This document shows positions 1 through 64,000 of a DNA stretch of 64,000 bases, in pieces (positions within the stretch are counted from its first letter, which is position 1; each line of letters starts with the position of its first letter). A program made the position numbers and the translations under genes. The DNA is from an uncultured Acidobacteriota bacterium (GTDB taxonomy: Bacteria; Acidobacteriota; Thermoanaerobaculia; Multivoradales; SZUA-115), in contig CAWDVR010000002.1 of assembly GCA_963805975.1 (NCBI GenBank), positions 1 to 64,000 of the forward strand, read 5' to 3'. Under the pieces are notes generated by a model. The model did not search any database, was not told the origin of the DNA, and saw only the letters and a program-made list of their open reading frames with translations.

Positions 1-146
1 ACTCTCAACAACTGGCGTTCGGAAGGTACCGGCCCGACTTTTCATAAGCTCGGCCGCCGCACCTCTACACGCGCGCCGACCTCGACAGTTGGGTGGCGTC
101 GTGCCGGCGCCGGAGCACCAGCAGCACCGAGTGCAGGCGGGGCTGA
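1..146 (+). CDS. 3' part of an excisionase/AlpA-like HTH (HTH_17-type) DNA-binding protein, with an apparent frameshift near 62
   Basis: Frame 1 reads TLNNWRSEGTGPTFHKLGRR. After a one-base shift it continues LYTRADLDSWVASCRRRSTS...TGA (144-146), the typical wHTH excisionase pattern. The start lies outside the window. Confidence 0.6.
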
Positions 147-660
147 CGAGAGGGAAGCCCGCATACTGGCAGCCGCACGCCACCGAAGCGGTGAGACTGT
201 GAGGCAAACTGCCGGAAGGGCTCTCGGCTCCGACAGGTCGGCGAAGCTCGGCTTCCTTCCTTCGATCAAGCCCTTCCACTCGGTGCTCGATGGGTTGAAG
301 GAGGACCCGGCGCCGCTGAAGATCCGCGGCGCCGGTGAGTCTGGCAGGAGGGCCATCCTCACTTCCTCGAAACGCGTTACTCCAGGACGCTGGAAGAGAA
401 GGCACCGGACCACAAAGGGCGCCGGGAACCTCTCCGAGCTAGTGAGCCTCCTGGGGGTCCCGAGTTCCACCTGGCAAGCGGCCCGTGAGCTTGCGACCCG
501 GGGAGTTTTCGTGAAAGCGAAAACACAGCTCGGTGTAGAAGATGCCGTAACTGATGATGAGGAAAGAGGATGGGGGCTGCGCGATGCTGAGCACCACCGC
601 GACAGCGTCCGTCGGGTTAATGCTGGCCAACTCGCTGTCGCGGAGAACCAAGATGCACTA

Positions 661-667
661 GTTAGGC
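661..667 (+). other. Left recombination site (GTTAGGC core) of the cassette array; attI-like or secondary site
   Basis: GTTAGGCGTCTGGGTCA (661-677) is the near-perfect reverse complement of TGACCAGACGCCTAAC (1511-1526), the R'' end of the first cassette. No attC hairpin precedes it. Confidence 0.65.
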
Positions 668-698
668 GTCTGGGTCATCCATATCGGTAACCAAGGCG

Positions 699-860
699 AT
701 GACGAAGAAGGCAGGAGAACTGCTCCGCCAAGCCCTCGACTTCAGCGAGGCGGATCGAGCCGAGCTGGCTACGTACTCCTTTGAGGCTGAAAGACCCCTT
801 TCCGTTCCCCCGGACTTGCCACACCCTCGCCACGATTCTGGGCGATGCTCCGGAACATGA
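699..860 (+). pseudogene. Remnant of a putative addiction-module antitoxin component (TIGR02574-like N-terminus)
   Basis: MTKKAGELLRQALDFSEADRAELA resembles the family N-terminus; the rest of the ORF shows no similarity. Confidence 0.3.
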
Positions 861-1525
861 AGCTCTTTCTGGGGTTCGCCGCGCTCTTCGCGCTCATCCT
901 ATTCTTCACGCTCCATTGGAGCTCGGAGGAGCGGCTTGGCACCCACACAGTGGACAAGCCTCGGAGGCCGTCATTCGCGGTTAGAGTGGGTCAAGGCCCC
1001 CCTCGACCGGCCGCTCCTTGGGCTCTTCCCCGAAAAGTGGCTCACGAAATGGACCCAAGTCCCGGCGAGCTGAGCTTCGATCATTCGAGCCCTGGCGCCA
1101 GCGGAAGTGTCGGCCCGTCTCACGCCTCGAGTTGCACGCGGAAGGCTGGCATCTCCTCCTCGAACTCGACCGCGATGGCCGCGTCACTCCCGAGACAGCC
1201 CTCGTGCTCCCGATGAACCATGCGGGGCGACGCCGGGCGCTTCATTGCCGTCCGTCGCGACAGGCTCGGTGCCGATCTCCGTGCCACCCCTGCCGACGTC
1301 CCCGGCGCGTTCGACGGTGCGCCTTCCGCTTTCAGCTCTCCGCTGTCGAGGTCGCCGCGACGGGAGAAGCCATCGATTGGCCGGTGGCGCCGATGACCGT
1401 CACCGGGAACTTCACGGCGCTGCCGGCAGTGAGCACCGGCGGCGAGCGCCGTCCCCGTCGGGATCCGCCGGAACCGGGATTTGTCGCTCCAGCAGACCTC
1501 AGACCCTTCGTGACCAGACGCCTAA
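857..1525 (+). pseudogene. Cassette 1 ORF: secreted/membrane-anchored hypothetical protein split by frameshift(s)
   Basis: Hydrophobic N-terminus MKLFLGFAALFALILFF (ORF 845-1216). Protein-like sequence continues in ORF 1018-1653 (RLELHAEGWHLLLELD...FRFQLSAVEV) up to the attC. Confidence 0.35.
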
Positions 1526-1596
1526 CCCCCTCGTTGCAGCGGACACCACCGGGCATTCACCCGGGCGGTGCCGCTGAAACTCATACACCGTTAGAT
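1520..1596 (+). other. Integron attC site 1 (R' box interrupted by the IS)
   Basis: R'' GCCTAAC (1520-1526), inner arms TTGCAGCGG/CCGCTGAA, R' GTTAG (1590-1594) followed by AT from the IS. Confidence 0.85.
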
Positions 1597-1739
1597 CCTA
1601 TGCGTGGTCCGGGCGGTAGGTGGATCGGAAGGAGCACGGGTCGTCCCGAGTAAGCTTCCTTTGAGACCGAGCAAAGGGAGGAGCTGAGCTCTCAGACGAC
1701 CCGTGGTAAGGGGTATAGCGCAGAAGGGCCCCTCGGACG

Positions 1740-2829
1740 GTGTATCTGGCTTTCGAGCTGGGCAACACGGAGTGGAAGCTGGCGTTCACGGTGGGGCTGG
1801 GGCAGAAGCCTCGAGAGCGGACGATTCCGGCTGGTGAGGTTGGACGGCTGGCGGAGGATCGAGCGGGCGAAGCAGCGGTTTGGCCTGGCCAGTTCGGCCC
1901 GAGTGGTGAGCTGTTACGAGGCGGGGCGAGACGGGTTCTGGTTGCATCGGTTCCTGGGCGAGGTGGGGGTGGAGAGCCTGATCGTGGATTCCTCGAGCAT
2001 CGAAGTGCAGCGTCGAGGTCGGCGAGTGAAGACCGACCGACTCGATGCACGCAAGCTGGTGACGATGCTGATCCGCTACGACGGGGGTGAGCGCAAGGTG
2101 TGGAGCGTAGTGCGGGTGCCGGCATTGGAGGAAGAAGAGAATCGGCAGCTTCACAGGGAGCTGGGAGAGCTGAAACGCGAGCGGACGCGCCTGACGAACC
2201 GGATCAAGGGCTTACTCGTGGGCCAGGGGATACGGATCGAGCTGAAGAGGGACTTCGTCGAGCGTCTTGGAGCGGCGCAGATGTGGGATAGCAGCCCTGT
2301 GCCGGCGGCGCTGCGCTGCCGGCTACTGCGGGAGTGGGAGCGCGTGGAGCTGATCAACCGACAGATTCGGGAGCTGGAAGACGATCGCGAGGAGCTGGTG
2401 CGGGAGTGGGACAGCCCGGAGGTCGAGAAGGTGCGCAGGCTGATGCAGCTACGCGGGATCGGGATCAACTTCTCCTGGCTTCTGGTCATGGAGTTCTTCG
2501 GGTGGCGACGGTTCCGCAACCGGCGTCAGGTGGGGTCTCTCGCGGGCCTGGTGCCGACGCCGTACCAGAGCGGCGCCAGCAGCAGGGAGGCAGGCATCAG
2601 CAAGGCAGGCAACGTGTGGGTGCGAGCGGTGGCCATTGAGATGGCCTGGGCCTGGTTGCGATTCCAGCCCCGCAGTGAGCTGGCAAGGTGGTACCGAGAG
2701 CGCTACGCTCAGGGCGGCAGTCGGATGCGACGGATCGGGATCGTCGCAGTGGCTCGCAAACTCTTGGTGGACCTCTGGCGGTACCTGGACTGGGGCGTGA
2801 TCCCAGCCGGCGCTGCCCTGAAGGCGTAG
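1740..2829 (+). CDS. IS110-family DEDD transposase/recombinase (frameshift near 1857; true start probably near 1685)
   Basis: YLAFELG, SCYEAGRDG and KTDRLDA RuvC-like motifs; C-terminal GLVPTPYQSG...ISKAGN. The two ORFs (1740-2090, 1834-2829) join if one base is restored. Confidence 0.9.
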
Positions 2830-2858
2830 CAGAGTCGGAGTATTGATGAGAGCTGACG

Positions 2859-3036
2859 CTGGTGGAGGTGCCCGTTGTGCCGCCGGGTCTTCGAGTGAGG
2901 ACCGAACGTTAGATGGGGCCACCCCGAGAGGGCTTCACCAGTTCGCCGAAGTCGAATGCAGGATTAGGTGCTCGGCCGAAATGAGCCGACACGGATAGAA
3001 GGTTGCTCAGGCGCAGTGACGCCTGACCCTCGGCGA
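2859..3036 (+). ncRNA. Predicted bridge/seek RNA of the IS (target-binding loop plus donor-binding loop)
   Basis: Stems CTGGTGGAG/CTTCACCAG, GGTCTTC/GAGGACC, TCGCCGA/TCGGCGA and GTG-C-TCGGC/GCCGA-CAC. The loops carry TGCCGCC and AACGTTAG (target) and AGGATT and ATAGAAG (donor). Confidence 0.75.
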
Positions 3037-3069
3037 GGCCCACAGCGACGGCTTGGAGTTGAAAACGAA

Positions 3070-3103
3070 AGCGGGGATCAGTCCGGATCCGGAGATCCCC
3101 GCT
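3070..3103 (+). terminator. GC-rich hairpin in the IS right end
   Basis: AGCGGGGATC...GATCCCCGCT 10-bp inverted repeat; no clear U-tract. Confidence 0.35.
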
Positions 3104-3184
3104 CGAACCGAGAAGCTTGACGGGAACGGCCTACATAGAAGGCGCGCCTCGGAAGGACTTCGGAGAAGCGTCAGGAGATCAAGA

Positions 3185-3849
3185 ATGAAGGATCTCTCCA
3201 TTGATTTCGGCCTTCTGATTGCGTACTTCATCCCGGGTCTCTTAGGGCTTCGAGCGCTCGCCTATCTTCCACCCAGGCCGCTTGACTCGGTGTTGGCGGC
3301 CTCAGGAACAGAATCCGCTACTGGCATTCTCCTCCAAATCGCCTTTTCTCTGCTGCTCGGCATGGTTATCAGCATCCTCCGCGCCACGCTTCTCGACAGA
3401 ACGTTTGGGCTAAGTATGCGACGTCTGCCGTTCATCCCTGACAAACCTCCGTACGCGGCTGTCAAGCGCGCCGAACCAAAGTATGAGCGTATGCGCGACG
3501 AGGGAATCCTCAACGCCTCCGCGAAGCCCAGCTGCAGGAAAAGAGGCCTTACCAGTTCTATGGAAACTCCCTCCTTTCCTCGGCCCTGCTGGTAGTCTGC
3601 CGGTCATTCACCCACACTGACCGTGCACTTGATGGGGAGCTGCTTTGGCTTCCTCTCCTGATGATCGGCTGGGGGTCACTCTACGTAGGGGCTCGCACTT
3701 CCCACGCCCGCTACATGAATGCCGTGGAGAAAGCTGAAGGCTCTACCACCCTGAGAGCAAGCCTAACGCGGCCAGTGGTGCGGCCCTCGCCTACGGCGTC
3801 GCCGCTCACCGGCAGCAACGTTAGACGCCGGAGGAAATGCGCAACGTGA
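3185..3849 (+). CDS. Cassette 2 membrane protein (about 4 TM), with an apparent frameshift near 3517
   Basis: MKDLSIDFGLLIAYFIPG... joins, after a one-base shift, to REAQLQEKRPYQFYGNSLL...LLMIGWGSLYVG. It lies between two attC sites; the 3' end is uncertain because the frame runs through the attC. Confidence 0.6.
3761..3826 (+). other. Integron attC site 2
   Basis: R'' GCCTAAC (3761-3767), imperfect palindrome GCCAGTGGTGCGGC/GCCGCTCACCGGC, R' GTTAGAC (3820-3826). Confidence 0.85.
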
Positions 3850-3962
3850 ATGAGGATATCAGCTTCGACCTCTTCCTCAGCCACAGCGCGAAGGACAAGA
3901 CGGTGGTGGGGCCGCTGGCGGAGAGATTGCGGGCCAATAGCCAGAGGAGTTTCCTGCGATGA
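3837..3962 (+). pseudogene. 41-aa TIR-domain (TIR_2-type) N-terminal stub
   Basis: RBS GGAGG, then MRNVNEDISFDLFLSHSAKDKTVVGPLAERLR (TIR box 1). Its TGA overlaps the ATG of the NACHT gene (ATGA). Confidence 0.7.
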
Positions 3963-6900
3963 AACCCACGCCGAACCCGCTCAGTCAATATCATGTGTTC
4001 CTTGCCTCGCCCGGTGACGTGGGGACGGAACGGCAGTACGTGCGAAGGTTCTTCGATGAATACAACCGCCACACCGCCCATATTTGGCGTGCCCGGTTTG
4101 AGGTTGTGGACTGGGAGAACTACGCGACCATCGGCGTTGGCCGGCCCCAGGAACTGATCACGCAGCAAACTTTGGAGAAGTACCGGAAGTCGTTGGCGTT
4201 GGTCATCGGAATCATGGGCCAGCGGTTCGGCTCGCCGTCCGGCAAGGCGGAGTCGGGGACCGAGGAAGAGTTCAACTGGGCGATGGAGAGCCACAAGTCC
4301 TCGGGCTTCCCGGAGATCAAATGGTTCTTCCGCAAAGTGGACACGTTGGAGTTGCCGGCCGATCCCGACGAGGCGGACGCGGCGCTGGACCAATGGAAGA
4401 AGGTCCGCGCCTTCCGCAAGCGGATGCAGGACCTGAACAACCCGGTCTTCTACGCGGAGTATCCGAGTTCGGCCGGATTTGCCGAGGTCTTCGAGCGCGA
4501 CCTCAACCAATGGCTGGCCGATCCGGCGCGCCCGTGGGCTGCGCAATTGGCGGCCCACGTTGCGGCCACGGGCGGCTCGGCCGCAGTCGCACTGCCCGCC
4601 GAGTTCGATGCGGAACGCTACCGGGCCGCGGTGCTCAAGCAGTTCGACAAGCTCAACTTCGAGATGCTCGACACGACCGGCGCGTTCTACAGCGCTGTCC
4701 GGCTGTGGAGTGTCTTTGTCCCGCAGTCGGTGCGGGAATGCCATCAATACAACCCGCGGCTGCTGGAAATCCCCAAGGAACACCAGCGGCGGCTATTGGA
4801 CGCTGGCGAGATCACCACGAAGGAACTCGAGGAAGCCGAGCAGCAGGCGGATCGGCTGCGGCAGGAGTACTTCCACCAGCCGCTCCGTCCCGTGCTGGAT
4901 GTCGTGGATGAGGCCCTTCGTACATCGCCGGCAGGGGCCGGGCGGAAGCTGGTCATCTTGGGCGACCCTGGCTCCGGCAAGTCGTCGCTGATCCGCTATC
5001 TGGCCCTGCGCTGGGCGGGAATTGCCGAACCGACAGTTCGGGACACGCAGCCAATTCCGCTGGTGGTCGAGCCGGGCACCTACGCCCGCTGGCAGTGCGA
5101 CGGCCGCAAGGATTTCATCCGCTACCTAGAGGAAGGCCCGGTCTGGCACGGATGGCAGCGCGGCCTGCTCAGCCGGCTGCTTGAACAGCCCGGGCGGGTC
5201 GTTTTGCTGCTCGATGGGTTGGACGAAGTCTTTGACGTGCCGACGCGCGAGACGGTGATCAACGACATTCAGCGGTTCGCCAGTCAGTTTGCCAATGTAC
5301 CGGTCGTCCTCACGTCGCGCGTGGTGGGCTATCAAGCGCAGCGGTTGCGCGAGTCCGAGTTCCGGCACTTCATGTTGCAGGATTTGGACTCCACACAAAT
5401 CATCGACTTCGTGAATCGCTGGCATGGGGTGACTTTCGACGACCCGGCGCAGGCGGCTCCGAAGCGGGACCGCTTGCAGAAGGCGATCCACGAATCCAAG
5501 TCCATTGCCATGCTGGCCGGCAACCCGCTCCTCCTGACCATGATGGCCGTTCTGAACCGCAACCAGGAATTGCCGCGGGACCGGGCCGACCTGTACGCCC
5601 AGGCGTCGCGCGTGCTTCTGCACCAGTGGGACACGGAGCGCGCGCTGGAAGACTTTCCGGGGATGAGCACCGAAATCGGCCTGCGGGAGAAGACCGACAT
5701 CCTCCGCCGCCTCGCCGCACACATGCAGGCCGGTCCCGGCGGGCTAAAAGGCAACATGATTGATGGCTCGACGCTGGCCGACTTGATCGAGGAGTACCTG
5801 CAGAACGAGCTGCATTTCGCCCAAGCCCGCGCCGCGGCCCGCGCCGTTGTCGATCAGTTGCGGCAACGCAATTTCATTCTCTGCTTCGTCGGCGCGGACA
5901 GTTACGCCTTTGTGCACCGTACGTTCCTGGAGTACTTCTGCGCCGCCGATTTCGTGCATCAGTTCAACGTTGCCAAGACGCTCGACATCGACGGTCTGAT
6001 CGCCCTGTTCGACCAACACTGCCGCGACGACGAATGGCGCGAAGTCCTGCGGCTGATCTGCGGACAGATCGACGAAACTTTCGTGGGCCGGATCGTCGAA
6101 CGATTGGCCACGCAATCGCCCTTGGAACAATGGAAGGGCACGACGCCCCTTCCCGAAGTGCTTACCGCTGTAGCCTGCCTGACCGAAGCTAGAAACGTGA
6201 TCAAGATAGAGGCCGCTTGTCGGTCCGTAATATGGCGAGTGGCCTCTGCTACGACGCGGCCAGGTACGGTCGAATATACAAGGCGTTTCTTTCAAGAGGT
6301 AATTGACTTAGCTGCCGAGATCCCCTCATGCAGCCAGATATTCGCGAGTCTCGAGCCGCAGCTCTTATCGCTCAGATCGGCGTTCAAGGACGAAATTAAC
6401 TATCGGACTCCGTTCTACCCCAGACTACTCGCCAGTGTTGGTGCCAATCGTCGAACGATAGAGCGATTCGCTGGCGACCCCAAAGAAGGAATTCGTGAAG
6501 GCGCCCTTATAGCGTTGGCGGAGAAGTGGCCGGACCAGACCACCCGCGACCTGCTCGCCCAGCGCGCCGTCCAGGATGACAACTACCAACCCCGCAGCGC
6601 CGCGCTGCAGGCGTTGGCGGAGAAGTGGCCGGACCAGACCACCCGCGACCTGCTCGCCCAGCGCGCCGTCCAGGATGACAACTACCAACCCCGCAGCGCC
6701 GCGCTGCAGGCGTTGGCGGAGAAGTGGCCGGACCAGACCACCCGCGACCTGCTCGCCCAGCGCGCCGTCCAGGATGACAACTACCAACCCCGCAGCGCCG
6801 CGCTGCAGGCGTTGGCGGAGAAGTGGCCGGACCAGACCACCTGCGACCTGCTCGCCCAGCGCGCCGTCCAGGATGACAACTACCAACCCCGCAGCGCCGC

Positions 6901-8344
6901 GCTGCAGGCGTTGGCGAAGAAGTGGCCGGACCAGACCACCCGCGACCTGCTCGCCCAGCGTGCGGTCCAGGATGACAACGAGTACACCCGCAGCGCCGCG
7001 CTGCAGGCGTTGGCGAAGAAGTGGCCGGACCAGACCACCCGCGACCTGCTCGCCCAGCGCGCCGTCGAGGATGACAACGCGGGCCCCCGCCGCGACGCGC
7101 TGCAGGCATTGGCGGCGAAGTGGCCGGACCAGACCACCCGCGACCTGCTCGCCCAGCGTGCCGTCCAGGATGACAACGAGGACACCCGCAGCGCCGCGCT
7201 GCAGGCGTTGGCGGAGAAGTGGCCGGACCAGACCACCCGCGACCTGCTCGTCCAGCGCGCCGTCCAGGATGACAACGAGGACACCCGCAGCGCCGCGCTG
7301 CAGGCGTTGGCGGAGAAGTGGCCGGACCAGACCACCTGCGACCTGCTCGCCCAGCGCGCCGTCCAGGATGACAACTACCAACCCCGCAGCGCCGCGCTGC
7401 AGGCGTTGGCGAAGAAGTGGCCGGACCAGACCACCCGCGACCTGCTCGCCCAGCGTGCCGTCCAGGATGACGACTACCAACCCCGCAGCGCCGCGCTGCA
7501 GGCGTTGGCGAAGAAGTGGCCGGACCAGACCACCCGCGACCTGCTCGCCCAGCGCGCCGTCGAGGATGACAACGCGGGCCCCCGCAGCGCCGCGCTGCAG
7601 GCATTGGCGGCGAAGTGGCCGGACCAGACCACCCGCGACCTGCTCGCCCAGCGTGCCGTCCAGGATGACGACGCGGACAACCGCCGCGACGCGCTGCAGG
7701 CGTTGGCGGAGAAGTGGCCGGACCAGACCACCCGCGACCTGCTCGTCCAGCGCGCCGTCCAGGATGACAACGAGGACACCCGCAGCGCCGCGCTGCAGGC
7801 GTTGGCGGAGAAGTGGCCGGACCAGACCACCCGCGACCTGCTCGCCCAGCGCGCCGTCCAGGATGACAACGAGGACACCCGCAGCGCCGCGCTACAGGCG
7901 TTGGTGGCGAAGTGGCCGGACCAGACCACCCGCGACCTGCTCGCCGAGCACGCCGTCCAGGATGACAACGCGGACAACCGCCGCGCCGCGCTGCAGGCGT
8001 TGGCGGAGAAGTGGCCGGACCAGATCACCCGCGGCCTGCTCGCCCAGCGCGCCGTTGAAGCACCGGATATGTCGGAACGCGGTGCCGCCTGTTCCGCCCT
8101 GGGCAAGATGCACTCCGAGTTCGGCCGCATCCTGCCGACGCGAGACTTCGACGGCGTCGGGCCGTATCTCGATCCCCTCGAACCGATTCCACGCCAGCAC
8201 ATCGAGAAGGCAGCAGCGAAGGTTGGTATCCGTCCCGACGAGATCGACGCCCACGTCGCCGCGCTGTCGGCTTACTTGGGGTGGGAGGTCATGAGCGGGG
8301 CGAAGACCGATCGACCAAAGCCTGGCCACAAGCGGCGCAATTGA
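3959..8344 (+). CDS. NLR-like protein: DUF4062/TIR-like N-terminal domain + NACHT NTPase + HEAT-like repeats
   Basis: VFLASPGDV...GQRFGSPSG...SGTEEEF (DUF4062-like); Walker A GDPGSGKS; Walker B LLLDGLDE; GNPLLL; FVHRTFLEYF; C-terminal 33-aa helical repeats. Confidence 0.9.
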   Translation: MKPTPNPLSQYHVFLASPGDVGTERQYVRRFFDEYNRHTAHIWRARFEVVDWENYATIGVGRPQELITQQTLEKYRKSLALVIGIMGQRFGSPSGKAESGTEEEFNWAMESHKSSGFPEIKWFFRKVDTLELPADPDEADAALDQWKKVRAFRKRMQDLNNPVFYAEYPSSAGFAEVFERDLNQWLADPARPWAAQLAAHVAATGGSAAVALPAEFDAERYRAAVLKQFDKLNFEMLDTTGAFYSAVRLWSVFVPQSVRECHQYNPRLLEIPKEHQRRLLDAGEITTKELEEAEQQADRLRQEYFHQPLRPVLDVVDEALRTSPAGAGRKLVILGDPGSGKSSLIRYLALRWAGIAEPTVRDTQPIPLVVEPGTYARWQCDGRKDFIRYLEEGPVWHGWQRGLLSRLLEQPGRVVLLLDGLDEVFDVPTRETVINDIQRFASQFANVPVVLTSRVVGYQAQRLRESEFRHFMLQDLDSTQIIDFVNRWHGVTFDDPAQAAPKRDRLQKAIHESKSIAMLAGNPLLLTMMAVLNRNQELPRDRADLYAQASRVLLHQWDTERALEDFPGMSTEIGLREKTDILRRLAAHMQAGPGGLKGNMIDGSTLADLIEEYLQNELHFAQARAAARAVVDQLRQRNFILCFVGADSYAFVHRTFLEYFCAADFVHQFNVAKTLDIDGLIALFDQHCRDDEWREVLRLICGQIDETFVGRIVERLATQSPLEQWKGTTPLPEVLTAVACLTEARNVIKIEAACRSVIWRVASATTRPGTVEYTRRFFQEVIDLAAEIPSCSQIFASLEPQLLSLRSAFKDEINYRTPFYPRLLASVGANRRTIERFAGDPKEGIREGALIALAEKWPDQTTRDLLAQRAVQDDNYQPRSAALQALAEKWPDQTTRDLLAQRAVQDDNYQPRSAALQALAEKWPDQTTRDLLAQRAVQDDNYQPRSAALQALAEKWPDQTTCDLLAQRAVQDDNYQPRSAALQALAKKWPDQTTRDLLAQRAVQDDNEYTRSAALQALAKKWPDQTTRDLLAQRAVEDDNAGPRRDALQALAAKWPDQTTRDLLAQRAVQDDNEDTRSAALQALAEKWPDQTTRDLLVQRAVQDDNEDTRSAALQALAEKWPDQTTCDLLAQRAVQDDNYQPRSAALQALAKKWPDQTTRDLLAQRAVQDDDYQPRSAALQALAKKWPDQTTRDLLAQRAVEDDNAGPRSAALQALAAKWPDQTTRDLLAQRAVQDDDADNRRDALQALAEKWPDQTTRDLLVQRAVQDDNEDTRSAALQALAEKWPDQTTRDLLAQRAVQDDNEDTRSAALQALVAKWPDQTTRDLLAEHAVQDDNADNRRAALQALAEKWPDQITRGLLAQRAVEAPDMSERGAACSALGKMHSEFGRILPTRDFDGVGPYLDPLEPIPRQHIEKAAAKVGIRPDEIDAHVAALSAYLGWEVMSGAKTDRPKPGHKRRN
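6503..8056 (+). repeat. 99-bp coding tandem repeat, 15 full units plus 1 partial
   Basis: Unit ALQALAEKWPDQTTRDLLAQRAVQDDNxxxRSA; units start every 99 bp from 6503, with unit 16 at 7988. Confidence 0.97.
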
Positions 8345-8515
8345 TGGGCACCATGTGGTCGACGAGAGGCATGACTCTGGCGGGGGACGCCGGGATGATG
8401 GAGGCCAGGATCTTGAAGCACGACTTGGCGCACGAACCCTCGGTGCAGGAGTTCGCGCGCGGCGCCCGCAAGACACACCTCTTGCGGGCGATCGGTTAGT
8501 CGTGCGCACATCGGC

Positions 8516-8579
8516 GTTTAACAACCGGTTGCAGCGGACGGTCCGCTGCGCGGCCCGCCGCGGAACCGGAGCGTTCGGC
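8516..8579 (+). other. Integron attC site 3 (right end of the array)
   Basis: R'' GTTTAAC (8516-8522), arms CCGGTTGCAGCGG/CCGCGGAACCGG, R' GTTCGGC (8573-8579). CGGCGTTTAAC is complementary, with 1 mismatch, to GTTAGACGCCG at the start of cassette 3. Confidence 0.8.
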
Positions 8580-8852
8580 CCTCCTATCGCCTTACCCGCC
8601 GCCTTAGGTACGCTGTCGAGTGGCATGCCGGGCTGAGGGCCGCCTCAAGAGCCTTCCAAAGCGCATGCTGAGCGCATGCCGAGCAATTCGGAAGCAGCGA
8701 GGCTCCCGGAGTCAATTCTCCGGAAGGCTCAGATTAAGCGAGACTTAGGACGACCTGACCTCAGTCTCGGCAGCTTGACCGAGTATGTGAGGATTTCCGG
8801 GAGGACCCGAAACGCAGCAGATCGACCGCGGAGCAGGTATTCGTGGGCGCTC

Positions 8853-9572
8853 TTAGGGAGTTTCGATCCGGAAGGAGCGGGCCATGGTGGTGGGCCCGTC
8901 GAGCACGGTCCAGAGGTATTGGACGCCCGGCCGGAGCTTCGCTCTCTCTTCCTCGGGGAACTGCATCTCGCCCCCTGCGGTCGGCGGGCTGGTCCAGCGG
9001 TGGGAGCCGTTGGCCTCGAACAGCAGCACTCGCTGCGGCGCGCCGTCTCCGGCCGGGAACACGAACTTCTCGGGCGGCGCGGCCAGGGTGCCCGCCGGCG
9101 AGAAGTCGCCGTCCTCGGCCTGGGTGCCGCGGAGGTTGTCTTCCTGCGCCGGAGCCGGCATGACCTCGGGGCGGGCCGTCCACCACAGGCCGAGGCCCAC
9201 CGCGCCGGCCGCCAGCGTGGCCGCGAGCGCCAGGACCGGCGGCTCCAGGAAGCGGCGCCGCCGAGACTCGGCCCTGGGAGCCCGCCAGGGCAGGGCCGCC
9301 GCCGCCGGGGGCTGGGTCGCTCGGGGCTGGGCCACCGGAGCCTCCACCGCCTGGCGGAAGCGCTCCCACTCGGCCTCGAGCTTGGCGGCCGGCACCGGCT
9401 GGGGCCGGTCGAACGCCTCCAGGCGCAGCAGCTCTTCAGAGCACGCGGCGCAGGTCGCGGCATGGGCCAGCACTCCCTCGGCCTCGGCGCCTCGCGGACC
9501 CCGGGAGGCGCGGTACAGCTCTTCTGCCGAGGGATGCGGCCCGGACGGGCGCCGGGGCGTGGGATCGGTCAC
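8853..9572 (-). CDS. Membrane-anchored anti-sigma factor (zinc-binding HxxxCxxC)
   Basis: GTG start overlapping the sigma stop; HPSAEEL...HAATCAACSEEL motif; TM segment VLALAATLAAGAVGLGLWW; extracytoplasmic C-terminal domain. Confidence 0.8.
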   Translation of the reverse strand: MTDPTPRRPSGPHPSAEELYRASRGPRGAEAEGVLAHAATCAACSEELLRLEAFDRPQPVPAAKLEAEWERFRQAVEAPVAQPRATQPPAAAALPWRAPRAESRRRRFLEPPVLALAATLAAGAVGLGLWWTARPEVMPAPAQEDNLRGTQAEDGDFSPAGTLAAPPEKFVFPAGDGAPQRVLLFEANGSHRWTSPPTAGGEMQFPEEERAKLRPGVQYLWTVLDGPTTMARSFRIETP

Positions 9573-10099
9573 GGCTCTCCTTCCACGAGCGCGCGCAGGC
9601 GCCGGCGGGCGTTCCAGATCTGGACCTTGACGGTGGGCAGAGACAGCGACAGGCGGCCGGCGATCTCCTTGTAGGAGAGGCCCTGCTGCACGTGGAGCAG
9701 CAGGCAGGTGCGCATGCCGTTGGGCAGCCGGGTGAGGGCCGCGACGGTGCGGGCCAGGTCGTGGCGGCTCTCCGCCTCCACGTCGGCCGTGACCTGCAGG
9801 TCGGGCAACGCCTCGCTCACCGGCTCCGTCTCTGCCATACGACCTTTCCGGCGCCACTCGTCGCGGGCGGCGTTGCGCGCAATCGAGTAGACCCAGGCAT
9901 CGAAGCTGCCCTCGGCCCGGAACTCCTCCTTCGCCTTGTAGACGTTCACCAGGACGGTTTGACTTAGATCGTCGGCGTCGGCCGCCTGGAAGCCGCTGGC
10001 GAGGAAGTAACTGCGCAGGCGGGGAAAGAAGCGCTCGAAGACGGCGCGGAACTCGTCTCCGCCGCCGGCCTCCGGCGCCGCGTGGCTCGCCTCTGGCAT
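9569..10099 (-). CDS. ECF RNA polymerase sigma-70 factor
   Basis: Region 2 DADDLSQTV...FDAWVYSIARN; region 4 GLSYKEIAGRLSLSLPTVKVQIWNARRRL. Confidence 0.92.
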   Translation of the reverse strand: MPEASHAAPEAGGGDEFRAVFERFFPRLRSYFLASGFQAADADDLSQTVLVNVYKAKEEFRAEGSFDAWVYSIARNAARDEWRRKGRMAETEPVSEALPDLQVTADVEAESRHDLARTVAALTRLPNGMRTCLLLHVQQGLSYKEIAGRLSLSLPTVKVQIWNARRRLRALVEGEP

Positions 10100-10160
10100 G
10101 GACGGCATCTCAGCGCAAGATGCGGAGGCTGTCAACGAGGAGCTGGAAGGCCCGCCACCC

Positions 10161-13100
10161 TCACCGCCCGTCGCCGTTGAGCTCGAAAGCGGCCCAGTGG
10201 AAGGGGTGGCGGAGCGCGGCGTCGACGCCCTCGCCGCGCGCGAACGAGCGCTGGGCCTCGGCCAGGGCCTCGTCTTTGGGCCGCCCGCGGGCGAGCGCCG
10301 CGTAGAAGCGCGCCATCAGCTCCGCGGTCGAGCGGTCCGACACCGGCCACAGCGCGGCGATCACCGAGCGCGCGCCGGCGTACTGGAAGGCGCGCGTGAG
10401 GCCGATCAGCCCCTCGCCCGCCGCGTCCTTGCCGAGCGCCGTGTCGCAGGCGGACAGCGTCACCAGGTCGGCGTCGAGCCGGAGCTGTTCGAAGATCTCC
10501 CAGGCCTGGAGCAGGCCGTTCTCTTCGTCCCCCGGTCGTGGGATCGACAGCGCCAGGGCCGAGTCGAGCGGTATCCGGGGGTCGAGCAGCGCATGGCAGG
10601 CGAAGTGGAGGTAGCGGGGCGAGGCCGCGAGCCGCTTGACCGCCTTCTCGGTGGCGTCGGCTCCGAGGAAGGCCTGGCTCTCGCCGCGGTAGAGGCGCGC
10701 CAGGGCCTCGACCTCGTCGCGGGTGCCGGCGATCGCCGCCAGGCCACGCTGATACCGCCGGGTGGGCCCCTCGTCCGCGCCGCTGGCGAGCACGGACCCG
10801 GTCTCGCCGGCAGAGTCCCCGGGTGCCGACGCCGCACCATAGAGCGGGTCGCCGAAGGCCACCAGCCGGCCGTCCGAACGCGGCGCCGAAGCCCTGCCGC
10901 GCCGCAGCTCGGCATAGAGCGTGGCCGAGAGCACGAGATGGATCGGCCGGTCTTCGACCAGGAAGCGAGGCGGGTCGCCGGCCCTCGCCAGCGCCGCGAA
11001 CGGCAGGGCGTGGAGGGGGCCGTCCGGCGAGACGAGAAGCCGCCGCGCCGGGCCGAAGGCCGCTTCGGCCGGCGCCAGGAGGAGGTCGTAGAGCCGAGCC
11101 GCCTGCGCCAGCACTGCCGCGGTGGCGCCGGCGTCCCGACGACCGTCGAGGATCAGGCCGCGAAACACCGCCACCTCCTGCGCCGCCCGGTCGCGGCCGA
11201 TGGCCAGCCTGAAGAGGCCCACCTCCGGGGACTCCGGTCGCACCACGAACAGCAGCCCCTCCTCCGCCGCGAGGCTGAACGACAGCCAGGCCGTGCCCGG
11301 ATCGAGCACGGCGCGGATCTCGGCCAGCGACAGGATGCGCGGGTTGGTGAGCGAGTCGTAGCGCGGCGAGGCGTCGGCGATCTCCTGCGCCAGGAGGCCC
11401 CGTTCGGCACGGAGCTGGGCCAGCGCTTCCAGGCTCGTTCCCGGCACCGCGGCGGAGAGCGCGGCCTGTGCGCGCTCGTACTCGCGCTCCAGGCGGCGCC
11501 GCCGCTCGCGCAGCTCGGCGGGGAGATCGGCGGCGAAAGCCAGCTCTCGGCTCGCCAGCTCGATGAGCAGCGAGCGCCCCCGCGAGCGCTCCAAGGTACG
11601 GAGGGCCTGCTCGCGGTCCCCTCGCCGGGCTTGCAGGTCCATCAACAGGTGGTAGAAGGGGAGGTAGGAGTCGAGGTAGCTGGTCCGCGCCTCGTCCGCC
11701 CCGCCGAGCCTGCCGATCTGCTGCTCGAAGGTCTCGATCGCCGTCGTGAGCGCCGCCTCGGCCTCCCGATCGCGACCCAGCCGCTCGTAGAGCTGGCCGA
11801 GCGAGGCCCAGGACTGGGCTTGGCGGGTGGTGCCGGGCGCCACCCGGCGCAGCAGCGCCAGCCCCTCTTCGAGGCAGCGCTCGGCCTTGGCCCAGCGCTC
11901 GGCTCGGAACGAGGCGTGGCCGAGGTTCTGCAACGCGATCGCCTCGCGCAGCGTGCCGCGCCCGAGCTGGCGGCTGAGCGCCAGGGCGCGCTCCAGGTGG
12001 CGATCGGCGGTGGCATGTTCCCCCCGCTTCATCGCGGTCATGCCGAGCCCCTGGAGGCTGCCCGCCAGGTAGTGGCTGCCCGGGGCGCGCCGCTCCTGGA
12101 TGGCCAGCGCTTCCTGCCCCCAGCGCTCGGCCTCGTCGAGCCGGTCGGCCTTCATGGCCACGAAGCACATCTGGCTCAGGGTGCTGGCCTCGCCGAGGGA
12201 CCCCGGGACCACGCGGCGCTCCAGGTCGAGCGACCGCTGAAAGAAGCGCAACGCACCCTCGAGATCGCCCCGGTCGCGGGCGTTGCCGGCCAGGCGCTCG
12301 AAGACCGCCGCCACCGCGGTGGTCTCGGGGAGCGGCGAGTCGTAGACCGCGAGCGCCTGGCGCAGCGCCTCGTCACTGGCCGCGAGGTCGCCGCGGTCGC
12401 TCGCCGCCTGGGAGACGTTCACCAGAGTGCGCGCCAGATCCTCGTGCTTCGGGCTCACTCGCTGGAGCATGTCGGCCGAGCGCCGGAAGTAGGCCTCGGC
12501 CTCGGCGGGCTCTCCCCGCCGCTTGGCGAGCGCGCCGAGGTTGTTGAGCGGCTGCGACTCGTAGAGGCTCTCCGGGGCCAGGCGGTGGGTCAGCGCCAGG
12601 GCCTCTTCGAACCGCGCCTGGGCATCTGCCAGGCGCTCGCGAAAGAGCGCCACCGTACCCAGGTTGTTGAGCGTCCAGGCCCTCTCCAGGCTCACCGGCG
12701 CCTGCCGGTCCCAAAGCGCCAGCGCTCCGCCCAGGTGTTGCTCGGCGAGGTCGAGGTTGCCGCGGATGCGCTCGAGCCGGCCCAAGGCGTGGAGGGAGGC
12801 TGCCTCGGAGAGGCTCCCGGGGGCCGCCTGCCGGCGCCGGGACAGTGCTTCCTCGAGCGCTTGGGCGGCGCGCGCCAGATCCGGCTGCGCCCCATAGGCC
12901 AGGCCCTGCTCCTGGCGGACCAGGGCTTCGAGGAGCGGTGCGCCGAGCGGCCTGGCCGCGGCCAGCGCCGCCTCGAAACCGCTCTGTGCCGCGGGCCAGT
13001 CGCGTGCCTCGGCAGCCCGCCGCCCGCGTGCCAGGGCCTCCCACACCGGCCGATCCGCGGCACCCGTTGGGGCAGGGAGCACGCTGAGCTTCCACTCGCC

Positions 13101-13472
13101 TGGCGGCATCCGCACCGTCCGCCGCCGCCTGTCGCGCCACACTTCCAGCTCGACCGGGCCGCGCGGCGCCTGCTCCACCTCGAGCAGGGCGAGCTCGAGG
13201 CAGGAGGAGAGGGTGCCCTGCGCACCGTCCGGGTTGGCGGGCGGCGCCGGGCCGCGCGAGAACGAGAGCAGCCGGTCGCCGGCCTGGAGGCCCGCCCTGG
13301 CACCGGCGCCGTCCGCGGCAACGTGCTCCACCACCACCGCGGCGTCCGGCGGCGCGGGAGCGCAGCCGCCGACTGCCAAGGCGCTTGCCAAGGCGAGAAG
13401 GCAAGAAAAGGGCAGCGGGGCGGGGCGGGATGTGGCTCTCAACTCCGAGCTAGCGCCGGCCGAGCGAGTCAT
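10161..13472 (-). CDS. Lipoprotein: PDZ-like + TPR array + CHAT (caspase-like) protease
   Basis: Lipobox-like LAVGGC; GARAGLQAGDRLLS (PDZ); multiple TPRs; CHAT motifs PDGPLHALPFAAL, LHFACH, LSACDT, LWPVSD, HPFHWAAF. Confidence 0.9.
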   Translation of the reverse strand: MTRSAGASSELRATSRPAPLPFSCLLALASALAVGGCAPAPPDAAVVVEHVAADGAGARAGLQAGDRLLSFSRGPAPPANPDGAQGTLSSCLELALLEVEQAPRGPVELEVWRDRRRRTVRMPPGEWKLSVLPAPTGAADRPVWEALARGRRAAEARDWPAAQSGFEAALAAARPLGAPLLEALVRQEQGLAYGAQPDLARAAQALEEALSRRRQAAPGSLSEAASLHALGRLERIRGNLDLAEQHLGGALALWDRQAPVSLERAWTLNNLGTVALFRERLADAQARFEEALALTHRLAPESLYESQPLNNLGALAKRRGEPAEAEAYFRRSADMLQRVSPKHEDLARTLVNVSQAASDRGDLAASDEALRQALAVYDSPLPETTAVAAVFERLAGNARDRGDLEGALRFFQRSLDLERRVVPGSLGEASTLSQMCFVAMKADRLDEAERWGQEALAIQERRAPGSHYLAGSLQGLGMTAMKRGEHATADRHLERALALSRQLGRGTLREAIALQNLGHASFRAERWAKAERCLEEGLALLRRVAPGTTRQAQSWASLGQLYERLGRDREAEAALTTAIETFEQQIGRLGGADEARTSYLDSYLPFYHLLMDLQARRGDREQALRTLERSRGRSLLIELASRELAFAADLPAELRERRRRLEREYERAQAALSAAVPGTSLEALAQLRAERGLLAQEIADASPRYDSLTNPRILSLAEIRAVLDPGTAWLSFSLAAEEGLLFVVRPESPEVGLFRLAIGRDRAAQEVAVFRGLILDGRRDAGATAAVLAQAARLYDLLLAPAEAAFGPARRLLVSPDGPLHALPFAALARAGDPPRFLVEDRPIHLVLSATLYAELRRGRASAPRSDGRLVAFGDPLYGAASAPGDSAGETGSVLASGADEGPTRRYQRGLAAIAGTRDEVEALARLYRGESQAFLGADATEKAVKRLAASPRYLHFACHALLDPRIPLDSALALSIPRPGDEENGLLQAWEIFEQLRLDADLVTLSACDTALGKDAAGEGLIGLTRAFQYAGARSVIAALWPVSDRSTAELMARFYAALARGRPKDEALAEAQRSFARGEGVDAALRHPFHWAAFELNGDGR

Positions 13473-13497
13473 GCGATGGCTCTCCTCGGCTCGGTGG

Positions 13498-13788
13498 TCA
13501 CTCCATGACGAAGACGAACAAGTAGACGAGCCCGATGGCGGTGACCAGGGCCGGGAGGATGCTCACCAGCCTGGTGACGGCATCGAGCTGCTTGAACTGG
13601 ACGAGAGCCCGGACGAGGAGCACGAGCGCCAGCAGGCTCGCCAGTCCTCCCAGCCCCAGGAAGACGAGCGCGGCACTGGCGGAAGCGGCCATCCCCTGCT
13701 CACCCTGGGCCGCCATCCTCGGCAACAGCACTGCCAGCGTCGCGAGGACGAAGTAGATTCCGGCGAGGGTCAAGTTCACTCTCTTCAT
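13498..13788 (-). CDS. Small 3-TM membrane protein
   Basis: Hydrophobic 96-aa ORF whose start overlaps the stop of the upstream gene. Confidence 0.6.
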   Translation of the reverse strand: MKRVNLTLAGIYFVLATLAVLLPRMAAQGEQGMAASASAALVFLGLGGLASLLALVLLVRALVQFKQLDAVTRLVSILPALVTAIGLVYLFVFVME

Positions 13789-15488
13789 CAGGGCACCCGG
13801 TAGACCCACAGGGAAGCGCCGATCCTATCGTCCGGCGTCCGCGCGCGCAGCCAGGCCGGGGCACCCTGCGGGATGAACACCGAGGTCCAGTGGTCGGGCG
13901 CCGCGTACTCGGCGCCGAGCGCGAAGTTGACGCTCACCACGTAGGTTCCTGGCGCCGGTGTGTCCGGCGGCAGGGCGTAGTCGATGCCATAGAGCGCGGG
14001 CTCAGTGTGACCGAAGTAGAGCAGGTAGATCCTGGAGAGGCCGTGGCGCCCCAGGTACGCCGGCACCCGTGACAGATCCTGGCCCCAGTCGAGGTTCGAG
14101 TCGGCGAGCCAGCGGTGGCCGCGCTCCGGCCCGCCGGCGAGTCGGTTGAAGAACCCGAGCTGCAGCGGATGGGAGGAGAGCGAGGCCGCCACCAGCCCGG
14201 CCGCGAGCACCGCGACGGCACTGCGCCAGATCCGCCCGCGGTCGCGAAAGCCCGACCCGAGCACACCCGCGGCGGCACCCAGAAACAAGAAGGGCAGCGC
14301 CGGCAGCAGGTAGCGCATCCCCCCCGGCAGCGCATTGAAGAAGGTGAGCGTGCCGGCCAGCAGGAGCGGCGGCAGCCAGAGAATCACCGGCGACACGCCG
14401 TCCCGGCGGCGGCGCAACGTCGCGGCAGCACCCCAGAGCACGAAGGCGAGCGTCGCCAGGGGCAGCTTGAAGAGCAGCGCCGCGAGATGGTAGGGGCGCG
14501 GGCTTCCCTGCCACCATTCCCCGGCGAAGTAGACGCGGAACTCCCCGCGCTCGGTGTCGAGGAGCTGCTCGTCGAAGCCGGCCACGTAGTCGGCGGGGAA
14601 CGGCACCGGCAGCCAGCCGGGGAGCCAGCCCGCGAGCCGGGAGAACGGGCCGCTCTGCCAGCTCGAGCCGGCGAGCGCGCGGCCCGTGCCGGCGAAGGCC
14701 ATGCCGAGATTGACCACCAGGACCGCGATCAGGAGGACCGCGGCCGTACGCCTCGCCCCCACGGCGGCCGCCCGACCGAGCCGGCGCCACCGGTTCGTCC
14801 CCGCGGGCGGCCCGGAGGCGACCGTAAGGACCACCCAAACCGCCGGCAACAACAGCCAGGCCGTGAACTTGGTGAGCATCGCCAAGCCGAGGGCCACGCC
14901 ACAAAGGAGCAGGCGCCGGGCCGAGGGCTGCATCGCGTGGCGGTCCAGCGCGAAGAAGAGGCCCACGATGGCGGTGGTGAACGCGGCGTCCACCGTGGCC
15001 AGGCGACCGTGCGCCTGGAGGTTCGGGCACAGGGTGTAGAGCAGAAGGGCGCCGCAGGCCACGAGCGGGCCCCCCCGGGAGCGCGCCCAGGCGAAGAGCA
15101 GGAGGCCGCCCGCCGTGGCCAGCGCCAGGATGCTCAGCCGGGCGAGGAAGAAAAAGTGCAGGTACCGCTCGCGGTTGGCGAGCATGAGCTCCTGGCCGTA
15201 GAGCCACGGCCCCCAGTCCCCGCGCGCCGCCGGGCCGGGTTCGGGGACGTTCGCGCCGGCCAGCACCACCGGCAGCGCCATCCAGGCGCGGGCGAGCGGC
15301 GGGTTGTTGCGGTAGATGTCGGTGCGCCCATGGCGGAGCAGGGCGCAGCCCGAGGGCAGGTGAGCGAACTCGTCCACCGTCGGCGCGTCGCGCCGCGCAC
15401 CGTCGATGCCGAGCCCGACGAAAAGGGCCAGGAGAAGGCCCGCCACGACATTGGACGCGCTCTCGGGTCGTTCGATCGTGAAGCTCAT
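13788..15488 (-). CDS. GT-C fold membrane glycosyltransferase (ArnT/PMT-like)
   Basis: PTVDEFAH, NPPL, LATVD, TKF, RYLLP and DSNLDWGQDL motifs; many TM helices. Confidence 0.8.
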   Translation of the reverse strand: MSFTIERPESASNVVAGLLLALFVGLGIDGARRDAPTVDEFAHLPSGCALLRHGRTDIYRNNPPLARAWMALPVVLAGANVPEPGPAARGDWGPWLYGQELMLANRERYLHFFFLARLSILALATAGGLLLFAWARSRGGPLVACGALLLYTLCPNLQAHGRLATVDAAFTTAIVGLFFALDRHAMQPSARRLLLCGVALGLAMLTKFTAWLLLPAVWVVLTVASGPPAGTNRWRRLGRAAAVGARRTAAVLLIAVLVVNLGMAFAGTGRALAGSSWQSGPFSRLAGWLPGWLPVPFPADYVAGFDEQLLDTERGEFRVYFAGEWWQGSPRPYHLAALLFKLPLATLAFVLWGAAATLRRRRDGVSPVILWLPPLLLAGTLTFFNALPGGMRYLLPALPFLFLGAAAGVLGSGFRDRGRIWRSAVAVLAAGLVAASLSSHPLQLGFFNRLAGGPERGHRWLADSNLDWGQDLSRVPAYLGRHGLSRIYLLYFGHTEPALYGIDYALPPDTPAPGTYVVSVNFALGAEYAAPDHWTSVFIPQGAPAWLRARTPDDRIGASLWVYRVP

Positions 15489-15508
15489 CGGTCTCGTAAG
15501 ATCAGATC

Positions 15509-16147
15509 ATGAAGTCTGCGACCCCCAAGCCGCCCCTCCCGCCCCTCGACCTCGACGCCGTCCTCCACGACCTCCCTCTCCTCCACCGGACGCCGCGGAG
15601 CTGGGCGGAGCTGGCGGCGCGGGAGCTGCCTACTTTCCTCGCGGACCACGCCGTGTGCGAGCAGCAGGTGGCGATGTACGCGCTGTCGCTCGCCGGCCAC
15701 TACCCCGAGGATACCGAGCTGGTGGGCCACGTGGCGGCGCTCGCCGCCGAGGAGGTGCAGCACTTCCGGCGCGTGCTGGCGATCCTGAAACGGCGCCGGC
15801 TGCCGCTCGCCGGCCGCCGCAAGAACCCGTGGGTGCAGGCGCTGCGCGAGCGGATCGTCGTCGGGCGCGAGCCGTGGACCAAGGTCGACCGCCTGCTTTT
15901 CGGCGCCCTGGTGGAAGCGCGGAGCTGCGAGCGCTTCACCCGCCTGCTCTCCGTGCTCGAGGACGCGGAAGTCTGCCGGCTGCTCCAGGACCTCGGCCCC
16001 GCCGAAAAGCGGCACTGGGAGCTCTTCTACCGGCTGGCCGGCCGCGAGGTCGAAGCGGACGCGCTGGCCCGGCGCTGGCAGACCTGGCTCGAGCACGAGA
16101 AGCGCCTGGCGGAAGGGTTGGGAGTCTCCCCCACCGTGCACGGGTAA
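15509..16147 (+). CDS. miaE: tRNA-(ms2io6A37) hydroxylase-like diiron protein
   Basis: LADHAVCEQ, AAEEVQHF, ALVEARSCERF and AEKRH ferritin-like ligands. Confidence 0.8.
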   Translation: MKSATPKPPLPPLDLDAVLHDLPLLHRTPRSWAELAARELPTFLADHAVCEQQVAMYALSLAGHYPEDTELVGHVAALAAEEVQHFRRVLAILKRRRLPLAGRRKNPWVQALRERIVVGREPWTKVDRLLFGALVEARSCERFTRLLSVLEDAEVCRLLQDLGPAEKRHWELFYRLAGREVEADALARRWQTWLEHEKRLAEGLGVSPTVHG

Positions 16148-16409
16148 GGAGTGGTGGTTCAGTTCGAGTCCCGAGTGCCCTGGTCCGGTGCTCGACGCCC
16201 CCTGCGGGTAACGCTCCGATCCTCGGACGCTCATTCGAGCCCAGTGAGTCGGTCACGGTAAGCCACATCGAATGTGAAGCTTATGGTGACACTCAGAAGA
16301 GCCGGTGGCGCCCTGCGCTGACTCGGCATGCGCTATCGCCGCCCTAGTGTCTGGGCCTAGAGCCGAGCCCAAGGTGGACCCTGCTCGAATAGGAACCGTA
16401 GTCGCAGAA

Positions 16410-16442
16410 TTTGTTGCAAGTACCAACAAACAGTGCTACGAT
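16410..16442 (+). promoter_or_regulatory. marR promoter with overlapping palindromic operator
   Basis: TTTGTTG-N7-CAACAAA (16410-16430); -35 TTGCAA (16414-16419), 17 bp spacer, TG-extended -10 TACGAT (16437-16442). Confidence 0.7.
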
Positions 16443-16449
16443 GCAGCTC

Positions 16450-16959
16450 ATGAGCAGCGTGGCGGCCCTCCGTTCAGTAGTTGAAAACCCCGAGCTGGCG
16501 CAGGACACCGAGGAGCTGTACGACGCATTGGAGGATCTGCTGCGCGTGTATCAGTTCCGCGACCGCGACCGCATCTGCTGCTTCGACATCTCGGTCTCTC
16601 AATGCTACGCCTTGGAAGGGCTCGTGCGGCGGGGGGACATGACTCTCAACGACCTCGCGGCCTATCTCTATCTCGACAAGAGCACGGCGAGCCGGGTAGT
16701 AGACGCCTTGGAGCGTAAGGGCTATGTGACCCGCTCCCCTCATCCCGAGGACGGCCGGGCCTTGCTGCTCGAAGCGACCCGCGCTGGTAGCACACTCGAA
16801 GGTCGAATCCGAGAGTCGATCCTCGCCGAGGAGCGAGGCCTCGTCGCCGATTTCGCACCAGACGTTCGCAAGGCCATGACGCAGCTCATCCGCCGTCTCG
16901 CCCGCGCCGCCCAGGCGCAGGTCGAAGCCGGCGGCGGAAGCTGCTGCAGAGTTTCGTAA
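16450..16959 (+). CDS. Cys-rich MarR-family regulator, probably arsenic-responsive
   Basis: wHTH LDKSTASRVVDALERKGYV...DGR; ICC...QC motif and C-terminal SCC; directly upstream of arsM. Confidence 0.88.
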   Translation: MSSVAALRSVVENPELAQDTEELYDALEDLLRVYQFRDRDRICCFDISVSQCYALEGLVRRGDMTLNDLAAYLYLDKSTASRVVDALERKGYVTRSPHPEDGRALLLEATRAGSTLEGRIRESILAEERGLVADFAPDVRKAMTQLIRRLARAAQAQVEAGGGSCCRVS

Positions 16960-17005
16960 CGCCGCGCCTAGGCGGGAGCCACGGCGCGTTTTTCTTGCAC
17001 CTACA

Positions 17006-17020
17006 GTTGCAAGTGACAAC
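17006..17020. promoter_or_regulatory. Second copy of the MarR operator, upstream of arsM
   Basis: GTTGCAAGTGACAAC versus GTTGCAAGTACCAAC at 16413-16427 (GTTG-N7-CAAC). Confidence 0.65.
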
Positions 17021-17036
17021 CGAAAGAGGAGACATC

Positions 17037-17918
17037 ATGAACAGTCAATCCCCGAGCACAGATCAGCCACTCGACCCAGCCGCCTTGCGCGAGGTCGTCC
17101 AGGCGAAGTACGGCGAGGCAGCGCGCAGCGTGAAGCAGGGAGCCCCCGCTTCCTGCGGCTGCGGGAGCTGCGGCTGCGGCCCTGACCCGATCACCTCAGA
17201 TCTCTACGACGGGCAGCAGACGGCGAGTCTTCCCACCGAGGCGGTGCTCGCCTCCCTGGGCTGCGGCAACCCCACGGCCCTGGCCGAGCTCGCGCCGGGC
17301 GAGGTAGTCCTGGATCTGGGTTCCGGCGGCGGCATCGACGTGCTGCTCTCCGCCAGGCGCGTCGGTCCCGCCGGCAAGGCCTACGGGCTGGACATGACGG
17401 ACGACATGCTCGACCTGGCGCGCGAGAACCAGCGTCGCGCCGGGGTGGAGAACGTCGAGTTTCTGAAGGGCGAGATCGAGGCGATTCCACTGCCCGAGGG
17501 CGCAGTAGACGTGGTCATCTCGAACTGTGTGATCAACCTCTCGGCCGACAAGCGGCAGGTGCTTGCCGAGGCCTTCCGCGTGCTCCGGCCCGGCGGCCGC
17601 TTCGCCGTCTCAGACATCGTGGTCCGCGGGGAGATGCCGGCGGCCCTGCGCCGCAACGTCGAGCTATGGATCGGCTGCGTCGCCGGCGCCCTCGAGGAGC
17701 CGGAGTATCGGCGGCTCCTCGCCGAGGTGGGCTTCGAGGAGGTCGAGGTCGAGCCGACACGGATCTATCGCGCCGCCGATGCCCGCGCCTTCCTGGAGGA
17801 GGCCGCCATTGACCCCACAGGCTTGGACGAGATCGACGGCAAGGTGATGAGCGCCTTCGTCCGGGCTCGAAAGCCGACCCTGGCTCGCATCACTTCCATG
17901 GCGGAGGGGACTATGTAG
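17037..17918 (+). CDS. arsM: Arsenite methyltransferase
   Basis: [35 protein letters not shown] and WIGCVAGA motifs; RBS GAGGAG. Confidence 0.93.
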
Positions 17919-17973
17919 CGGCGCAGGCTACGAGGCGGGGTGAGATTCGCGGGAGGAGAGACCACAAACAGTC

Positions 17974-18008
17974 TTGCAATATACATTGCGTCAAACTATA
18001 TTGACGCA
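17974..18008 (+). promoter_or_regulatory. Promoter and palindromic ArsR-type operator
   Basis: -35 TTGCAA (17974-17979), 17 bp spacer, -10 TATATT (17997-18002); perfect inverted repeat TGCGTCAA-N6-TTGACGCA (17987-18008). Confidence 0.75.
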
Positions 18009-18010
18009 TC

Positions 18011-18787
18011 ATGACGACCGCGACTCTCCCCGCTCCATCGTCCTTTCTGAAGCTTCTGGCCCACGAACTTCGCTGGAAGCTCGTCGCCCATCTCGCCCGG
18101 AGTGACCGCCGAGTCCAAGAGCTGGTCGAGTGCGTCGACGAGCCGGCGAACCTGGTTTCCTACCACCTGCGCAGGCTGCGGGATCAGGCGCTCGTCCGCG
18201 AGCGCCGCAGTGCCGCGGACGGGCGAGATGTCTACTACAGCCTGGACCTGGATCGCCTCCGAGGTCTCTACTTTCGGACCGGCGAGACTCTGCATCCCGG
18301 CCTTGCCCCGAATCCGTCCGGGACGGCAGAGGCCTCGCGGGCAGGGGGAGAGCGGCCTACCCGGGTCCTCTTTCTTTGCACCCACAACAGCGCCCGGTCG
18401 CAGATGGCTGAAGCCATCCTCCGGCATCTCGCCGGGGATCGAGTGGAGGTAGCAAGCGCCGGCACGGTAGCTACCCGGATCCACCCACTCGCCGTCGCCG
18501 TGATGACCGAGGACGGTCTCGCCTTCCAGGGCCAGCGCTCGAAGCACGTGGACGAGCTCACGGGCCAACAGTTCGACTACGTGATCACGGTCTGCGACAA
18601 CGCCCGAGAGGCGTGTCCGGTCTTTCCTGGGGCGCCGGAGCACATCCACTGGAGCATCGCCGATCCTTCTGCCGTCGAAGGGAGCGAGGCAGTCAAGTTG
18701 CGGGCCTTCCGGAACGCGGCCGAGGAGCTCACGACGCGCATTCGGTATCTCGTCGTGGCCATCGACCGCCGGCGCGCAGGTTCATGA
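18011..18787 (+). CDS. ArsR-family HTH fused to LMW-PTP-type arsenate reductase (ArsR-ArsC)
   Basis: N-terminal [11 protein letters not shown]...VSYHLRRL; C-terminal [21 protein letters not shown]...ACP and HWSIADP. Confidence 0.9.
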
Positions 18788-19455
18788 GCCTTGCGCTTCG
18801 CTGGCGGCGAGCCGCGGCCGAAACCATCGGGACATTCGCGCTGGTGACCGGAGGCTGCGGCGCGATTGTGGTGAACCACGCTACGGGTGTCTTGGGCCAC
18901 GGGGGAATTGCCGCAAGCTTTGGCTTGGTCATCTTGGTAATGGTCGCTTCGCTCGGACACATCTCTGGAGCGCATTTCAACCCGGCCGTCACTCTGGCAT
19001 TTGCCCTGACTCGACACTTCCCCTGGCGGGATGTGCCTCTCTACTGGGCAGGTCAGCTTACGGGCGCGGTCGCCGGAGCCTTGGTCCTTCGTCTGCTCTT
19101 TGGAGCTACGACAGGCCTAGGGAGCACGATTCCCTCCGGCACGAGTGCCCAAGCGCTCGGCGTCGAGATCCTGCTGACTTCCGTGCTCATGTTGGTCATT
19201 ACGGCCGTTGCCACGGACACCAAAGCGGCCGGCTTCATGGCAGCGCTCGCGATCGGAGGGACCGTCGCGCTAGATGCCCTTTGGGGTGGACCCGTGAGCG
19301 GAGCGTCGATGAACCCGGCGCGTTCCTTCGGGCCGGCGCTCGTTGGGGGGGTCTGGCGTGCACACTGGATCTACTGGCTCGGTCCGACACTCGGTGCAGT
19401 CCTTGGTGCGTCCGTCTACCAGCGCCTCCGATCGCAGCCAGCGAACGAAGACTGA
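18784..19455 (+). CDS. MIP/aquaporin-family channel, likely an arsenite conduit
   Basis: Two NPA boxes ([19 protein letters not shown]); start overlaps the ArsR-ArsC stop. Confidence 0.9.
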
Positions 19456-19945
19456 AATTCCGTAGCCGCCCAAGCAGAGATGGGCGCTTTTCCGTCTGCA
19501 ATTGGGTGTGGTGCAGATCTTTGGGGCCTCCCTGTCGCTGGTGCTGCTGCTCCTGACCGGTGGGACCGAGGGCTCGACCCGCTCGCCCAGCGGCGAGTCG
19601 CCATCTGCCAGGGCCACCCGGTGGCCCATCTCGCCGAGCGTGCCGAACCAACCGGATGACCCAAGCGAGCCCGGCCAGATCGAACGTGATGATGCTCTCG
19701 TTCTGGCCCAGCGCCGCTTACAGGAGCATGCCTAGCCAGTTCGTGTGGGGCGGCCCTCCGCCGGGGAGCGCTCCTCGTCAGGCGGGTGTGCCCATCGGAA
19801 GCACGAGCGTGCTCAGATCGCTCCGTTCCTCCCAGGGCACTCGCGGCTCGAACTGAACCACCACCCGTAGAAGTGCGCCGCGGCAGGAAGGCCCTGCGGG
19901 CGTGCTACTGTCTTTTTCGTTCACCAACCTCCGAGGAAACTCCCC

Positions 19946-21385
19946 ATGCGCCCCCTCCTGCGCCTCCTGGCCCTGCTGCTGGCTCTCGCGGTCCCGACGT
20001 TCGCCGTCCTCGCCACCTGCGGCGGCGGCGGCGGGGGTGGCGTGGGAGGCGTGGCTCCCGGAAGCGGCCTGGAGGCGCCCGCATACCGAGTGTCCTGGCA
20101 GGTGATCGCGCCCGGCGCCCCCCTTCCCAAGGAGCCGGAATCGTCTCTGATCGTCTACTGGTTCCCGGTCGGTCCGGAAGAGGCCAAGGCCTCGGACCTG
20201 CAGACCTCGCGCGCGCTGTCGCTCGCCGGCGCCCGCTGCGTGGCGCCCGCGCTGGTGACCCCGGACCACACGCTGCTGCACGACACGTTCAAGACCCCGG
20301 CCGGCGAGGAGCTGGTGGTGCTCGCGACGCCCGACGGCACGGAGCTCGGTCGCGTGGCCGCCAACGGCAAGAAACTCGACGTGCGCAGCGTCGAGCGCCT
20401 GCTGAACCTGGAGCTCGACAAGCGCGAGGGCGAGCTCGAGGCCCTGGTCAAGGGTGCCGAGAAGAAGGGCGCGGCCGATCGCGAAGGCGCGATCGAAGAT
20501 CTGAAGCGGGCGTGGGGACAGCGTTGCCTGTTCCCCGGCCTGGGTAAGAAGGCGGCCCGCGGCCTGAAGAAGTTGGGCGTCGCCATGGAGCAGGCGGACC
20601 TCGACCTGCTCGGCCCCGCCAACCTGCCGGACCCGGACGTCGCCGGCCGCCGGCGCAAAGTGGAGCGCACACTGCAGGACGGTCTCGAGGCCGAGACCGC
20701 CGGGCGCTATGCCGAGGCCGGGGCGCTCTACCTCAAGGCCACGAACCTCGACCCGGCGGACCCCACGGCGCTACGCTTCCTGGGCGAGCTCTACCGCCAT
20801 CAGACCGGCGAGTGGGACCAGTCCAAGGCCGTCTTCGAGCACCTGCTGGCGCAGCCCGCCGACCCCATCGCCCGCGCCGTGGCGCTCCACGGCCTGGGCA
20901 AGATGACGATCCACGCCAGCCGCTTCGACGAAGGGCTGGCGATGTTCCACCGCTCGCTCGAGGTCTATCCGCTGGCCATCACTTACCGCAACCTGGCGGT
21001 GTACTGGTTCTCCGAGAAGCAGGCCGAGAAGGCCGCCGGCTACATGCGCCAGGCGCTCGCCCTCGAGCCCGACGACCGCTACAACCGGATCTTCGCCGCC
21101 GTGTACCTGGCCGCCGCCGGCCAGCACGCGGAGGCGGCCGAGATCGCGCGCGCCAACGAGGAGGTGATGGAGGCCTCCTACAACCTGGCGGCCATCTGGG
21201 CCCAGGTCGGCGACCGCACGAAGGCCATGGAGCTGCTGCGCCGCCACTTCTACGACTACGAGCAGTTCGACGCCGTGCGCGCCATGGAGATGCAGGAGGC
21301 CCGCGACGACTACATGTTCGCCGGCCTCCACGCCGACCCGGAGTTCCAGGAGCTGACCCAGCTCGCCAGCCGGCACCGGATGTAG
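19946..21385 (+). CDS. Secreted TPR-containing protein
   Basis: Signal peptide followed by C-terminal TPR helices (ALRFLGELY, ALHGLGKM, YRNLAVY, YNLAAIW). Confidence 0.75.
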   Translation: MRPLLRLLALLLALAVPTFAVLATCGGGGGGGVGGVAPGSGLEAPAYRVSWQVIAPGAPLPKEPESSLIVYWFPVGPEEAKASDLQTSRALSLAGARCVAPALVTPDHTLLHDTFKTPAGEELVVLATPDGTELGRVAANGKKLDVRSVERLLNLELDKREGELEALVKGAEKKGAADREGAIEDLKRAWGQRCLFPGLGKKAARGLKKLGVAMEQADLDLLGPANLPDPDVAGRRRKVERTLQDGLEAETAGRYAEAGALYLKATNLDPADPTALRFLGELYRHQTGEWDQSKAVFEHLLAQPADPIARAVALHGLGKMTIHASRFDEGLAMFHRSLEVYPLAITYRNLAVYWFSEKQAEKAAGYMRQALALEPDDRYNRIFAAVYLAAAGQHAEAAEIARANEEVMEASYNLAAIWAQVGDRTKAMELLRRHFYDYEQFDAVRAMEMQEARDDYMFAGLHADPEFQELTQLASRHRM

Positions 21386-21388
21386 CGC

Positions 21389-21886
21389 ATGAACGGCCCC
21401 GTCGTCGCCACCGAGGTCCTGGGCGCCATGATCACGCCCGCGGTGCTGATCTCGGCCTCGGGAACGCTGGTGCTCTCGACCTCGAACCGGCTGACGCGGG
21501 TGGTGGACCGCGTGCGGGTGCTGGCGGACGAGGTCGAGGGGCTGTACGACGATACGCACGGGGGCGATGCCACCGTGCGCGACCGCAAACGGCGGCTGAT
21601 CCAGGACCAGCTCCCCCGCCTCTCACAGCGCGCGCTGCTGCTGCGCACGGCCCTCACCACGCTCTACATCGCGATCGGCCTGCTGGTCGCCACCTCGATC
21701 TCGATCGGCCTGGTCGCGCTCATCGAGTGGCGCTACGGCTGGCTGCCCGTCACCCTGGGCCTGGCGGGCTCCGGCGCTCTCCTGGTCGGGAGCCTGCTCC
21801 TGGTACGCGAGGCCCGCCTCGCCGTGGGCTCGACGCTCCAGGAGATGGAGTTCGTGCGCGAGGCCGTGGGAAGGCGCGGGCGCTGA
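21389..21886 (+). CDS. DUF2721-like membrane protein
   Basis: AMITPAVLISASGTLVLSTSNRLTRVVDRVR motif; 3 TM segments. Confidence 0.75.
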   Translation: MNGPVVATEVLGAMITPAVLISASGTLVLSTSNRLTRVVDRVRVLADEVEGLYDDTHGGDATVRDRKRRLIQDQLPRLSQRALLLRTALTTLYIAIGLLVATSISIGLVALIEWRYGWLPVTLGLAGSGALLVGSLLLVREARLAVGSTLQEMEFVREAVGRRGR

Positions 21887-21963
21887 CCCGAGGGCCGCGC
21901 GCGTGGGCGCCGGGATCCGGTGCCAGAATTCCTGTATACCCATCGTACTCAAGGAGGTCCCGG

Positions 21964-22740
21964 ATGCGCCTCGCCCGGCTCCGCTTCGTCATCGTCGCGC
22001 TCACGACCGTCGGGCTCGGGGCCTGTGCCTCCACGCCGCGCGGGGCTGCGCCCGCGGCTCCGAGCTCTTTGGCGGCCGCCGAGGAGCCCTGTGCCGCCGG
22101 CCAAGCCCAGTCGCCGATCGCCATCGATCCCCGGGATGCCCGGCCGAGCCAGCTCGAAGCGCCCGAGCTCCACTACCAGCCGGCGGGGGTGGTGCTGTGG
22201 AACAACGGCAAGACCGTGCAGGCCGACTACGCCGCCGGGGTGTCTCCGGGTGACGAGGCCGCCAACTACATCCTGCTCGACGGCGTGCGCTTCGACCTCC
22301 TGCAGTTCCACTTCCACCGGCCGGTGGAGCACCCGATCGCCGGTCTCGACCCCAAACCAGTGCTGGAGCTGCACCTGGTGCACTCCGACTCGCACGGCAA
22401 CCTGGCCGTGGTGGCGGTGCCGGTGGTGATCGGCGACGGCAACACCGGCACGCTGGACGCGCTGATGGCGGCCATCCCGCGCGAGAAGGGCTGGCGGTCC
22501 CTGCTGCCGGCGCGCTTCGATGCCCAGGCGCTGGCGCCGCCCCGCACGGCAACCGCCTTTCGCTACCCCGGCTCGCTGACCACACCACCGTTCGCGGAGT
22601 GCGTGCGCTGGGTCGTCTACACCGACGCCCTGCGCATCTCCCGAAGGAGCTTCGAGACCTACAAAGACCGGTTCGGCAGCCCCCACTCGCGCTCGCCGCA
22701 GCGACTGAACGGCAGGGTCCCATTGCGCACCAAGCCGTGA
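21964..22740 (+). CDS. Alpha-class carbonic anhydrase, lipoprotein
   Basis: QSPI, QFHFH, EH, ELHLVH and YPGSLTTPP motifs; lipobox LGAC. Confidence 0.9.
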   Translation: MRLARLRFVIVALTTVGLGACASTPRGAAPAAPSSLAAAEEPCAAGQAQSPIAIDPRDARPSQLEAPELHYQPAGVVLWNNGKTVQADYAAGVSPGDEAANYILLDGVRFDLLQFHFHRPVEHPIAGLDPKPVLELHLVHSDSHGNLAVVAVPVVIGDGNTGTLDALMAAIPREKGWRSLLPARFDAQALAPPRTATAFRYPGSLTTPPFAECVRWVVYTDALRISRRSFETYKDRFGSPHSRSPQRLNGRVPLRTKP

Positions 22741-22812
22741 GAGGGCCGGCGCCAACCACGACGCGCTGCCGGTTCATCTCCAGGTCATCTGCGCGGCGGT
22801 AGTCTCGCGGCC

Positions 22813-24417
22813 GTGGACACCGATCTCTCCCCGGCCACGGCCGAACCCACGGCCCGGCTGCGTCTGGCGGCCCTGATCGCAATCTTCCTGGCGCACGCGG
22901 GCTGGCTCGCCTGCGTGGCGGAGGACGCCTTCATCAGCTTCCGCTTCTCGCGGCACCTCGCGGCCGGCCACGGCCTGGTGTGGAACGTGGGCGAGCCGCC
23001 GGTCGAGGGCTTCACCAACCTGCTCTGGGTGCTGCTGGGAGGCCTGACAGAGCTCGCGGGGCTCGACACGGAGCGGGCGCTCCAGCTTGCCGGGATCGCC
23101 GCCGGTGCTGCGACGCTGTGGCTCGCCGACCGCTTCGCTTCCCGTGTCCTCGGTCTCGAAGGATGGCCGCGGGCGCTCCCGGTGCTACTCCTCGCGGTCT
23201 CCGGCCCGCTCGCGACCTGGGCGGCGAGCGGGCTCGAGACCGCGCTCTTCGCGTTCTTCGCTCTGTGGGCTTTCTATGCCCTGTCGCTGTGGTCGCAGCA
23301 AGGGGGAACCGGGATGCTCGCCGCGGGCTGGACGGCCGTGGGGCTGGCGGCGCTGACGCGGCCCGAGGGCATGCTGCTCGCGGTGGCCGCCGCCTGGCTG
23401 ACGCTCGTGCGCCGCGACCGCCGCGCCGCGGGCTGGGCGGCGCTGGCGGCCTTCGGCACCTTCCTGGCGGCGCTCACCGCCTTCCGTCTCGCATACTTCG
23501 GCGCGCCGCTGCCCAACACCTTCTACGCCAAGACCGGCGGCGGCCTCGCCCAGGCGCTGCGCGGCGCCACCTACGGCGGCTTCTTCGCCTTCCACTTCCT
23601 GCTGCCCCTGGTGCCGCTGGCTCTGCTGGGCCTCGCCTCGCGCTCGCCCGGCTCCGGGCGCTGGCCCGCCCCGGTGAAGGCTCTCGCCGCGTGGGCCGTG
23701 GCCTACGCCCTCTACATCGTCGCGGTCGGCGGCGACTATATGGCCATGGACCGCTTCTTCGTGCCCATCCTGCCGGCGCTCTACCTGCTCACCGCGTTCG
23801 TCGGCGGATCGCTCTTCACGGGCGCCGCAGGCAACCCGGTGCTACGCCGGGCGGCGCTGGGTCTCGCGGCGGTCGCGGCTCTCGGCACGCTCCTCCACTC
23901 GACACCGCTCGAGGCCGAGCTCTACGCGAAGCCGCCGCGCCAGCACGGCACCTGGCGCGGGGTCGAGACCGAGCGCTGGCACGTGGCCCGCCTCGAGGTC
24001 CTCGCCCGCTTCTTCGCCGACCGCGCCGCCGGGCGCCCCGGCGCCAGTGTCGCGACCGGCGCCATCGGAGTGCTCGGCTACCGCACCTCGCTCGCCATCC
24101 ACGACTTCCACGGCCTGGTGGACCCCGAGATCGCCCACCTGGAAGTCGAGAGCGGGGCCGACGGCCAGCCGCTCGGCAGCGGGCTCCCGGGCCACGAGAA
24201 AGGCGACCCGTTGCGCGTGCTCGCCAAGCAGCCGACCTTCTGGATGACGAGCCGCAGCCTGCGCGACGAGCCCGCGGGATGGCCGCGGTACGACGCGGAG
24301 ATCGACGAGCGGCTGCGCAGCGAGTATCGGAAGGTGGAGGTCTGGCTCGAGGACGAAGTGAACGGCGAAGCGGGCTACCTCACCTTCCTGGAGCGAAAAG
24401 CCTCCACCCCGCCCTGA
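22813..24417 (+). CDS. Polytopic membrane protein, GT-C-like glycosyltransferase
   Basis: EDAFISFRFSRHLAAGHGLVWN, VEGFTN, SGLET, TRPEG, PNTFYAK and GGD motifs. Confidence 0.75.
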   Translation: MDTDLSPATAEPTARLRLAALIAIFLAHAGWLACVAEDAFISFRFSRHLAAGHGLVWNVGEPPVEGFTNLLWVLLGGLTELAGLDTERALQLAGIAAGAATLWLADRFASRVLGLEGWPRALPVLLLAVSGPLATWAASGLETALFAFFALWAFYALSLWSQQGGTGMLAAGWTAVGLAALTRPEGMLLAVAAAWLTLVRRDRRAAGWAALAAFGTFLAALTAFRLAYFGAPLPNTFYAKTGGGLAQALRGATYGGFFAFHFLLPLVPLALLGLASRSPGSGRWPAPVKALAAWAVAYALYIVAVGGDYMAMDRFFVPILPALYLLTAFVGGSLFTGAAGNPVLRRAALGLAAVAALGTLLHSTPLEAELYAKPPRQHGTWRGVETERWHVARLEVLARFFADRAAGRPGASVATGAIGVLGYRTSLAIHDFHGLVDPEIAHLEVESGADGQPLGSGLPGHEKGDPLRVLAKQPTFWMTSRSLRDEPAGWPRYDAEIDERLRSEYRKVEVWLEDEVNGEAGYLTFLERKASTPP

Positions 24418-24430
24418 TCCAGCCGGCCTC

Positions 24431-26092
24431 CTACTCGCTCGCCCGGTCCTTCCGCAAGTACACGTCGTAGTAAGGCCGGCCGTTCCTCCCGGGGACCCTC
24501 ACCGCCCGCCGGTAGCCGGTGTCGAGAAAAGCCTCGAGGCGCGGGAAGCTCGCGATCGGATACTTGCGGTAGAAGCGGTGGTTGCCGGGCACGGTGTCGA
24601 TCACCGCGGCCGGGCGGCTCGCCTCGAGCTCCCGCAGGAGCACATCCCAGGAGCCGGGCACGATGTGGGCCGAGGTGTCCACCCCAGGCTGGTGGTTCTC
24701 CCAGGGCAGCATGCCGGTCAGGTAATTGGTGTTGCTGTAGCGGCTGGACGGCCGCCTCTGGGCTAGGAAGTAGACCTCCGGGTCGTAGCCCCAGACGAAG
24801 ATCTTGTCCTCGGGGCCGGTCGAGCTCTGGAGGGCTCCCACCAGGGAGTCGTAAGTCGGTCTCGGCCGCGCCGGCCGCAGGCGCTCGAAGAGCCAGAAGT
24901 CCCGGTGGCAGCGGTAGAGCGTGAAGGCCATGGCACCGCCCGCAGCCAGCGCCAAAGCACCGCGGGCCAAGCGGAGCGCCGTGAGGCCCCGTTCTGCCGC
25001 GAGCAGCCTCGCGCCGTGCCAGAGGTCCAGCAGGGTCCGCGCCGTGAGCAGACAGGCCGGCGAGATGATCTGGATGAAGTAGTGGCCGAAGTTCCGCCCG
25101 CTGTAGGAGGCGCCGAAGTAGGCGGCAAGGAACCACAGCACGAGGAGCAGCCGGGCATCGTCGAGCCGCTCGCGCTGCCGGCCCCGCCGTAGGAAGCGCC
25201 AGCCCGCGTAGGCCACGCCTGCCACCGCGCCGGCAAGGAGCAGCGGGTTCGTGCGCAGGTAGTGGCGCTCGTGGCGCCACGGATCGAGGGCGGCCAGCCG
25301 GTCCGCCACGGGCACGACGGCCGTGTAGTGCTCGACGTTGTAGCTCCAGAAATAGAGATAGAAATCGCCGAGCGCGCCGTGGAACGCGAAGTAGGCGACG
25401 CAGGCGCCGACCGCCACCGCAAAGCCCCCGGCCAGCGCCGTGGCCCGCACCAGCGTGTCGCGGCTCGCGAGCCGGCGGTCGAGGAGCGCCACCAGCAGCA
25501 CGAAACCGCCCGCCGCGGCGCCGTCGAAGAGCGCCGGCTGCTTGGAGAGAAAGCTCGCGCCGAAGGCCAGGCCGGCGAGGAAGAGAGCCCGCCTCGGCCG
25601 CTCCCCGCCCGGCCGCGTGGCCTGCCAGGTGAGGTAGAAGCCGAGGGTCGAGAGGACGAGCGTCGGCCATTCGGTGTGAAAGGCGAAGAGCTGGCTGCTC
25701 CGGTAGGTGGACGAGGACACCACCACCAGCAAGGCTGCCAGCAGGCCCCAGGCGCGCCCCTCCGCGTCCTCGCCCAGCCGCCGCGCGAAGCGGTCGGCGA
25801 GCAGGGCGCCGCCGAAGATCAGCAGCAGGAGAAAGCCGTGCACCGCCGCCATGTTGCCCTTCCCGGCGATCGCGAAGACGAAGGCGTAGAGCAGGTAGGT
25901 CACCGGGCCGCGCTGGTCGATGGCGTCGCGGTAGGGCACGCCGCCTTCGAGCCACGCGTTCGCAATGAGCGCCGACACCGCCTCGTCCACGTCGCGGATC
26001 GGCCGGTCGGCGAGCGGCCAGCGGAGCAGGCAGAGGACGGCGAAGAGCCCGGCGAGGAGGATCAGGCGGGCGAAGGCAGGAGGGACTCTCAT
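24431..26092 (-). CDS. GT-C fold membrane glycosyltransferase (ArnT/PMT-like)
   Basis: DVDE, PYRDAIDQRGP, HTE, KQP and FGHYF motifs; many TM helices. Confidence 0.75.
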   Translation of the reverse strand: MRVPPAFARLILLAGLFAVLCLLRWPLADRPIRDVDEAVSALIANAWLEGGVPYRDAIDQRGPVTYLLYAFVFAIAGKGNMAAVHGFLLLLIFGGALLADRFARRLGEDAEGRAWGLLAALLVVVSSSTYRSSQLFAFHTEWPTLVLSTLGFYLTWQATRPGGERPRRALFLAGLAFGASFLSKQPALFDGAAAGGFVLLVALLDRRLASRDTLVRATALAGGFAVAVGACVAYFAFHGALGDFYLYFWSYNVEHYTAVVPVADRLAALDPWRHERHYLRTNPLLLAGAVAGVAYAGWRFLRRGRQRERLDDARLLLVLWFLAAYFGASYSGRNFGHYFIQIISPACLLTARTLLDLWHGARLLAAERGLTALRLARGALALAAGGAMAFTLYRCHRDFWLFERLRPARPRPTYDSLVGALQSSTGPEDKIFVWGYDPEVYFLAQRRPSSRYSNTNYLTGMLPWENHQPGVDTSAHIVPGSWDVLLRELEASRPAAVIDTVPGNHRFYRKYPIASFPRLEAFLDTGYRRAVRVPGRNGRPYYDVYLRKDRASE

Positions 26093-26298
26093 CGCGGCAC
26101 CGGGTCTCTCCAATCTACCCCGCGCGGTATGAACGGGCCATGACCGGCCGGTCCGGCCTGTCTCCCTCCGGCCCCTCGTGAACACAGTTGCTTCTCAAGT
26201 ACGACTCTGCACTCGGCCGCCGGGAGATCCCCGAAGCCCTTGCGTGACCTGCCTCGCGGCATTCCAGCCGCGAGATACCCTGTTTGGAGGAGAGATCC

Positions 26299-28896
26299 AT
26301 GAAATTCGAGGAAGCCGCCTGCCTTATGCGGGCCGTCCTGGCCGCAGGTGCGCTCGTGGCCGCAGGGCTCACCGCCCCGGTCTCGGCGCAAGAGGTCGAC
26401 AACGTCCGCGGGGTCGATTCTCGCGTGGACTACGGCTCGATGGTCGAGCTCGGCCCCTGGGACGATCGCAACCTGCTCTTGACCAAGGAAGGCCTGGCGC
26501 TCCTGGCCGCCAACGAGCGTGAGCTCAAGGATCCCATTCCGGTGTTCTTCCGCGTCGAGCTGCGCAAGACCATCCCCGGCATGCTGCGCGAGGGCAACGC
26601 CCAGTACCCGAGGAGCGCGCTCCAGATCTTCAAGCTGCGCTACCGCGGCTACCTGTTCGAAGGCCGCATCTATCCCGAGGCGGTGATGCGCGACGGCCGC
26701 TTCCACTTGGTGCGCAAGAACAGCATGACCCCGGAGGAGGCCGAGGACAAAGCGCTGACCGGCGACGTGAAGCTGACCACTCCCACCGGCGCCGCCGAGT
26801 CGGCGATCAAGATCAGCCCGGTGGACCTCAACAAGGTGATCGCGGGCTCGAACGGCCCCGGCTCCGGCCAGAAGATGTGGTACTCGAGCAACGGCGGCTC
26901 GACGTGGAGCGCGGCCGCTGCCCTGCCGCTGGGCTCCACCTGCTGCGACCCCACCGTCGACTGGTCCGCGGATGGCACCAAGGCCTACACCTCCACCCTG
27001 GGCGGCTGCGGCGCGCTCTGCAACATCTGGGTCTACCGCTCGGGCGACGCCGGCCAGACCTGGAGCGACCTCGGCGCCGACCCACGTCGCGAGCTGACCA
27101 GCGCCAACACCAGTGACAAGCAGTACATCCATGTCGACCGCTACGCCACCTCGCCGCACCGCGACAACGTCTACGTCTGCTGGCACGACAACAACACCCT
27201 CAAGTTCTCCCGTTCGACGGACTTCGCGCAGACCTTCGGAGCCAACCTCAGCATGTCCTCGGGCTCGAGCCAGTCGGGCATCGGCTGCGATCTGGCGAGC
27301 GACCAGGGCGGCAACGTGTACTACTTCTGGCCGGCGACCAACGGCAAGACCATCCTGATGCGCAAGTCGACCGACGGCGGCGCGACCTTCGCATCGGCGG
27401 TGACCGTGGCCAACACGCAGGACGGCTACGATTTCGCCATCCCGGCCATGGAGACGCGCCGGGCCTTCATCTACTCCTCGGCGGATGCCGACATCTCGGG
27501 CGGCGCCTTCGCGAGCTCGATCTACGTCGCCTGGACGGACACCACGGCAGCCGAGTCCGGCACCCCGGCCAACAACCATGGCCGCATCCAGGTGGCCTAC
27601 TCGCGCAACGGCGGCGCCACCTGGACGGTGCGCACGCCGCACTCGACAGCGGACGCCGCGACCGTGGACCGCTTCCACCCCTGGCTGGGCGTGGGTCCGG
27701 ACGGCAAGGTCTACGTGATTTTCTACGACACCCGTAACAGCCCGACCCGGGTGGGCGTGGACATCTACTACTCCGTGTCCTCCGACGGCGGCGACACCTG
27801 GGCCGCCCCGGCCCGCATGACCGGCGTGACCTCGCCGCAGATCGACGACAGCTTCGAGTGGGGCGACTACAACGGCATGGACATCATGGGCACGCAGCTG
27901 ATCTCGATCTTCACCGACAACCGCAACGAGGGTGGCGGCACGGCCGACTCGATCGACGTCTACGCCGCCGGCGTGACGGTGGGGGGCCCCTGCACGCCAC
28001 CGGCCACTCCCACCGGCCTCACCGCGACCGCCGTCTCCTCGAGCCAGATCAACCTGTCGTGGACCGCCTCGGCGGGCGCTACCTCCTACAACGTCTACCG
28101 CTCCACCACCTCCGGTGGCCCGTACTCGAGCGTCGGCTCCTCGGCCACCACCACCTTCAACAACACCGGCCTGGCGGCTTCGACCACCTATTACTACGTG
28201 GTGCGCGCGGTCGGCGGCTGCGAGTCCGGCAACTCCGGCCAGGCTTCGGCCACCACGCTGGCACCGCCGCTCTGCACCACGACGACGCTCTACAACCGCA
28301 ATTTCGACGCCGCCACCGGCCTCGATGGCTTCACCGTCGGCACCTTCGTGAGCGGAGGCTCCACCGTTTCCTGGCGCGGCGTCCAGACCTGCACCGCGGC
28401 CTCGGGCACGCGTATCTTCCGCTACGGCGGCACGAGCTGCACCACCGACTATGGCAGCAACCAGTACAACTACGCCCAGGCGAACGGCGCCGGCGGCATC
28501 ACCATCCCGGCGGGCTCGACCACCTCCCGCCTGACCTTCAAGCACCGCCGGCGCTACGAGAGCGGCTACGACGGCGGCACGCTCCGCATCTCGACCAACG
28601 GCAGCAGCTACACCTCGGTGCCGGCCTCGGCGATCCTCGCCGGCGGCTACAACGGCACGGCCTCCACCTCCTGCGCTCCGGCGGGCGCCGGGGGCACCTC
28701 GATCTGGACCGGCGTTTCGGCCGCCTTCACCACCACCACGGTGGACCTGGACGCGGCCTGCAACGCCATCCCCGGCAACGTCGGCGGCTGCGCCGGCAAG
28801 GCGGTCCGCATCGCCTTCACCTCGATCACCGACTGCACGGTGCTCGACGACGGCTGGTTCCTGGACGACATCGCCGTCCAGGCCTGCGTGCCGTAA
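26299..28896 (+). CDS. Secreted BNR/sialidase-like propeller + fibronectin type III + beta-sandwich protein
   Basis: Signal peptide; Asp-box repeats (SSNGGSTW, STDGGATF, SSDGGDTW); FN3 PTGLTATAVSSSQINLSW...YYYVV; C-terminal DGWFLDDI. Confidence 0.85.
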   Translation: MKFEEAACLMRAVLAAGALVAAGLTAPVSAQEVDNVRGVDSRVDYGSMVELGPWDDRNLLLTKEGLALLAANERELKDPIPVFFRVELRKTIPGMLREGNAQYPRSALQIFKLRYRGYLFEGRIYPEAVMRDGRFHLVRKNSMTPEEAEDKALTGDVKLTTPTGAAESAIKISPVDLNKVIAGSNGPGSGQKMWYSSNGGSTWSAAAALPLGSTCCDPTVDWSADGTKAYTSTLGGCGALCNIWVYRSGDAGQTWSDLGADPRRELTSANTSDKQYIHVDRYATSPHRDNVYVCWHDNNTLKFSRSTDFAQTFGANLSMSSGSSQSGIGCDLASDQGGNVYYFWPATNGKTILMRKSTDGGATFASAVTVANTQDGYDFAIPAMETRRAFIYSSADADISGGAFASSIYVAWTDTTAAESGTPANNHGRIQVAYSRNGGATWTVRTPHSTADAATVDRFHPWLGVGPDGKVYVIFYDTRNSPTRVGVDIYYSVSSDGGDTWAAPARMTGVTSPQIDDSFEWGDYNGMDIMGTQLISIFTDNRNEGGGTADSIDVYAAGVTVGGPCTPPATPTGLTATAVSSSQINLSWTASAGATSYNVYRSTTSGGPYSSVGSSATTTFNNTGLAASTTYYYVVRAVGGCESGNSGQASATTLAPPLCTTTTLYNRNFDAATGLDGFTVGTFVSGGSTVSWRGVQTCTAASGTRIFRYGGTSCTTDYGSNQYNYAQANGAGGITIPAGSTTSRLTFKHRRRYESGYDGGTLRISTNGSSYTSVPASAILAGGYNGTASTSCAPAGAGGTSIWTGVSAAFTTTTVDLDAACNAIPGNVGGCAGKAVRIAFTSITDCTVLDDGWFLDDIAVQACVP

Positions 28897-28994
28897 GGCC
28901 CTTCCTCGCCTCGCGCCCCCCTCTCACTCTCGGGAGGGGGGCCGTTTCTCCCGGCTCCGCGCAGTAGGATCTCCCCACGGGAGGAAGCTCACCG

Positions 28995-29708
28995 ATGCCC
29001 ATGACTCTCGACCAGGTGATGGCGGAGCTCGAAGCCAAAGGCAGCGAGCAAACCCGGAAGATCTACCGGAACCACGGCGCGCCGGAGGCGATGTTCGGCG
29101 TGCAGGTGGCCGAGCTCAAGAAGATCTTGAAGAGAACCGGGCCGGACCACGCGCTGGCCCTACGGCTCTGGGACACCGGCAACTCCGACGCCATGTACCT
29201 GGCCGGCATGATGGCCGACCCGCAGCAGATCACCCCCCGGGAGCTCGATCACTGGGCCGAGACCACGACCTGGCAGATGCTCGCCGAGACCTCGGTGGCG
29301 GGCGTCGCCGCCGAGTCGCCCCATGGCGCGGGCCGGGCCCGGAAGTGGGTCGAGGCGGAGCGCGAGCTGACCGCGGAGGCCGGCTGGGCGACCTGGGGCG
29401 GGGTGATGGCCATCGTCCCCGACGAAGAGCTCGACCTCGAGGAGATCGCGGCCCTGCTCGACCGCGTGGAGAGCACCCTGCACCAGGAGCGCAACCGCGT
29501 GCGCTACACCATGAACGGCTTCCTGATCGCGGTGGGTTCCTATGTGGAGCCCTTCCATGGCCGCGCCCTCGAAGTGGCGGAACGCATCGGCAAGGTCAGG
29601 GTGAACCTGGGCGCCACCGCGTGCAAGGTGCCGCTCGCCGGCGAGTACATCGGGAAGGTGGTCGCCAGGTACGGCGTCGGAAGGAAGCGCGACTCCATCC
29701 GCTGCTAG
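28995..29708 (+). CDS. DNA alkylation repair protein (AlkD-like HEAT family)
   Basis: LEAKGSEQTRKIYRNHGA, FGV, LWDTGNSDAMYLA, NRVRYTMN and CKVP motifs. Confidence 0.8.
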   Translation: MPMTLDQVMAELEAKGSEQTRKIYRNHGAPEAMFGVQVAELKKILKRTGPDHALALRLWDTGNSDAMYLAGMMADPQQITPRELDHWAETTTWQMLAETSVAGVAAESPHGAGRARKWVEAERELTAEAGWATWGGVMAIVPDEELDLEEIAALLDRVESTLHQERNRVRYTMNGFLIAVGSYVEPFHGRALEVAERIGKVRVNLGATACKVPLAGEYIGKVVARYGVGRKRDSIRC

Positions 29709-29725
29709 CGATTCGTCGCTGTCAA

Positions 29726-30283
29726 CTACACCACCACCCCGCTCCAGCGGCCGCTCCAGCTCTTGGGCGTGAAGTCGGGTATGGCGAGCGGCTCGAGCGT
29801 CGGGCAGCCCGGCCGCCAGAAGCTGCGGAACTCCCGCTTCTCCCCGGTGCGGTAGAAGTGGGCGAGGTATGCGAAGTCGCAGCCCGAGAAGTCCGCCAGC
29901 CACTGGTCGAGGTCGTGGACCCCGGTTTCGTGCAGGAGCCGCAGGCTGTAGCGGCAAGCCACGCGCTCGTAGGCGTCGAGGGCGGCGATGCTCTCCTCGG
30001 TCGGGTCGGCCTGGGCCCGCGTGCCGTGCTCGCGCGCGTGCGGGTCGGTGTTCCACTGGATGGAATGGCCGAAGAGGTGGACGAGGATGAAGAGCGCGTT
30101 CTCGATCTCGTTCGCGTGGTCGACCTTGATCTCCGCGCCGTCGAGGTCGCCGGTGTAGGGATCGGTCACGTCGCTCACCGTGATCGGGATGCCGTAGCGG
30201 CGCTCCACGTGGTCGGCGACGAGGTTGAACACCTCGCGCATGCGATCTTCGTTCGGGTAAGGGATGGGCGCCGTGTCTGTCAT
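29726..30283 (-). CDS. Hypothetical protein with a degenerate zincin-like motif
   Basis: GDLDGAEI...LVHLFGHSIQW...YERVA; coding-like codon usage. Confidence 0.7.
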   Translation of the reverse strand: MTDTAPIPYPNEDRMREVFNLVADHVERRYGIPITVSDVTDPYTGDLDGAEIKVDHANEIENALFILVHLFGHSIQWNTDPHAREHGTRAQADPTEESIAALDAYERVACRYSLRLLHETGVHDLDQWLADFSGCDFAYLAHFYRTGEKREFRSFWRPGCPTLEPLAIPDFTPKSWSGRWSGVVV

Positions 30284-30366
30284 GGCGCACTTTCTACCAT
30301 GGCCTGGGACTACCATGGCCTCGGAGCTTCCCGCTTTCTTCGGGGTAGAGCCGCTAGACTTCTCCC

Positions 30367-31053
30367 ATGACCACCCGCATCCTCGAAGTCCGCCAGGGAG
30401 TGCTCAACAAGAACGATCAGCTTGCCCGCAGCCTGCGCGAGCGCTTCCGCGAGGCGGGGGTCCTGGTGCTCAACCTGGTGTCGAGCCCCGGCACGGGCAA
30501 GACGGCTTTTCTCGAGCGCACGCTCACCGAGCTGGTGCGCCGGGGCGAGCCGGTCGCCGCCGTGGTGGGCGACCTCGAGACCGACAACGACGCCCGCCGG
30601 CTGGCGGCGAGCGGCGCCCCGGTGCGGCAGATCAACACCCACGGCCGCTGCCATCTCGAGGCCGAGGTGGTGGGCGCTCACCTCGAAGGCTGGGACCTCG
30701 CCGGCCTGCGCTATCTGTTCATCGAGAACGTGGGCAACCTGGTCTGCCCCTCGAGCTACGACCTGGGCGAGGCGCTGCGGGTGGTGCTGCTGTCGGTGAC
30801 CGAGGGCGAGGACAAGCCGCTCAAGTACCCCGGCATCTTCAATTCCTCGGACCTCGCCGTGTTCACCAAGTGGGACCTCGCCCAGGCCTGCGAGTTCGAC
30901 GAAGCGGCGGCGACCGAGAACCTCCACTCCGTACGGCCCGGCCTACCCGTGCTCCGCGTCTCCGCCAAGACCGGCTTCGGGATGGAGGCGTGGCTCCAGT
31001 TCCTCTCGGCGAGGCGTGAGAGCGAGCCGGCAGGCGTCGCTGTTCCGACTTAG
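30367..31053 (+). CDS. hypB: Nickel-incorporation GTPase HypB
   Basis: SSPGTGKT, CHL, ENVGNLVCP, SVTEGEDKPLKYP, TKWD and SAKTG motifs. Confidence 0.92.
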   Translation: MTTRILEVRQGVLNKNDQLARSLRERFREAGVLVLNLVSSPGTGKTAFLERTLTELVRRGEPVAAVVGDLETDNDARRLAASGAPVRQINTHGRCHLEAEVVGAHLEGWDLAGLRYLFIENVGNLVCPSSYDLGEALRVVLLSVTEGEDKPLKYPGIFNSSDLAVFTKWDLAQACEFDEAAATENLHSVRPGLPVLRVSAKTGFGMEAWLQFLSARRESEPAGVAVPT

Positions 31054-31121
31054 CTTGGTTGCGAGAAGCCACCCGGAAAGCACCTTGCGGTGCTCTCCGG
31101 GGGCGTTGCGGGCGGACTACT

Positions 31122-34100
31122 TTACGGAGGGCAGTTGCCGAAGCAGGTGGTCCACTCGTCCACGTCGCCGGTCTCGAAACCGTCGCTGAACAGGTTGCTG
31201 CAGCCCAGCAGATCGCAGTCCGGCCAGGTGACGTTGGTCACCGTCAGGTCGTCCATCCAGAAGCCCACGTTGGCGGCGTTGGTGTCCGCCACCAGGCGGA
31301 AGCGGAACCGGATGCGCTGGCCGTTGTATGTCGCGCCCAGGTTCACGGTGGCGTTGCGCCAGGTGAGCTGGGTGCCGGACCAAGCCATCCGGCCGGGGGC
31401 GGTGCTGTTGTTGAACAGCGGGCCGTCGTAGGCCACCGACGAGAGGTTGCCGATGTCCACCCACTCGTCCGACCCTTCGACCCGCAGCTCGAGCAGCACG
31501 CCGTCCCAACGCTGGGAGGCGTCGCCCTCCATGTCGTAGCGCAGCCAGAAGCCGATCGTCGTCGAGCCCGCGCCCACGTCCATCCAGGGCGAGAGCAGCG
31601 ACTTGTCGGCAAAGCCGTTGACGTCCGAGGCGAACCAGCTACGCAGGCCGGCGTGAGCCGAAGAGGTGACGCGGGCCCAGTCGTCCGTCGCGACCGCCGC
31701 CTCGTGGGTGAAGGCCGTGTCGTCGTCCTCGGCATCCTCGGTCAGGGTGCTGGTCACCGGGTCGGCCCCGGCCAGGAGGGTGACGGTCTCGGTGCCCGAC
31801 CCGTCGTCGTGGGTCACCGTCGCCTCGAGCTCGAGGAGGCTTCGGCACTGGGCGAGCGCCAGGCCGGCCAGGCGGACGGCGAAGTCCTGCGTCACCGTGG
31901 CGCCCGGGCCGATGCTGCCGTAATTCTGCGGGCCGCTCTGGACGATCAGGCCGCTGGATACTCCCAGCAGGCTGACCACGGTGTTGGACAGTGCCACCAC
32001 CCCGGCATTGGTCACCGACACCGGGACCAGCGCCTCTTCGCCGGGATCGAGGAAGCCGTCGGCGTCGCAGCCGCCTGCGCTGTCGTCCACCTCACCCAGG
32101 GTGACCACCGCCGGGCTGCGGTGGATCTTGTAGATGCCGCGGCCGTGGGTGCCGGTCCAGAGGATGTCGTCGGTGGCCCACACGAGCTGCATGACGCGCG
32201 TCCAGGCGGTGCCGTAGTCGTACTGCTGCCAGTCGAAGCTGCTGGTGTCGTTGCCATCCGTGGTCCACAGCCCGAGCTCGCTCCCCAGCCACAGGCGATC
32301 GGAGTCCAGTGGGTCCACGACCACGGTGAACATCGGGATGTCGGGCAGGGTGTCGTGGATCGAGGTCCACGAGGTGCCGCCGTTGGTCGACTTCCACACT
32401 CGGTCGGGGCCGTAGTCGGCGATGGTCGCGTAGACGGTGTTGCCGGTCGGGTCGTGGGGATCGACCTCGATCCAGGTGACGTCGAAGCCCTGCATGGCGA
32501 CGTCGTTGATCTGGGTCCAGGTGGTCGGGGTGCCGAGCGTCGTAGTGCGGAAGATGCGGCCGGTGGCAGTGCCGACGAAGGCCACGCTGCCGTTGTGCCG
32601 GCTGATGGTCGCCGCCGACACCGTGCTGCCGAGCACGCCGGACTGGTCGACGAAGGTGGCGGCGCCGAGCGAGCGCGTGTTGGCCGAGTAGAACACCCGG
32701 TTGGTGCCCACGATCATGCGGTTGCCGTTGTTGATGTCGAGAGTGAAGGGAGTGATGAACGCGGCGCCCGTGGTCGAGGGCAGGGTGAGGTCGCTCGCCG
32801 TCGAGCCGCCGTCCCCCGAGCCGAAGAGGCCGCCCTGGGGGGTCGCGCCGTAGATGAACTGCGTCTGCTGCTGGTCCCAGGAGGAGAAGCCGCCGTCGCC
32901 GCCGAACCACTGGAGCCACAGCGCCTTGTCGCCGAAGAAGAGGTGCGAGCCGTTGTCCTGCGTACCGCCGATCACGTGCTCGCCGTCCGGGTGGGCGGCG
33001 ATGCCGTAGTACTGCGCGACGCGCAGGTCGTTGTTGAGCTGCGTGAAGTTCTCGCCGTCGTCGGTGGACTTGAAGATGCCGCCGTCGCAGCCGATGAACA
33101 CGGTATTGGGATTGGTGGGATCGAACGCCACCACGTGCAGGTCGGCGTGCACGTAGTCGTTCGGGTACTGGCCGACGCCGGGGTTCCAGAAAGTCTTCTT
33201 GGTGATCACGCCGCCGGCGTTGGTGCTCTTGAACATGTCCACCGCGCCGACGTAGACGGTGTTCGAATCGCCCGGCTTGACGCCCATGATGAGGTCGTAC
33301 CAGCCCTGGCGCTCGATGAAGGCCACGGCCGACGCGGTCTGCGCGAAGGCGCCGCCACCGGCCGGCGAGCGCCACAGGCCGCGGGTGGCGTCCGTGGTGC
33401 TGGAGACCGAGAGGTAGACCACTCCGTCCGTGCCCACGCCGATCTCGGCGCGGCGGCAGCCGGTGCCCGTCGCGCAGTCCGGCAGGCCCTCGCCAGCCCC
33501 GAGCTGGGTCCAGGTGGCGCCGTCGTCGCTGCTGCGCCACAGGCGCCGCAGGGCCGGGTTGGCGTTGTCGGTGAACCGCCACGAGTAGAGACGGGCGCTC
33601 GGGGTCGTCGTGGACGTGTCGAGCTTGAGGTCGGTGAAGCCACGATCGCCGGTCGCGAGGTTGGTGGTGCCGGTGCGCTCGGTCCACACCGGCGTGACCG
33701 CGGTGAAGTCGTCCGTGCCCCAGATCCCGGCGCGGGTGGCGGCGAGGAGCTTGGTGGTGCCCGGGATGCGGGCCAGCCGGTTGACGTAGAAGAAGTTGCT
33801 GTTGTCCGTGCCGGCGAGGGTGGTGAAGGTGTCGCCGAAGTCGTCCGAGATCAGGATGCCGAGACCCTGGGCGGCGTCGGCGTTGAAGAAGCCCTCGCCG
33901 GTGCCCACGAAGACCGTGTCGCTGTCGTCCGGGTCGACCAGCATCGAGCCCACGGAGAGGGACGGCAGGAAGTCGTCGACCGGCGTCCAGGTGGCGCCCG
34001 CGTCGGTGGACTTGAAGACGCCACCGGCGACGCTACCCACCAGCATCTCGTCGGTGTCGTTCGGGTTGATGAGGATGCCGCGGAGGCGACCGCCGAAGTT

Positions 34101-34430
34101 GCCCGGCCCCCAGTCCTCGATACGGATGTTGGGCAGCGGGCTGCCGCGCGAGCCAGCCCCGCGCACCGCCTCGATCTGGTCGCGCGCCTGGGCGTTGAGC
34201 TGAATCGCGGTCGCGGTGCTGCGGGTCTCGTGTAGGCCCGCCCACCAGGCGGCCGCTTCACCGGGATGCTCGGGCTTGTGCCCGTACTCCTCTCCCTCCT
34301 CGCCGCCGGAGATCGACTCCAGCTTGGCCTCGGAATAAGCCAGAGGGGCCGCTCGCCAGCTCAGCGCGGCAGAAGTGACAGCAACGACGGCGAACAGTGC
34401 CATCATCGAGAACAGGGAGCGCAGCTTCAT
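31122..34430 (-). CDS. Large secreted BNR/beta-propeller protein with C-terminal FxDGFE tail
   Basis: Signal peptide; GPGNFGGR; STDAGATW-type Asp-boxes; GGTQDNG; GTHGRG; ends LFSDGFETGDVDEW. Confidence 0.85.
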   Translation of the reverse strand: MKLRSLFSMMALFAVVAVTSAALSWRAAPLAYSEAKLESISGGEEGEEYGHKPEHPGEAAAWWAGLHETRSTATAIQLNAQARDQIEAVRGAGSRGSPLPNIRIEDWGPGNFGGRLRGILINPNDTDEMLVGSVAGGVFKSTDAGATWTPVDDFLPSLSVGSMLVDPDDSDTVFVGTGEGFFNADAAQGLGILISDDFGDTFTTLAGTDNSNFFYVNRLARIPGTTKLLAATRAGIWGTDDFTAVTPVWTERTGTTNLATGDRGFTDLKLDTSTTTPSARLYSWRFTDNANPALRRLWRSSDDGATWTQLGAGEGLPDCATGTGCRRAEIGVGTDGVVYLSVSSTTDATRGLWRSPAGGGAFAQTASAVAFIERQGWYDLIMGVKPGDSNTVYVGAVDMFKSTNAGGVITKKTFWNPGVGQYPNDYVHADLHVVAFDPTNPNTVFIGCDGGIFKSTDDGENFTQLNNDLRVAQYYGIAAHPDGEHVIGGTQDNGSHLFFGDKALWLQWFGGDGGFSSWDQQQTQFIYGATPQGGLFGSGDGGSTASDLTLPSTTGAAFITPFTLDINNGNRMIVGTNRVFYSANTRSLGAATFVDQSGVLGSTVSAATISRHNGSVAFVGTATGRIFRTTTLGTPTTWTQINDVAMQGFDVTWIEVDPHDPTGNTVYATIADYGPDRVWKSTNGGTSWTSIHDTLPDIPMFTVVVDPLDSDRLWLGSELGLWTTDGNDTSSFDWQQYDYGTAWTRVMQLVWATDDILWTGTHGRGIYKIHRSPAVVTLGEVDDSAGGCDADGFLDPGEEALVPVSVTNAGVVALSNTVVSLLGVSSGLIVQSGPQNYGSIGPGATVTQDFAVRLAGLALAQCRSLLELEATVTHDDGSGTETVTLLAGADPVTSTLTEDAEDDDTAFTHEAAVATDDWARVTSSAHAGLRSWFASDVNGFADKSLLSPWMDVGAGSTTIGFWLRYDMEGDASQRWDGVLLELRVEGSDEWVDIGNLSSVAYDGPLFNNSTAPGRMAWSGTQLTWRNATVNLGATYNGQRIRFRFRLVADTNAANVGFWMDDLTVTNVTWPDCDLLGCSNLFSDGFETGDVDEWTTCFGNCPP

Positions 34431-34576
34431 CGAGGTCCTCCTCAGGGATGCGTTTGGGCCTATAGTCAGGCGGAGAATAGCACCTCTCTTTCGGTTCAGA
34501 AGCCTGTGCTACGATGCCACAAAGACACTTCCGCATGCATTGGAATTCCACACTTCCACCTCGCAAGGAGATCCCC

Positions 34577-35284
34577 ATGAAGGTCAAGACTGCTTTGATC
34601 GCTGGGCTGGCTCTCTGGACCTTCGCCGTGTCCCCACCCGCCACTGCCACCTTCCACTTCATGCAGATCGAGCAAGTGATCGGCGGCTTGTGCGGCGACC
34701 CCCGGGCGCAGGCGATCCAGCTCCGCATGCGCGCCGCCGGCCAGGACGAGGTGGCGGGCAAGAAGCTCGTAGCCTTCGACGCGGCCGGCGCGAACCCCAT
34801 CACGCTGTTCACCTTCCCCAGCCCGGTGGCGGTGTCGACCAGCGGCTCGCGCATCCTGCTCGTCACCTCGGCGGCGGCACCGCTTCTGCCGGACGCCGAC
34901 TTCGTGACCTCGGTGGTGCTCCCGGCCTCGTACCTGGCGGCGGGCCGGATCGCCTTCGTGGACGAGTCGAACCTCGTCTACTGGTCGATCGCCTGGGGCG
35001 GCGCCGGCTATACCGGCACCAACACCGGCACCACCACCAACGACGCCGACGGCAACTTCAGCCCCCCGTTCGCCTCGGCCCTGCCCTCCTCCACCACGCA
35101 GGCGCTCCTCTTCCCCGGCGCCGCCAACGCCATGAGCACCAACAACGCGGCCGACTACTCGACCACCGCCGGGGCCGCGACCTTCACCAACAACGCCGGC
35201 GCCGCCGTGCTGCTGCCGCTCTGCGTGTTCGACGACGGCTTCGAGAGCGGCAACACCACCGCCTGGAGCCTGACCGTCCCGTAG
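34577..35284 (+). CDS. Secreted protein with C-terminal FxDGFE tail
   Basis: RBS AAGGAG; signal peptide; FHFMQIEQV; ends VFDDGFESGNTTAWSLTVP. Confidence 0.8.
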   Translation: MKVKTALIAGLALWTFAVSPPATATFHFMQIEQVIGGLCGDPRAQAIQLRMRAAGQDEVAGKKLVAFDAAGANPITLFTFPSPVAVSTSGSRILLVTSAAAPLLPDADFVTSVVLPASYLAAGRIAFVDESNLVYWSIAWGGAGYTGTNTGTTTNDADGNFSPPFASALPSSTTQALLFPGAANAMSTNNAADYSTTAGAATFTNNAGAAVLLPLCVFDDGFESGNTTAWSLTVP

Positions 35285-35312
35285 CATCGACTGCCCGACC
35301 AGGAGACCTCTC

Positions 35313-35882
35313 GTGAAGACCTTCTCGCCGCGCTCTCTCGTCTTCTCCACCTTGGCCCTGGCCTTCGTCCTCGGCACCGGACCGGCCGTGGCCGCCGAGG
35401 CCCCGCCCCCTGCGGCCCCCGCCACCGCTCCGTCGACGCCGTTCGGTATCCCGAATGCCGTCGAGGTCGTGCCCGGCCTGATCTCCGCCGGCCAGCCCAC
35501 CGAGGAGCAGCTCCGCCAGGCCGCCGCCGCGGGCTACAGATCGGTGATCGACCTGCGCCCGCCGGCCGAGGACCACGGCTTCGACGAGCCGGCGATCGCG
35601 GCCGGCCTCGGCCTGCGGTACGTCAACGTCCCGGTGACCCTCGACACCCTCGACGCCGCCACCGTGGAGCGCTTCCGCGAGGTCTTCGCCAAGGCGGAGC
35701 AGCCGGTCCTCCTCCACTGCGCGTCGGCCAACCGGACGGGTGCGCTCTACTACGCGCACTTGGTGCTGGATCAGAAGATCGAGCCCGAGGAGGCCCTGAA
35801 ACGCGCCCGCGCCGCCGGGCTCAAGGCTCCCCCGCTCGAAGAGAAAGTGAAGGCGGTGGTGGCCGAGGCCGCGAAGCCGTGA
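35313..35882 (+). CDS. Secreted DUF442/PTP-fold protein (phosphatase- or sulfurtransferase-like)
   Basis: AGQPT, SVIDLR and LLHCASANR (CX5R) motifs. Confidence 0.8.
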   Translation: MKTFSPRSLVFSTLALAFVLGTGPAVAAEAPPPAAPATAPSTPFGIPNAVEVVPGLISAGQPTEEQLRQAAAAGYRSVIDLRPPAEDHGFDEPAIAAGLGLRYVNVPVTLDTLDAATVERFREVFAKAEQPVLLHCASANRTGALYYAHLVLDQKIEPEEALKRARAAGLKAPPLEEKVKAVVAEAAKP

Positions 35883-35943
35883 TGCCTGGGCCGCGACCAG
35901 CCTCCCGCTGATCGCTGCACGCCCGACGGGCGAGGAGGTTTCG

Positions 35944-36639
35944 ATGACCGTGCGGCGCATTCTCGGCTTCGCCCTGCTCCCAGCGCTCGGCCTCGGTGCC
36001 GCGGCCGGCGCCGGCGCGCAGAGCCTCAACCTCGATTTCGGAGCGCCGGAGAGTGGCCCCCCTCCCACCTATGCGGCGGCCGGCCGCGCCGGCACCTGGA
36101 ACAGCATCCCCGCCGCCCACGGCACCACCACCAGCGGGCTGGTGAACCTGGCCGGCTCGGCCACCGCCGCCTCGATCAGCCAGATCGGCGGCCTGGCGCT
36201 GCTCGACGACAACGACCCGGCGGTCACCGGCGACCATGCCCTGCTGCTCGACGACTTCCTGGTCACCTACAACGACGGCCTCGAGACCTGCATCTACCTG
36301 AACGGCCTCGAGCCCGGCACCTACACGGTGCTGATCTACGCCCGCATGCCCGACCCGGCCGTGGCGAGCTACACCAGCGTGGACCAGGAGGACGGCTTCC
36401 CCCACCACGCGGTGGGCGGGACCTGGCCGGGTGAGCACTCGAACCCGGGTTCCTTCTCCCGCCACCTGGCCGAGGTCGGCCCGGGCGGTGACCTCGACCT
36501 GCACTCCGGGATCTTCCCCGGGGCGAACGAGGTGCTGGGTGCCGCTCTGAACGGCCTGCAGGTGATCCGGCTCGAAAGTCTCTTTGCCGATAGTTTCGAG
36601 AGCGGTGACACCGCGGCCTGGAGCCTGACAGTGCCCTAG
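35944..36639 (+). CDS. Secreted protein with C-terminal FxDSFE tail
   Basis: RBS GAGGAGG; signal peptide; LNLDFG...NGLQV beta-sandwich; ends LFADSFESGDTAAWSLTVP. Confidence 0.8.
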   Translation: MTVRRILGFALLPALGLGAAAGAGAQSLNLDFGAPESGPPPTYAAAGRAGTWNSIPAAHGTTTSGLVNLAGSATAASISQIGGLALLDDNDPAVTGDHALLLDDFLVTYNDGLETCIYLNGLEPGTYTVLIYARMPDPAVASYTSVDQEDGFPHHAVGGTWPGEHSNPGSFSRHLAEVGPGGDLDLHSGIFPGANEVLGAALNGLQVIRLESLFADSFESGDTAAWSLTVP

Positions 36640-36666
36640 CGGCGGGTGTGTTCTACGCTTGCCGGC

Positions 36667-37146
36667 ATGACCTCACGAGCCGACTTCCGCCTCCGGTCCG
36701 CCACTCCGGCGGACCATACCTGGATCCTGCCGCTCGCTCCCCGCCTGCACGACTTCGGGCCGCCGCCCTGGCGCTCCCGCCAGCGGATGGACCTGGCCGT
36801 GAGCGCCGCGATCGAGCGCGGCCTGCTCGAGAGACCGTCCGGCTCGAGCGTGATCGTGGCCGAGGACCCTGGCGGCGAGCCGGCCGGCTTCGTCCATCTC
36901 GAAACGGCGACGGATTTCTTCACCGGCGAGGCACACGGCCACGTCTCCGACCTGGTGGTCGCTCCCGGCTCCGAGGGCCGGGGTGTGGGCGCGCTGCTCA
37001 TGGCCGCGGCCGAGGCCTGGGCGCAGGAGCAGGGGTTCCGGCTCCTGACGCTCAACGTGTTCGGCGGCAACGAGCGCGCCCTGCACCTGTACCAGAGACT
37101 CGGCTTTCAGGCCGACGTCACCAAGATGGTCAAGGAGCTGCCCTGA
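36667..37146 (+). CDS. GNAT-family acetyltransferase
   Basis: DLVVAPGSEGRGVG and N...ALHLYQRLGF motifs. Confidence 0.88.
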   Translation: MTSRADFRLRSATPADHTWILPLAPRLHDFGPPPWRSRQRMDLAVSAAIERGLLERPSGSSVIVAEDPGGEPAGFVHLETATDFFTGEAHGHVSDLVVAPGSEGRGVGALLMAAAEAWAQEQGFRLLTLNVFGGNERALHLYQRLGFQADVTKMVKELP

Positions 37147-37180
37147 GGCGGCTCCTCGACCCGTGCTGCGGAGGTGGTGC

Positions 37181-39373
37181 TCAGATCTTCCCGCTCAACC
37201 CCACCGTGTAGCTCCTCCCCACCGCCCGGTCCGCGGCTTCGTCGGCGGCGGAGAAATAGCGCCGGTCGCCCAGGTTGCGGGCGGTGAGGCGCACCTCGAA
37301 GTTCTTCGCGAAGCGCCAGCCGCCGCCGGCATCGAAGATGGTGAAGCCCGGCCGGGGGTCCTCGGTCGGGCCCGGCTCGTCCTGCTCGAGGAACGTGGTC
37401 ACGCGGCCGAAGACGTAGCCGCTGCCGAAGGCGTAGCGGCCGGTGAGCCAGCCGTTGGGCGCCGTGATGTCGTCGATGTTCGCTCCGCCGTCGGTTTCGC
37501 CTTGTGCCCAGGTGGCACCCAGCTCGCCGCTCCAGGCGTCGGTGAAGGCCACCTGCCCTTCCAGCTCCAGGCCCTCGATGTTCGCTTCGCCGCGGTTCCT
37601 GAACTGGAAGTTGTCGCCGACCGTGAAGCGCTCGATCAGATCCTCGATGTCGTAGCGGTAGACGTAGAAGCCGAACGCCGTGCGGGCGTGGGCATAGCGC
37701 AGGCCGGCGTCGTACTGCAGGCTGGTCTCGGGATCGAGGTCGGGGTTGCCGACCACGAAGCCGCGCCCGGAAGGGCCGCGGAAGTAGCGGTCGGAGAGGG
37801 TCGGCGTGCGGAAGCCGCGCGCCACCTGGAGGGTCGCCGTCCAGTCGGTGGCCGGATGGGCGGTGAGCGCCAGGTTGCCGGAGAGCGCGGTGTGGTTCTG
37901 CGACTGGTCACCGAAGAAGCCGCCGGTGTTCTCGGTCGAGACGCGGTCGCCCCGCAGGCCGGCCCCGAAGCTGACCTTGGCGCCGAGGTCGCGGTTCCAG
38001 GTGGCGAAGAGGCCGGTCGCGATCTGGCGGGCGTCCTCGATCGAGTTGCTGACCGCCGTGCCGGTCACGGTGGTGGCGTCGGCCGCGAAGGTGGTACGGG
38101 TGAAGATCGCCTCCAGGTCGTAGCGGGCGTTGCCGTCGAGGCCGAGCTGCAACCGGCCGCCGCCCACCGGCCGGCCGGCCACGGCGCGGATCGAGGTGTC
38201 GTCGGCGTCCACGTCGGAGCGATCGATGCGCCGGGTCACGCCCGCTGCCGGAAACCGCTCGCGGTCGAGGATCAGGTGATAGGCGCCGGTGAAGAACGAG
38301 GCCTCGAGCGAGTCCCATCCGCCGCCGGGCACGCCGAGCCAGGAGGCGGTGAAGCGGTCCGAGTCCTCGGTCGGGTAGACGGCGCGGGTCGCCCGCGAGT
38401 CGATCGCCGCCTTGCCCAGATCGTCGTTGCGGTCGAGCGCCAGGCCCAGCCGCAGCCGGCCAGGGCCGGCATCGCGCACGTAGCGCACGGCCGCACCCTG
38501 GCCTTCGAATGCCGAGTTGAAGATCTCCTCGCCGCCACCCGCCTCGGCGTCGTCGGCGTCGCGGGAGTAAGCGTTCACCAGGAAGCTGCCGCCGGCCGCG
38601 TCCGCGGACGCACTGACGTCGCCGCCCTTCTGATCGATCGCACCGAGCCCGGCCTCGAGACCGAAGCGGAGGTGGAAACGGCCGGGCTCGGGGTCGCGGG
38701 TGATGGCGTTGATCACGCCACCGAAAGCGTCCGAGCCGTAGACCACGGAGCCGGGGCCGCGCAGCACTTCCACCGAGGCGAGGCTCGCCGGGTCGACGAA
38801 GGTGGCGGACGGGCCGGCGCGGCGCTCGGCGGTGACGCGGGCGCCGTCGATCAGGATCAGCGTCCGGCCGCGCCCCAGGTTGCGCAACGCCGGCACGCTG
38901 TCGACGCCGTCGCCGAGCTTGGAGGCGCCGGCGACCGACTCGAGCGCCTGGTAGATGCGCACCGGGGCACGCTGCTCGAGCTCCTCCTGGGTGAGCACGG
39001 TGCTGGCGTTGCCGGGCAGGATGTCGAGGCTCGGCGCGATGCCGGAGACCACGGTGACGCTGTCGCGCATCACCTCGGGCACGTTGAGCTCGAGCGTGCC
39101 CTCGGGCAGGGTCTCGACCGCCATCGGAGCCGACACGTCGCCGTTGGGGCCACTCGCCACGATCTCGAACGGGGTCTGGGGCGCGGGGTCGAAGGTAAAG
39201 CTGCCGTCGGGGCCGCAGCGCGCCGACTGCGACTGGCCGACCACGGTCACCACGTAGCCGGCGGCGGGGTCGCCCTCGGGCAGCAGCAGGCGGCCCTCGA
39301 GGGCCGCGAAGGCAGGGGAAGCGATGAGCAACACGGCCAGGACGAGACCCGGCCGCGACAGGCGAGAGATCAT
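37181..39373 (-). CDS. TonB-dependent receptor
   Basis: Signal peptide; TonB-box-like DSVTVV; plug VEVLRGPGSVVYGSDAFGGVIN; GNPDLDPE; NLGDRRY; C-terminal beta-strand. Confidence 0.92.
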   Translation of the reverse strand: MISRLSRPGLVLAVLLIASPAFAALEGRLLLPEGDPAAGYVVTVVGQSQSARCGPDGSFTFDPAPQTPFEIVASGPNGDVSAPMAVETLPEGTLELNVPEVMRDSVTVVSGIAPSLDILPGNASTVLTQEELEQRAPVRIYQALESVAGASKLGDGVDSVPALRNLGRGRTLILIDGARVTAERRAGPSATFVDPASLASVEVLRGPGSVVYGSDAFGGVINAITRDPEPGRFHLRFGLEAGLGAIDQKGGDVSASADAAGGSFLVNAYSRDADDAEAGGGEEIFNSAFEGQGAAVRYVRDAGPGRLRLGLALDRNDDLGKAAIDSRATRAVYPTEDSDRFTASWLGVPGGGWDSLEASFFTGAYHLILDRERFPAAGVTRRIDRSDVDADDTSIRAVAGRPVGGGRLQLGLDGNARYDLEAIFTRTTFAADATTVTGTAVSNSIEDARQIATGLFATWNRDLGAKVSFGAGLRGDRVSTENTGGFFGDQSQNHTALSGNLALTAHPATDWTATLQVARGFRTPTLSDRYFRGPSGRGFVVGNPDLDPETSLQYDAGLRYAHARTAFGFYVYRYDIEDLIERFTVGDNFQFRNRGEANIEGLELEGQVAFTDAWSGELGATWAQGETDGGANIDDITAPNGWLTGRYAFGSGYVFGRVTTFLEQDEPGPTEDPRPGFTIFDAGGGWRFAKNFEVRLTARNLGDRRYFSAADEAADRAVGRSYTVGLSGKI

Positions 39374-39480
39374 GGAGGTACCTCCAGAGAATCCGGTTCC
39401 AGGAAGCGGCACGCCACCCTCGGGCGAGGGGACGGCCAAGATCTACGCTCGGGGGATCGCGCGCTCCGGCGCGCCGGGGC

Positions 39481-40275
39481 TCACTCGTTGAGGCGCTGGA
39501 TGAGCGAGAGGATGGGAATGCTGCGCTGCGCGGGCGAGGTCCGGCTCGGCGTCGTGAGGGCCGACAGCGTGCCGCCCCAGGACTCCGCGGGCGCCTGGGC
39601 TTCCGGCGCCATCTCGCGCAGCGGTCCGGCCGCGAGCCACCACAGGCCCGCGGAGGGCTGCGCCGTGGGCGAGAGCGCGCTATCGGTCCCCAGGCTCTCG
39701 ACCTCCGTCCAGCCGCTGCCGTCGCGCCGTCCCTCGGCCCAGGCGGTGACGCCCGCGTCGCCCACGCGCGCCGGCTCGCCGCGCCGCAGGGACCAGCGGC
39801 GCGCCAGCGGCCGCACGGCGACGCCCCGTAGCTCGCGCACCCGGAACCGTGCCGCGACCGGCTGGTCGAACTCGCGTTTCTCGTTGCCGAAACGCAGCAG
39901 GAGGCGGGCATCGTCGGAGGGCGTCCCCGGCAGGCGGACGCTGACGCGGCGGCTCTCGACGGTCAGGTGCGGGGTCAACCGCACCGGAAAGGTGCGCCCC
40001 CCGTCGAGCGACCAGAAAGCCTCCCACTCTTCCACCTCTTCTAGCTCCTCGAGACCCGGACCCGGTACCCACTCGAGCCACACCAGCTCACCCGCACCCA
40101 GCTCGGCGCCGTCGAGCGGCGCCACGAGCCGGGCCAGGGGTTGGGCCCGCGGCCGCTCCTCCCGCTCCTCGGTCTCGGCAGCGATCGCGGGTGCCCCGGC
40201 AGCGGGCGCCGCGACCGCGAGCAGCAAGGTAAGGACCCCAGTCAGGCCCTGAATGAGAAGGCGGCGCCAGATCAT
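39481..40275 (-). CDS. Secreted hypothetical protein, translationally coupled to the borosin methyltransferase
   Basis: ATG overlaps the methyltransferase stop (ATGA); signal peptide; EWEAFWSLDGGRTFP; ends IQRLNE. Confidence 0.7.
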   Translation of the reverse strand: MIWRRLLIQGLTGVLTLLLAVAAPAAGAPAIAAETEEREERPRAQPLARLVAPLDGAELGAGELVWLEWVPGPGLEELEEVEEWEAFWSLDGGRTFPVRLTPHLTVESRRVSVRLPGTPSDDARLLLRFGNEKREFDQPVAARFRVRELRGVAVRPLARRWSLRRGEPARVGDAGVTAWAEGRRDGSGWTEVESLGTDSALSPTAQPSAGLWWLAAGPLREMAPEAQAPAESWGGTLSALTTPSRTSPAQRSIPILSLIQRLNE

Positions 40276-41075
40276 CGAGCCTGATTCTCCTCCACAGTGG
40301 TCTCTCCTCCCAGCCGCGCCAGCACCTCGGCATCCACGGGCGTGACTCCGAGCGGCGGCACGCAGAGGGTGGTGCGGACCGTGGCCGGAGCTCCGCCGAG
40401 CTCGGTGACCGGGAGGTGCAGCACACGGGGTCCGCAGACTGGATACGCGCTCGCCTCGTAAAGGGTTACCCGGTGGCGGGGCGGGTAGTGCCGGAGGAGC
40501 TCCTCGGAGAGCACTTCGAGGCCGCGGCGGTTCCACAGCTCGCCCTTGCGGAAGTCGCGCACGCCGATCACTCCCACCTGCCAGAGGACCAGCAGGCTGG
40601 CCGGGTCGAAGCGCCGCCGGCGGATCAGGAAGTCGGTGGCCTCGAAGGACTGGCAGCCGAGCGCGCCGGGGTCGAGGCCGAGGTCGGCGAACAGGCAGTC
40701 CTCGGCGGAGATGCCGGGGAGCATCCGCGCCTCGTAGCCCTCGGCACGCGCTTGGCGGATCGCTTCGTGCGGCGGCGTGGCGAAGACCCCCGGGTGCCCG
40801 TAGAACGCGGCGCACACCCAGCGGCCGTCGCGCACCGGCGCCAGGATGCGCTCGGCCATCTCGATATAGGTCTCGCCGCGGTCGCGGCCGGGGTGGTAGC
40901 TCGAGTGCAGGGACTCGGCGGTGGGGTTTTTTTCCTCGAGCCAGCGGCTGGTCACGTTGTCGTTCACCAGGTAGAAGAGCCGGTCCGCTCTCTCGATGGC
41001 GGACAGCGCCTCGCGGGTCACCTGGCCGGCCAGAGAGAAGCCCGTGCCCACCACTGTGAGCGAACCATTCGCCAT
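40272..41075 (-). CDS. Borosin-type peptide backbone alpha-N-methyltransferase (OphMA/SonM family)
   Basis: GSLTVVGTG, Y-x5-R-x3-Y (YHPGRDRGETY), FYGHPGVF, PGISAEDCLFADLGLDP, GCQSFEAT and LWQVG motifs; RBS GAGGAG. Confidence 0.9.
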   Translation of the reverse strand: MANGSLTVVGTGFSLAGQVTREALSAIERADRLFYLVNDNVTSRWLEEKNPTAESLHSSYHPGRDRGETYIEMAERILAPVRDGRWVCAAFYGHPGVFATPPHEAIRQARAEGYEARMLPGISAEDCLFADLGLDPGALGCQSFEATDFLIRRRRFDPASLLVLWQVGVIGVRDFRKGELWNRRGLEVLSEELLRHYPPRHRVTLYEASAYPVCGPRVLHLPVTELGGAPATVRTTLCVPPLGVTPVDAEVLARLGGETTVEENQAR

Positions 41076-41134
41076 CGCTTAAATTCTCCTCGCGTGGTAC
41101 TCTAACGCCTTCCCATTCGATGAAGGGGGGTACG

Positions 41135-41350
41135 ATGGCCCTGCAGGACCTGCAGAAGTTCCTTTTGGACCTTTCTGAGCAGCCCGGTTTGCGGACGCAG
41201 TTCAAGGAGTCCCCCGACGAGATCATGACTGCCGCAGGCCTCACGGAGGAGGAGCAGGCGCTCGTCCGCTCGGGCGACGAGAAGGCGATCCGTAGCTACC
41301 TCGGCGACGAGGGCGAGACCTGCAGCGCGATCAAGACGACGTTTTGCTAG
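41135..41350 (+). CDS. Split-borosin precursor peptide (SonA-like borosin-binding domain + C-terminal core)
   Basis: LQKFLLDL...FKESPDEIMTAAGLTEEEQALVRSGD helical-bundle pattern plus tail [11 protein letters not shown]; G-rich RBS; 59 bp from the methyltransferase start. Confidence 0.85.
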   Translation: MALQDLQKFLLDLSEQPGLRTQFKESPDEIMTAAGLTEEEQALVRSGDEKAIRSYLGDEGETCSAIKTTFC

Positions 41351-43784
41351 GCGACGGCAGCCCGACGGCCTCGAGCAGCCGCTCGAAGCGTGGCTCGCCG
41401 TAGAGCGGCCGATAGTCCGGCACCACGGCCAGCCAGCCGAGCACCCAGGCCTTGCGCTGGTACCCCCGCTCGAGCCAGGCGAGGGCCTTCTCTTTCTCGC
41501 CGGCGAGCGCCAGCAGGCCGGCCACCACCCCGATGTGCGCCGGCGTCTCCTCCCGCACCTGATCGAGCTCCAGGGCCACCCAGCGCAGGGCGGCCGTGTA
41601 GCCGCTCGCGGCCAGGATCTCGTCGTAGCGCGGCAGCAGCTCCGGATGACCGAAGCCTGCGAGGTAGCGCCGCAGCTCCTGGCCGCGCTCGGGGTCCTTG
41701 CCCAGGCTGTCGTAGACCAGCCACAGCGAGTCGTGGGTGGGGCTGTAGGTCGGGTCGAGCTCGAGCGCGTGCCGGAGCTCGCGGATCGCCGCCTCGTACT
41801 GCTTCTCGAACAAATATTGCACCCCGACGTCGACGCGCGCCCGGACGGAGACCGGGTCGAGCGCGGCGGCGCGCTCGATCTCGGCGCGGGACTCGACGAA
41901 CCGGCGCTGGCAGACGAGGAGCATCCAGTACTTGCGCCGCGCGAGGGCCGAGCTGGGATCGAGCTCCACGGCGCGGCGGATCTCGCGCTCCGCCGCCGCC
42001 CACTGCCAGCGGTCGAGCGCCAGCTCGCCCAGCGCGGCATGGCCCTCGGCCAGGGTCTCGTCCAGTGCGATGGCGCGCCGCGCCGCCTCCTCGGCCTGGG
42101 GCAGGAGCTCGGCCGGATCGGCGTGAAACGAGGCCTGCCAGATCAGCGAGTCGGCGAGGCCCGCCCAGGCGGGCGCAAAGCTCGGGTCGCTGTCGAGCGC
42201 GCTCTTGAAGAACTTCTGCGCCTGCCGGTGCGCCTCCTCGCCGGAGCGGCTGGCGTGGAACTTCCCCTGCAAGTAGGCCTGGTACACCTCGGGGTCGACG
42301 GAGCGGGTGCTCGCCATGCGCGTGGCCTCGGCGGTGGAGAGCTCGATGCCCGCGGCCTGGGCGATCGAGGTGGCGAAGGTATTGTGCAGAGCGGTGACGT
42401 CCGAGAACGCCCGCTCCAGGCTGTCGGACCACAGGGTGGCCTCGGGCCGGGCGCGGACCAGTTGCGCGGAGAGGCGTACCTTCTCCCCCATCCGCTCGAC
42501 GGAGCCCTCCACCACGTAGTCCACGCCGAGGTCGGAGGCGATCTCCGAGGCCAGCTTGCGCGAGCCCTTGTAGTGCATGGCGGACTGGCGGGAGATGACG
42601 CGCAGCGCCTTGATCTTGGCGAGCGAGGAGATCAGGCCGTCGGTCATGCCGTCCACGAAGTACTCGGGCTCGCCGGAGAAGCTGGCGAGCGGCAGCACGA
42701 CCAGCGCCGGCTGCGCGGTCTGGGCGCGGGAGGTGGCGGCCAAAGGTTTCTGACGCTCGGTGGCCGGCCGGCCACGCCGGTACCAGGCGCCGGCCCCGCC
42801 GGCGACCAGCGCCAGGGCCACCGCCGCCGCTACCCAGCGGGTGGTGGCGCGGCGCGGGCGCCAGGGCAGGCTCAGGGAGGCGCTGCTGAGCGCACCCCGG
42901 CCGAGCGTGCCCCGGGTGGTGAGCTTCTGGGCCGCGCCGGCCAGCGCTTCGCGCGCCTCGGCCGCGGACTGGTAGCGCGCTTCCGGCGTCTTTTCCAGGC
43001 AGCGCAGCACGACCTCGTTGAGGCCGGCGGGAAGGTTCGGCTTCAGCCGCCGCATAGCGGCCGGCTGGTCGCGCAGCACCGCGGAGATCAGATCGGCCGG
43101 GTTGGCGCCCTGGAACGGGCAGACGCCGGTCGCCATCTCGTAGAGCACGACGCCGAGCGCGAAGACGTCCACCCGCGGGTCCGGGGTACGGCCCTGGAGC
43201 TGCTCGGGCGCCATGTAGGCGAGCGTGCCGATGATCCGCCCCTCGCGGGTCAGGCTGTCCCCCGTCATGCCGGCCCGGGGCAGGCCGTGGAGCTGGGTGG
43301 CGTCGCTGTCGCCGGAATAGAGCTTGGCGAGGCCGAAGTCGAGCACCTTCACCCGGCCCTCGGGGGTGACCATGATGTTGCCGGGCTTGAAGTCGCGGTG
43401 GGTGATGCCGCGCGCATGCGCCGCGGCCAGGGCGTCGGCCATCGGCACCGCCAGGCGCAGCACCTCGCGCGTGTCGAGGCCACCGGCCGGGATCATCTGC
43501 TCGAGCGTCTTGCCCTCGACGTGCTCCATGGTCAGGAAGCGCTCGCCGGCGGCTTCCTCGACCGAGTAGAGGGTGACGATGTTCGGGTGGTTGAGGGCGG
43601 CGACCGCCTTGGCCTCGCGCTCGAAGCGGCGCATCGGCTGCGGATCGTGCGCCATCTCGGGCGGCAGGAACTTGAGCGCCACCTTGCGCTGCAGGCGCAT
43701 GTCCTCGGCGAGATACACCACGCCCATCCCGCCCTCGCCGAGCTTGTCCAGGATGCGGTAGTGGGAAAAGGTACGGCCGACCAC
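41331..43784 (-). CDS. Ser/Thr protein kinase + TM + TolB-N-like domain + TPRs
   Basis: [26 protein letters not shown] and YMAPEQ kinase motifs; [12 protein letters not shown]; TPRs. Confidence 0.92.
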
Positions 43785-43957
43785 GGGGTTCCTGGGCCGG
43801 TACTCTAGCAGCCCGCGGCCGAGCCGGCTGTGGAGTGCCAACGCCCCGGCGGCTACGTTGGCGCGATCGGGGCGAAAACCCTTGACCCTTTCCTACAGGA
43901 GTAGTAGAAAGAGCCGAGCCCATCCGCTCCCGCCTCGGGGAGCAAAAAGGAGGCTGC

Positions 43958-45265
43958 ATGCCGCGCTCGGCCCGTTTCAGCTCGATCCTGGTTCTCGCTG
44001 CTCTCGCCACCTCCTCCGGCGTTCTGGCCGACGACTGGCCGCAGTGGCGCGGCCCGCGGCGGGACGGCAAGTCCGCCGAGACCGGCCTGCTCACGGAATG
44101 GAAGGAAGGAGGCCCGCCGCTCGCCTGGCAGGCGAGCGGCCTGGGAGGCGGGTTCTCGAGCCTCGCCATCACCGGCGGCCGGATCTACACCATGGGTGAC
44201 CTCGAGGGGGGCGAGGCCGAGGGCGGCCAACACGTGCTGGCCCTCGATGCCGCCAACGGCAAGGTGGTGTGGAAGACGCGGATCGGCCCGAAGTGGGAGG
44301 ACGAGTACGGCGGCTCGCGCGCCACTCCCACCGTCGACGGTGGCCAGGTCTTCGCGGTCTCGACCGAGGGCGAGGTCGTCTGCCTCGAAGCCGCCACCGG
44401 CAAGCAGGTGTGGAGCCGCAGCCTGGCCAAGGACTTCGGCGGCCGGATGATGGAGATCCGGGGCACCCACTGGAAGTTCTCCGAGTCGCCGCTCGTCGAT
44501 GGCGACGCGGTGATCGTGACGCCGGGCGCCAAGGCCGCCGCGCTGGTGGCGCTCGATCGCAAGACCGGCGCCGAGCGCTGGCGCACGGCGCTGCCGGACC
44601 TGGGGCCCAAGGGTGCCGACGGCGCGGGCTACTCCTCGGTGGTGATCTCGCACGGTGCCGGCGTCAAGCAGTACGTGCAGCTCCTGGGCCGCGGCCTGGT
44701 CGGCGTGGATGCCAAGACCGGCAAGTTCCTGTGGGGCTACAACAAGGTGGCGAACGACGTGGCGAACATCCCCACGCCGCTCGTCGACGGCGATCACGTG
44801 TTCACGGCCACCGGCTACGGCGCCGGCGGCGCGCTCCTCGAGCTGCGCAAGAACGGCGACGGCGTGGCGGCCAACGAGGTCTACTTCCTCGCCGGCGACA
44901 CCTTCCAGAACCACCACGGCGGCATGATCCTGGACCACGGCTTCGTGTTCGCCGGCACCGGCCACAACAAGGGCTTCCCGGTGAGCCTGAAGCTGGCCGA
45001 CGGCAAGCTCGCCTGGGGGCCCATCCGCAACCAGGGCCAGGGCTCGGCGGCCGTCACGTTCGCCGACGGCCACCTCTACATGCGCTACCAGAACGGCCTC
45101 GTGCTGCTGGTCGAGGCGACGCCCGAGGGCTACCGCGAGAAGGGCTCGTTCAAGATCCCCAACGTCAATCACCCGAGCTGGTCGCACCCGGTGGTGGCGG
45201 GCGGCAAGCTCTTCCTGCGCGAGCAGGGCACGCTCTACGTCTACGACCTGAAAGCCACCGGCTGA
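43958..45265 (+). CDS. Secreted PQQ-like beta-propeller protein
   Basis: DWPQWRGP and repeated LDAxxGKxxW motifs; WSHPVV. Confidence 0.88.
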   Translation: MPRSARFSSILVLAALATSSGVLADDWPQWRGPRRDGKSAETGLLTEWKEGGPPLAWQASGLGGGFSSLAITGGRIYTMGDLEGGEAEGGQHVLALDAANGKVVWKTRIGPKWEDEYGGSRATPTVDGGQVFAVSTEGEVVCLEAATGKQVWSRSLAKDFGGRMMEIRGTHWKFSESPLVDGDAVIVTPGAKAAALVALDRKTGAERWRTALPDLGPKGADGAGYSSVVISHGAGVKQYVQLLGRGLVGVDAKTGKFLWGYNKVANDVANIPTPLVDGDHVFTATGYGAGGALLELRKNGDGVAANEVYFLAGDTFQNHHGGMILDHGFVFAGTGHNKGFPVSLKLADGKLAWGPIRNQGQGSAAVTFADGHLYMRYQNGLVLLVEATPEGYREKGSFKIPNVNHPSWSHPVVAGGKLFLREQGTLYVYDLKATG

Positions 45266-45291
45266 GAGCCGTGGAGAAAAAGGAGCTTTCC

Positions 45292-46422
45292 ATGCGCCTG
45301 TCCCCCCGCTCGTGGCTCGCGATCGTCGTCACCCTGGCCGTGGCCCTGGCTGCCGGCTGGGCCCTCGCCTCCAACACCCCGGAGCTGGCGGCGCCGAGGA
45401 CCGGCGCCTGGAAATCCGCCGGCGCCCTGGCCTTCGGGCCCGGCGGCGTGCTCTTCGTGGGCGACTCCGAGGGCGCCGCGATCTACGCCCTCGAGACCCG
45501 CGCCGGCTCGCCGCCGGCAGCCGAGCAGAAGCTCGCGCCGGTCCGCGACCTCGACGAGAAGCTGGCGGCCTACCTCGGCACCACGGCGCGCGAGGTAGCG
45601 GTCAACGACATGGCCGTTCACCCTGCGGACAAGGCCGTCTACCTCTCGCTGACCCGCGGCCGCGGCCAGGCCGCGCAGCCGGCCCTGCTGCGACTGGCGC
45701 GCGACGGCTCGCTCTCCGAGGTGCCTCTCGACCCGGCGCGCACCAGCCGGCTCGACCTCGCCAACGCTCCGGCACCGGACGCCAAGCGCGGCGAGCGGCG
45801 CCTGCGCGGCCTCACCATCACCGACATGGAGCTGGTCGACGGCGAGCTCTACGTCGCCGGCCTGTCGAACGAGGAGTTCGCCTCGGTGCTGCGGCGGGTG
45901 CCGTACCCGTTCGGCAGCGAGGTCAAGGCCACCGGCCTCGAGATCTACCACGGCGCGCACGGCACCTACGAGACCTTCGCGCCGATCTACACCTTCATCC
46001 CCTTCGAGGCGGGCGGCAAGCGGCAGATCCTGGCGAGCTACGTCTGCACGCCGCTCGTCGCCTTCCCGCTGGACGAGGTCAAGACCGCGCCGCGGCTGCG
46101 CGGCAAGACCCTGGCCGAGCTCGGCTGGGGCAACGTGCCGTTCGACATGGTCCCCTACGAGAGCGCGGGCCAGCGCTACGTGCTGATGGCCAACAGCAGC
46201 CGAGGCACGATGAAGATGCGGCTGGTGGACATCGAGGCCGCGCTCGGCAAGCCGGGGATCGATACCAAGTCCGACGCCCGCACCGGCGTCGCCTTCTCCA
46301 ACTCGCCGGTCGCCGGCGTGGTGCAGCTCGCCGACCTCGACACCGAGAACGTGCTGGTGCTGTCGCGCGACCTGTCGTACGGCGGGCTGACGCTCGCGCC
46401 GCGCGCCAAAGACTCCCTGTGA
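45292..46422 (+). CDS. Secreted hypothetical protein (probable beta-propeller)
   Basis: RBS AAGGAG; signal peptide; LAFGPGGVLFVGDS, GLSNEEF, IYHGAHG and YVCTPLV motifs. Confidence 0.75.
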   Translation: MRLSPRSWLAIVVTLAVALAAGWALASNTPELAAPRTGAWKSAGALAFGPGGVLFVGDSEGAAIYALETRAGSPPAAEQKLAPVRDLDEKLAAYLGTTAREVAVNDMAVHPADKAVYLSLTRGRGQAAQPALLRLARDGSLSEVPLDPARTSRLDLANAPAPDAKRGERRLRGLTITDMELVDGELYVAGLSNEEFASVLRRVPYPFGSEVKATGLEIYHGAHGTYETFAPIYTFIPFEAGGKRQILASYVCTPLVAFPLDEVKTAPRLRGKTLAELGWGNVPFDMVPYESAGQRYVLMANSSRGTMKMRLVDIEAALGKPGIDTKSDARTGVAFSNSPVAGVVQLADLDTENVLVLSRDLSYGGLTLAPRAKDSL

Positions 46423-47570
46423 GGCTGGCGCGGGCGCTCGCCTGCGGCCTGCTGCTCGCGGGCTGCGGTGAGGACCGGGCCGGCCGCGGGCCGGAGATCC
46501 GTTTCGAGGCCGAGTCCGGCACCGTGGCCCTCGACGGCCTGCCGCGGGAGGCGATCGCGGCCCTGCGCCACGAGCCGGCCGATACCTGGCCCATACACTT
46601 TCCCGTCGCGACCGCCGCAGCAGCCGGGCGGGACGACCGACCGCCCGTGCTCGGCTCGTACGCCGTCGAAGGCGATCGCGTGCGCTTCCGGCCGCGCTTC
46701 CCCTTCCTGCCGGGTCAGGGTTACATCGCGCGCTGGCTCCCGCCGGGCGCCCCACCCGGCACGGGGCCGGCCGCGGAGCTCCGGTTCTCCCTGCCCCGCC
46801 CTGCGCTCGCGCCCAGCACGGTGGTGTCCCACGTCTACCCCACGGGCGTCGAGCTGCCGGAGAACCTCCTCAAGCTCTACGTCCACTTCTCAGCCCCCAT
46901 GAGCCGCAGCGACGCTCGCCATCATCTGCACCTCCTCACGGATGACGGCTCCGAGGTGGCGGCGCCTTTCGCGCTGCCCGAGGTCGAGCTGTGGAACGAG
47001 GAGACCACCCGGCTTACCGTGCTCCTCGACCCCGGCCGCATCAAGCGCGGTGTGGGGCCGAACGAGCAGGCCGGGCCGCCGCTCGTCGCCGGCCGACTCT
47101 ACCGACTGCGGATCGATGCCGAGTGGGAGGACGCCCAGGGCAATCCTCTGGCTTCCCCGTTCGAGAAGCGCTTCCGCGCCGCGCCGGCGGACCGCGATGC
47201 GCCCGCGGTCGAGAGCTGGCTGCTCGAGCCCCCGGAGCACCGTTCCTCGCCGCTCGCCCTGCGTCTCTCCGAGCGCCTCGACCACGCGCTCCTCCTCGGC
47301 TGCCTGACGGTGGTGGACAGCGAGGGCGTCGCCGTGGAGGGCACGGTCGAGATCCCGGCCGGCGAGACGAGCTGGCTCTTCCGGCCGCGCGCGCCCTGGC
47401 GGGCGGGGAGCTACACCCTCCGCATCGAGACCCGCCTCGAGGACTTGGCCGGCAACAGCCTGCGGCGGCCCTTCGAGACGCCGGTCGCCGTGGAGGCCGG
47501 AGAACAGGACCCCTCCTCGGGCGTAGTGGAGCTCCCGTTCACCGTGAAAGGGCCGCCGGCAAGCGGGTAA
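46419..47570 (+). CDS. Lipoprotein with Ig-like domains
   Basis: GTG overlapping the upstream stop; lipobox LLAGC; LPENLLKLYVHFSAPM, DPGRIKRG and LEDLAGN motifs. Confidence 0.75.
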   Translation: MRLARALACGLLLAGCGEDRAGRGPEIRFEAESGTVALDGLPREAIAALRHEPADTWPIHFPVATAAAAGRDDRPPVLGSYAVEGDRVRFRPRFPFLPGQGYIARWLPPGAPPGTGPAAELRFSLPRPALAPSTVVSHVYPTGVELPENLLKLYVHFSAPMSRSDARHHLHLLTDDGSEVAAPFALPEVELWNEETTRLTVLLDPGRIKRGVGPNEQAGPPLVAGRLYRLRIDAEWEDAQGNPLASPFEKRFRAAPADRDAPAVESWLLEPPEHRSSPLALRLSERLDHALLLGCLTVVDSEGVAVEGTVEIPAGETSWLFRPRAPWRAGSYTLRIETRLEDLAGNSLRRPFETPVAVEAGEQDPSSGVVELPFTVKGPPASG

Positions 47571-47643
47571 TCTCCTCCTGTACAGGCTGCGAGGAGGTGG
47601 GCCATGGCGGTATGGCGAGGGCCTGTTTCGGAGAGTCGTATCC

Positions 47644-47672
47644 TTGACTTACGCCTCCATTACGCCTACTCT
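47644..47672 (+). promoter_or_regulatory. dnaE2 promoter with a direct-repeat operator in the spacer
   Basis: -35 TTGACT, 17 bp spacer, -10 TACTCT; TTACGCCT at 47649-47656 and 47660-47667. Confidence 0.6.
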
Positions 47673-47701
47673 TCACCCGCGAGCTGATCCGCATTTTCCC
47701 C

Positions 47702-50700
47702 ATGCCGGACGACCCCCAACTGCCTGCCCCACCCGCGAGGAGCTTCGGCAGCGGTGGCCCTCTCTCGTACCTGTCCCCCGGGGCGCGCAAGGAGAAGCTC
47801 CGCCAGCGCTCGTACCACAAAGGGACCGGGGCCAAGCGCCCCTTGCCCTATGCCGAGCTGCGCGCCGCCTCGGCGTTCTCCTTCCTGGAAGGCGCCTCGC
47901 TGCCCGAGGACCTGGTCGAGCGCGCCGCGGCCTGCGAGCTGCCGGCCATGGCGCTGGTGGACCGGAACGGCGTCTACGGCGCGCCGCGCTTCTACCGGGC
48001 GGCCCGCGAGGCGGGCCTCAAGGCCCTGGTGGGGGCCGAGGTGGCGCTGTCAACCGGCCCTCGTTCCGGTGGCACGGCCCCGGCAACGGCCGGCACAGGT
48101 CCGGCCGCTACGCGTTTTCGTGGTCCCCTGGGCCTGGTGCCGGAGCCCCCGCCCCGGTTGCCGGGGCCCGGAGAGGACCGCCCGCCGCGGCTGACGCTGC
48201 TGGTGGAGAGCCGCGCAGGCTACAAGAACCTGTGCCGGCTGCTCACCGCCGCGGCCCGCGGCCGGACCAAGGGCGATGCGCGGGCCGATTGGGAGGTACT
48301 GGCCGCCCACGCCAGCGGCCTCCACTGCCTGACCGGCGGCGGTGAGGGCCCCCTGGCGCGTGCTCTCACCCACGACGGCATGGAAGCGGCGCGGCGCTTC
48401 CTCGAACGCCTCGCCGCGCTCTTCCCCGGCCGCCTGCACGTCGAGCTGCAGCGCCACGGTGTCAAAGAGGAGGAGCAGCGGAACGCGGCCCTCGTCGACC
48501 TCGCCCGGCGCCTGAAGCTGCCGCTCGTCGCCACCAACGGCGTGGCCTACGCGCGGCGCGAGGACAAGCCCCTCCACGACGTGCTGACCTCGATCCGCGA
48601 GCACACCGAGCTCGACAAGGCCGGCGCGCTCCTCGCCGCCCACCGCGAGCGGCACGTCAAGACCGCGGCCGAGATGGCGCGGCTCTTCGCCGACCTGCCG
48701 CGGGCGGTGACGGCGAGCTGGGAGCTCTCCGAGCGCCTCGGCTTCACCCTCGCCGACCTCGGCTACCGCTTCCCGGACTACCCGCTGCCGCCGGGCGAGA
48801 CGCCGGCCTCCTATCTTCGCCAGGTGACCTGGAGCGCGGCCCAGGCCCGCTTCCGGCCGCTCACGGCGCGCGCCCAGGCCCAGGTCGAGAAGGAGCTGGC
48901 GGTGATCGAGAAGCTCGATCTCGCCGGCTACTTCCTCATCGTCTGGGACGTGGTGCGCTTCTGCCAGCGCTCGGGCATCCTCGCCCAGGGCCGCGGCTCG
49001 GCCGCCAACAGCGCGGTCTGCTACGCGCTGGGCATCACCGCCGTGGACCCGGTGAAGATGGGCCTGCTCTTCGAGCGCTTCCTCTCCGAGGAGCGCGGCG
49101 AGTGGCCGGACATCGACCTCGACCTGCCCTCGGGGGCGCAGCGAGAGAAGGTGATCCAGCACGTCTACACCCGCTACGGCCCGCACGGCGCGGCGATGAC
49201 CGCCAACGTCATCACCTACCGCGACCGCTCCTCCACCCGCGAGGTGGCGAAGGTGCTGGGCTACTCGGCGGAACAGGTGGACCAGCTCGCCAAGCGGCTC
49301 GGCACCTTCAACTACGACCTGGTGCGCGGCGACGAGAAGAACCTCGAGCGCGAGATCGCCGCCGCCGGCTTCGACCCGGAGGAGCGGCGCATGCAGCTCT
49401 TCGCCGAGCTGTGGAAGAAGGTCCATCACCTCCCCCGCCATCTCGGCCAGCACTCGGGCGGCATGGTGATCGCCGCCGGCCGGCTCGACGAGGTGGTGCC
49501 GCTCGAGCCCTCATCCATGCCGGGCCGCGTGGTCGTGCAGTGGGACAAGGACGACTGCGCGGACTTAGGAGTAGTCAAGGTCGACCTCCTGGGCCTCGGC
49601 ATGCTGAACGCTCTCGCGGAGGTGATCCCGCTCGTCAGGCGCCACGAGCGGCTGCACGTCGACCTCGCACACCTGCCCCCGGACGATGCCAAGACCTTCG
49701 AGATGATCCGCCGCGCCGACACGGTCGGGGTGTTCCAGATCGAGAGCCGCGCCCAGATGGCCTCGCTCCCCCGGCATTCCCCCGAGCGGTTCTACGACCT
49801 GGTGGTGCAGGTGGCCATCATCCGGCCCGGGCCGATCGTCGGCGGCATGGTGCACCCCTTCTTCGAGCGCCGCCGCGGGCGCCAGCCGGTCGTCTACCCC
49901 CACCCGAGCCTCGAGCCGGTGCTGAAGCGCACTCTCGGCGTGCCGCTCTTCCAGGAGCAGATCCTGCGCGTCGCCATGGTGGCGGCGGGCTTCACCGGCG
50001 GCGAGGCCGAGGAGCTGCGCCGGGCCATGGGCTTCAAGCGCTCGCAGGAGCGCATGGTCGCCATCGAGGAGCGCCTGCGCTCCGGCATGGCGGCGCGCGG
50101 CATCACCGGCCCGGCGCAGGACCAGATCGTGCAGTCGATCACCTCCTTCGCGCTCTACGGCTTCCCGGAGTCGCACGCCGCGAGCTTCGCGCTCATCGCC
50201 TACGCCAGCGCGTACTTGAAAGCCCATCACCCCACGGCCTTCTACACCGCGCTGCTCAACGCCTGGCCGATGGGCTTCTACCACCCGGCGACCCTGGTGA
50301 AGGACGCCGAGCGCCACGGCGTCGAGGTGCGGGCGATCGACGTGGCGCGGTCGGGATGGCGGTGCCGGTGGGAGGCGGCGCCCTCACCCCGGCCCTCCGG
50401 ACGTAGCGGCCGGACCCGTGCCGGCCGTTCTTCGTGGCCCGGACCGACGGCCGGTACAAGCCCGGCCGCTACGGCCGGAAAAGAGACCTCGATCGCCGGC
50501 ACCCTGCGCCTGGGCCTCCGCTATGTGCGTGGCCTCAAGCAGGCGACCGGCGAGCGCATCGAGGCCGAGGCGGCGCGGCAGCCGTTCGCGAGCGTCGAGG
50601 ATCTGGTGACGCGCTGTCACATCGGCGAGGCCGAGGTCGGCGCCCTGGCCTCGGCCGGCGCGCTCGCCGGCTTCGGGCTCACCCGCCGCCAAGCCCTGTG

Positions 50701-51190
50701 GCAGGTGGCGTGGACGGCCCGCCCGGCCGGGCCGCTCTTCGCCGGCGAGGAAGGCTCGCCCTCGCCACTACCCGAGATGGAGCCGCTCGAGGAGACGGTC
50801 ACCGACTTCCTGACCACCGGCATGACCGTGGGCCCCCATCCCCTGGCCTACTTCCGGCCGAAGCTCAAGCGCATGGGAGCGGTCCAGAACGCGGCCCTCG
50901 ACAAGCTGCCGGCCGGCAAAAAAGTGCGCATCGCCGGCTCGGTGATCGTGCGCCAGCGCCCCCCCACCGCCAAGGGCCTGCTCTTCATCACCCTCGAGGA
51001 CGAGAGCGGCATGGCCCAGGCCATCGTACAGCCGGACCAGCTCAAGGAGCACCGCAGCCTGATCGTCGGCTCCCCCGGCCTGATGATCGAAGGCATCCTT
51101 CAGAAGCGCGACGGCAGCCTCTCCGTCAAGGCCGAGAAGTTCTGGTCGCTCCGCCGGCTGGAGGCACCCCCGAGCCACGACTTCCGGTGA
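47702..51190 (+). CDS. dnaE2: Error-prone DNA polymerase III alpha subunit DnaE2
   Basis: SAFSFLEGAS, GRGSAANS, PDIDLD, FQIESRAQ, YGFPESHA and RQRPPTAKG motifs; C-terminal SHDFR motif. Confidence 0.95.
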   Translation: MPDDPQLPAPPARSFGSGGPLSYLSPGARKEKLRQRSYHKGTGAKRPLPYAELRAASAFSFLEGASLPEDLVERAAACELPAMALVDRNGVYGAPRFYRAAREAGLKALVGAEVALSTGPRSGGTAPATAGTGPAATRFRGPLGLVPEPPPRLPGPGEDRPPRLTLLVESRAGYKNLCRLLTAAARGRTKGDARADWEVLAAHASGLHCLTGGGEGPLARALTHDGMEAARRFLERLAALFPGRLHVELQRHGVKEEEQRNAALVDLARRLKLPLVATNGVAYARREDKPLHDVLTSIREHTELDKAGALLAAHRERHVKTAAEMARLFADLPRAVTASWELSERLGFTLADLGYRFPDYPLPPGETPASYLRQVTWSAAQARFRPLTARAQAQVEKELAVIEKLDLAGYFLIVWDVVRFCQRSGILAQGRGSAANSAVCYALGITAVDPVKMGLLFERFLSEERGEWPDIDLDLPSGAQREKVIQHVYTRYGPHGAAMTANVITYRDRSSTREVAKVLGYSAEQVDQLAKRLGTFNYDLVRGDEKNLEREIAAAGFDPEERRMQLFAELWKKVHHLPRHLGQHSGGMVIAAGRLDEVVPLEPSSMPGRVVVQWDKDDCADLGVVKVDLLGLGMLNALAEVIPLVRRHERLHVDLAHLPPDDAKTFEMIRRADTVGVFQIESRAQMASLPRHSPERFYDLVVQVAIIRPGPIVGGMVHPFFERRRGRQPVVYPHPSLEPVLKRTLGVPLFQEQILRVAMVAAGFTGGEAEELRRAMGFKRSQERMVAIEERLRSGMAARGITGPAQDQIVQSITSFALYGFPESHAASFALIAYASAYLKAHHPTAFYTALLNAWPMGFYHPATLVKDAERHGVEVRAIDVARSGWRCRWEAAPSPRPSGRSGRTRAGRSSWPGPTAGTSPAATAGKETSIAGTLRLGLRYVRGLKQATGERIEAEAARQPFASVEDLVTRCHIGEAEVGALASAGALAGFGLTRRQALWQVAWTARPAGPLFAGEEGSPSPLPEMEPLEETVTDFLTTGMTVGPHPLAYFRPKLKRMGAVQNAALDKLPAGKKVRIAGSVIVRQRPPTAKGLLFITLEDESGMAQAIVQPDQLKEHRSLIVGSPGLMIEGILQKRDGSLSVKAEKFWSLRRLEAPPSHDFR
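48086..48112 (-). repeat. GTAG-type REP copy, in frame inside dnaE2
   Basis: The reverse complement CGTAGCGGCCGGACCTGTGCCGGCCGT is 26/27 identical to 50402-50428. Confidence 0.75.
50396..50479. repeat. REPIN-like inverted REP doublet, in frame inside dnaE2
   Basis: CGTAGCGGCCGGACCCGTGCCGGCCGT (50402-50428) and inverted ACGGCCGGTACAAGCCCGGCCGCTACG (50447-50473), flanked by TCCGG/CCGGA. Confidence 0.8.
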
Positions 51191-51239
51191 GCGTCGGTAC
51201 CTTGACGCGGTATACCTAGCGACGGTACGCTAAAAGTCC

Positions 51240-51530
51240 GTGGCCATCCAGAGCTTCGCCGACCCCGAGGTCGAGACCTTCTTCTTCCAGGGCCGGATAC
51301 CGAAACGCGCCGGATGGGCCAACCTAGACAGCGTGGTGCGTAGAAAGCTCGACATGGTCGACTACGCCGACAAGCTGCGGGATCTCGCGGCACCTCCGGG
51401 CAATCGTCTGGAGGAATTGAAGGGAAAGCTCGCCGGCTTCCATAGCATTCGGATCAACGATCAGTGGCGGATCGTCTTCCGCTGGACCGCCGCCGGTCCG
51501 ACCGCGGTCGACATCGTGGACTACCATTAG
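51240..51530 (+). CDS. higB: Type II TA toxin, HigB (RelE superfamily)
   Basis: IQSFAD, RKLDM, PPGNRLEELKG, SIRINDQWRIVFRW and IVDYH motifs; promoter TTGACG-N18-TACGCT upstream. Confidence 0.92.
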   Translation: MAIQSFADPEVETFFFQGRIPKRAGWANLDSVVRRKLDMVDYADKLRDLAAPPGNRLEELKGKLAGFHSIRINDQWRIVFRWTAAGPTAVDIVDYH

Positions 51531-51550
51531 CCGTGAGCCAGGAGCCAACC

Positions 51551-51850
51551 ATGCCCCGACCCCTACTCCAGCGCGAGCCGACGAGTCCAGGCGAGATCCT
51601 GCAAGAGGAGTTTCTGGCCCCTCTGGGCATGACGCAGAAGCAGCTCGCCGATCACCTCGGCTGCGACGTCAAGGTGATCAACCGCATCGTCAACGGCCGG
51701 TCGGCGCTGACCGCAACGATGGCCTTGCGGCTCGCCGCGGCCTTTCGTACGACGCCCGAGCTCTGGCTCAATGCCCAGAAGGCCATCGATCTGTATCGAG
51801 CCAGCCAATCGCTGACCGAGCTGCCGAGCCCTCTGCTCAAAGCGAGCTGA
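51551..51850 (+). CDS. higA: Type II TA antitoxin HigA
   Basis: PGEILQEEFL, TQKQLA, MALRLA and WLNAQ motifs. Confidence 0.92.
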   Translation: MPRPLLQREPTSPGEILQEEFLAPLGMTQKQLADHLGCDVKVINRIVNGRSALTATMALRLAAAFRTTPELWLNAQKAIDLYRASQSLTELPSPLLKAS

Positions 51851-53991
51851 ACCTGCCCGAGAAGCCGTCGGATCCAGGTGCGCCCTCGCCAGCTCCCGCG
51901 CCCATCGACATCATCGTGCCGGTGGCCGGCGCGGCGGCTGACTTCGCGCGCTGCGCGGAGAGCCTCGCAACGGCGACGGACCTTTCGCGCCACCGGCTGG
52001 TGGTGGTGCTGGACGGCGAGCAGGGCGAAGAGGGGGTGGCGATCGAGGCCGCGATCGAGCGGCTGAAGGAAGATCCGGGCCGCGCCGTCGAGGTGGTGCA
52101 GAATTCCGAGCGCCGGGGCTTCGTCGGGAGCGTCAATCGCGGCATGGCGCTCTCCGGCCGCGACGTGATCCTCCTCAACAGCGACACCGTGGTCACGGCG
52201 GGCTGGGTGGAGAAGATGCAGGCCGCGGCGCTCTCCGCGCCCGAGGTGGCGACGGTCACGCCGTTCTCGAACCACGCCACGCTCTGCTCGCTGCCCGAGC
52301 CTTTCGCCGAGAACGCGGTCCCGGCCGGCCACACCATCGACACTTTCGCGCGGCTCGTCGAGGAGAGCTCGCTCCGCGCCTACCCGCGAATCCCCACCGG
52401 CGTGGGCTTCTGCCTCTACGTCAAACGCCGGGCGCTCGACGAGCTGGGCCTCTTCGACGAGGAGGCGTTCGGCGACGGCTATGGCGAGGAGGTGGACTTC
52501 TGCCTGCGCGCCGCGGCGCGCGGCTGGGCCCACGTGCTGGACGACGCCACGTTCATCTACCACGCGGGCCAGAAGAGCTTCGGCCAAAGCCGGCAGCGTC
52601 GCGTGGAGGCCGCGCACCGCGTGATCCGGCGCCGCCACCCGGCCTACCTCGGAACCGTGGCGCGCTTCATGGCGGGCGACCCGCTCGCGCCGCAGCGGCG
52701 TCGGGTGGTCGAGGCGCTGGCGCCGCCGCGCCACCGCCGCAAGCCGCCGGCGAGAGTCCTCCACCTCGTCCACGGCTGGCCGCCCTACAGCTCCGCCGGC
52801 ACGGAAGGGTACGCGCGCTCCCTGGTTCTGCGCCAGGCCGCGCGGCGTGAGGTCTTCGCCTATGCCCGCCTGGCCGACCGCGGGCGCGAGCACGGCGACG
52901 CGGTCGAGCTCTTCGATCACGGCGCCTCCGTGCGGCTGGTCACCAACAACTTCACCCAGCGCAACCCGGTGGCGCGCAACGCGCTCCACGACCCCGCGCT
53001 GACGCGGGACTTCGATCGCTTCCTGGACCGCGCGCGGCCGGCGCTCGCGCACGTGCACCACCTGGCCGGCCACGGCCTGTCGCTCGCGGCAGCGCTCGCC
53101 CGGCGCCACATCCCGATCGTCTTCCAGGCGCAGGACTGGTGGATGCTCTGCGCCCGCGCCAACCTTCTCGACCGCGAGCGCCGCGTGTGCAGCGGACCCG
53201 GCCCCGGCAAGTGCAGCGCCTGCCTGCCGATGACCGCCCTTCCCGGCGCAGCCCTATGGAGCCCCCTGCTCTACGCCGCCCGCAACTTGTGGGCGAGGCG
53301 CCTGCTGCAGAGTGCGAGCGCCGTGGTGATGGGCTCCGAGCACATCGCCCGGAGCCTGGGCGCGCACGGGCTGCTCGACGGCATCGAGCAGGTGTACGTG
53401 CTGCCCTACGGTGTCGAGCTGCCGGGCCTGCCGCGGGGTGAGCCGGTAACGCGGAAACTGCCGCTGCGATTTGGCTGCATCGGCTCGGTGCAGCCGCACA
53501 AGGGCATCCACGTCGCCGTCGCCGCGTTTCGTGGCCTCGACCCTTTGCGAACCAGCCTCGAGATATGGGGCGATCCGGGTGCCGATCCCGCCTACGCTCT
53601 TGAGCTCGAGGCCCTGGCGCAAGGCGCGCCGGTTCGGTTCCGTGGCCGCTTCGCGGAGGAGGAGAAATTTGCGATCCTCTCCGGGCTCGACGCGCTGATC
53701 GTGCCCTCGCTCGGCTACGAGTCCTTCGGCCTGGTGGCGCGCGAGGCCATGGCCTGCGGCACGCCGGTGCTGCTCGCCCGTGGCAGCGCGCTCGCCGAGC
53801 TGTCCTCCGAGCTGCCTGCGGAGGTCTTCTTCACGCCAGGCAGCTCCAGCGAGCTGCGGGCGCGTCTCGAGATGCTGATCCGGCGCCCCGAGACCCTCGC
53901 CGAGTGGGAGCGCTCGCTGCCGCGCGTCAAGAGCATGGACGAGCACGCGGAGGAGATCGAGCGCATCTACGAGCGGGTGCTCGCACGATGA
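51847..53991 (+). CDS. GT2 + GT4 fusion glycosyltransferase (start uncertain)
   Basis: IDIIVPV begins upstream of the GTG at 51916, so an in-frame CTG overlapping the higA stop is used as the start. LLNSDT, GYGEEVDFC, HKG and ESFGLVAREAMACG motifs. Confidence 0.85.
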   Translation: MNLPEKPSDPGAPSPAPAPIDIIVPVAGAAADFARCAESLATATDLSRHRLVVVLDGEQGEEGVAIEAAIERLKEDPGRAVEVVQNSERRGFVGSVNRGMALSGRDVILLNSDTVVTAGWVEKMQAAALSAPEVATVTPFSNHATLCSLPEPFAENAVPAGHTIDTFARLVEESSLRAYPRIPTGVGFCLYVKRRALDELGLFDEEAFGDGYGEEVDFCLRAAARGWAHVLDDATFIYHAGQKSFGQSRQRRVEAAHRVIRRRHPAYLGTVARFMAGDPLAPQRRRVVEALAPPRHRRKPPARVLHLVHGWPPYSSAGTEGYARSLVLRQAARREVFAYARLADRGREHGDAVELFDHGASVRLVTNNFTQRNPVARNALHDPALTRDFDRFLDRARPALAHVHHLAGHGLSLAAALARRHIPIVFQAQDWWMLCARANLLDRERRVCSGPGPGKCSACLPMTALPGAALWSPLLYAARNLWARRLLQSASAVVMGSEHIARSLGAHGLLDGIEQVYVLPYGVELPGLPRGEPVTRKLPLRFGCIGSVQPHKGIHVAVAAFRGLDPLRTSLEIWGDPGADPAYALELEALAQGAPVRFRGRFAEEEKFAILSGLDALIVPSLGYESFGLVAREAMACGTPVLLARGSALAELSSELPAEVFFTPGSSSELRARLEMLIRRPETLAEWERSLPRVKSMDEHAEEIERIYERVLAR

Positions 53992-55391
53992 GCGGCCGGC
54001 TGGCCCTCGCCGCCCGCACGCTCGCGGCCGAGGGGCCGCGGGCGGTTCTCGACCGCGCGCTCGATCACCTGGCCTACTGGCAGTCCCGGCCGCGAGCCCG
54101 GGAGCTGGTGGGCAGCAAGGTGCCGAAGGGCTTCCGCACGCCGGTGCTGCATCTCCTCTCGACGCCGCCCAAGCCCTGGTTCGGCGGTGTCCAAGTGCAC
54201 GTGGCGCGGCGGCGCGAGCTGGAGAGCGCCCGCTCCCCCTTCGTTCTGCTCTTTCCGGAAAGCGGACGCTACCGGCTGGAGATCTGGCACGGCGAGAGCC
54301 GTCGCGCCTGGCGGCTGGGGCCCGCCGCCGAGGAGCGACTCTCGAGCCTCCACGAGCCGGACCTCGAGCGCTCCGTCCGGCAGGCGGCAGAGTGGCTGGG
54401 TGCCGAGATCCTCCACGTCGAGAACCTGGCCGGCCTGCCCCTGGGCAGCGTGCTCCGCCTCGTCGAGGGCGGGCTGCGGACTGTCGTGTCGGTGCACGAC
54501 TTCGCGGCCTTCTGCCCGCGGCCCCACCTCATCGAGCAGCCCGATCAGCGCTTCTGTCACTACTCGCGCGACCTCGGGCGTTGCGCCCGGTGCCTGGGCC
54601 TCGATCCCGAGGCAGGGGCCGACTTCCAGCGCACCCGGCGTGATCTCGCGGGGAGGCTTCTGTCGCAGGCGGAGGCGGTCGTCTATCCTTCGGCCTTCCT
54701 CCGGGACCAGTTCCAGGTGCTGTTCCCGGGCCTCGGGCCCGTGCGCCAGCTCGTGCGCCCGCCTCGGACCGCTCTCGATCCGCGGCCCGCGTCCCGGGCG
54801 GCGCCCACCGTGACGCCCTCGGGGCGCGTCCGCATTGCCTTCGTGGGCAGCGCCAGGCCGCACAAGGGCTCCCGTGTTCTTGCCGAAGTGGTGGACGGCC
54901 TCTCGGCCGAGGAGCGACGGCGCTTCCTCCTCTCGGCCTACGGCGGCGGCGATCTCGGGGAGCTGGCCGCCTGGAGCCGCCGAGGGGTGGAGGTGCGCGG
55001 CTACTACCGTGCGAGCCGGCTGCCGGAGCGGCTGCGGCGCGACCAGATCGACCTCGCGCTCCTGCCGTCGATCTACCCCGAGCCCTACGGCCTGACCCTC
55101 GACGAGTGCCTGGCGGCCGGCGTCGCCGTCGTCGCCTTCGACCACGGCGCCATGGCCGACCGCCTGCGCCTCTGGGGCGGCGGCTGGCTGGTGCCGCCGC
55201 AGGAGGGAGCGGCGGGGATCGTGCGCCTGCTCCGCGAGCTGCCGGCAAGAGAGGCGTGGCCGCGACCTGCTCTTCCAGAGGCCGGGGGGCTCCTCGACTA
55301 CGAGGGCCTCTACCGGCAAGCGCTGGGCGGCGTGATACCTTCGGGCCCTTCTCCAAGGCACTCTGGCTCTGGATCGAGAACCGAACGTTGA
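53988..55391 (+). CDS. GT4 glycosyltransferase
   Basis: HDF...CP, HKG and EPYGLTLDECLAAG motifs. Confidence 0.85.
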   Translation: MSGRLALAARTLAAEGPRAVLDRALDHLAYWQSRPRARELVGSKVPKGFRTPVLHLLSTPPKPWFGGVQVHVARRRELESARSPFVLLFPESGRYRLEIWHGESRRAWRLGPAAEERLSSLHEPDLERSVRQAAEWLGAEILHVENLAGLPLGSVLRLVEGGLRTVVSVHDFAAFCPRPHLIEQPDQRFCHYSRDLGRCARCLGLDPEAGADFQRTRRDLAGRLLSQAEAVVYPSAFLRDQFQVLFPGLGPVRQLVRPPRTALDPRPASRAAPTVTPSGRVRIAFVGSARPHKGSRVLAEVVDGLSAEERRRFLLSAYGGGDLGELAAWSRRGVEVRGYYRASRLPERLRRDQIDLALLPSIYPEPYGLTLDECLAAGVAVVAFDHGAMADRLRLWGGGWLVPPQEGAAGIVRLLRELPAREAWPRPALPEAGGLLDYEGLYRQALGGVIPSGPSPRHSGSGSRTER

Positions 55392-56341
55392 GCGCCTCCT
55401 CCCAGCCTGCCCCGGCGCTCTCCGTGGTGATCCCGAGCCGGGACACGGCGGAGCTGACACTCTCCTGCCTGGCCGCGCTCGAGGCCGCGGCCTACCCGGA
55501 GCTCGAGATCCTGCTGGTGGACGACGGCAGCACGGACGGGACCGAAGAACGCGTCCGCGCACGCTTTCCGGCGGTCCGCGTGCTCTCCCACGAGACGCCG
55601 CGCGGCTTCACCCACGCCGCCAATCTCGGCCTCGGCGCGGCGCGCGGCGAGATCCTCCTGCTGCTCAACAGCGACACCGAGATCGAGCCGCCGGCGCTCG
55701 CCGCACTGGCCGCCGCCTTCGCCGCCGATCACCGCCTGGGCATCGCGGGCGCCCGCCTGTTCTTTCCGGACGGCAGGCCGCAATGGAGCGGCGGCCCGGA
55801 GCCCGGCCTCGCGTGGCTCTTCGGCCTAGCCTCCGGCCTGCCACGCCTCGCGGCCGGGCTTCCCGGCTACCGCCGCCTGCGGCCGGTGTCGGGCTCCGCT
55901 CCTTCCGCCGTGCCCCCAATGACTGTCGATTGGGTGACCGGCGCCGCGCTCGCGCTCCGCCGCCAGGTGTGGCAGGAGGTGGGGCCGCTCGACCCCCGCT
56001 TCCGTTTCTACGCCCAGGACCTCGACCTCTGCCTGCGGGCGCGGGCCGCCGGCTGGGAGGTGCGGGTGCTCCCCGAGGTCGAGGTGCGGCACCACCAGGG
56101 CGGGACGATCACCGCCGCGGACGGCGCGGCCGGGGGCGGTGCAGTGGGGGGCGAGCACCCGGAGCTCCTGTGGACCGACCTCCTGCGCTGGGCCGCCAAG
56201 CACCGCGGGCCGGCCTGGGCGCGGCGCGCGCGCCGGCTGATGTGCCTGGGCGCCCGGCTGCGACTCGCGGGCCGCGACGCCGCGGCCTTCCGCGCGGCCC
56301 GTCGATCGATCTCCCGCCTGCCGCTCGAGGCCTCGCCGTGA
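55388..56341 (+). CDS. GT2 glycosyltransferase
   Basis: SVVIP, VDDGSTDG, LLNSD, VDWVTGA and QDLDLC motifs. Confidence 0.88.
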   Translation: MSASSQPAPALSVVIPSRDTAELTLSCLAALEAAAYPELEILLVDDGSTDGTEERVRARFPAVRVLSHETPRGFTHAANLGLGAARGEILLLLNSDTEIEPPALAALAAAFAADHRLGIAGARLFFPDGRPQWSGGPEPGLAWLFGLASGLPRLAAGLPGYRRLRPVSGSAPSAVPPMTVDWVTGAALALRRQVWQEVGPLDPRFRFYAQDLDLCLRARAAGWEVRVLPEVEVRHHQGGTITAADGAAGGGAVGGEHPELLWTDLLRWAAKHRGPAWARRARRLMCLGARLRLAGRDAAAFRAARRSISRLPLEASP

Positions 56342-56354
56342 GGGCCTTCACGCC

Positions 56355-57119
56355 GTGAGAGCCCTGGCCCGCCACCGGGACCTGGTGCAGATGCTGGTGG
56401 TGCGGGACCTCAAGGTCCGCTACCGGCGGTCGACGATCGGCTTCCTGTGGACCATGCTGCAGCCGCTCCTCACCATGCTGGTGCTGACCACGGTGTTCAG
56501 CCACGTCTTCCGCTTCGACGTGGCGAACTACCCGGTCTACGCCCTCGCCGGCATCCTGTTCTGGAACTTCTTCAGCCAGAGCATCGTGAGCTCGATGAAC
56601 AGCCTGCGCTACAACGCCAACCTGTTGACCAAGGTGCCGGTGCCGAAGGCGGTCTTCCCGCTCGCCACCATCCTCTCGGGGCTGGTCAACCTGCTGCTCG
56701 CGCTGGTGCCGCTGCTCCTGATTCTGGTGGTCACCGGGCATCCGCTCCACCTGACGCTGCTCTTCCTGCCGGTCGCCATCCTGCTGGCGGCGGTCTTCAC
56801 GCTCGGTGCCGGCCTGGTGCTGTCGCCGCTCGCCGCCTTCTTCCACGACATCGTCGAGATGGTGACGGTGGTGATGATGCTGCTGCTCTACATGACGCCG
56901 GTCTTCTACCCGGTGTCGATCGTGCCCGAGCGCTTCGCGTGGATCATCCGTTGGAACCCGGTGCGGGTGGTGCTCGACCTGTTCCGCGAGCCGATCTACT
57001 CGGGCCGGTTGCCCTCGGCCGCTCACCTGGCGGTCGCCACCGTCCTCGCCGCCGTGTCGCTGGCGGTGGGCATCGCCGCCTTCCGGCGCTCGAGCGACCG
57101 CATCGTCTTCTACCTATGA
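56355..57119 (+). CDS. wzm: Polysaccharide ABC exporter permease
   Basis: RDLKVRYRRSTIGFLW..QPL, TPVFYP and WNP motifs. Confidence 0.9.
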   Translation: MRALARHRDLVQMLVVRDLKVRYRRSTIGFLWTMLQPLLTMLVLTTVFSHVFRFDVANYPVYALAGILFWNFFSQSIVSSMNSLRYNANLLTKVPVPKAVFPLATILSGLVNLLLALVPLLLILVVTGHPLHLTLLFLPVAILLAAVFTLGAGLVLSPLAAFFHDIVEMVTVVMMLLLYMTPVFYPVSIVPERFAWIIRWNPVRVVLDLFREPIYSGRLPSAAHLAVATVLAAVSLAVGIAAFRRSSDRIVFYL

Positions 57120-57895
57120 GCGAGGCCGTGCAGGAAAGCCCGCGGCAGGAGCCGGCGGCGGCGGTCATCTCGCTCGCCGAGGTGGGCCTGCGCTATCGCC
57201 TCGCCAAGCAGCGCATCCCGTCGCTCAAGGAGTACGCGATCCACTGGCTCAAGGGCGCCTTGATCTACGAGGATCTGTGGGCGCTCGACCAAGTCTCGGT
57301 CGAGATCCGGCGCGGCGAGCGGGTGGGCCTGGTGGGGAGAAACGGCGCCGGCAAGTCGACGCTGCTCAAGGTGATCTCCGGCATTCTCAAGCCGACCCGC
57401 GGGCAGGCGGCGATCCGCGGCTCGGTGACGCCGATCCTGGAGCTCGGCACGGGCTTCGATCCCGAGCTGACCGGGCTCGAGAACATCTACCTCAATGCCC
57501 TGCTGCTCGGGCGCCGGCGGCGGGAGGTGGAGGCCAAGGTGGACGAGATCGTGGCCTTCAGCGGGCTGGGCGACTTCATCCGCTCGCCGATCCGCAACTA
57601 CTCGTCGGGGATGCAGGCCCGGCTGGGATTCTCGATCGCCACCGCCTGGGTGCCGGACATCCTGATCCTGGACGAGGTGCTGGCGGTGGGCGACGCGCAG
57701 TTCGTGCGGCTCTGCGAGGAGCGCCTCTCGAGCTTCCGCGACCTCGGCACCACCCTGCTCCTGGTGTCCCACAACCCGCAGGCGGTGCGCAGCAGTTGCG
57801 AGCGCTGCGTCTGGCTCGAAGGCGGCCGCCTGCGCGGCGACGGCCCGGTGGAGGCAGTGCTCGAGGACTACCGCCTGTTCACGAAGAAGGGGTGA
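57116..57895 (+). CDS. wzt: Polysaccharide ABC exporter ATPase (no C-terminal carbohydrate-binding domain)
   Basis: [26 protein letters not shown] and VSH motifs. Confidence 0.92.
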
Positions 57896-57903
57896 GGGAC
57901 CCG

Positions 57904-57926
57904 CCCAAGCTAACCCTGGGCTTGGG
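57904..57926. terminator. Hairpin between convergent genes
   Basis: CCCAAGC-N9-GCTTGGG. Confidence 0.3.
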
Positions 57927-57950
57927 GGGATCAGCCGCACAGCCGGGCGG

Positions 57951-59627
57951 CTACGGCATGAACGGAAGCTCGAACTTCGTCCCCACGAAGACGCGAGCCG
58001 TCAGGTGCTCTTCCTTCGGGTCCGCCAACGCCGTGCCGTATTGCAGATCGACACCGCCCGTCAACCCTTTCTTGGGATCGCGCAGGAAATGGAGCAGGAG
58101 ATGGTGCTCCCACTCGCCGTGGTCGAGATCATAGTTAGTCCGCAGAGTCGCGCCCAAGCCTGGGCGGAGCCAGCCCTTGATCTCGGCACGGATGACCTCG
58201 GTCTCGGTCTCGGCCGGGCCTGCGAGCGCCGCCTGTCGGCAGAGGAGCGCACCGCCTCCGGCCGGGAGGCAGACCTGGCTGCTCGGCGACGCCGTAAGGG
58301 TGGTGAGCCTCGCGTAGCCGACGCTTCCCAGCCATCCAGCCTGGTAGACGCTGAAGGTAAGGTTGAGGCTACGGCTGTGCCCATCGCTGGAACGCTCGGC
58401 AAACTCCGCCTGCGGGTCGAGGAACTTGAACTTCTGGTCGGCGACGACAGCCTCGGCCGTCACGTAATAGAAGGCGAGAGGGATGGCGCGCAGAATCCTG
58501 CGGTACCAGTACCCGGGCCGCTCGCTCGCCGCCGCCCAGGGCAGGAGCGAGCTCATGAGACAGTTGTTCGTGGCCCCGGTCTCGGTCGTGAAGAGCTTCT
58601 CGGGCGGCACGACTCGAGCCTCCTGGCAGACCTTGGTTTCGACCTCCTTCTCCTTCTTGTCGAGCTCCTGCTTGAGGATTGCCGCCGCGAGCAGCTCGGT
58701 CCTGCATTCCTCAACCTTGGGGACATTGGGTGCCGGCTCGCCCGAGCGAAAGAAGGCCAAGGTCTCGCGCTCCTGATTGAAGACCTCGCAGCGGCGCCAG
58801 AGCTGCTCGGCTTTGCGCTCCTCTTCGCTGGCGGTTTCGAAGCCGGGCACGGCGAGCAGCAGCGCCGCGTCCTTCTTGACAGCTCCATCCAAGGCTGCCG
58901 TGCGGAGCGAGGCGAGGGTTTCGGCGTTGCATCGCAGCGTGTACCCGGCCCCAGGGTCCGGTTCGACGCGCGGCGGGGCGAGCCATCCGGTCGCCCGCTT
59001 CTTGTTGATCTCCTGGCAGAGCTCCCAACGGCTGGCGTCGAGGCGCTGCTCGACGACGTTGCTCCAGAAGGCATCGTTCTTGAGACTTGCGAGGGAGCAC
59101 GAACCATCCTTCGGCAGCTCGGCGGCCTCAGCCGCCAGCCGTTTCTGGGCGAGCTTGTTGGCATCGATGCAAATCGCTTCGAAGGGGCCCGGCGCGCCGT
59201 TGGCAGCCACGCCTTGGCCGAGACCGAACCACCGGAGCGGCTTTCCCGTGCGTTCGAAGGTCAGCCCCAGCGCCCCGGTCGTGCCCGCGGTCAGCCCGTC
59301 CAGGTTGACGAAGCTGGCTTCCTTGGTCGAGGTGTCGACCGGCGCTTTGAACTTGAGACCCATCTGGAGGTTGTTTCTCTCGTTGCGGGTCCGGAAACCC
59401 ACTTGGGCAGTGAGGAGCGCCCCGTCCTCACCCGCCTCCAGGATCACATCGGCTGGCGTGTCCTGGAGCGCCGAGGTCCCGGTGCCATCTGCCTGGGCGG
59501 CGGCCCTGGCCACCTCCGCCTCGGTGGCAGGAACCGCCTGCGCGAGCGCCGGCGCCTGCCCGAGCGCGAACCCACCCAGCACGCATCCGATCGTGGCAAT
59601 CGCGGAGATTGGCGGCCGAGGGCTCAT
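57951..59627 (-). CDS. Secreted hypothetical protein with Cys-pair modules and a beta-strand-rich C-terminus
   Basis: Signal peptide ending ALA-QA; four C...C helical modules; amphipathic strands ending ARVFVGTKF. Confidence 0.7.
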   Translation of the reverse strand: MSPRPPISAIATIGCVLGGFALGQAPALAQAVPATEAEVARAAAQADGTGTSALQDTPADVILEAGEDGALLTAQVGFRTRNERNNLQMGLKFKAPVDTSTKEASFVNLDGLTAGTTGALGLTFERTGKPLRWFGLGQGVAANGAPGPFEAICIDANKLAQKRLAAEAAELPKDGSCSLASLKNDAFWSNVVEQRLDASRWELCQEINKKRATGWLAPPRVEPDPGAGYTLRCNAETLASLRTAALDGAVKKDAALLLAVPGFETASEEERKAEQLWRRCEVFNQERETLAFFRSGEPAPNVPKVEECRTELLAAAILKQELDKKEKEVETKVCQEARVVPPEKLFTTETGATNNCLMSSLLPWAAASERPGYWYRRILRAIPLAFYYVTAEAVVADQKFKFLDPQAEFAERSSDGHSRSLNLTFSVYQAGWLGSVGYARLTTLTASPSSQVCLPAGGGALLCRQAALAGPAETETEVIRAEIKGWLRPGLGATLRTNYDLDHGEWEHHLLLHFLRDPKKGLTGGVDLQYGTALADPKEEHLTARVFVGTKFELPFMP

Positions 59628-59959
59628 GGGATCGACACCTGGGCATCGAACGCTTCGACTCCCAGCGGTCCGAGCTTGCCACCGCCGAGATTCTCCTCGT
59701 GCGGGCTGATGAGCTTGAACCCCCAGGTTGCGCCGGCTTTGCCACGCACGAAGCCGTGGAGCGTGTGGGTACCCGCCGGGAGGTCGATCGGGACCGAGGT
59801 CCCGTCCGCCAACCACGACAGTCGGATCTTGTTGCCGACCACGATCTCTCGCTGGGTGGCGGTCCCTCCCCGGCGAACGACGAGGCTATGGAACGGTCCG
59901 GTAGCCGTCGCGAACATCTTGTCGACGGCCTTCAGCATCTTGGCGTGTTTCGCGGTCAT
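59624..59959 (-). CDS. Small hypothetical protein
   Basis: RBS GGAGGGAG; its stop overlaps the next ATG. Confidence 0.6.
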   Translation of the reverse strand: MTAKHAKMLKAVDKMFATATGPFHSLVVRRGGTATQREIVVGNKIRLSWLADGTSVPIDLPAGTHTLHGFVRGKAGATWGFKLISPHEENLGGGKLGPLGVEAFDAQVSIP

Positions 59960-60078
59960 GGGGGCTCCCTCCCAGGCGTCGTCTTGGCTCGTTGGATCTA
60001 GACCTACTCTGCCTGTTAGACGGATCTGCCAGTGAGATTCCTGTTGGCCAGCGGAGCCGGCGGGCCAGCAATCGGTGG

Positions 60079-61365
60079 TCAGCCTCGGAGCACGGCCCGG
60101 TAGACCGTCTCCATCTCCTCCGCGATCGCCGCCGGCGCGTGGAAGCGCGCCAGCACGTCGCGGCCGGCGGCGGTGAGGCGGGCGGCGAGGCCGGGCTCCC
60201 GGGCCAGTCGCGCGAAGGCGGCGGCGTAGTCGGCCGCGTCCCGCGCGAGGAGCAGCTCGCGGCCATCCTCGGCGTCCAGCCCGGCCGCGGCCTCCGGGCT
60301 CGCCACCACCGGCACTCCGCGGGCCCACGCTTCGAGGATCCGCATCCGCACGCCCGAGGCGATGCGCAGCGGCAGCACCAGGATCGAGCCCGGCGCGAAC
60401 GCGTCCCGCGTGTCGGCCGGCGGCGGGTAGCCCTGGATGCCGTCCAGGCCGGTCTCACCCAGGGCCGCGGCGTTGCCGAAGACATGCAGCCGCGCCTCCG
60501 GCAGCGCGGTGCTGACCGCGGGCCAGATCACACCGGCGAAGTACTCCACCGCATCCTGGTTGGGAGGCCAGCCTTCGCTGCCCATGAGCACGATCGCGGG
60601 CCTTCCCGCCAGGGGCCGGTCCGCGGCGGCCAGCTCGCCGGCGAACGGAGCCCGCACCAGGGTGACGCGCCCTCGCCCGCCGGCGAGCTCCCGCAGGCGC
60701 TCGCCGTCGCGGCCGGTGAGCGCCACGGTGGTCGCGACGCTGGCTACCGCCTCGCCCTCCCAACGCGCCAGGCGCGCCGCCTCGCGGCGCGCCACGGAGC
60801 CCAACAGGCGCTTGCCCCGCGCCGCCGCGATCCACAGGTCGCTCTCCACGTTCTGGGCGCGGAGCACCACCGGCACCGGCCGCACGGAGCCCGCGGCGGC
60901 GAGCGCCGCGCGCACCGGCGCCAGGGCCTGGAGCTGCTCCACGTGGACCAGGTCCCAGCGTTCGGCGGCGAGCAGGCGCTCGAGCTCGGCCACCACGGGA
61001 GGATGGAAGTGGCGGTCGATCGACAGCGGCCGGCCGGCCAGCCGGCCGCGCAGTAGAGAGCCCACGTAGGAACGGCCCTGGACCTCGACCAGGCGCGGCG
61101 AGCAGCAACCGCTGAGCGCCGCGGAAGCTTCTGCCACCGCCGACGCCGAGCCCGGCGCCAGCGGCGCCACCAGGGTGAACCGGTGGCCGCGCTCGGCCAG
61201 TGCCTCGAGCGTGCTCTTGGCCAGCAGCCGGCCTCCGTCGATCGGTGGCCAGGGCGGTTTGGTGGCGACGACCAGCACCCTGAGCGGGCGGGAGCCGCAC
61301 GCGGCCTGAGCCTCGTCGTCGAGCGCGGCGATAGCCGGAAGGGAGTCTCTCAACCTTGGGGGCAA
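60079..61365 (-). CDS. GT4 glycosyltransferase
   Basis: PWPPIDGG, QNVES, WPPNQD and SGVRMRILEAWARGVPVV motifs; start uncertain. Confidence 0.85.
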   Translation of the reverse strand: MPPRLRDSLPAIAALDDEAQAACGSRPLRVLVVATKPPWPPIDGGRLLAKSTLEALAERGHRFTLVAPLAPGSASAVAEASAALSGCCSPRLVEVQGRSYVGSLLRGRLAGRPLSIDRHFHPPVVAELERLLAAERWDLVHVEQLQALAPVRAALAAAGSVRPVPVVLRAQNVESDLWIAAARGKRLLGSVARREAARLARWEGEAVASVATTVALTGRDGERLRELAGGRGRVTLVRAPFAGELAAADRPLAGRPAIVLMGSEGWPPNQDAVEYFAGVIWPAVSTALPEARLHVFGNAAALGETGLDGIQGYPPPADTRDAFAPGSILVLPLRIASGVRMRILEAWARGVPVVASPEAAAGLDAEDGRELLLARDAADYAAAFARLAREPGLAARLTAAGRDVLARFHAPAAIAEEMETVYRAVLRG

Positions 61366-61497
61366 GCCCGGTCAGGGGGTCGCTTTTCGGTCTTTACGGA
61401 AGGAAGTTGCTCGGCGGGCAGTATAGCCCGAACCACCGGCCCCGGATCCGCCGGGCACCGACCTGGCCCGCAGGGCGAGGAAACCGGCGGTTGCCGA

Positions 61498-62484
61498 TCA
61501 GCGCGGAGGCGAGGGTTCGGCGCCTGCCGGCGCCAACAGGTAGACCCCGAAGCGGCAGGCGCCGTCGGTCCAGGCCTCGGCAACGGCCAGCCCGGCCGCC
61601 GCGGCCATGCGGTCGACCTCACCCGGCGAGTACTTGCACGAGACTTCGGTCAGGATGCTCTCGCCGGCCGCGAAGGGGATGAGCTCCGCGCCCAGGCGCA
61701 CGGTCTGCGCCGTGAGGCTGTAGAGGCGCATCTCGATGCGGCCGTGCCGCTCGTCGTAGAGCGCGCGGTGGGCGAAGCGGTCCGGGCGGAAGTCGGTGCC
61801 CAGCTCCCGGTTGAGGCGGGTGAGGAGATTGAGGTTGAAGGCGGCGGTCACCCCTTCGCCGTCGTTGTAGGCGCGCTCGAGCACGGCCTTGTCCTTCTTG
61901 TGGTCGAGGCCGAGCACGATCCGGCCGCCGGGGCCGGCGATCTCCGCCATCCGTGCCAGGAAGCGGACCGCCTCGTGGGGGCGGAAGTTGCCCAGGGTCG
62001 AGCCGGGGAAGAAGATCACCCGCCGTGCCGCCTGCCGCCGCGGCGCCGGCACTGCGAAGGACTGCGTGTAGTCGGCGGCGAGCGGCAGCACCTCGAGCCA
62101 GGGAAGCCCACCGTGAATGGAAGCCACCGTCGCGGCGAGCGCCGCCGGCGAAACCTCGATCGGCACGTAGCCCACCGGGTCGGTGAGCGCCTGGAGCAGC
62201 AGCCGGGTCTTGCGACCGCTGCCGCTGCCGGGCTCGATCACCAGGCAGCCGGGACCGAGCTCGCCGGCGAGGTCCCCGGCATGGCGCTCGAGAACCTCGA
62301 GCTCGGCCCGCGTCAGGTAGTACTCGGGAAGCTCGGTGATCCTCTCGAAGAGCTCCGACCCGCGTTGGTCGTAGAAGTACTTGCTCGGCAGCTCCTTCTC
62401 GGGGCGCCGCAGGCCGTCGAGCACGTCGGCTTCGAGCACGTCGTCGATGGCGGGCGAAGCGGCCTGCTCGAGCGGGACGACCAT
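61498..62484 (-). CDS. egtD: L-histidine N-alpha-methyltransferase (ergothioneine pathway)
   Basis: KELPSKYFYD, ITELPEYYLTRAE, EPGSG, FPGSTLGNF, AYND..GVTAAFNLN and TEVSCKY motifs. Confidence 0.93.
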   Translation of the reverse strand: MVVPLEQAASPAIDDVLEADVLDGLRRPEKELPSKYFYDQRGSELFERITELPEYYLTRAELEVLERHAGDLAGELGPGCLVIEPGSGSGRKTRLLLQALTDPVGYVPIEVSPAALAATVASIHGGLPWLEVLPLAADYTQSFAVPAPRRQAARRVIFFPGSTLGNFRPHEAVRFLARMAEIAGPGGRIVLGLDHKKDKAVLERAYNDGEGVTAAFNLNLLTRLNRELGTDFRPDRFAHRALYDERHGRIEMRLYSLTAQTVRLGAELIPFAAGESILTEVSCKYSPGEVDRMAAAAGLAVAEAWTDGACRFGVYLLAPAGAEPSPPR

Positions 62485-63821
62485 CAGAGATCCTTTGCCA
62501 GCCGGATGCCGCTGAACTGCCAGCGCGCGGCCGGGGGGAAGAAGTTGCGGTAGGTGGGCCGCAGATGGCTCGCCGGAGTGGCACAGGAGCCGCCCCGCAG
62601 CACGAACTGGTTGCACATGAACTTGCCGTTGTACTCGCCGAGCGCACCGCTCGCCGGCCGGTAGCCGGGATAGGGCGAGTAGGGGCTCTGGGTCCACTCC
62701 CAGACGTCGCCGTAGAGCTGCCGCGGCCCGTCGTCCTTCCCGTTCCCCTGGCCGGCCGCGAGCGGCACGGGATGGAGCCGGAAGGAGTCGAGCAGGTTGC
62801 CGGCGAGCGGCGCCTCCCGAGCCACCACTTCCCATTCCGCTTCGCTCGGCAGGCGGGCCCCGGCCCAGCGCGCGTAGGCGTCGGCCTCGTAGAAGCTCAC
62901 GTGGCAAACCGGCTCGGCGCGCTCGACCGAGCGGCGGCCGGCCAGGGTCCACTGCCACCATTCGCCGTCCTGGCGCTGCCAGTAGAGCGGCGCCTCCCAG
63001 CCCTGCGTCGTGACCGCGTCCCAGCCGTCGGCGAGCCAGAGCTGGCTGGACGCGTAGCCGCCGTCCGCCATGAACTCCAGGTACTCGCCGTTCGTCACCA
63101 GGCGGTCGCCCAGGCCGAACGCCGGCAGGAGGAGCCGATGCCGCGGCCCTTCGTTGTCGAAGGCGAAGCCGGGGCCCTCGTGGCCGATCTCGTAGATCCC
63201 CTCGGGCCGGCCCGCGAAGCCGAGCGCGGACGGCGGCGGATGCGCCCCCTTGCCGTTGCTCTCCGCCAGAGGATGCGAGAGCTCGAGCGGGGAGAGCGAG
63301 AAGAGGTGCTTGAGGTCGGTGACGATCAGCTCCTGGTGCTGCTGCTCGTGGTGGAGGCCGAGCGTGAACACCGGCTCGATGGCCTCCCAGCGCTTCTCGT
63401 CGAGGAGCGCCAGGAGCTCGATCACGCCGTGGTCCACCGCCGCCCGGTAGCGATAGGTCTCCTCCACCGTGGGCCGCGACAGCAGGCCGCGCGCGGCGCG
63501 CGGCTGGCGCTTGCCCACGGCGTTGTAATAGGAGTTGAAGAGAAATCCGTACTGCTCGTGAAGCGGCCGGTGGTCCGGCCGCGCGGCGGCCAGGACGAAG
63601 GTCTCGAAGAACCAGGAAGTGTGCGCCAGGTGCCACTTCGCGGGGCTCGCGTCGGGCATCGACTGCACCACGCAGTCCTCGACGGCGAGCGGCCGGCAGA
63701 GGCGCTCGGTGGTCGAGCGCACCTCGCGAAAGCGCTCCACCGCGCGGCCCCGGCTGCGGGGGCTGCCGGTGGCGGAGATCTTGGGGGGCACGACCGGCGG
63801 CGGGACGGTCTCGGCGATCAT
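62484..63821 (-). CDS. egtB: Ergothioneine sulfoxide synthase
   Basis: QSMPDASPAKWHLAH, FNSYY, HHEQQHQE, GEYNGKFM and RNFF...RWQFSG motifs. Confidence 0.93.
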   Translation of the reverse strand: MIAETVPPPVVPPKISATGSPRSRGRAVERFREVRSTTERLCRPLAVEDCVVQSMPDASPAKWHLAHTSWFFETFVLAAARPDHRPLHEQYGFLFNSYYNAVGKRQPRAARGLLSRPTVEETYRYRAAVDHGVIELLALLDEKRWEAIEPVFTLGLHHEQQHQELIVTDLKHLFSLSPLELSHPLAESNGKGAHPPPSALGFAGRPEGIYEIGHEGPGFAFDNEGPRHRLLLPAFGLGDRLVTNGEYLEFMADGGYASSQLWLADGWDAVTTQGWEAPLYWQRQDGEWWQWTLAGRRSVERAEPVCHVSFYEADAYARWAGARLPSEAEWEVVAREAPLAGNLLDSFRLHPVPLAAGQGNGKDDGPRQLYGDVWEWTQSPYSPYPGYRPASGALGEYNGKFMCNQFVLRGGSCATPASHLRPTYRNFFPPAARWQFSGIRLAKDL

Positions 63822-64000
63822 CGCTTCTCGTTCTTTCCTTCGGTGCGGATCTCTCGTGCCTTGATGATATAGCGCAGTGGTGCCGGTCCCACGTAGTTGA
63901 AGGGGTAGCAGGTGATCAGGGTGAGCGAAGGACGCGGACCGGGTTCGAGCACGGCGGTCTCGTGCGGCTGGACGATGCTGAGCTTCTCGATCGCGTACTC
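63818..64000 (-). CDS. Sortase (class D-like), C-terminal part
   Basis: EYAIEKLSIVQP...SLTLITCYPFNYVGPAPLRYII; its stop overlaps the egtB start. Confidence 0.85.
   Translation of the reverse strand, partial: EYAIEKLSIVQPHETAVLEPGPRPSLTLITCYPFNYVGPAPLRYIIKAREIRTEGKNEKR

Follow-up and report, generated by a model that had tools for sequence, protein, structure and literature searches.

The start of contig C2 of an uncultured Acidobacteriota genome (G000), a stretch of 64,000 nucleotides that is referred to here as the window, carries an IS110-family element inserted in an attC site. This location raises the question of how the element finds its target. The original prediction, made from the window alone, read the region downstream of the transposase as a bridge or seek RNA programmed against attC. 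Comparison with related elements makes it very probable that the region encodes an IS110-family bridge RNA, which would guide the recombinase to the attC sequence GTTAG^GC by IS621-type pairing.

The element and its transposase

The element comprises 1547 bp (window 1595–3141, with one AG core counted in), and a second copy is located at C4:8296–9842. The copies differ in 15 alignment columns, all within window 1628–1856, and are identical in the RNA region. Their main features are as follows.

1595–1686 (+), left end of the element, beginning with ATCCTATG; short inverted repeat CTATG at 1598–1602; boundary set by the C4 copy
1687–2829 (+), IS110-family recombinase gene; start approximate, frameshifted near the 5′ end in this contig-end copy
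3117–3141 (+), right end of the element; −35-like TTGACG at 3117–3122, inverted repeat CATAG at 3134–3138, AG core at 3140–3141; boundary set by the C4 copy
C4:8388–9530, intact recombinase gene of 380 amino acids

An AG dinucleotide core is present at both junctions (1593–1594 and 3140–3141), as in the C4 copy, otherwise without target duplication. The terminal inverted repeat (CTATG/CATAG) has only 5 bp, below the 11–13 bp of the IS1111 criterion. The TTGACG at the right end may form part of a promoter; promoter scoring of the linear element copy returned no hit. A search of sequencing runs found no reads of this genome (best share, 0.15) and listed no RNA data set.

Relatives were collected by scanning genome contigs with the intact protein. 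The best 80 of 161 relatives, together with the two copies of the genome itself, gave 82 loci, among which the RNA was parsed in 66 (48 distinct), the left end in 69, and the right end in 50. The left-end motif of the window element recurs in 69 of the 82 loci. With a left end of about 90 nt and a right end of 294–727 nt (50 loci), these elements carry their RNA downstream of the transposase, unlike the layout of narrow-sense (IS621-like) IS110 elements. Five loci (L014–L018) have about 260 additional bases between stop codon and RNA, and in L013 the RNA is interrupted by another insertion.

The intact transposase scores 192.7 bits against the NCBIfam model NF033542 (IS110; cut-off 140); matches to PF02371 and PF01548 were also obtained, although on the truncated frame PF01548 stayed under its cut-off. 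Its catalytic set (E23/E78/D117/D120/S295) is conserved among relatives and corresponds to the DEDD RuvC-like motif and Tnp-domain serine that define IS110. No row departs from D117, D120, or S295, and E78 occurs in each of the 85 rows covering its position; the first catalytic residue is glutamate rather than aspartate in 78 of 88 rows. The D, D, and S were aligned to IS621, and E23 was equated with D11 of IS621 by motif position alone; only the C-terminal domain aligns significantly with IS621 (E = 8e-10). By PLSDB annotation labels, the nearest named transposases are ISMno20 (47.6% identity over 87% of the query) and ISRel9 (38%).

The frameshifts of the window copy likely represent contig-end assembly noise, because the start of contig C6 repeats that of C2 with 95% identity and 52 gap openings over 2 kb. 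Although the original prediction had envisaged tests with a repaired transposase, no repair is required, since the intact C4 copy has the same RNA region.

A search with RNA model R1 (E ≤ 0.001) found no transposase-less RNA copies in the same genome. Decayed remnants of the right end of a related element, without transposase, are present twice (C4:2541–2609 and 3109–3328), in each case before or near a cassette-like gene; R1 assigns them no score. Among 300 other genomes of the class, eight have weak matches to the element (best, 71% over about 190 nt) and none has a near-identical copy; viral contigs contained no relative.

Two insertions in the R′ box of attC

The attC consensus consists of R″ (RYYYAAC) and R′ (GTTRRRY), which pair on the folded bottom strand, and of L boxes with one extra base. 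The site is asymmetric, with a short spacer after R″ and the extra base in L″, and the integrase crossover is at G^TT. In the window, the following parts can be distinguished.

1520–1594 (+), attC1, left part of the interrupted target; R″ GCCTAAC at 1520–1526, stem, R′ GTTAG at 1590–1594 (AG core at 1593–1594)
3142–3148 (+), right half of the target, with the rest of R′ and the start of the next cassette; 4/7 match to the guide
3761–3826 (+), attC2, empty; 5/5 match to the guide left of the core, 3/7 right of it

When the element is removed in silico, the bottom strand of attC1 folds with its R box paired (−21.6 kcal/mol). R″ pairs with R′ on the folded bottom strand of this restored site, of attC2, and of the C4 site. 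The L boxes of the C4 site match at 7/7 positions in top-strand orientation, and no such match was resolved at attC1 or attC2. Both copies are inserted after GTTAG, in R′ and in the sense of the array, and the neighbouring open reading frames are codirectional with the transposase. The guides described below match the C4 site at 10/12 positions and both attC1 and the empty attC2 at 8/12.

Insertion in R′ leaves a core of GTTAGAT, which still conforms to GTTRRRY, and the next cassette then has the element at its 5′ end; the R-box pairs are absent from the minimum-energy fold at both occupied sites. The left-end AT that completes this core is no adaptation to attC, as it is also present in 62 of the 69 protein-selected loci, which are mostly not at attC.

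No integron integrase above cut-off was found in this genome, and C4:12215–12361 encodes a C-terminal integrase fragment, truncated beside an unrelated gene; the attC clusters therefore lack a working integrase in this assembly.

The array has several other features. An additional R′-like core is present at 661–667. Directly after attC2, a short frame (3846–3960, +) has a start that, by eye, we take to resemble a TIR domain. It precedes a 1461-aa open reading frame (3959–8344, +) with a weak DUF4062 match, a NACHT domain, and HEAT repeats encoded by a 99-nt unit present 16 times, which looks like a cassette-borne NLR-like defence gene. This gene is followed by the left half of an attC-like site (about 8515–8570) whose right half is decayed. 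On contig C6 (positions 1–9000, overlapping window 1–2027), the array leads on into sequence that contains a 411-aa open reading frame, probably a tyrosine recombinase, and a small HTH-like frame (both labelled by eye), which suggests a genomic island.

A predicted two-loop RNA downstream of the transposase

The predicted RNA consists of two loop domains, each carrying a pair of guides.

2851–3007 (+), conserved core of the predicted bridge RNA, with target loop, linker, and donor loop; from alignment A1, pair counts, and model R1
2865–2924 (+), target-binding loop domain; outer stem 2865–2873 with 2916–2924, inner hairpin 2886–2903; from pair counts
2877–2884 (+), 5′ target guide, GTGCCGC followed by the core C; complement of the top-strand sequence on the right side of the core; equivalent to the IS621 LTG on the CT strand
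2906–2912 (+), 3′ target guide, ACGTT followed by the AG core; same sequence as the left flank; equivalent to the extended RTG of IS621
2913–2914 (+), predicted target-loop handshake dinucleotide AU; same as the first two left-end bases
2960–2965 (+), 5′ donor guide AGGAT(T); complementary to the left end
2968–2992 (+), inner hairpin of the donor loop; 6/8 pairs with changes on both sides
2995–3001 (+), 3′ donor guide, ATAGA followed by the AG core; same sequence as the right end
3002–3003 (+), predicted donor-loop handshake dinucleotide GU; its first base follows target position +1

All segments quoted in the original prediction were recovered at their positions: TGCCGCC (2878–2884), GGTCTTC (2886–2892), GAGGACC (2897–2903), AACGTTAG (2905–2912, repeated at 3817–3824), AGGATT (2960–2965), and ATAGAAG (2995–3001, repeated at 3135–3141).

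Compensatory changes are found in the inner hairpins of both loops and in the outer stem of the target loop. In pair counts over the 68 of 88 RNAs that entered the alignment, the three helices are paired in 88.0% of 1421 cells, compared with 37–49% in slid controls, and none of 500 shuffles reached this value. The outer stem was placed by hand from one row and then counted; RNAalifold on A1 recovered the two inner hairpins but missed this stem. An outermost stem of the donor loop did not emerge from the pair counts of A1; otherwise, the two internal loops are closed by stems. The proposed fold thus found comparative support, whereas a single-sequence fold of 2830–3141 lacks the full structure (z = −1.47). 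The window contains no Rfam match at the gathering score, and its match to R1 is not independent, as the training set of R1 includes the window sequence.

Guides follow flanks and ends

Covariation was tested with one row per distinct RNA, the window included, and 20,000 permutations. Among the protein-selected loci, the 3′ target guide matches the left flank at 141 of 190 positions (n = 38; null mean, 61.5), and the 5′ target guide matches the right flank at 180 of 216 (n = 36; null mean, 83.5; the better of two registers was taken for both data and null). The 5′ donor guide matches the left end at 144 of 160 positions (null mean, 108.5; null maximum, 123) and the 3′ donor guide the right end at 177 of 180 (null mean, 171.5). 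None of the permutations equalled the observed matches for any of the four guides. Three RNAs with the donor guide ATAGG all have ATAGG ends, and three with AGAGA mismatch their ends; in the latter (L050, L071, and L082), the right end reads ATAGA, a mismatch between guide and donor that is kept within one subclade.

The signal reaches 5 nt to the left and 7 nt to the right of the core. Matches of the 3′ target guide amount to 34, 31, 30, 25, and 21 of 38 at positions −1 to −5, and those of the 5′ target guide to 32, 33, 32, 30, 30, 23, and 23 of 36 at +1 to +7. By contrast, position −6 matches in only 4 of 38 cases. The 8-nt identity with attC2 on which the original prediction relied is therefore partly due to chance, although 5 nt plus AG (2906–2912) do covary. 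Likewise, TGCCGCC was correctly recognized as lying in a target guide, but the covarying part comprises the 7 nt at 2877–2883, followed by the core C at 2884.

Kinship was controlled by greedily pairing 75 elements by protein identity into non-overlapping pairs with differing guides. The flank of the element itself fits its guide better than that of its sister in 29 of 37 pairs, worse in 2, and equally well in 6, and in some pairs whose proteins are 84–94% identical, guides and flanks switch together. The short-branched sister transposases of L027 and L151, with guides GCGTC and CCGTT, document one natural retargeting event. All four loop segments thus covary with flanks or ends across relatives, as the original prediction had demanded of its homologues.

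An IS621 layout transcribed from the other strand

The handshake dinucleotides at 2913–2914 and 3002–3003 had no place in the original prediction. In 32 of 36 RNAs, the base that directly follows AG in the donor loop tracks target position +1, against a null mean of 13.7 and a null maximum of 23; the base next to it shows no covariation (5 of 36). In the target loop, A corresponds to A at +1 in 33 of 33 cases, a position that is invariant and hence uninformative, and T to T at +2 in 23 of 33. A location of the handshake in the 5′ loop segments was ruled out, with 2–10 of 32 matching.

Read on the opposite strand, the target consists of 7 nt, CT, and 5 nt. This is the 14-nt layout known from ISCro4 and from IS621 when its right guide is extended (PMC11208160, PMC11208158, PMC13626964, and bioRxiv 10.1101/2025.05.14.653916). 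The handshakes AU and GU and the dinucleotides at positions 6–7 (GC in the target, AT in the donor) are identical to those of wild-type IS621. Because the opposite-strand reading yields 7+CT+5 and the same handshakes, the AG core with right guide before left guide is the IS621 layout transcribed from the other strand. The assignment to bridge- or seek-type RNAs therefore holds, but the weight placed on core and guide order was overstated: the reversed order is not a new mechanism, the sole difference being that transcription runs the opposite way relative to the core.

Relatives at attC and the choice of its end

Insertion at attC is not restricted to this genome. The GTTAG guide is present in 7 of 48 distinct RNAs of the protein-selected set (the best 80 of 161 relatives and the two own copies). 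A metagenome scan for this guide together with the donor motif found at least 118 stretches, 80 of which were listed and used. Among these listed matches, a transposase is located upstream in 68 of 80, with 46–71% identity in the best segment. Readable left flanks end with GTT in 46 of 47 cases, and right flanks complete GTTRRRY in 62 of 66. The 5′ guide, which was not part of the scan pattern, contains GCGGC in 47 of the 68 distinct RNAs among the listed matches, and guide positions −5/−4 match the flank in 73 of the 80 (null mean, 31). Together with the location of both genome copies after GTTAG and the covariation of the guides, these flanks substantiate the attC core as the natural target.

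Among the listed matches, a strict attC fold test was passed by 16 of 30 long flanks, compared with 27 of 300 shuffles; of the 14 that failed, some appear by eye to be degenerate attC sites and some do not. GTTAG-guide elements at ill-fitting sites are L071, L096, L104, and L126. Mapping of the guide as a label required 8 changes on a FastTree tree of 88 rows, 3 of them forced by starred branches, in a sample biased towards this guide, and 9 changes on a quick IQ-TREE tree of 71 rows, obtained by dropping 21 close sisters and adding 4. A single origin of the GTTAG guide is unsupported by either count; the trees do not separate gain from loss.

The attC site is a near palindrome, and the same GTTAG core therefore also occurs on the bottom strand of R″. 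Among 34 tested sites, 16 could be oriented, with 8 insertions on the top strand (R′, sense) and 8 on the bottom strand (R″, antisense); the other 18, including attC1 and attC2, gave no orientation. A C at guide position −4 is present at 8 of 8 top-strand sites vs. 1 of 8 bottom-strand sites (Fisher's p = 0.0014, overstated since kin were counted as independent). Independently, the longer flanking open reading frame is sense-directed in 25 of 32 loci with the C guide vs. 4 of 14 others (p = 0.0024, likewise overstated since related elements were counted as independent). An earlier orientation test based on Shine-Dalgarno sequence and open reading frame did not discriminate, with 15 of 43 in sense, 7 of 43 in the control, and 14 of 43 with an open antisense frame. 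Close sisters can differ in the attC end they occupy (L106 vs. L117 and L139). Guide bases −5/−4 thus likely decide which end of attC is used.

A third position in attC is represented by L058 and L062 (left junction near 1405), which have a GTCAG guide and, as judged by eye, lie on the bottom strand at the inner edge of L″; L080 resembles both but has no right end. In other relatives (L010–L012, L078, L021, L045, L063–L068, L072, and L073), the guides match short palindromic repeats that we take to be REP-like rather than attC.

Relationship to known systems

With IS621 and ISCro4 (PDB 8wt6 and 9t56), the element shares two internal loops with the target loop first, a 14-nt target (7+CT+5 on the opposite strand), a short terminal inverted repeat, and the serine in the Tnp domain; with IS621, it also shares the handshakes AU and GU against GC in the target and AT in the donor at positions 6–7. 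It differs from both in the location of the RNA downstream of the transposase, transcription from the AG strand, glutamate as first catalytic residue, and attC as target.

The long downstream non-coding region, in which the top-strand guide precedes the bottom-strand guide, and the attC target are shared with the IS1111-attC group (ISPa21, ISPst6, ISKpn4, and ISPa25). Targeting of attC by seekRNAs has been demonstrated experimentally for ISKpn4 and ISPst6 in PMC11187229, which also reports the reversed guide order for IS1111 and mentions that short repeats and a non-coding region downstream occur together in some elements. The IS1111-attC elements have subterminal repeats of 11–13 bp rather than 5 bp, and they are described as inserting near the 5′ end of attC in antisense (PMC3001079), whereas the window and C4 copies are located in R′, at the 3′ end, in sense. 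Some of the relatives studied here do fit the IS1111-attC position.

The annotated ISRel9 (L209:760–2330, PLSDB) has the same ends, the AG core, and a downstream two-loop RNA that matches its own flanks by eye, with a weak match to R1 (E = 0.009); ISRel9 and ISMno20 differ from the present element in their guides and are not at attC. ISPpu9 also recombines at an AG dinucleotide (PMC12288879) and forms circles but targets REP sequences, has its bridge RNA upstream, and possesses a D-type N-terminal motif (by eye). Group IIC-attC introns are likewise RNA-bearing mobile elements that home to attC; as outlined in PMC3001079, they reverse-splice into the bottom strand, as opposed to the DNA recombination considered here.

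A search of openly accessible article text found no specific description of this clade or of the GTTAG^GC site, and no paper naming any two of ISRel9, ISMno20, ISAzs35, and IS110 together. What looks new is the combination of lineage and site, i.e., a clade related to ISRel9 and ISMno20, with a short repeat and a downstream RNA, that inserts at GTTAG^GC. The clade likely represents a route into integrons separate from the published one.

Proposed mechanism and alternatives

By analogy with IS621, the element would excise as a circle whose ends are joined at the AG core, and a junction promoter with its −35 box in the right end would drive transposase and RNA. The target loop would read a 14-nt site (5 nt ACGTT, core AG, 7 nt GCGGCAC) and the donor loop the circle junction, with the handshake bases AU and GU favouring insertion; catalysis would proceed as in IS621. 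Insertion four bases past the integrase crossover would leave the consensus core GTTAGAT, so that the downstream cassette would acquire the element as its 5′ part.

That the guide matches are short coincidences in GC-rich DNA and that the protein sets target choice is hardly credible. The guides have only 5–7 nt and the single-sequence fold is not significant, but both the permutations and the sister pairs, including those with 84–94% identical proteins that switch guides and flanks together, contradict this explanation. It is also improbable that the element is merely another IS1111-attC member of the ISPa21, ISPst6, and ISKpn4 type with nothing new about it. An RNA downstream of the transposase, the guide order of IS1111, and the attC target (PMC11187229) are what such a member would have, and every second relative that could be oriented is inserted in antisense close to the 5′ end of attC, as described for IS1111-attC. 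However, the 5-bp inverted repeat, the sense insertion of both genome copies at the 3′ end, and the nearest named relatives ISMno20 (47.6%) and ISRel9 (38%) all point elsewhere, as do the D-type first motifs in the N-termini of ISKpn4 and ISPa25, judged by eye only.

A third explanation accepts the guides as real but requires a folded attC hairpin or integrase-bound DNA as well, sequence pairing alone being insufficient for site choice. We consider it unlikely, though far from negligible. Nine unoccupied sites in the genome have only 2 mismatches to the 14-mer, whereas the occupied attC1 has 4; many other members reside in palindromic repeats; and the title of a preprint on ISPpu10 contains the words "sequence-structure dual-match". 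Yet empty sites are little informative in a genome with only two copies, the guides follow the flanks base by base, also among attC sites, and several insertions with a GTTAG guide among the listed matches have no detectable attC fold. Pairing of the predicted bridge RNA with the attC core remains the preferred reading.

Implications for integrons and bridge recombinases

A broader scenario can be put forward tentatively, and we would sooner doubt than assert it as a whole. Undescribed but widespread ISRel9-like bridge recombinases may parasitise integrons without breaking them, their left end rebuilding GTTRRRY, so that they would travel as integrase cargo in the next cassette and be read from the array promoter, while guide edits of one or two bases would have repeatedly moved insertion among R′ (sense), R″ (antisense), the edge of L″, and non-integron repeats.

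The findings extend the rules of bridge recombination, including the handshake bases, to a distant clade with a downstream RNA and glutamate as first catalytic residue, and they suggest that the reversed order of downstream RNAs is the IS621 layout on the other strand. As a tool, the system is one more candidate orthologue, with a naturally full 14-nt guide and no sign of an advantage over IS621 and ISCro4, which already work. For environmental cassette arrays, it represents a common resident with a readable rule for the attC end that is hit. Provided that an occupied attC remains active, the element would be spread by integrases together with the cassettes.

Follow-up and report, generated by a model that had tools for sequence, protein, structure and literature searches.

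The window, a 64,000-nucleotide stretch of DNA from an uncultured Acidobacteriota bacterium, carries a gene cassette of 4,753 bp (positions 3821..8573; this and all other features given here are on the + strand) between two attC sites, attC2 and attC3. The cassette encodes P0001 (3959..8344), a NIR(DUF4062)-NACHT-HEAT protein of 1461 aa, which we regard as probably an NLR-like NADase that acts against phage by abortive infection and whose sensor can be swapped. Architectures of this kind are known; what is new is that the gene is carried in an oversized cassette whose sensor and attC have been exchanged. The original prediction had placed a 1461-aa DUF4062-like/NACHT/HEAT protein with intact Walker motifs in a 4.75-kb cassette between these sites, and this is confirmed by the open reading frame, the Pfam assignments and the crossover points at 3821-8573.

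The reading frame of P0001 has no internal stop; it is undamaged over its 4.4 kb, as is every motif, in an assembly that has indels nearby. The NACHT NTPase and the helical/winged-helix region that follows it occupy positions 4946..6103 (residues 330-715), and the NACHT domain (residues 330-489) scores 46.6 bits in Pfam against a cut-off of 26.7. Walker A (residues 335-342, positions 4961-4984), Walker B (residues 416-423, positions 5204-5227) and the sensor arginine R454 are intact; G335, G340, K341, D419, D422, E423 and R454 are all present in 120/120 homologues. Then come 16 near-identical 33-aa repeats (HEAT_2, 208.9 bits in Pfam) and a C-terminal cap, wHTH-HSP90_Na-assoc (8129..8245, residues 1391-1429; 28.8 bits, cut-off 23). 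P0001 has the bacterial NACHT layout of an N-terminal effector, NACHT and a C-terminal repeat region as putative sensor. The Pfam domains and structure models support the sensor-switch-effector architecture that had been predicted, and structure prediction, proposed as one check, gave a NACHT model that matches NLRC4, NOD2 and NLRP3 with E values down to 1e-10 in a structure search. PADLOC, proposed as another, yielded only partial matches to P0001, with PDC-S60 covered at positions 5-169 of 906 and a weak NTPase match, and no full-length system profile. The Avs profiles of PADLOC 2.0, a library of 2023 without the newer Avs families, gave no match at E 0.001 or 0.01, and the supplements of PMC13581612 held no match for DUF4062, HEAT, the organism or the accession.

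The effector is a DUF4062/NIR TIR-like domain (3983..4558, about residues 9-200) with a candidate catalytic glutamate, E104, at 4268-4270. Pfam assigns DUF4062 (PF13271) to residues 13-108 with 22.3 bits (E 1.6e-4), just below the cut-off of 24.7, so that "DUF4062-like" is the right wording; the relatives P0040, P0140, P0148, P0185 and P0268 pass this cut-off. In the Atlas, DUF4062 clusters stand at 0.92-0.93, with neighbours that carry DUF4062 in 14-42% of members. The domain model is a five-stranded alpha/beta fold (pLDDT 82) whose best Foldseek match is L7 TIR (E 2e-4). Its score against TIR-STING (Z 9.1, rmsd 3.5, 135 aligned) is tied with those of non-TIR alpha/beta folds, TIR domains standing near the top of the fold ranking but level with unrelated flavodoxin-like folds (Z 8-9.5), and a PDB sequence search with the domain returned nothing significant. 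The claim that the glutamates of SGTEEE are conserved holds for E104, found in 98/98 homologues and in 128/129 of a second set and followed by F or Y, but not for E102, found in only 84 of the 98; E104 is the only invariant glutamate of the three. The region around it fits, by description, the S-x-T-x-x-E-aromatic ("acidic-SYT / E-Y") region of NIR. Conservation supports E104 as the likely counterpart of the catalytic glutamate of NIR NADases, and NADase activity is predicted for P0001. Three 2026 preprints report that DUF4062/NIR hydrolyses NAD+ via one glutamate, and the suggestion that the DUF4062-like domain may be a nucleotide-degrading effector is thereby borne out in kind.

We propose that a phage protein would be bound by the helical segment and HEAT repeats of P0001 and that, as in NACHT/STAND proteins, oligomerisation through the NACHT ATPase would follow. 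By analogy with PsAvs2, Vulcan, Swarozyc and TEP1, the DUF4062/NIR domain (E104) would then hydrolyse NAD+, yielding ADP-ribose along with nicotinamide, and the loss of NAD+ would arrest the infected cell. It seems unlikely to us that this NLR-like receptor instead makes a nucleotide signal or forms a protein scaffold, or that it is triggered by something other than phage (a plasmid, an effector from a competitor or a host protein that it guards). Among TIR-like folds there are indeed members that make signals and others that are not catalytic, and inactivity was seen in several NIR domains from eukaryotes (those of human NWD1, NWD2 and NPHP3 had no NADase activity in the published assay). In PMC12169576, bNACHT25 senses via host DnaJ, and Kibby et al. 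interpret fast change at the C-terminus as a way of escaping phage inhibitors, not as new specificity. Against this, the bacterial NIR systems are all Glu-dependent in the text available, those assayed having depleted or hydrolysed NAD+; there is hardly any variation at E104 or at the pocket residues around it; and the cassette has no partner gene beside P0001. The viral contigs held no family locus with the query used, which is neutral for this alternative.

The sensor of the NADase receptor that we favour would be built of two parts. The first is a hypervariable helical segment (6119..6508, about residues 721-850; predicted helical with pLDDT about 85-95, GC3 down to 0.61), the candidate specificity module. 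Among the 30 closest relatives, identity at residues 751-840 is 13-22% vs 76-95% upstream; against L061, a sister cassette described below, it is 28% for the segment and 92.5% for the core. Pairs with a core identity of at least 90% (n = 84) have a median segment identity of 0.29. Clustering at 50% identity divided 105 segments into 57 clusters, 16 of the 121 proteins being left out of clustering and tree as they had no parsable segment. Segment types are scattered over the NACHT core tree (FastTree), and one type (17 proteins) requires 11 changes on it, at least five of them forced by well-supported branches. For the scatter of segment type A, label shuffles were equally low in 27/500 (FastTree tree only), and this scatter could also reflect an ancestral type retained with repeated divergence. 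Exchange of the ~110-130-aa segment between conserved flanks would be one putative way of resetting specificity.

The second part, a candidate binding surface, is the HEAT repeat array (6512..8055; 99-bp/33-aa units, 15.6 copies, 92% matches). The mean pairwise DNA identity of the repeats is 0.93 (15 units), above the 80-90% used as a criterion for high-internal-conservation NLRs. The number of repeats ranges from 1 to 16 across relatives, the 16 of P0001 being the maximum of 121 proteins, with the reservation that counts from short-read assemblies may be collapsed. Variation among repeats is greatest on the predicted binding face, and positions 20, 21 and 24, among the most variable, have the spacing of alphaRep binding positions as given in PMC3754942. 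At the six alphaRep-equivalent positions, the window array has pN 0.285 and pS 0.062 (pN/pS about 4.6), and at framework positions pN 0.022 and pS 0.064, which indicates purifying selection on the framework. Pooling nine related arrays, whose pairs are non-independent, lowers pN/pS at the alphaRep-equivalent positions to about 0.85; 12 of the 21 arrays were left out, having <3 distinct units. Positive selection at the candidate binding positions of the window array is only suggestive, the pooled repeats being relaxed rather than clearly positively selected. Gain, loss and reshuffling of 99-bp repeats may likewise reset specificity.

The cassette lies in an array headed by an attI-like site (651..667) without an intact intI adjoining. 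This 15-mer recurs ahead of arrays elsewhere (C4:41129, C6:1373), and with one base changed it stands after an IntI remnant on contig C4; the motif was not found beside the full intI of the kin genome G002, so that the attI label is our inference from position. The R'' box of attC1 (1520..1596; hairpin z -3.2) is complementary at 7/7 positions to the core at 661-667, and an IS110-family element, identified with IS110 profiles, begins inside its R' box. A supposed restoration of a perfect match between attC2 R'' and the core by removal of the IS was dropped on comparing both IS copies. In attC2 (3761..3826), R' at 3820-3826 sets the 5' crossover G/TT of the cassette at 3820/3821; attC3 (8516..8579) is imperfect and is the last site of the array. 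Both have RYYYAAC...GTT ends and bottom-strand hairpins (R''-L''-L'-R'), with z values that are modest taken alone (-2.2 and -1.9 to -2.1, respectively), and can be aligned with 7 other attC-like sites of the same genome; their crossover points delimit exactly 3821-8573. The attC covariance model was built from 9 sites of this genome, so its matches on the window sites are circular. In attC3, R' (GTTCGGC) is non-consensus, 4/7 R-box pairs are in place and one L-box pair is mismatched. The R'' of attC3 is complementary to the 5' core of its own cassette at 6/7 positions, as expected of a cassette that was once circular.

Independent support for the cassette comes from L061, a metagenomic sister cassette of 3,338 bp. 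It shares both ends with the window cassette to the base and lies in another array with other neighbours, where further attC sites occur at 7201, 7617 and 8137; its attC differs from attC3, and its candidate sensing segment, in an allele of 994 aa, differs from that of P0001. The 3' trailer of the window cassette (8345..8515), the first ~50 bp of which are common to non-cassette relatives, is 94% identical to that of L061 as a whole, with 76/77 bases identical up to R''. In L061, R'' and the 5' core are complementary at 7/7 positions, and the two elements co-vary between the cassettes by a compensatory change (GTTAGAC with GTTTAAC in the window, GTTAGGC with GCCTAAC in L061). Since L061 shares both ends in another array with a different attC, the sequences support the 4,753-bp unit as a genuine integron cassette.

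The family occurs mostly outside cassettes: a cassette-like 5' end is found in 5/67 family loci (L012, L013, L061, L066 and L077, with the same upstream sequence in L012 and L077), and both ends in L061 alone. The covariance model failed to detect the L012 site and gave a weak score to the first attC of L061, so that these cassette counts are lower bounds; the attC heuristic is noisy (16 matches vs 10 in shuffles, 33 loci). A TIR-domain fragment of 41 aa (3837..3962; Pfam TIR_2 E 0.014, PADLOC ThsB E 1e-4) precedes the NLR gene, its stop overlapping the start codon. Related TIR remnants are found upstream in L009, L010, L013, L017, L061, L065, L075, L083 and L091, and in another array of the same genome 2/3 cassettes code for TIR proteins. 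The small number of family loci with cassette ends gives some ground to the view that there is no true cassette and that the gene moved otherwise and landed between two existing attC sites, as do the size, more than double the ~2 kb given at the time as the maximum, and the fragment and trailer, which suggest gene entry into an older cassette. We nevertheless consider this view very improbable in the light of the 5' end and trailer shared with L061 amid other neighbours and of the co-varying core and R''. On the cassette reading, the gene, mostly free-standing elsewhere, would have been captured into a cassette behind the TIR fragment and moved between arrays. Close homologues of P0001 are found in many phyla, and a search of 60 kin genomes with the full 714-aa query gave no match above 47% identity, which together indicate patchy spread. 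The original prediction mentioned neither the hypervariable segment nor the variation in repeat number, nor that the family is found mostly outside cassettes.

The mobility that had been claimed holds historically and is doubtful now. No TIGR02249 match over the cut-off, hence no intact IntI, was found in assembly G000 (96% complete), which makes the array a CALIN there; C4 holds a C-terminal IntI remnant of 50 aa, 86% identical to kin IntI. A tyrosine recombinase at C4:41.6-42.5 kb was rejected as the integrase, being far below the IntI cut-off. Without an integrase, the cassette is probably stranded in this genome. It is quite possible, if short of probable, that P0001 is here no more than a weakly expressed passenger of a once mobile, now non-excisable cassette, with a long array grown by neutral slippage; this is compatible with our explanation for the family. 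Besides the integrase, the degenerate attC3 and the maximal repeat number fit this, as does a published capture screen with 0 reads for a 4-kb cassette and counts that fall with size (10.64898/2026.03.17.712381). No sigma-70-type promoter match was found in 1-9000, the IS lies between array head and NLR gene, and several relatives are frameshifted or stopped, part of which is perhaps assembly error. On the other side stand the frame and motifs, intact amid nearby indels, and the purifying selection on framework repeat positions. The assembly is also incomplete, with the array at a contig end, and according to PMC4889954 CALIN cassettes may undergo mobilisation in trans. In a sequencing-run search, no run contained more than 12% of the words of the stretch, and no RNA run was among those listed.

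Among known systems, PsAvs2 (10.64898/2026.09.04.749371) is like P0001 a single-gene protein with an N-terminal DUF4062, a STAND NTPase and C-terminal helical repeats, and its catalytic glutamate, E108, is at a position similar to that of E104; P0001 differs in that its NTPase is a Pfam NACHT, its repeats are near-identical HEAT repeats rather than TPRs, and it has no PADLOC Avs match. Vulcan, for which the same preprint shows NAD+ depletion, also joins NIR and HEAT repeats in one protein, but by direct fusion, whereas P0001 has a full NACHT module between them. The bNACHT proteins (Kibby et al., 10.1101/2022.07.19.500537) share the effector-NACHT-sensor layout, with HEAT sensors listed, and bNACHT01 has a rapidly diversifying SNaCT C-terminal to NACHT, as in P0001. 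Unlike them, P0001 has a NIR effector, is cassette-borne and has an internal variable block of ~110-130 aa with conserved flanks, followed by 1-16 repeats in the family. The HET-E-type high-internal-conservation NLRs (10.1101/2020.01.06.895854) likewise have repeats >90% identical in DNA, block duplications and amino-acid change concentrated at few positions, but their repeats are WD40 or TPR, not HEAT, and in P0001 positive selection is just suggestive. Swarozyc, Evangelion and human TEP1 (10.64898/2026.05.01.722283; 10.64898/2026.06.25.731849) share the DUF4062 TIR-like core with one conserved glutamate. In TEP1, DUF4062 adjoins NACHT as in P0001, but TROVE and WD40 domains are present; the short DUF4062-AUX proteins Swarozyc and Evangelion lack NACHT. 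Domains of the same NIR subfamily are also joined to NACHT proteins that end in FGE-sulfatase, TPR or HEAT and to proteins of the WD40 and TPR types, and the same NACHT has elsewhere a different N-terminus (NNH2) or carries PNP at its C-terminus; such mix-and-match of NIR and NACHT partners points to the modularity typical of immune proteins. As in described integron defence cassettes and CALINs (10.1101/2024.07.02.601686; PMC4889954), a defence-type gene lies in an attC array and the cluster lacks an integrase. Unlike the streamlined defence cassettes described, the window cassette, at 4.75 kb, exceeds the default 4-kb clustering distance of IntegronFinder; since the standard finder clusters attC within 4 kb, large NLR cassettes would be split or missed.

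Taken together, the receptors of both cassettes likely change target by swapping parts. Tentatively, the data could be read as a cassette family with a reprogrammable NLR-NADase, in which recombination between conserved flanks swaps a ~110-130-aa specificity module across phyla, an alphaRep-like HEAT binding surface is expanded and reshuffled, and the circular cassette has its attC replaced whole; all in all we hold this to be somewhat unlikely. Members of the family form a natural series of alleles, with cores 85-94% identical, dozens of different sensor segments and 1-16 repeats, which makes the specificity-setting part of a bacterial NACHT protein testable, much as chimeras of mouse NAIPs were used to locate specificity. 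The NIR-NACHT-HEAT architecture would be an addition to the newly defined NADase family. Finally, two sister cassettes with identical flanks and unrelated attC sites bear on cassette genesis, and whole-attC replacement, if true, would show directly how a cassette acquires its attC or exchanges it for another.

The cassette extends from 3821 to 8573 on the forward strand (4,753 bp), exactly as the original prediction had placed it, and its ends are set by the crossover points in the left-hand site attC2 (3761–3826) and the imperfect right-hand site attC3 (8516–8579); attC1, the third attC site of the array, lies at 1520–1596. The sole long ORF (3959–8344) encodes the 1461-aa NLR-like protein P0001, in which Pfam places DUF4062 at residues 13–108 (22.3 bits, slightly below the cut-off), NACHT at residues 330–489 (46.6 bits), HEAT_2 repeats and a wHTH-like cap. 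The repeat array comprises 15.6 copies of 99 bp with 92% matches, or 16 when counted as protein motifs. The predicted structure of residues 212–1047 (pLDDT 88) best matches NLRC4, NOD2 and NLRP3. A 41-aa TIR fragment lies upstream of the gene and overlaps its start codon.

It is very improbable that the unit is a false cassette. Singly, the attC hairpins are just moderately above shuffles (z about −2); two other tests give stronger evidence for a cassette. In the first, R'' of attC3 is complementary at 6/7 bases to the 5' core of the cassette versus 4/7 to the present R' of attC3. In the second, a metagenomic unit of 3,338 bp, L061, shares its 5' end with the window cassette (84% over 140 bases), its effector and NACHT DNA (about 89% identity) and its trailer (94% over 180 bases). 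Over the last 77 bases, ending at the first base of R'', the flanks of the two agree at 76 positions; beyond this the attC is unrelated, and the L061 array runs on into other cassettes. From one copy to the other, a change in the 5' core goes with a change in R'', as predicted by a circular intermediate. Judged from this alignment, L061 is a sister cassette of the window unit. The attC sites of the pair (window 8516–8579, L061 3303–3359) look as if the complete attC had been swapped en bloc.

The family search scored 7,993 candidates, 2,073 of which passed E 0.001; by record titles and source names, the family occurs in Acidobacteriota, Planctomycetota, Verrucomicrobiota and several proteobacterial groups. 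Close loci are at 69–93% identity, and no full-length match above 47% was found among 60 kin genomes. Among 67 family loci that reach the 5' end of the gene, a cassette-like junction was found in at least five and both ends in at least one, counts that are lower bounds since attC detectors are weak. Most relatives lie outside cassettes, and the TIR fragment is also upstream in nine loci. Given how few the cassette-like junctions are, the gene looks to have been taken up by a cassette, in which it follows the TIR fragment. By eye, four related loci (L028, L062, L072 and L076) have a tRNA-like sequence within about 300 bases before the start codon, a hint of carriage in tRNA-anchored islands.

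In the available text of 10.64898/2026.09.04.749371, DUF4062 is renamed NIR, depletes NAD+ via one Glu in PsAvs2, Vulcan (NIR-HEAT) and Vesta, and is reported in further NLR-like proteins with various repeats. The original prediction regarded the SGTEEE glutamates as conserved; this holds for E104, the candidate catalytic residue, kept in all 98 homologues having the domain among the 120 listed and in 128/129 more distant representatives, but not for E102 (84/98 and 101/130, respectively). The domain is predicted to adopt a five-stranded alpha/beta fold, for which fold searches return TIR structures at or near the top, not clear of other flavodoxin-like folds. DUF4062 domains in relatives exceed the Pfam cut-off, and the Atlas neighbours of the effector domain are DUF4062 clusters. 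The N-terminal domain of P0001 is likely to be NIR.

A P0001-type N-terminal domain is present in 98 of the 120 listed homologues. The NIR of this family also occurs on FGE-sulfatase, WD40, TPR and PIN-TPR proteins, and its NACHT is also paired with NNH2 or a C-terminal PNP; the PNP belongs to P0090, P0103 carries NNH2 where DUF4062 would otherwise be, and P0113 has a TIR fragment with HATPase_c_4 and NNH2. The N-terminal domain also stands alone at L055 (G056:C3:3443612–3444067, in a kin genome; 64% identity, 222-aa frame), and Atlas clusters of 166–219 aa resemble it.

The original prediction missed a hypervariable segment after residue 720. Compared with its 30 closest relatives, P0001 is 76–95% identical up to residue 720 and 13–22% over 751–840, with recovery in the repeats; DNA similarity to all related loci ends at about gene position 2,120–2,200. 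The segment is modelled as helical and continuous with the solenoid and a faint common pattern is kept among its versions, which argues that they are homologous but deeply diverged. The window and L061 proteins are 27.6% identical in the segment and 92.5% in the core, L061 and P0022 (Trichlorobacter) 81.9% and 85.7%, and the window and P0006 46% and 86%. By these comparisons, the window's segment type exists elsewhere and seems to predate the divergence of the window and L061 copies, so that replacement is favoured over fast point mutation. On the core tree, segment types occur in a scattered pattern; for the largest type, this scatter could also reflect retention of an ancestral form.

Repeat number ranges from 1 to 16 among 80 proteins with the C-terminal cap. 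In two cases, the members of a protein pair are identical except that one is longer by exactly 33 or 66 residues, which may be allelic or an assembly collapse; in the window array, a block of five units has been duplicated and has since changed, a pattern not given by simple misassembly. Repeat positions 20 and 21 are the two most variable, and we assume a repeat-to-alphaRep register from the alphaRep consensus. Positions 20, 21, 24, 25, 28 and 32 are spaced like concave-face positions 18, 19, 22, 23, 26 and 30, randomised in alphaRep (PMC3754942, available part), a post hoc mapping made after the variation had been seen. At the equivalent positions, amino-acid-changing differences exceed silent ones in the window array, but not in nine related arrays pooled.

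The window cassette is probably not mobile on its own now. No IntI reached the cut-off in its 96%-complete assembly; a 50-aa C-terminal remnant at 12.2–12.4 kb of contig C4 is 86% identical to the full IntI of the kin genome G002, the one of seven same-family genomes to have it. An attI-like motif (651–667; the attI label is inferred) heads the array, which lies at a contig end. Long cassettes are reported to recombine poorly, and a 4-kb cassette to have yielded 0 reads (10.64898/2026.03.17.712381, available part). It is quite possible, if somewhat doubtful, that this is a stranded silent copy, which would be compatible with the family-level model.

The contig start (1–2027) overlaps the reversed start of contig C6 (L051, G000:C6:1–7000) at 94.7% with many indels, and beyond the overlap C6 encodes, by our reading, an excisionase-like HTH, a MobC-like protein and a phage-type integrase; the array may, from this context, lie inside an integrative element. 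Several small integrase-less arrays lie on C4, at L048 11095–12361, L049 3965–7130 and L050 6197–11531. One lies downstream of the IntI remnant in identical orientation; another, after a frameshifted non-IntI tyrosine recombinase, has two cassettes with TIR and one with DUF2971; and a common promoter-plus-attI-like block of ~130 bp precedes both of these. IS copies occur at window ~1595–3138, with a transposase frameshift near 1850 (possibly an assembly error), and at L048 8290–9845, on C4. Downstream of the cassette, a non-coding stretch of 105 bp (8689–8793) is 86% identical to G000:C1:1491199–1491302, 8853–13472 holds core-like genes (ECF sigma factor, anti-sigma-like partner, TPR-CHAT protein), and 16411–19455 an arsenic-resistance-like group (methyltransferase, ArsR-ArsC fusion, aquaporin), labelled by reading of the genes.

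Earlier publications cover NIR-STAND-repeat proteins, NACHT-HEAT proteins and defence cassettes, and the NIR-NACHT-HEAT architecture may already appear in Fig. 2 of 10.64898/2026.09.04.749371. We found no description of an integron cassette that encodes a NACHT protein in the literature searched, which omits most subscription papers, figures and bioRxiv supplements; 'NACHT' does not occur in the available part of 10.1101/2024.07.02.601686, nor 'DUF4062' in the main text and searched supplements of the STAND survey PMC13581612.

Direct observation of the P0001 cassette covers its anatomy, conservation, ends and the location of variation. A receptor with a signalling or non-phage role is unlikely. 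As a defence protein, P0001 would bind a phage protein through the segment and repeats, the NACHT would exchange nucleotide and oligomerise, clustered NIR domains would hydrolyse NAD+, and cell arrest would follow. NAIP specificity has been mapped to NACHT-adjacent helical domains, to a disputed extent (PMC5938239, available part). Because many relatives have only 1–2 repeats, specificity in the family may be set mainly by the segment.

What the first reader, a model, noticed from the sequence alone, without database searches (positions are those of the whole stretch)
6503..8056. Near-identical 33-aa repeats with one hypervariable loop: a possible reshufflable recognition code
Seen: 15 units almost identical at DNA level. 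Variation concentrates in the loop after (Q/E)DD, in order NYQP x4, NEYT, NAGP, NEDT, NEDT, NYQP, DYQP, NAGP, DADN, NEDT, NEDT, NADN. Secondary switches are RSA/RRD/RRA and E/K/A before KW. Known analogies: fungal NLRs (HET-E/D WD40) with highly conserved repeats and diversified positions, and TALE repeat-variable residues. Inference: concerted evolution keeps the scaffold uniform, while unequal crossover or gene conversion reshuffles a small alphabet of specificity loops, giving a rapidly diversifying bacterial immune sensor.
Basis: partly seen in the sequence, partly recalled or inferred. Interest (0 to 1): 0.85.

Follow-up and report, generated by a model that had tools for sequence, protein, structure and literature searches.

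The report
Bacterial NLR with reshuffling binding face
This is one bacterial gene built like an animal or fungal NLR immune receptor: its 15 near-identical repeats differ mainly on a predicted binding face and are reshuffled between related copies, so it likely keeps changing which invader it detects before a predicted NAD-destroying domain shuts the cell down.

Summary
Observation confirmed. The array (6503-8086) is the sensor end of a single-copy 1461-aa gene (3959-8344): DUF4062-like TIR-fold domain, NACHT, 15 HEAT-like 33-aa units plus a cap, and a wHTH tail. The variable residues are the cap and first turns of helix B. Five of them match the randomised binding positions of engineered alphaRep binders. 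Reshuffling is visible: a 5-unit duplication whose copies differ almost only at these codons, and close homologues (95-97% identical) with wholly different repeat faces. The 'code' idea fails: 382 different loops occur in 566 units across the family. Internally conserved, reshuffling NLR repeats are known in fungi and were proposed for bacteria, so this is a new variant of a known kind. Ligand, NADase activity and defence are inferred, not shown. The exact unit order could not be checked against reads.

The parts
3959..8344 (+). NLR-like (STAND/NACHT) gene, 1461 aa, single copy in the genome
   Evidence: ORF; Pfam NACHT, HEAT_2, wHTH-HSP90_Na over cut-off; no second copy by tblastn/blastn
3986..4528 (+). 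N-terminal DUF4062-like TIR-fold domain (aa ~10-190), predicted NADase effector; candidate catalytic E104 at 4268-4270
   Evidence: PF13271 22.3 bits, under the 24.7 cut-off; ESM Atlas 24 of 30 hits in DUF4062-bearing clusters, best 0.93; PADLOC PDC-S60 N-terminus E 5e-27; E104 invariant in 63 of 63 aligned proteins
4946..6103 (+). NACHT module: Walker A (aa 335-342), Walker B with DGLDE signature (aa 419-423), then conserved helical/winged-helix region (boundaries approximate)
   Evidence: PF05729 46.6 bits over cut-off 26.7; motifs invariant in alignment A1
6200..6493 (+). Second polymorphic segment (aa ~748-845) between NACHT module and array; comes in types that are likely exchanged between lineages
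   Evidence: 50 of 54 pairs with core >=90% identical share <35% here; Spearman with core -0.01; 31 clusters in 57 sequences; GC3 0.54 vs 0.82 in the core
6503..7987 (+). 15 near-identical 33-aa HEAT-like (alphaRep-related) units, variable at helix-B positions 20-23, 25, 26, 33
6800..7789 (+). 5-unit higher-order duplication (6800-7294 vs 7295-7789)
   Evidence: 14 differences in 495 nt, 13 of them in codons 20-26; shared rare variants seen
7988..8086 (+). Diverged capping unit, conserved as a cap among homologues
8129..8245 (+). C-terminal wHTH-HSP90_Na-associated domain, role unknown
   Evidence: PF24410 28.8 bits over cut-off 23; low model confidence
3761..3826 (+). attC-like site upstream of the gene
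   Evidence: motif scan; second-best hit in 64 kb, E 0.0048, with a model built only from four sites on another contig
8516..8579 (+). attC-like site downstream of the gene
   Evidence: best hit in 64 kb, E 0.00011
3837..3962 (+). 41-aa remnant of a TIR_2 gene start; its stop overlaps the NLR start codon (ATGA)
   Evidence: sequence; PF13676 E 0.014, under cut-off
1520..1596 (+). Third attC-like site, with an IS110-family element (about 1589-3144) starting at its end
   Evidence: motif scan; hairpin z -3.75; weak with the independent model (E 2.2, opposite strand); transposase Pfam; IS extent

Best explanation
This is a stand-alone bacterial NLR-like gene whose HEAT-repeat solenoid likely binds an invader (most likely phage) protein, which would trigger NACHT oligomerisation and predicted NAD destruction by the N-terminal DUF4062-like domain, while recombination between the near-identical units keeps rewriting the predicted binding face. 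SHOWN here: architecture; homogenised scaffold; variation concentrated on helix B at alphaRep-equivalent positions; recombination among units; different faces on near-identical backbones; a second segment that does not follow the core's ancestry. INFERRED: these residues line the concave face (alignment to alphaRep and helix spacing, not measured on coordinates); selection keeps them diverse; the ~100-aa segment is swapped by recombination between its conserved flanks and co-determines specificity or autoinhibition; NADase activity; abortive infection. Recognition would be a surface built jointly by neighbouring units, as in alphaRep and fungal HET-E, not one unit per symbol.
For: Architecture; 117 of the 120 listed homologues carry NACHT (my count). 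All 11 PDB sequence hits of five units are alphaRep proteins, and the variable sites align to alphaRep 18, 19, 22, 23 and 30 (positions and concave-face binding from PMC3754942 passages). With the window left out, within-protein variability in 79 homologues peaks at positions 22, 21, 20, 25, 23, 29. Control: six helix-A positions are as variable between proteins (0.74 vs 0.77) but much less so within proteins (0.37 vs 0.60); the alphaRep set is higher in 69 of 79 proteins. Recombination: 36 of 136 site pairs fail the four-gamete test; 13 of 14 differences between the duplicated 5-unit blocks are in codons 20-26. Window: 11 replacement and 0 silent changes at alphaRep sites vs 9 and 4 elsewhere; the replacement rate is 4.3 times the pooled silent rate, binomial p 0.008. 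P0022/P0163 (771 of 814 residues identical before the array, 9 units each) share 0 of 8 inner 8-residue words; P0057/P0063 (core 97%) differ in 3 of 3 inner loops. DUF4062 proteins are reported as phage-activated NADases or NAD-depleting defences (10.64898/2026.05.01.722283 and 10.64898/2026.06.25.731849, passages). Flanking attC-like sites; integron cassettes are reported to carry phage defence (10.1101/2024.07.02.601719, abstract start only).
Against: No ligand, activity or phenotype was tested. Positive selection is not firmly shown: pooled over 8 arrays the ratio at alphaRep sites is 1.13 with local silent sites (0.57 elsewhere); the window-only Fisher test gives p 0.10; counts are small and recombination biases them. 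The DUF4062 score is under Pfam's cut-off, direct BLASTP to a clear DUF4062 homologue is weak (E 0.059), and this domain was not folded. The 59 neighbour ORFs scanned (of 117 called in 16 loci) show no conserved partner and no clear defence island; a few are toxin-antitoxin, HNH or IS genes. attC-like sites were found in 0 of 26 homologue loci, with a pattern hand-built from this window. No intact integron integrase lies in the genome. Unit-number differences between identical backbones may be short-read collapse (PMC12222747 passages). The helix-A control set was picked after seeing the data, and homologues are not independent.
Confidence: 0.68

Rival explanations
1. Same defence protein, but the variation serves to escape phage-encoded inhibitors, or the array is a decoy or guard, rather than to set ligand specificity.
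For: 10.1101/2022.07.19.500537 argues this for the fast-evolving C-terminus of bNACHT01 (passage). The ~100-aa segment diverges along almost its whole length, more than a defined pocket would need.
Against: Array variation is confined to alphaRep-equivalent binding positions while the rest is homogenised. In fungal NLRs, such sites map to the binding face (PMC4986451 passages).
Confidence: 0.12
2. Neutral repeat turnover: unequal crossover homogenises the array, and the variable sites are simply the most tolerant surface positions.
For: Pooled ratio about 1.1 at these sites. Tandem arrays recombine whether or not they are selected (established knowledge).
Against: Equally tolerant helix-A sites are homogenised within proteins; 11:0 replacement to silent changes in the window, and 13 of 14 block differences in codons 20-26.
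Confidence: 0.1
3. Non-self recognition of something other than phage (plasmid or ICE proteins, competitor effectors, or kin discrimination like fungal heterokaryon incompatibility).
For: The closest evolutionary analogues, fungal HIC NLRs, act in allorecognition. Homologue neighbourhoods are not clear defence islands.
Against: No conserved partner or ligand gene nearby. Characterised bacterial NACHT/STAND and DUF4062 proteins act against phage.
Confidence: 0.07
4. TALE-like cipher: each loop type reads one symbol of a repetitive polymer, using a small shared alphabet.
For: Only 7 loop types in 15 units in this gene; regular solenoid.
Against: 382 loops in 566 units, none in more than 4 proteins; 147 different dipeptides at positions 21-22; arrays as short as 1-4 units in close homologues; loops are mostly acidic or polar, a poor fit to nucleic acid.
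Confidence: 0.03

Closest known systems
Fungal NLRs with high internal conservation (HIC): HET-E/HET-D/HNWD WD40 and Podospora Pa_6_7270 (sesB-like/NACHT/HEAT)
   Same: NACHT plus near-identical repeats, hypervariable binding-face positions, repeat-number polymorphism (3-12 for Pa_6_7270) and reshuffling (PMC4986451, PMC13449251 passages).
   Different: Bacterial; alphaRep-type 33-aa repeat; DUF4062-like effector; C-terminal wHTH; extra swappable segment; single mobile gene rather than a paralogue family in one genome.
Bacterial NACHT proteins (bNACHT; 10.1101/2022.07.19.500537), 'hybrid' class with superstructure repeats plus a small C-terminal domain
   Same: Effector-NACHT-HEAT sensor layout; Walker B D[GAS]hDE signature; anti-phage role shown for other members (passages).
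   Different: The passages read do not describe internal conservation, variable positions or reshuffling for HEAT members. Supplements, which may list this clade, were not visible.
Bacterial HIC NLRs noted in 10.1101/2020.01.06.895854 and PMC13449251 section 12
   Same: They report bacterial NLRs with 80-90% identical repeats and propose the same reshuffling idea.
   Different: They cover WD/TPR, or ANK/TPR/WD40/LRR. HEAT is not among the named types, and the text read has no allele-level or per-position analysis in bacteria.
alphaRep engineered HEAT-like binders (PMC3754942)
   Same: Sequence-related repeat; 5 of its 6 randomised positions (18, 19, 22, 23, 30) vary in this array, and the sixth (26) varies in homologues.
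   Different: Natural, 33 rather than 31 aa, also variable at the equivalents of 17 and 20, diversified by recombination, fused to a NACHT.
DUF4062 defence NADases Swarozyc and Evangelion; human TEP1/NWD1/NWD2/NPHP3 (DUF4062-NACHT)
   Same: DUF4062-like domain with conserved early Phe and a Glu before an aromatic (F14, E104-F105 here); DUF4062 next to NACHT as in the human proteins.
   Different: Swarozyc and Evangelion lack NACHT and repeats; the human proteins use WD40 or other repeats. Activity not tested here.
TALE repeat-variable diresidues (recalled, no call)
   Same: Near-identical repeats of about 33-34 aa with a few variable residues.
   Different: No shared small alphabet; variable sites are spread along one helix; NLR context.

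Membership tests
NACHT-class STAND (bacterial NLR-related) | NACHT NTPase with Walker A and D[GAS]hDE Walker B | tested here: met
   PF05729 over cut-off; motifs invariant; signature as given
NACHT-class STAND (bacterial NLR-related) | Tripartite effector-NTPase-repeat sensor architecture | tested here: met
   effector exchanged in homologues (NNH2, metallophosphoesterase, clear DUF4062)
NACHT-class STAND (bacterial NLR-related) | Ligand-triggered oligomerisation and anti-phage activity | not testable with these tools
   needs experiment
HIC NLR | Repeat similarity to consensus >=0.7 (PMC13449251) or >85% internal identity (PMC4986451) | tested here: met
   0.90 to consensus; mean pairwise 0.86
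HIC NLR | A few hypervariable positions on the ligand face | tested here: met
   face assigned by homology to alphaRep, not from coordinates
HIC NLR | Positive selection at those positions | tested here: inconclusive
   11:0 in the window (p 0.008 against pooled silent rate; Fisher p 0.10); pooled ratio 1.13
HIC NLR | Repeat number/order polymorphism between alleles | tested here: inconclusive
   Content differs at 95-97% backbone identity; number differences may be assembly collapse; no second allele of this exact gene found
DUF4062 TIR-like NADase | Sequence membership | tested here: inconclusive
   22.3 bits vs cut-off 24.7; Atlas supports
DUF4062 TIR-like NADase | Conserved catalytic Glu | tested here: met
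   E104 in 63 of 63; aligns to the Glu of the SYT..EF motif of P0018, a DUF4062 protein over cut-off
DUF4062 TIR-like NADase | NAD hydrolysis | not testable with these tools
   needs assay
Integron gene cassette | Gene bounded by co-oriented attC sites (R''/R' boxes, bottom-strand hairpin) | tested here: met
   the hairpin z-scores of the two flanking sites are weak (-1.41, -1.25); attC consensus is recalled, no library model was available (Rfam blank)
Integron gene cassette | Linked intact intI/attI | tested here: not met
   No TIGR02249 match over cut-off; only a C-terminal piece on contig C4. The window starts at a contig end, so a linked intI cannot be excluded; best read as an attC cluster lacking integrase
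TALE-like code | Small alphabet shared across family members | tested here: not met

The most novel reading that the evidence does not exclude
A mobile single-gene immune receptor with two tiers of diversification: a natural alphaRep-like library rewritten by recombination between units, and a whole ~100-aa specificity segment exchanged between distant lineages. Together they would give bacterial populations an antibody-like repertoire against changing phage proteins without reverse transcriptase, with arrays that could be reprogrammed by design.
Probability: 0.3. Interest if true: 0.82.

Novelty: new variant of a known kind. Interest (0 to 1): 0.62.

Why it matters
The idea that bacterial NLRs diversify by repeat reshuffling, as fungal ones do, has been proposed, but in the text I read it was not tested at position or allele level. 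This family makes it testable: one gene, no partner, a predicted NAD read-out, natural alleles with near-identical backbones and different faces, and a repeat scaffold whose binding rules are already known from alphaRep. The swappable segment next to the NACHT module is an extra layer that I did not find described (searches).

Tried and rejected
TALE-like code: rejected. Paralogous donor units elsewhere in the genome: none. Same-strain reads: 20 runs hold only 0.05-0.12 of the words; 8 were laid and show short pieces of relatives, none spanning the array, so no evidence on order, habitat or expression. The lack of cover over 6160-6487 in those runs was only a lead. Rfam: 4 chance-level hits. 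First attC scanners were too strict (0 and 1 of the 3 window sites); the motif was hand-built from the window's sites, hence the independent model. attC association of the family: 0 of 26 loci. Conserved partner genes: none seen. NCBIfam: no match over cut-off. Foldseek of the single-sequence model (mean pLDDT 66.8): generic HEAT solenoids only, TM by query length 0.34 or less in the rows shown. ESM Atlas for the C-terminus: all under 0.9. No structure model of the N-terminal half was obtained, so its fold and that of the variable segment stay untested. Among 40 related genomes, 22 match only at low identity (mostly about 26-36% over NACHT or N-terminal pieces), and no close family member was found in those searched. 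Earlier findings of the scan: none returned.
Full report
1. Observation. It lies in one uninterrupted 1461-aa ORF, 3959-8344, single-copy in a 5.36-Mb, 6-contig, 96% complete genome. Contigs of 0.3-1.5 Mb suggest a long-read assembly (inference). The contig start shows indels against another copy of the same IS, and no reads of this strain were found. Unit number and order are therefore plausible but unverified. An artefact cannot explain the phenomenon itself: a similar array of near-identical 34-aa units with varying loops stands in a complete Streptomyces plasmid record, and a short one in an Azotobacter plasmid.

2. Anatomy. Pfam gives DUF4062 (13-108, under cut-off), NACHT (330-489), HEAT_2 and wHTH-HSP90_Na (1391-1429). 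All 11 PDB sequence hits of five units are alphaRep binders. In that alignment the variable sites fall on alphaRep 18, 19, 22, 23 and 30, five of the six positions randomised in the library, which bind through the concave face (PMC3754942 passages). The AlphaFold model (single sequence, mean pLDDT 66.8) shows two helices per unit, with helix B starting at position 21. The 'loop' is thus the cap and first turn of helix B, and 21/22, 25/26, 29, 33 are spaced one turn apart.

3. Family. A search with residues 845-1461 found 177 clusters among 8000 scored candidates; 120 were listed, 117 with NACHT by my count. Named records include Thermoanaerobaculia, planctomycetes, Desulfobulbus, Trichlorobacter, Prosthecobacter, cyanobacteria and Streptomyces. 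Close members were not found in 40 related genomes, which points to horizontal spread (inference). Unit counts run from 3 to 26 in 121 proteins. Of 80 with at least 4 well-scoring inner units (41 dropped as shorter), 38 have mean unit identity of 0.7 or more and 7 of 0.85 or more. N-terminal effectors are exchanged: NNH2, metallophosphoesterase, DUF4062.

4. How the array evolves. Within the window, 36 of 136 informative site pairs fail the four-gamete test. Blocks 6800-7294 and 7295-7789 share rare variants and differ at 14 nucleotides, 13 of them in codons 20-26, in about three tracts. This fits duplication followed by short conversion tracts. Across 79 homologues the same positions are the most variable within proteins. 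Helix-A positions that vary as much between proteins are homogenised within them (0.37 vs 0.60; 69 of 79 proteins), which argues against mere tolerance; the control set was chosen post hoc and the proteins are kin. Replacement to silent counts at alphaRep sites are 11:0 in the window (9:4 elsewhere), but the pooled ratio over 8 arrays is 1.13 vs 0.57, so positive selection is suggested, not shown. Among 10 clusters of >=90% identity looked up, unit number varied in 7, was constant in 2, and in 1 (P0022/P0163) the number was equal but 0 of 8 inner words were shared. Number differences can be short-read collapse (PMC12222747 passages; records of one Streptomyces species give 11 and 7 units); new loop content on 95-97% identical backbones is much harder to explain that way. 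The alphabet is open: 382 loops in 566 units. There is no code.

5. A second variable segment. Residues ~748-845 average 24% identity among 54 proteins whose cores average 78%. Of 54 pairs with cores >=90% identical, 50 share under 35% here, while 25 pairs share 60% or more with cores as far apart as 70%. Correlation with core identity is -0.01, against 0.72 for the N-terminal domain. The segments are homologous (989 of 1596 pairs at E<0.001) and fall into 31 clusters in 57 sequences. DNA identity to the closest locus drops from 73-93% to 18-42% between about 6120 and 6520, then returns to 98%; GC3 is 0.49-0.61 against 0.72-0.88 in the core in 9 of 9 genes. Exchange of types by recombination between conserved flanks is the best reading; no formal tree test was run, and alignment here is uncertain.

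6. Effector. E104 is invariant in 63 of 63 aligned proteins and aligns weakly to the matching Glu of a clear DUF4062 homologue; ESM Atlas agrees with DUF4062. Two 2026 preprints report DUF4062 as a TIR-like NADase or NAD-depleting defence with a catalytic Glu. NADase activity here is a prediction.

7. Context. attC-like sites lie at 1520-1596, 3761-3826 and 8516-8579, all on + (attC consensus recalled). A covariance model built only from four sites on contig C4 ranks the two flanking sites first of 31 hits in 64 kb. No intact integrase was found, only a C-terminal piece on C4. The ~4.75-kb interval also holds a 41-aa TIR remnant whose stop overlaps the NLR start. This location is not a family trait (0 of 26 loci), and neighbours elsewhere are varied, with no conserved partner (59 of 117 called ORFs scanned).

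8. Mechanism and comparison. Most likely (0.68): ligand binding on the concave HEAT face releases the NACHT, oligomerisation activates the NADase, and the infected cell arrests; recombination renews the face. It works like a fungal HIC NLR. It is a member of the bacterial NACHT class and meets the HIC definition; selection and allele polymorphism tests are inconclusive. HIC HEAT NLRs exist in Podospora, and bacterial HIC NLRs with the same hypothesis are in print for other repeat types. I found no description of this family's variable positions, its alphaRep correspondence or its swappable segment (searches).

9. Papers seen. Passages only: 10.1101/2020.01.06.895854, PMC4986451, PMC3754942, PMC13581612, 10.1101/2022.07.19.500537, PMC12222747, 10.64898/2026.06.25.731849. 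Passages plus one section: PMC13449251 (section 12), 10.64898/2026.05.01.722283 (section 5). Search listing and abstract start: 10.1101/2024.07.02.601719. No supplements were read; the clade tables of the bNACHT and STAND papers may already list this family, which would lower novelty. TALE features, the attC consensus and the IntI C-terminal motif are recalled.

10. Verdict. Real feature; new variant of a known kind; interest 0.62.

Noticed in passing
window 1589-3144; G000:C4 about 8290-9845: An IS110-family element starts at the end of an attC-like site in both of its copies, suggesting an attC-targeting IS. The window copy has indels near its start relative to the C4 copy.
   Followed up: partly
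G000:C4:1-80000: Low-GC region with four attC-like sites, a piece of an integron integrase (about 11831-12361) and two adjacent ORFs with TIR-like starts (39101-41092): a likely decayed defence-cassette array.
   Followed up: partly
window 1-2027 vs G000:C6:1-2015: The contig start is repeated at 94.7% identity, reversed, at the start of contig C6: a duplication, strain mixture or low-quality contig ends.
   Followed up: no
window 3185-3762: Small membrane-protein-like ORF, apparently frameshifted, just upstream of the attC-like site; no Pfam match.
   Followed up: no
window 8853-13472 (-): CHAT/TPR protein (1103 aa) followed by an ECF sigma factor and a putative anti-sigma ORF, next to the cassette region.
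   Followed up: no
window 16411-19455: MarR-like regulator, methyltransferase and ArsR/ArsC-like plus aquaporin-like ORFs that look like an arsenic-resistance cluster (read from translations, not scanned).
   Followed up: no
L013:1-630, L015:1-653, L016:5280-5918, L021:7312-8001, L033:62-765: Homologous arrays often end at contig edges or hold N runs and frameshifts, so public records likely understate array length.
   Followed up: partly
P0076, P0079, P0080, P0087, P0109: These keep the DUF4062-like N-terminus (63-75% identical) and the repeats but carry a distant NACHT (about 30%): the NTPase core itself appears to have been exchanged.
   Followed up: no
window 8689-8793: A ~105-nt stretch just beyond the last attC-like site is repeated at 86% near the end of contig C1, with shorter copies on C3 and C5; it may mark the island border.
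   Followed up: no
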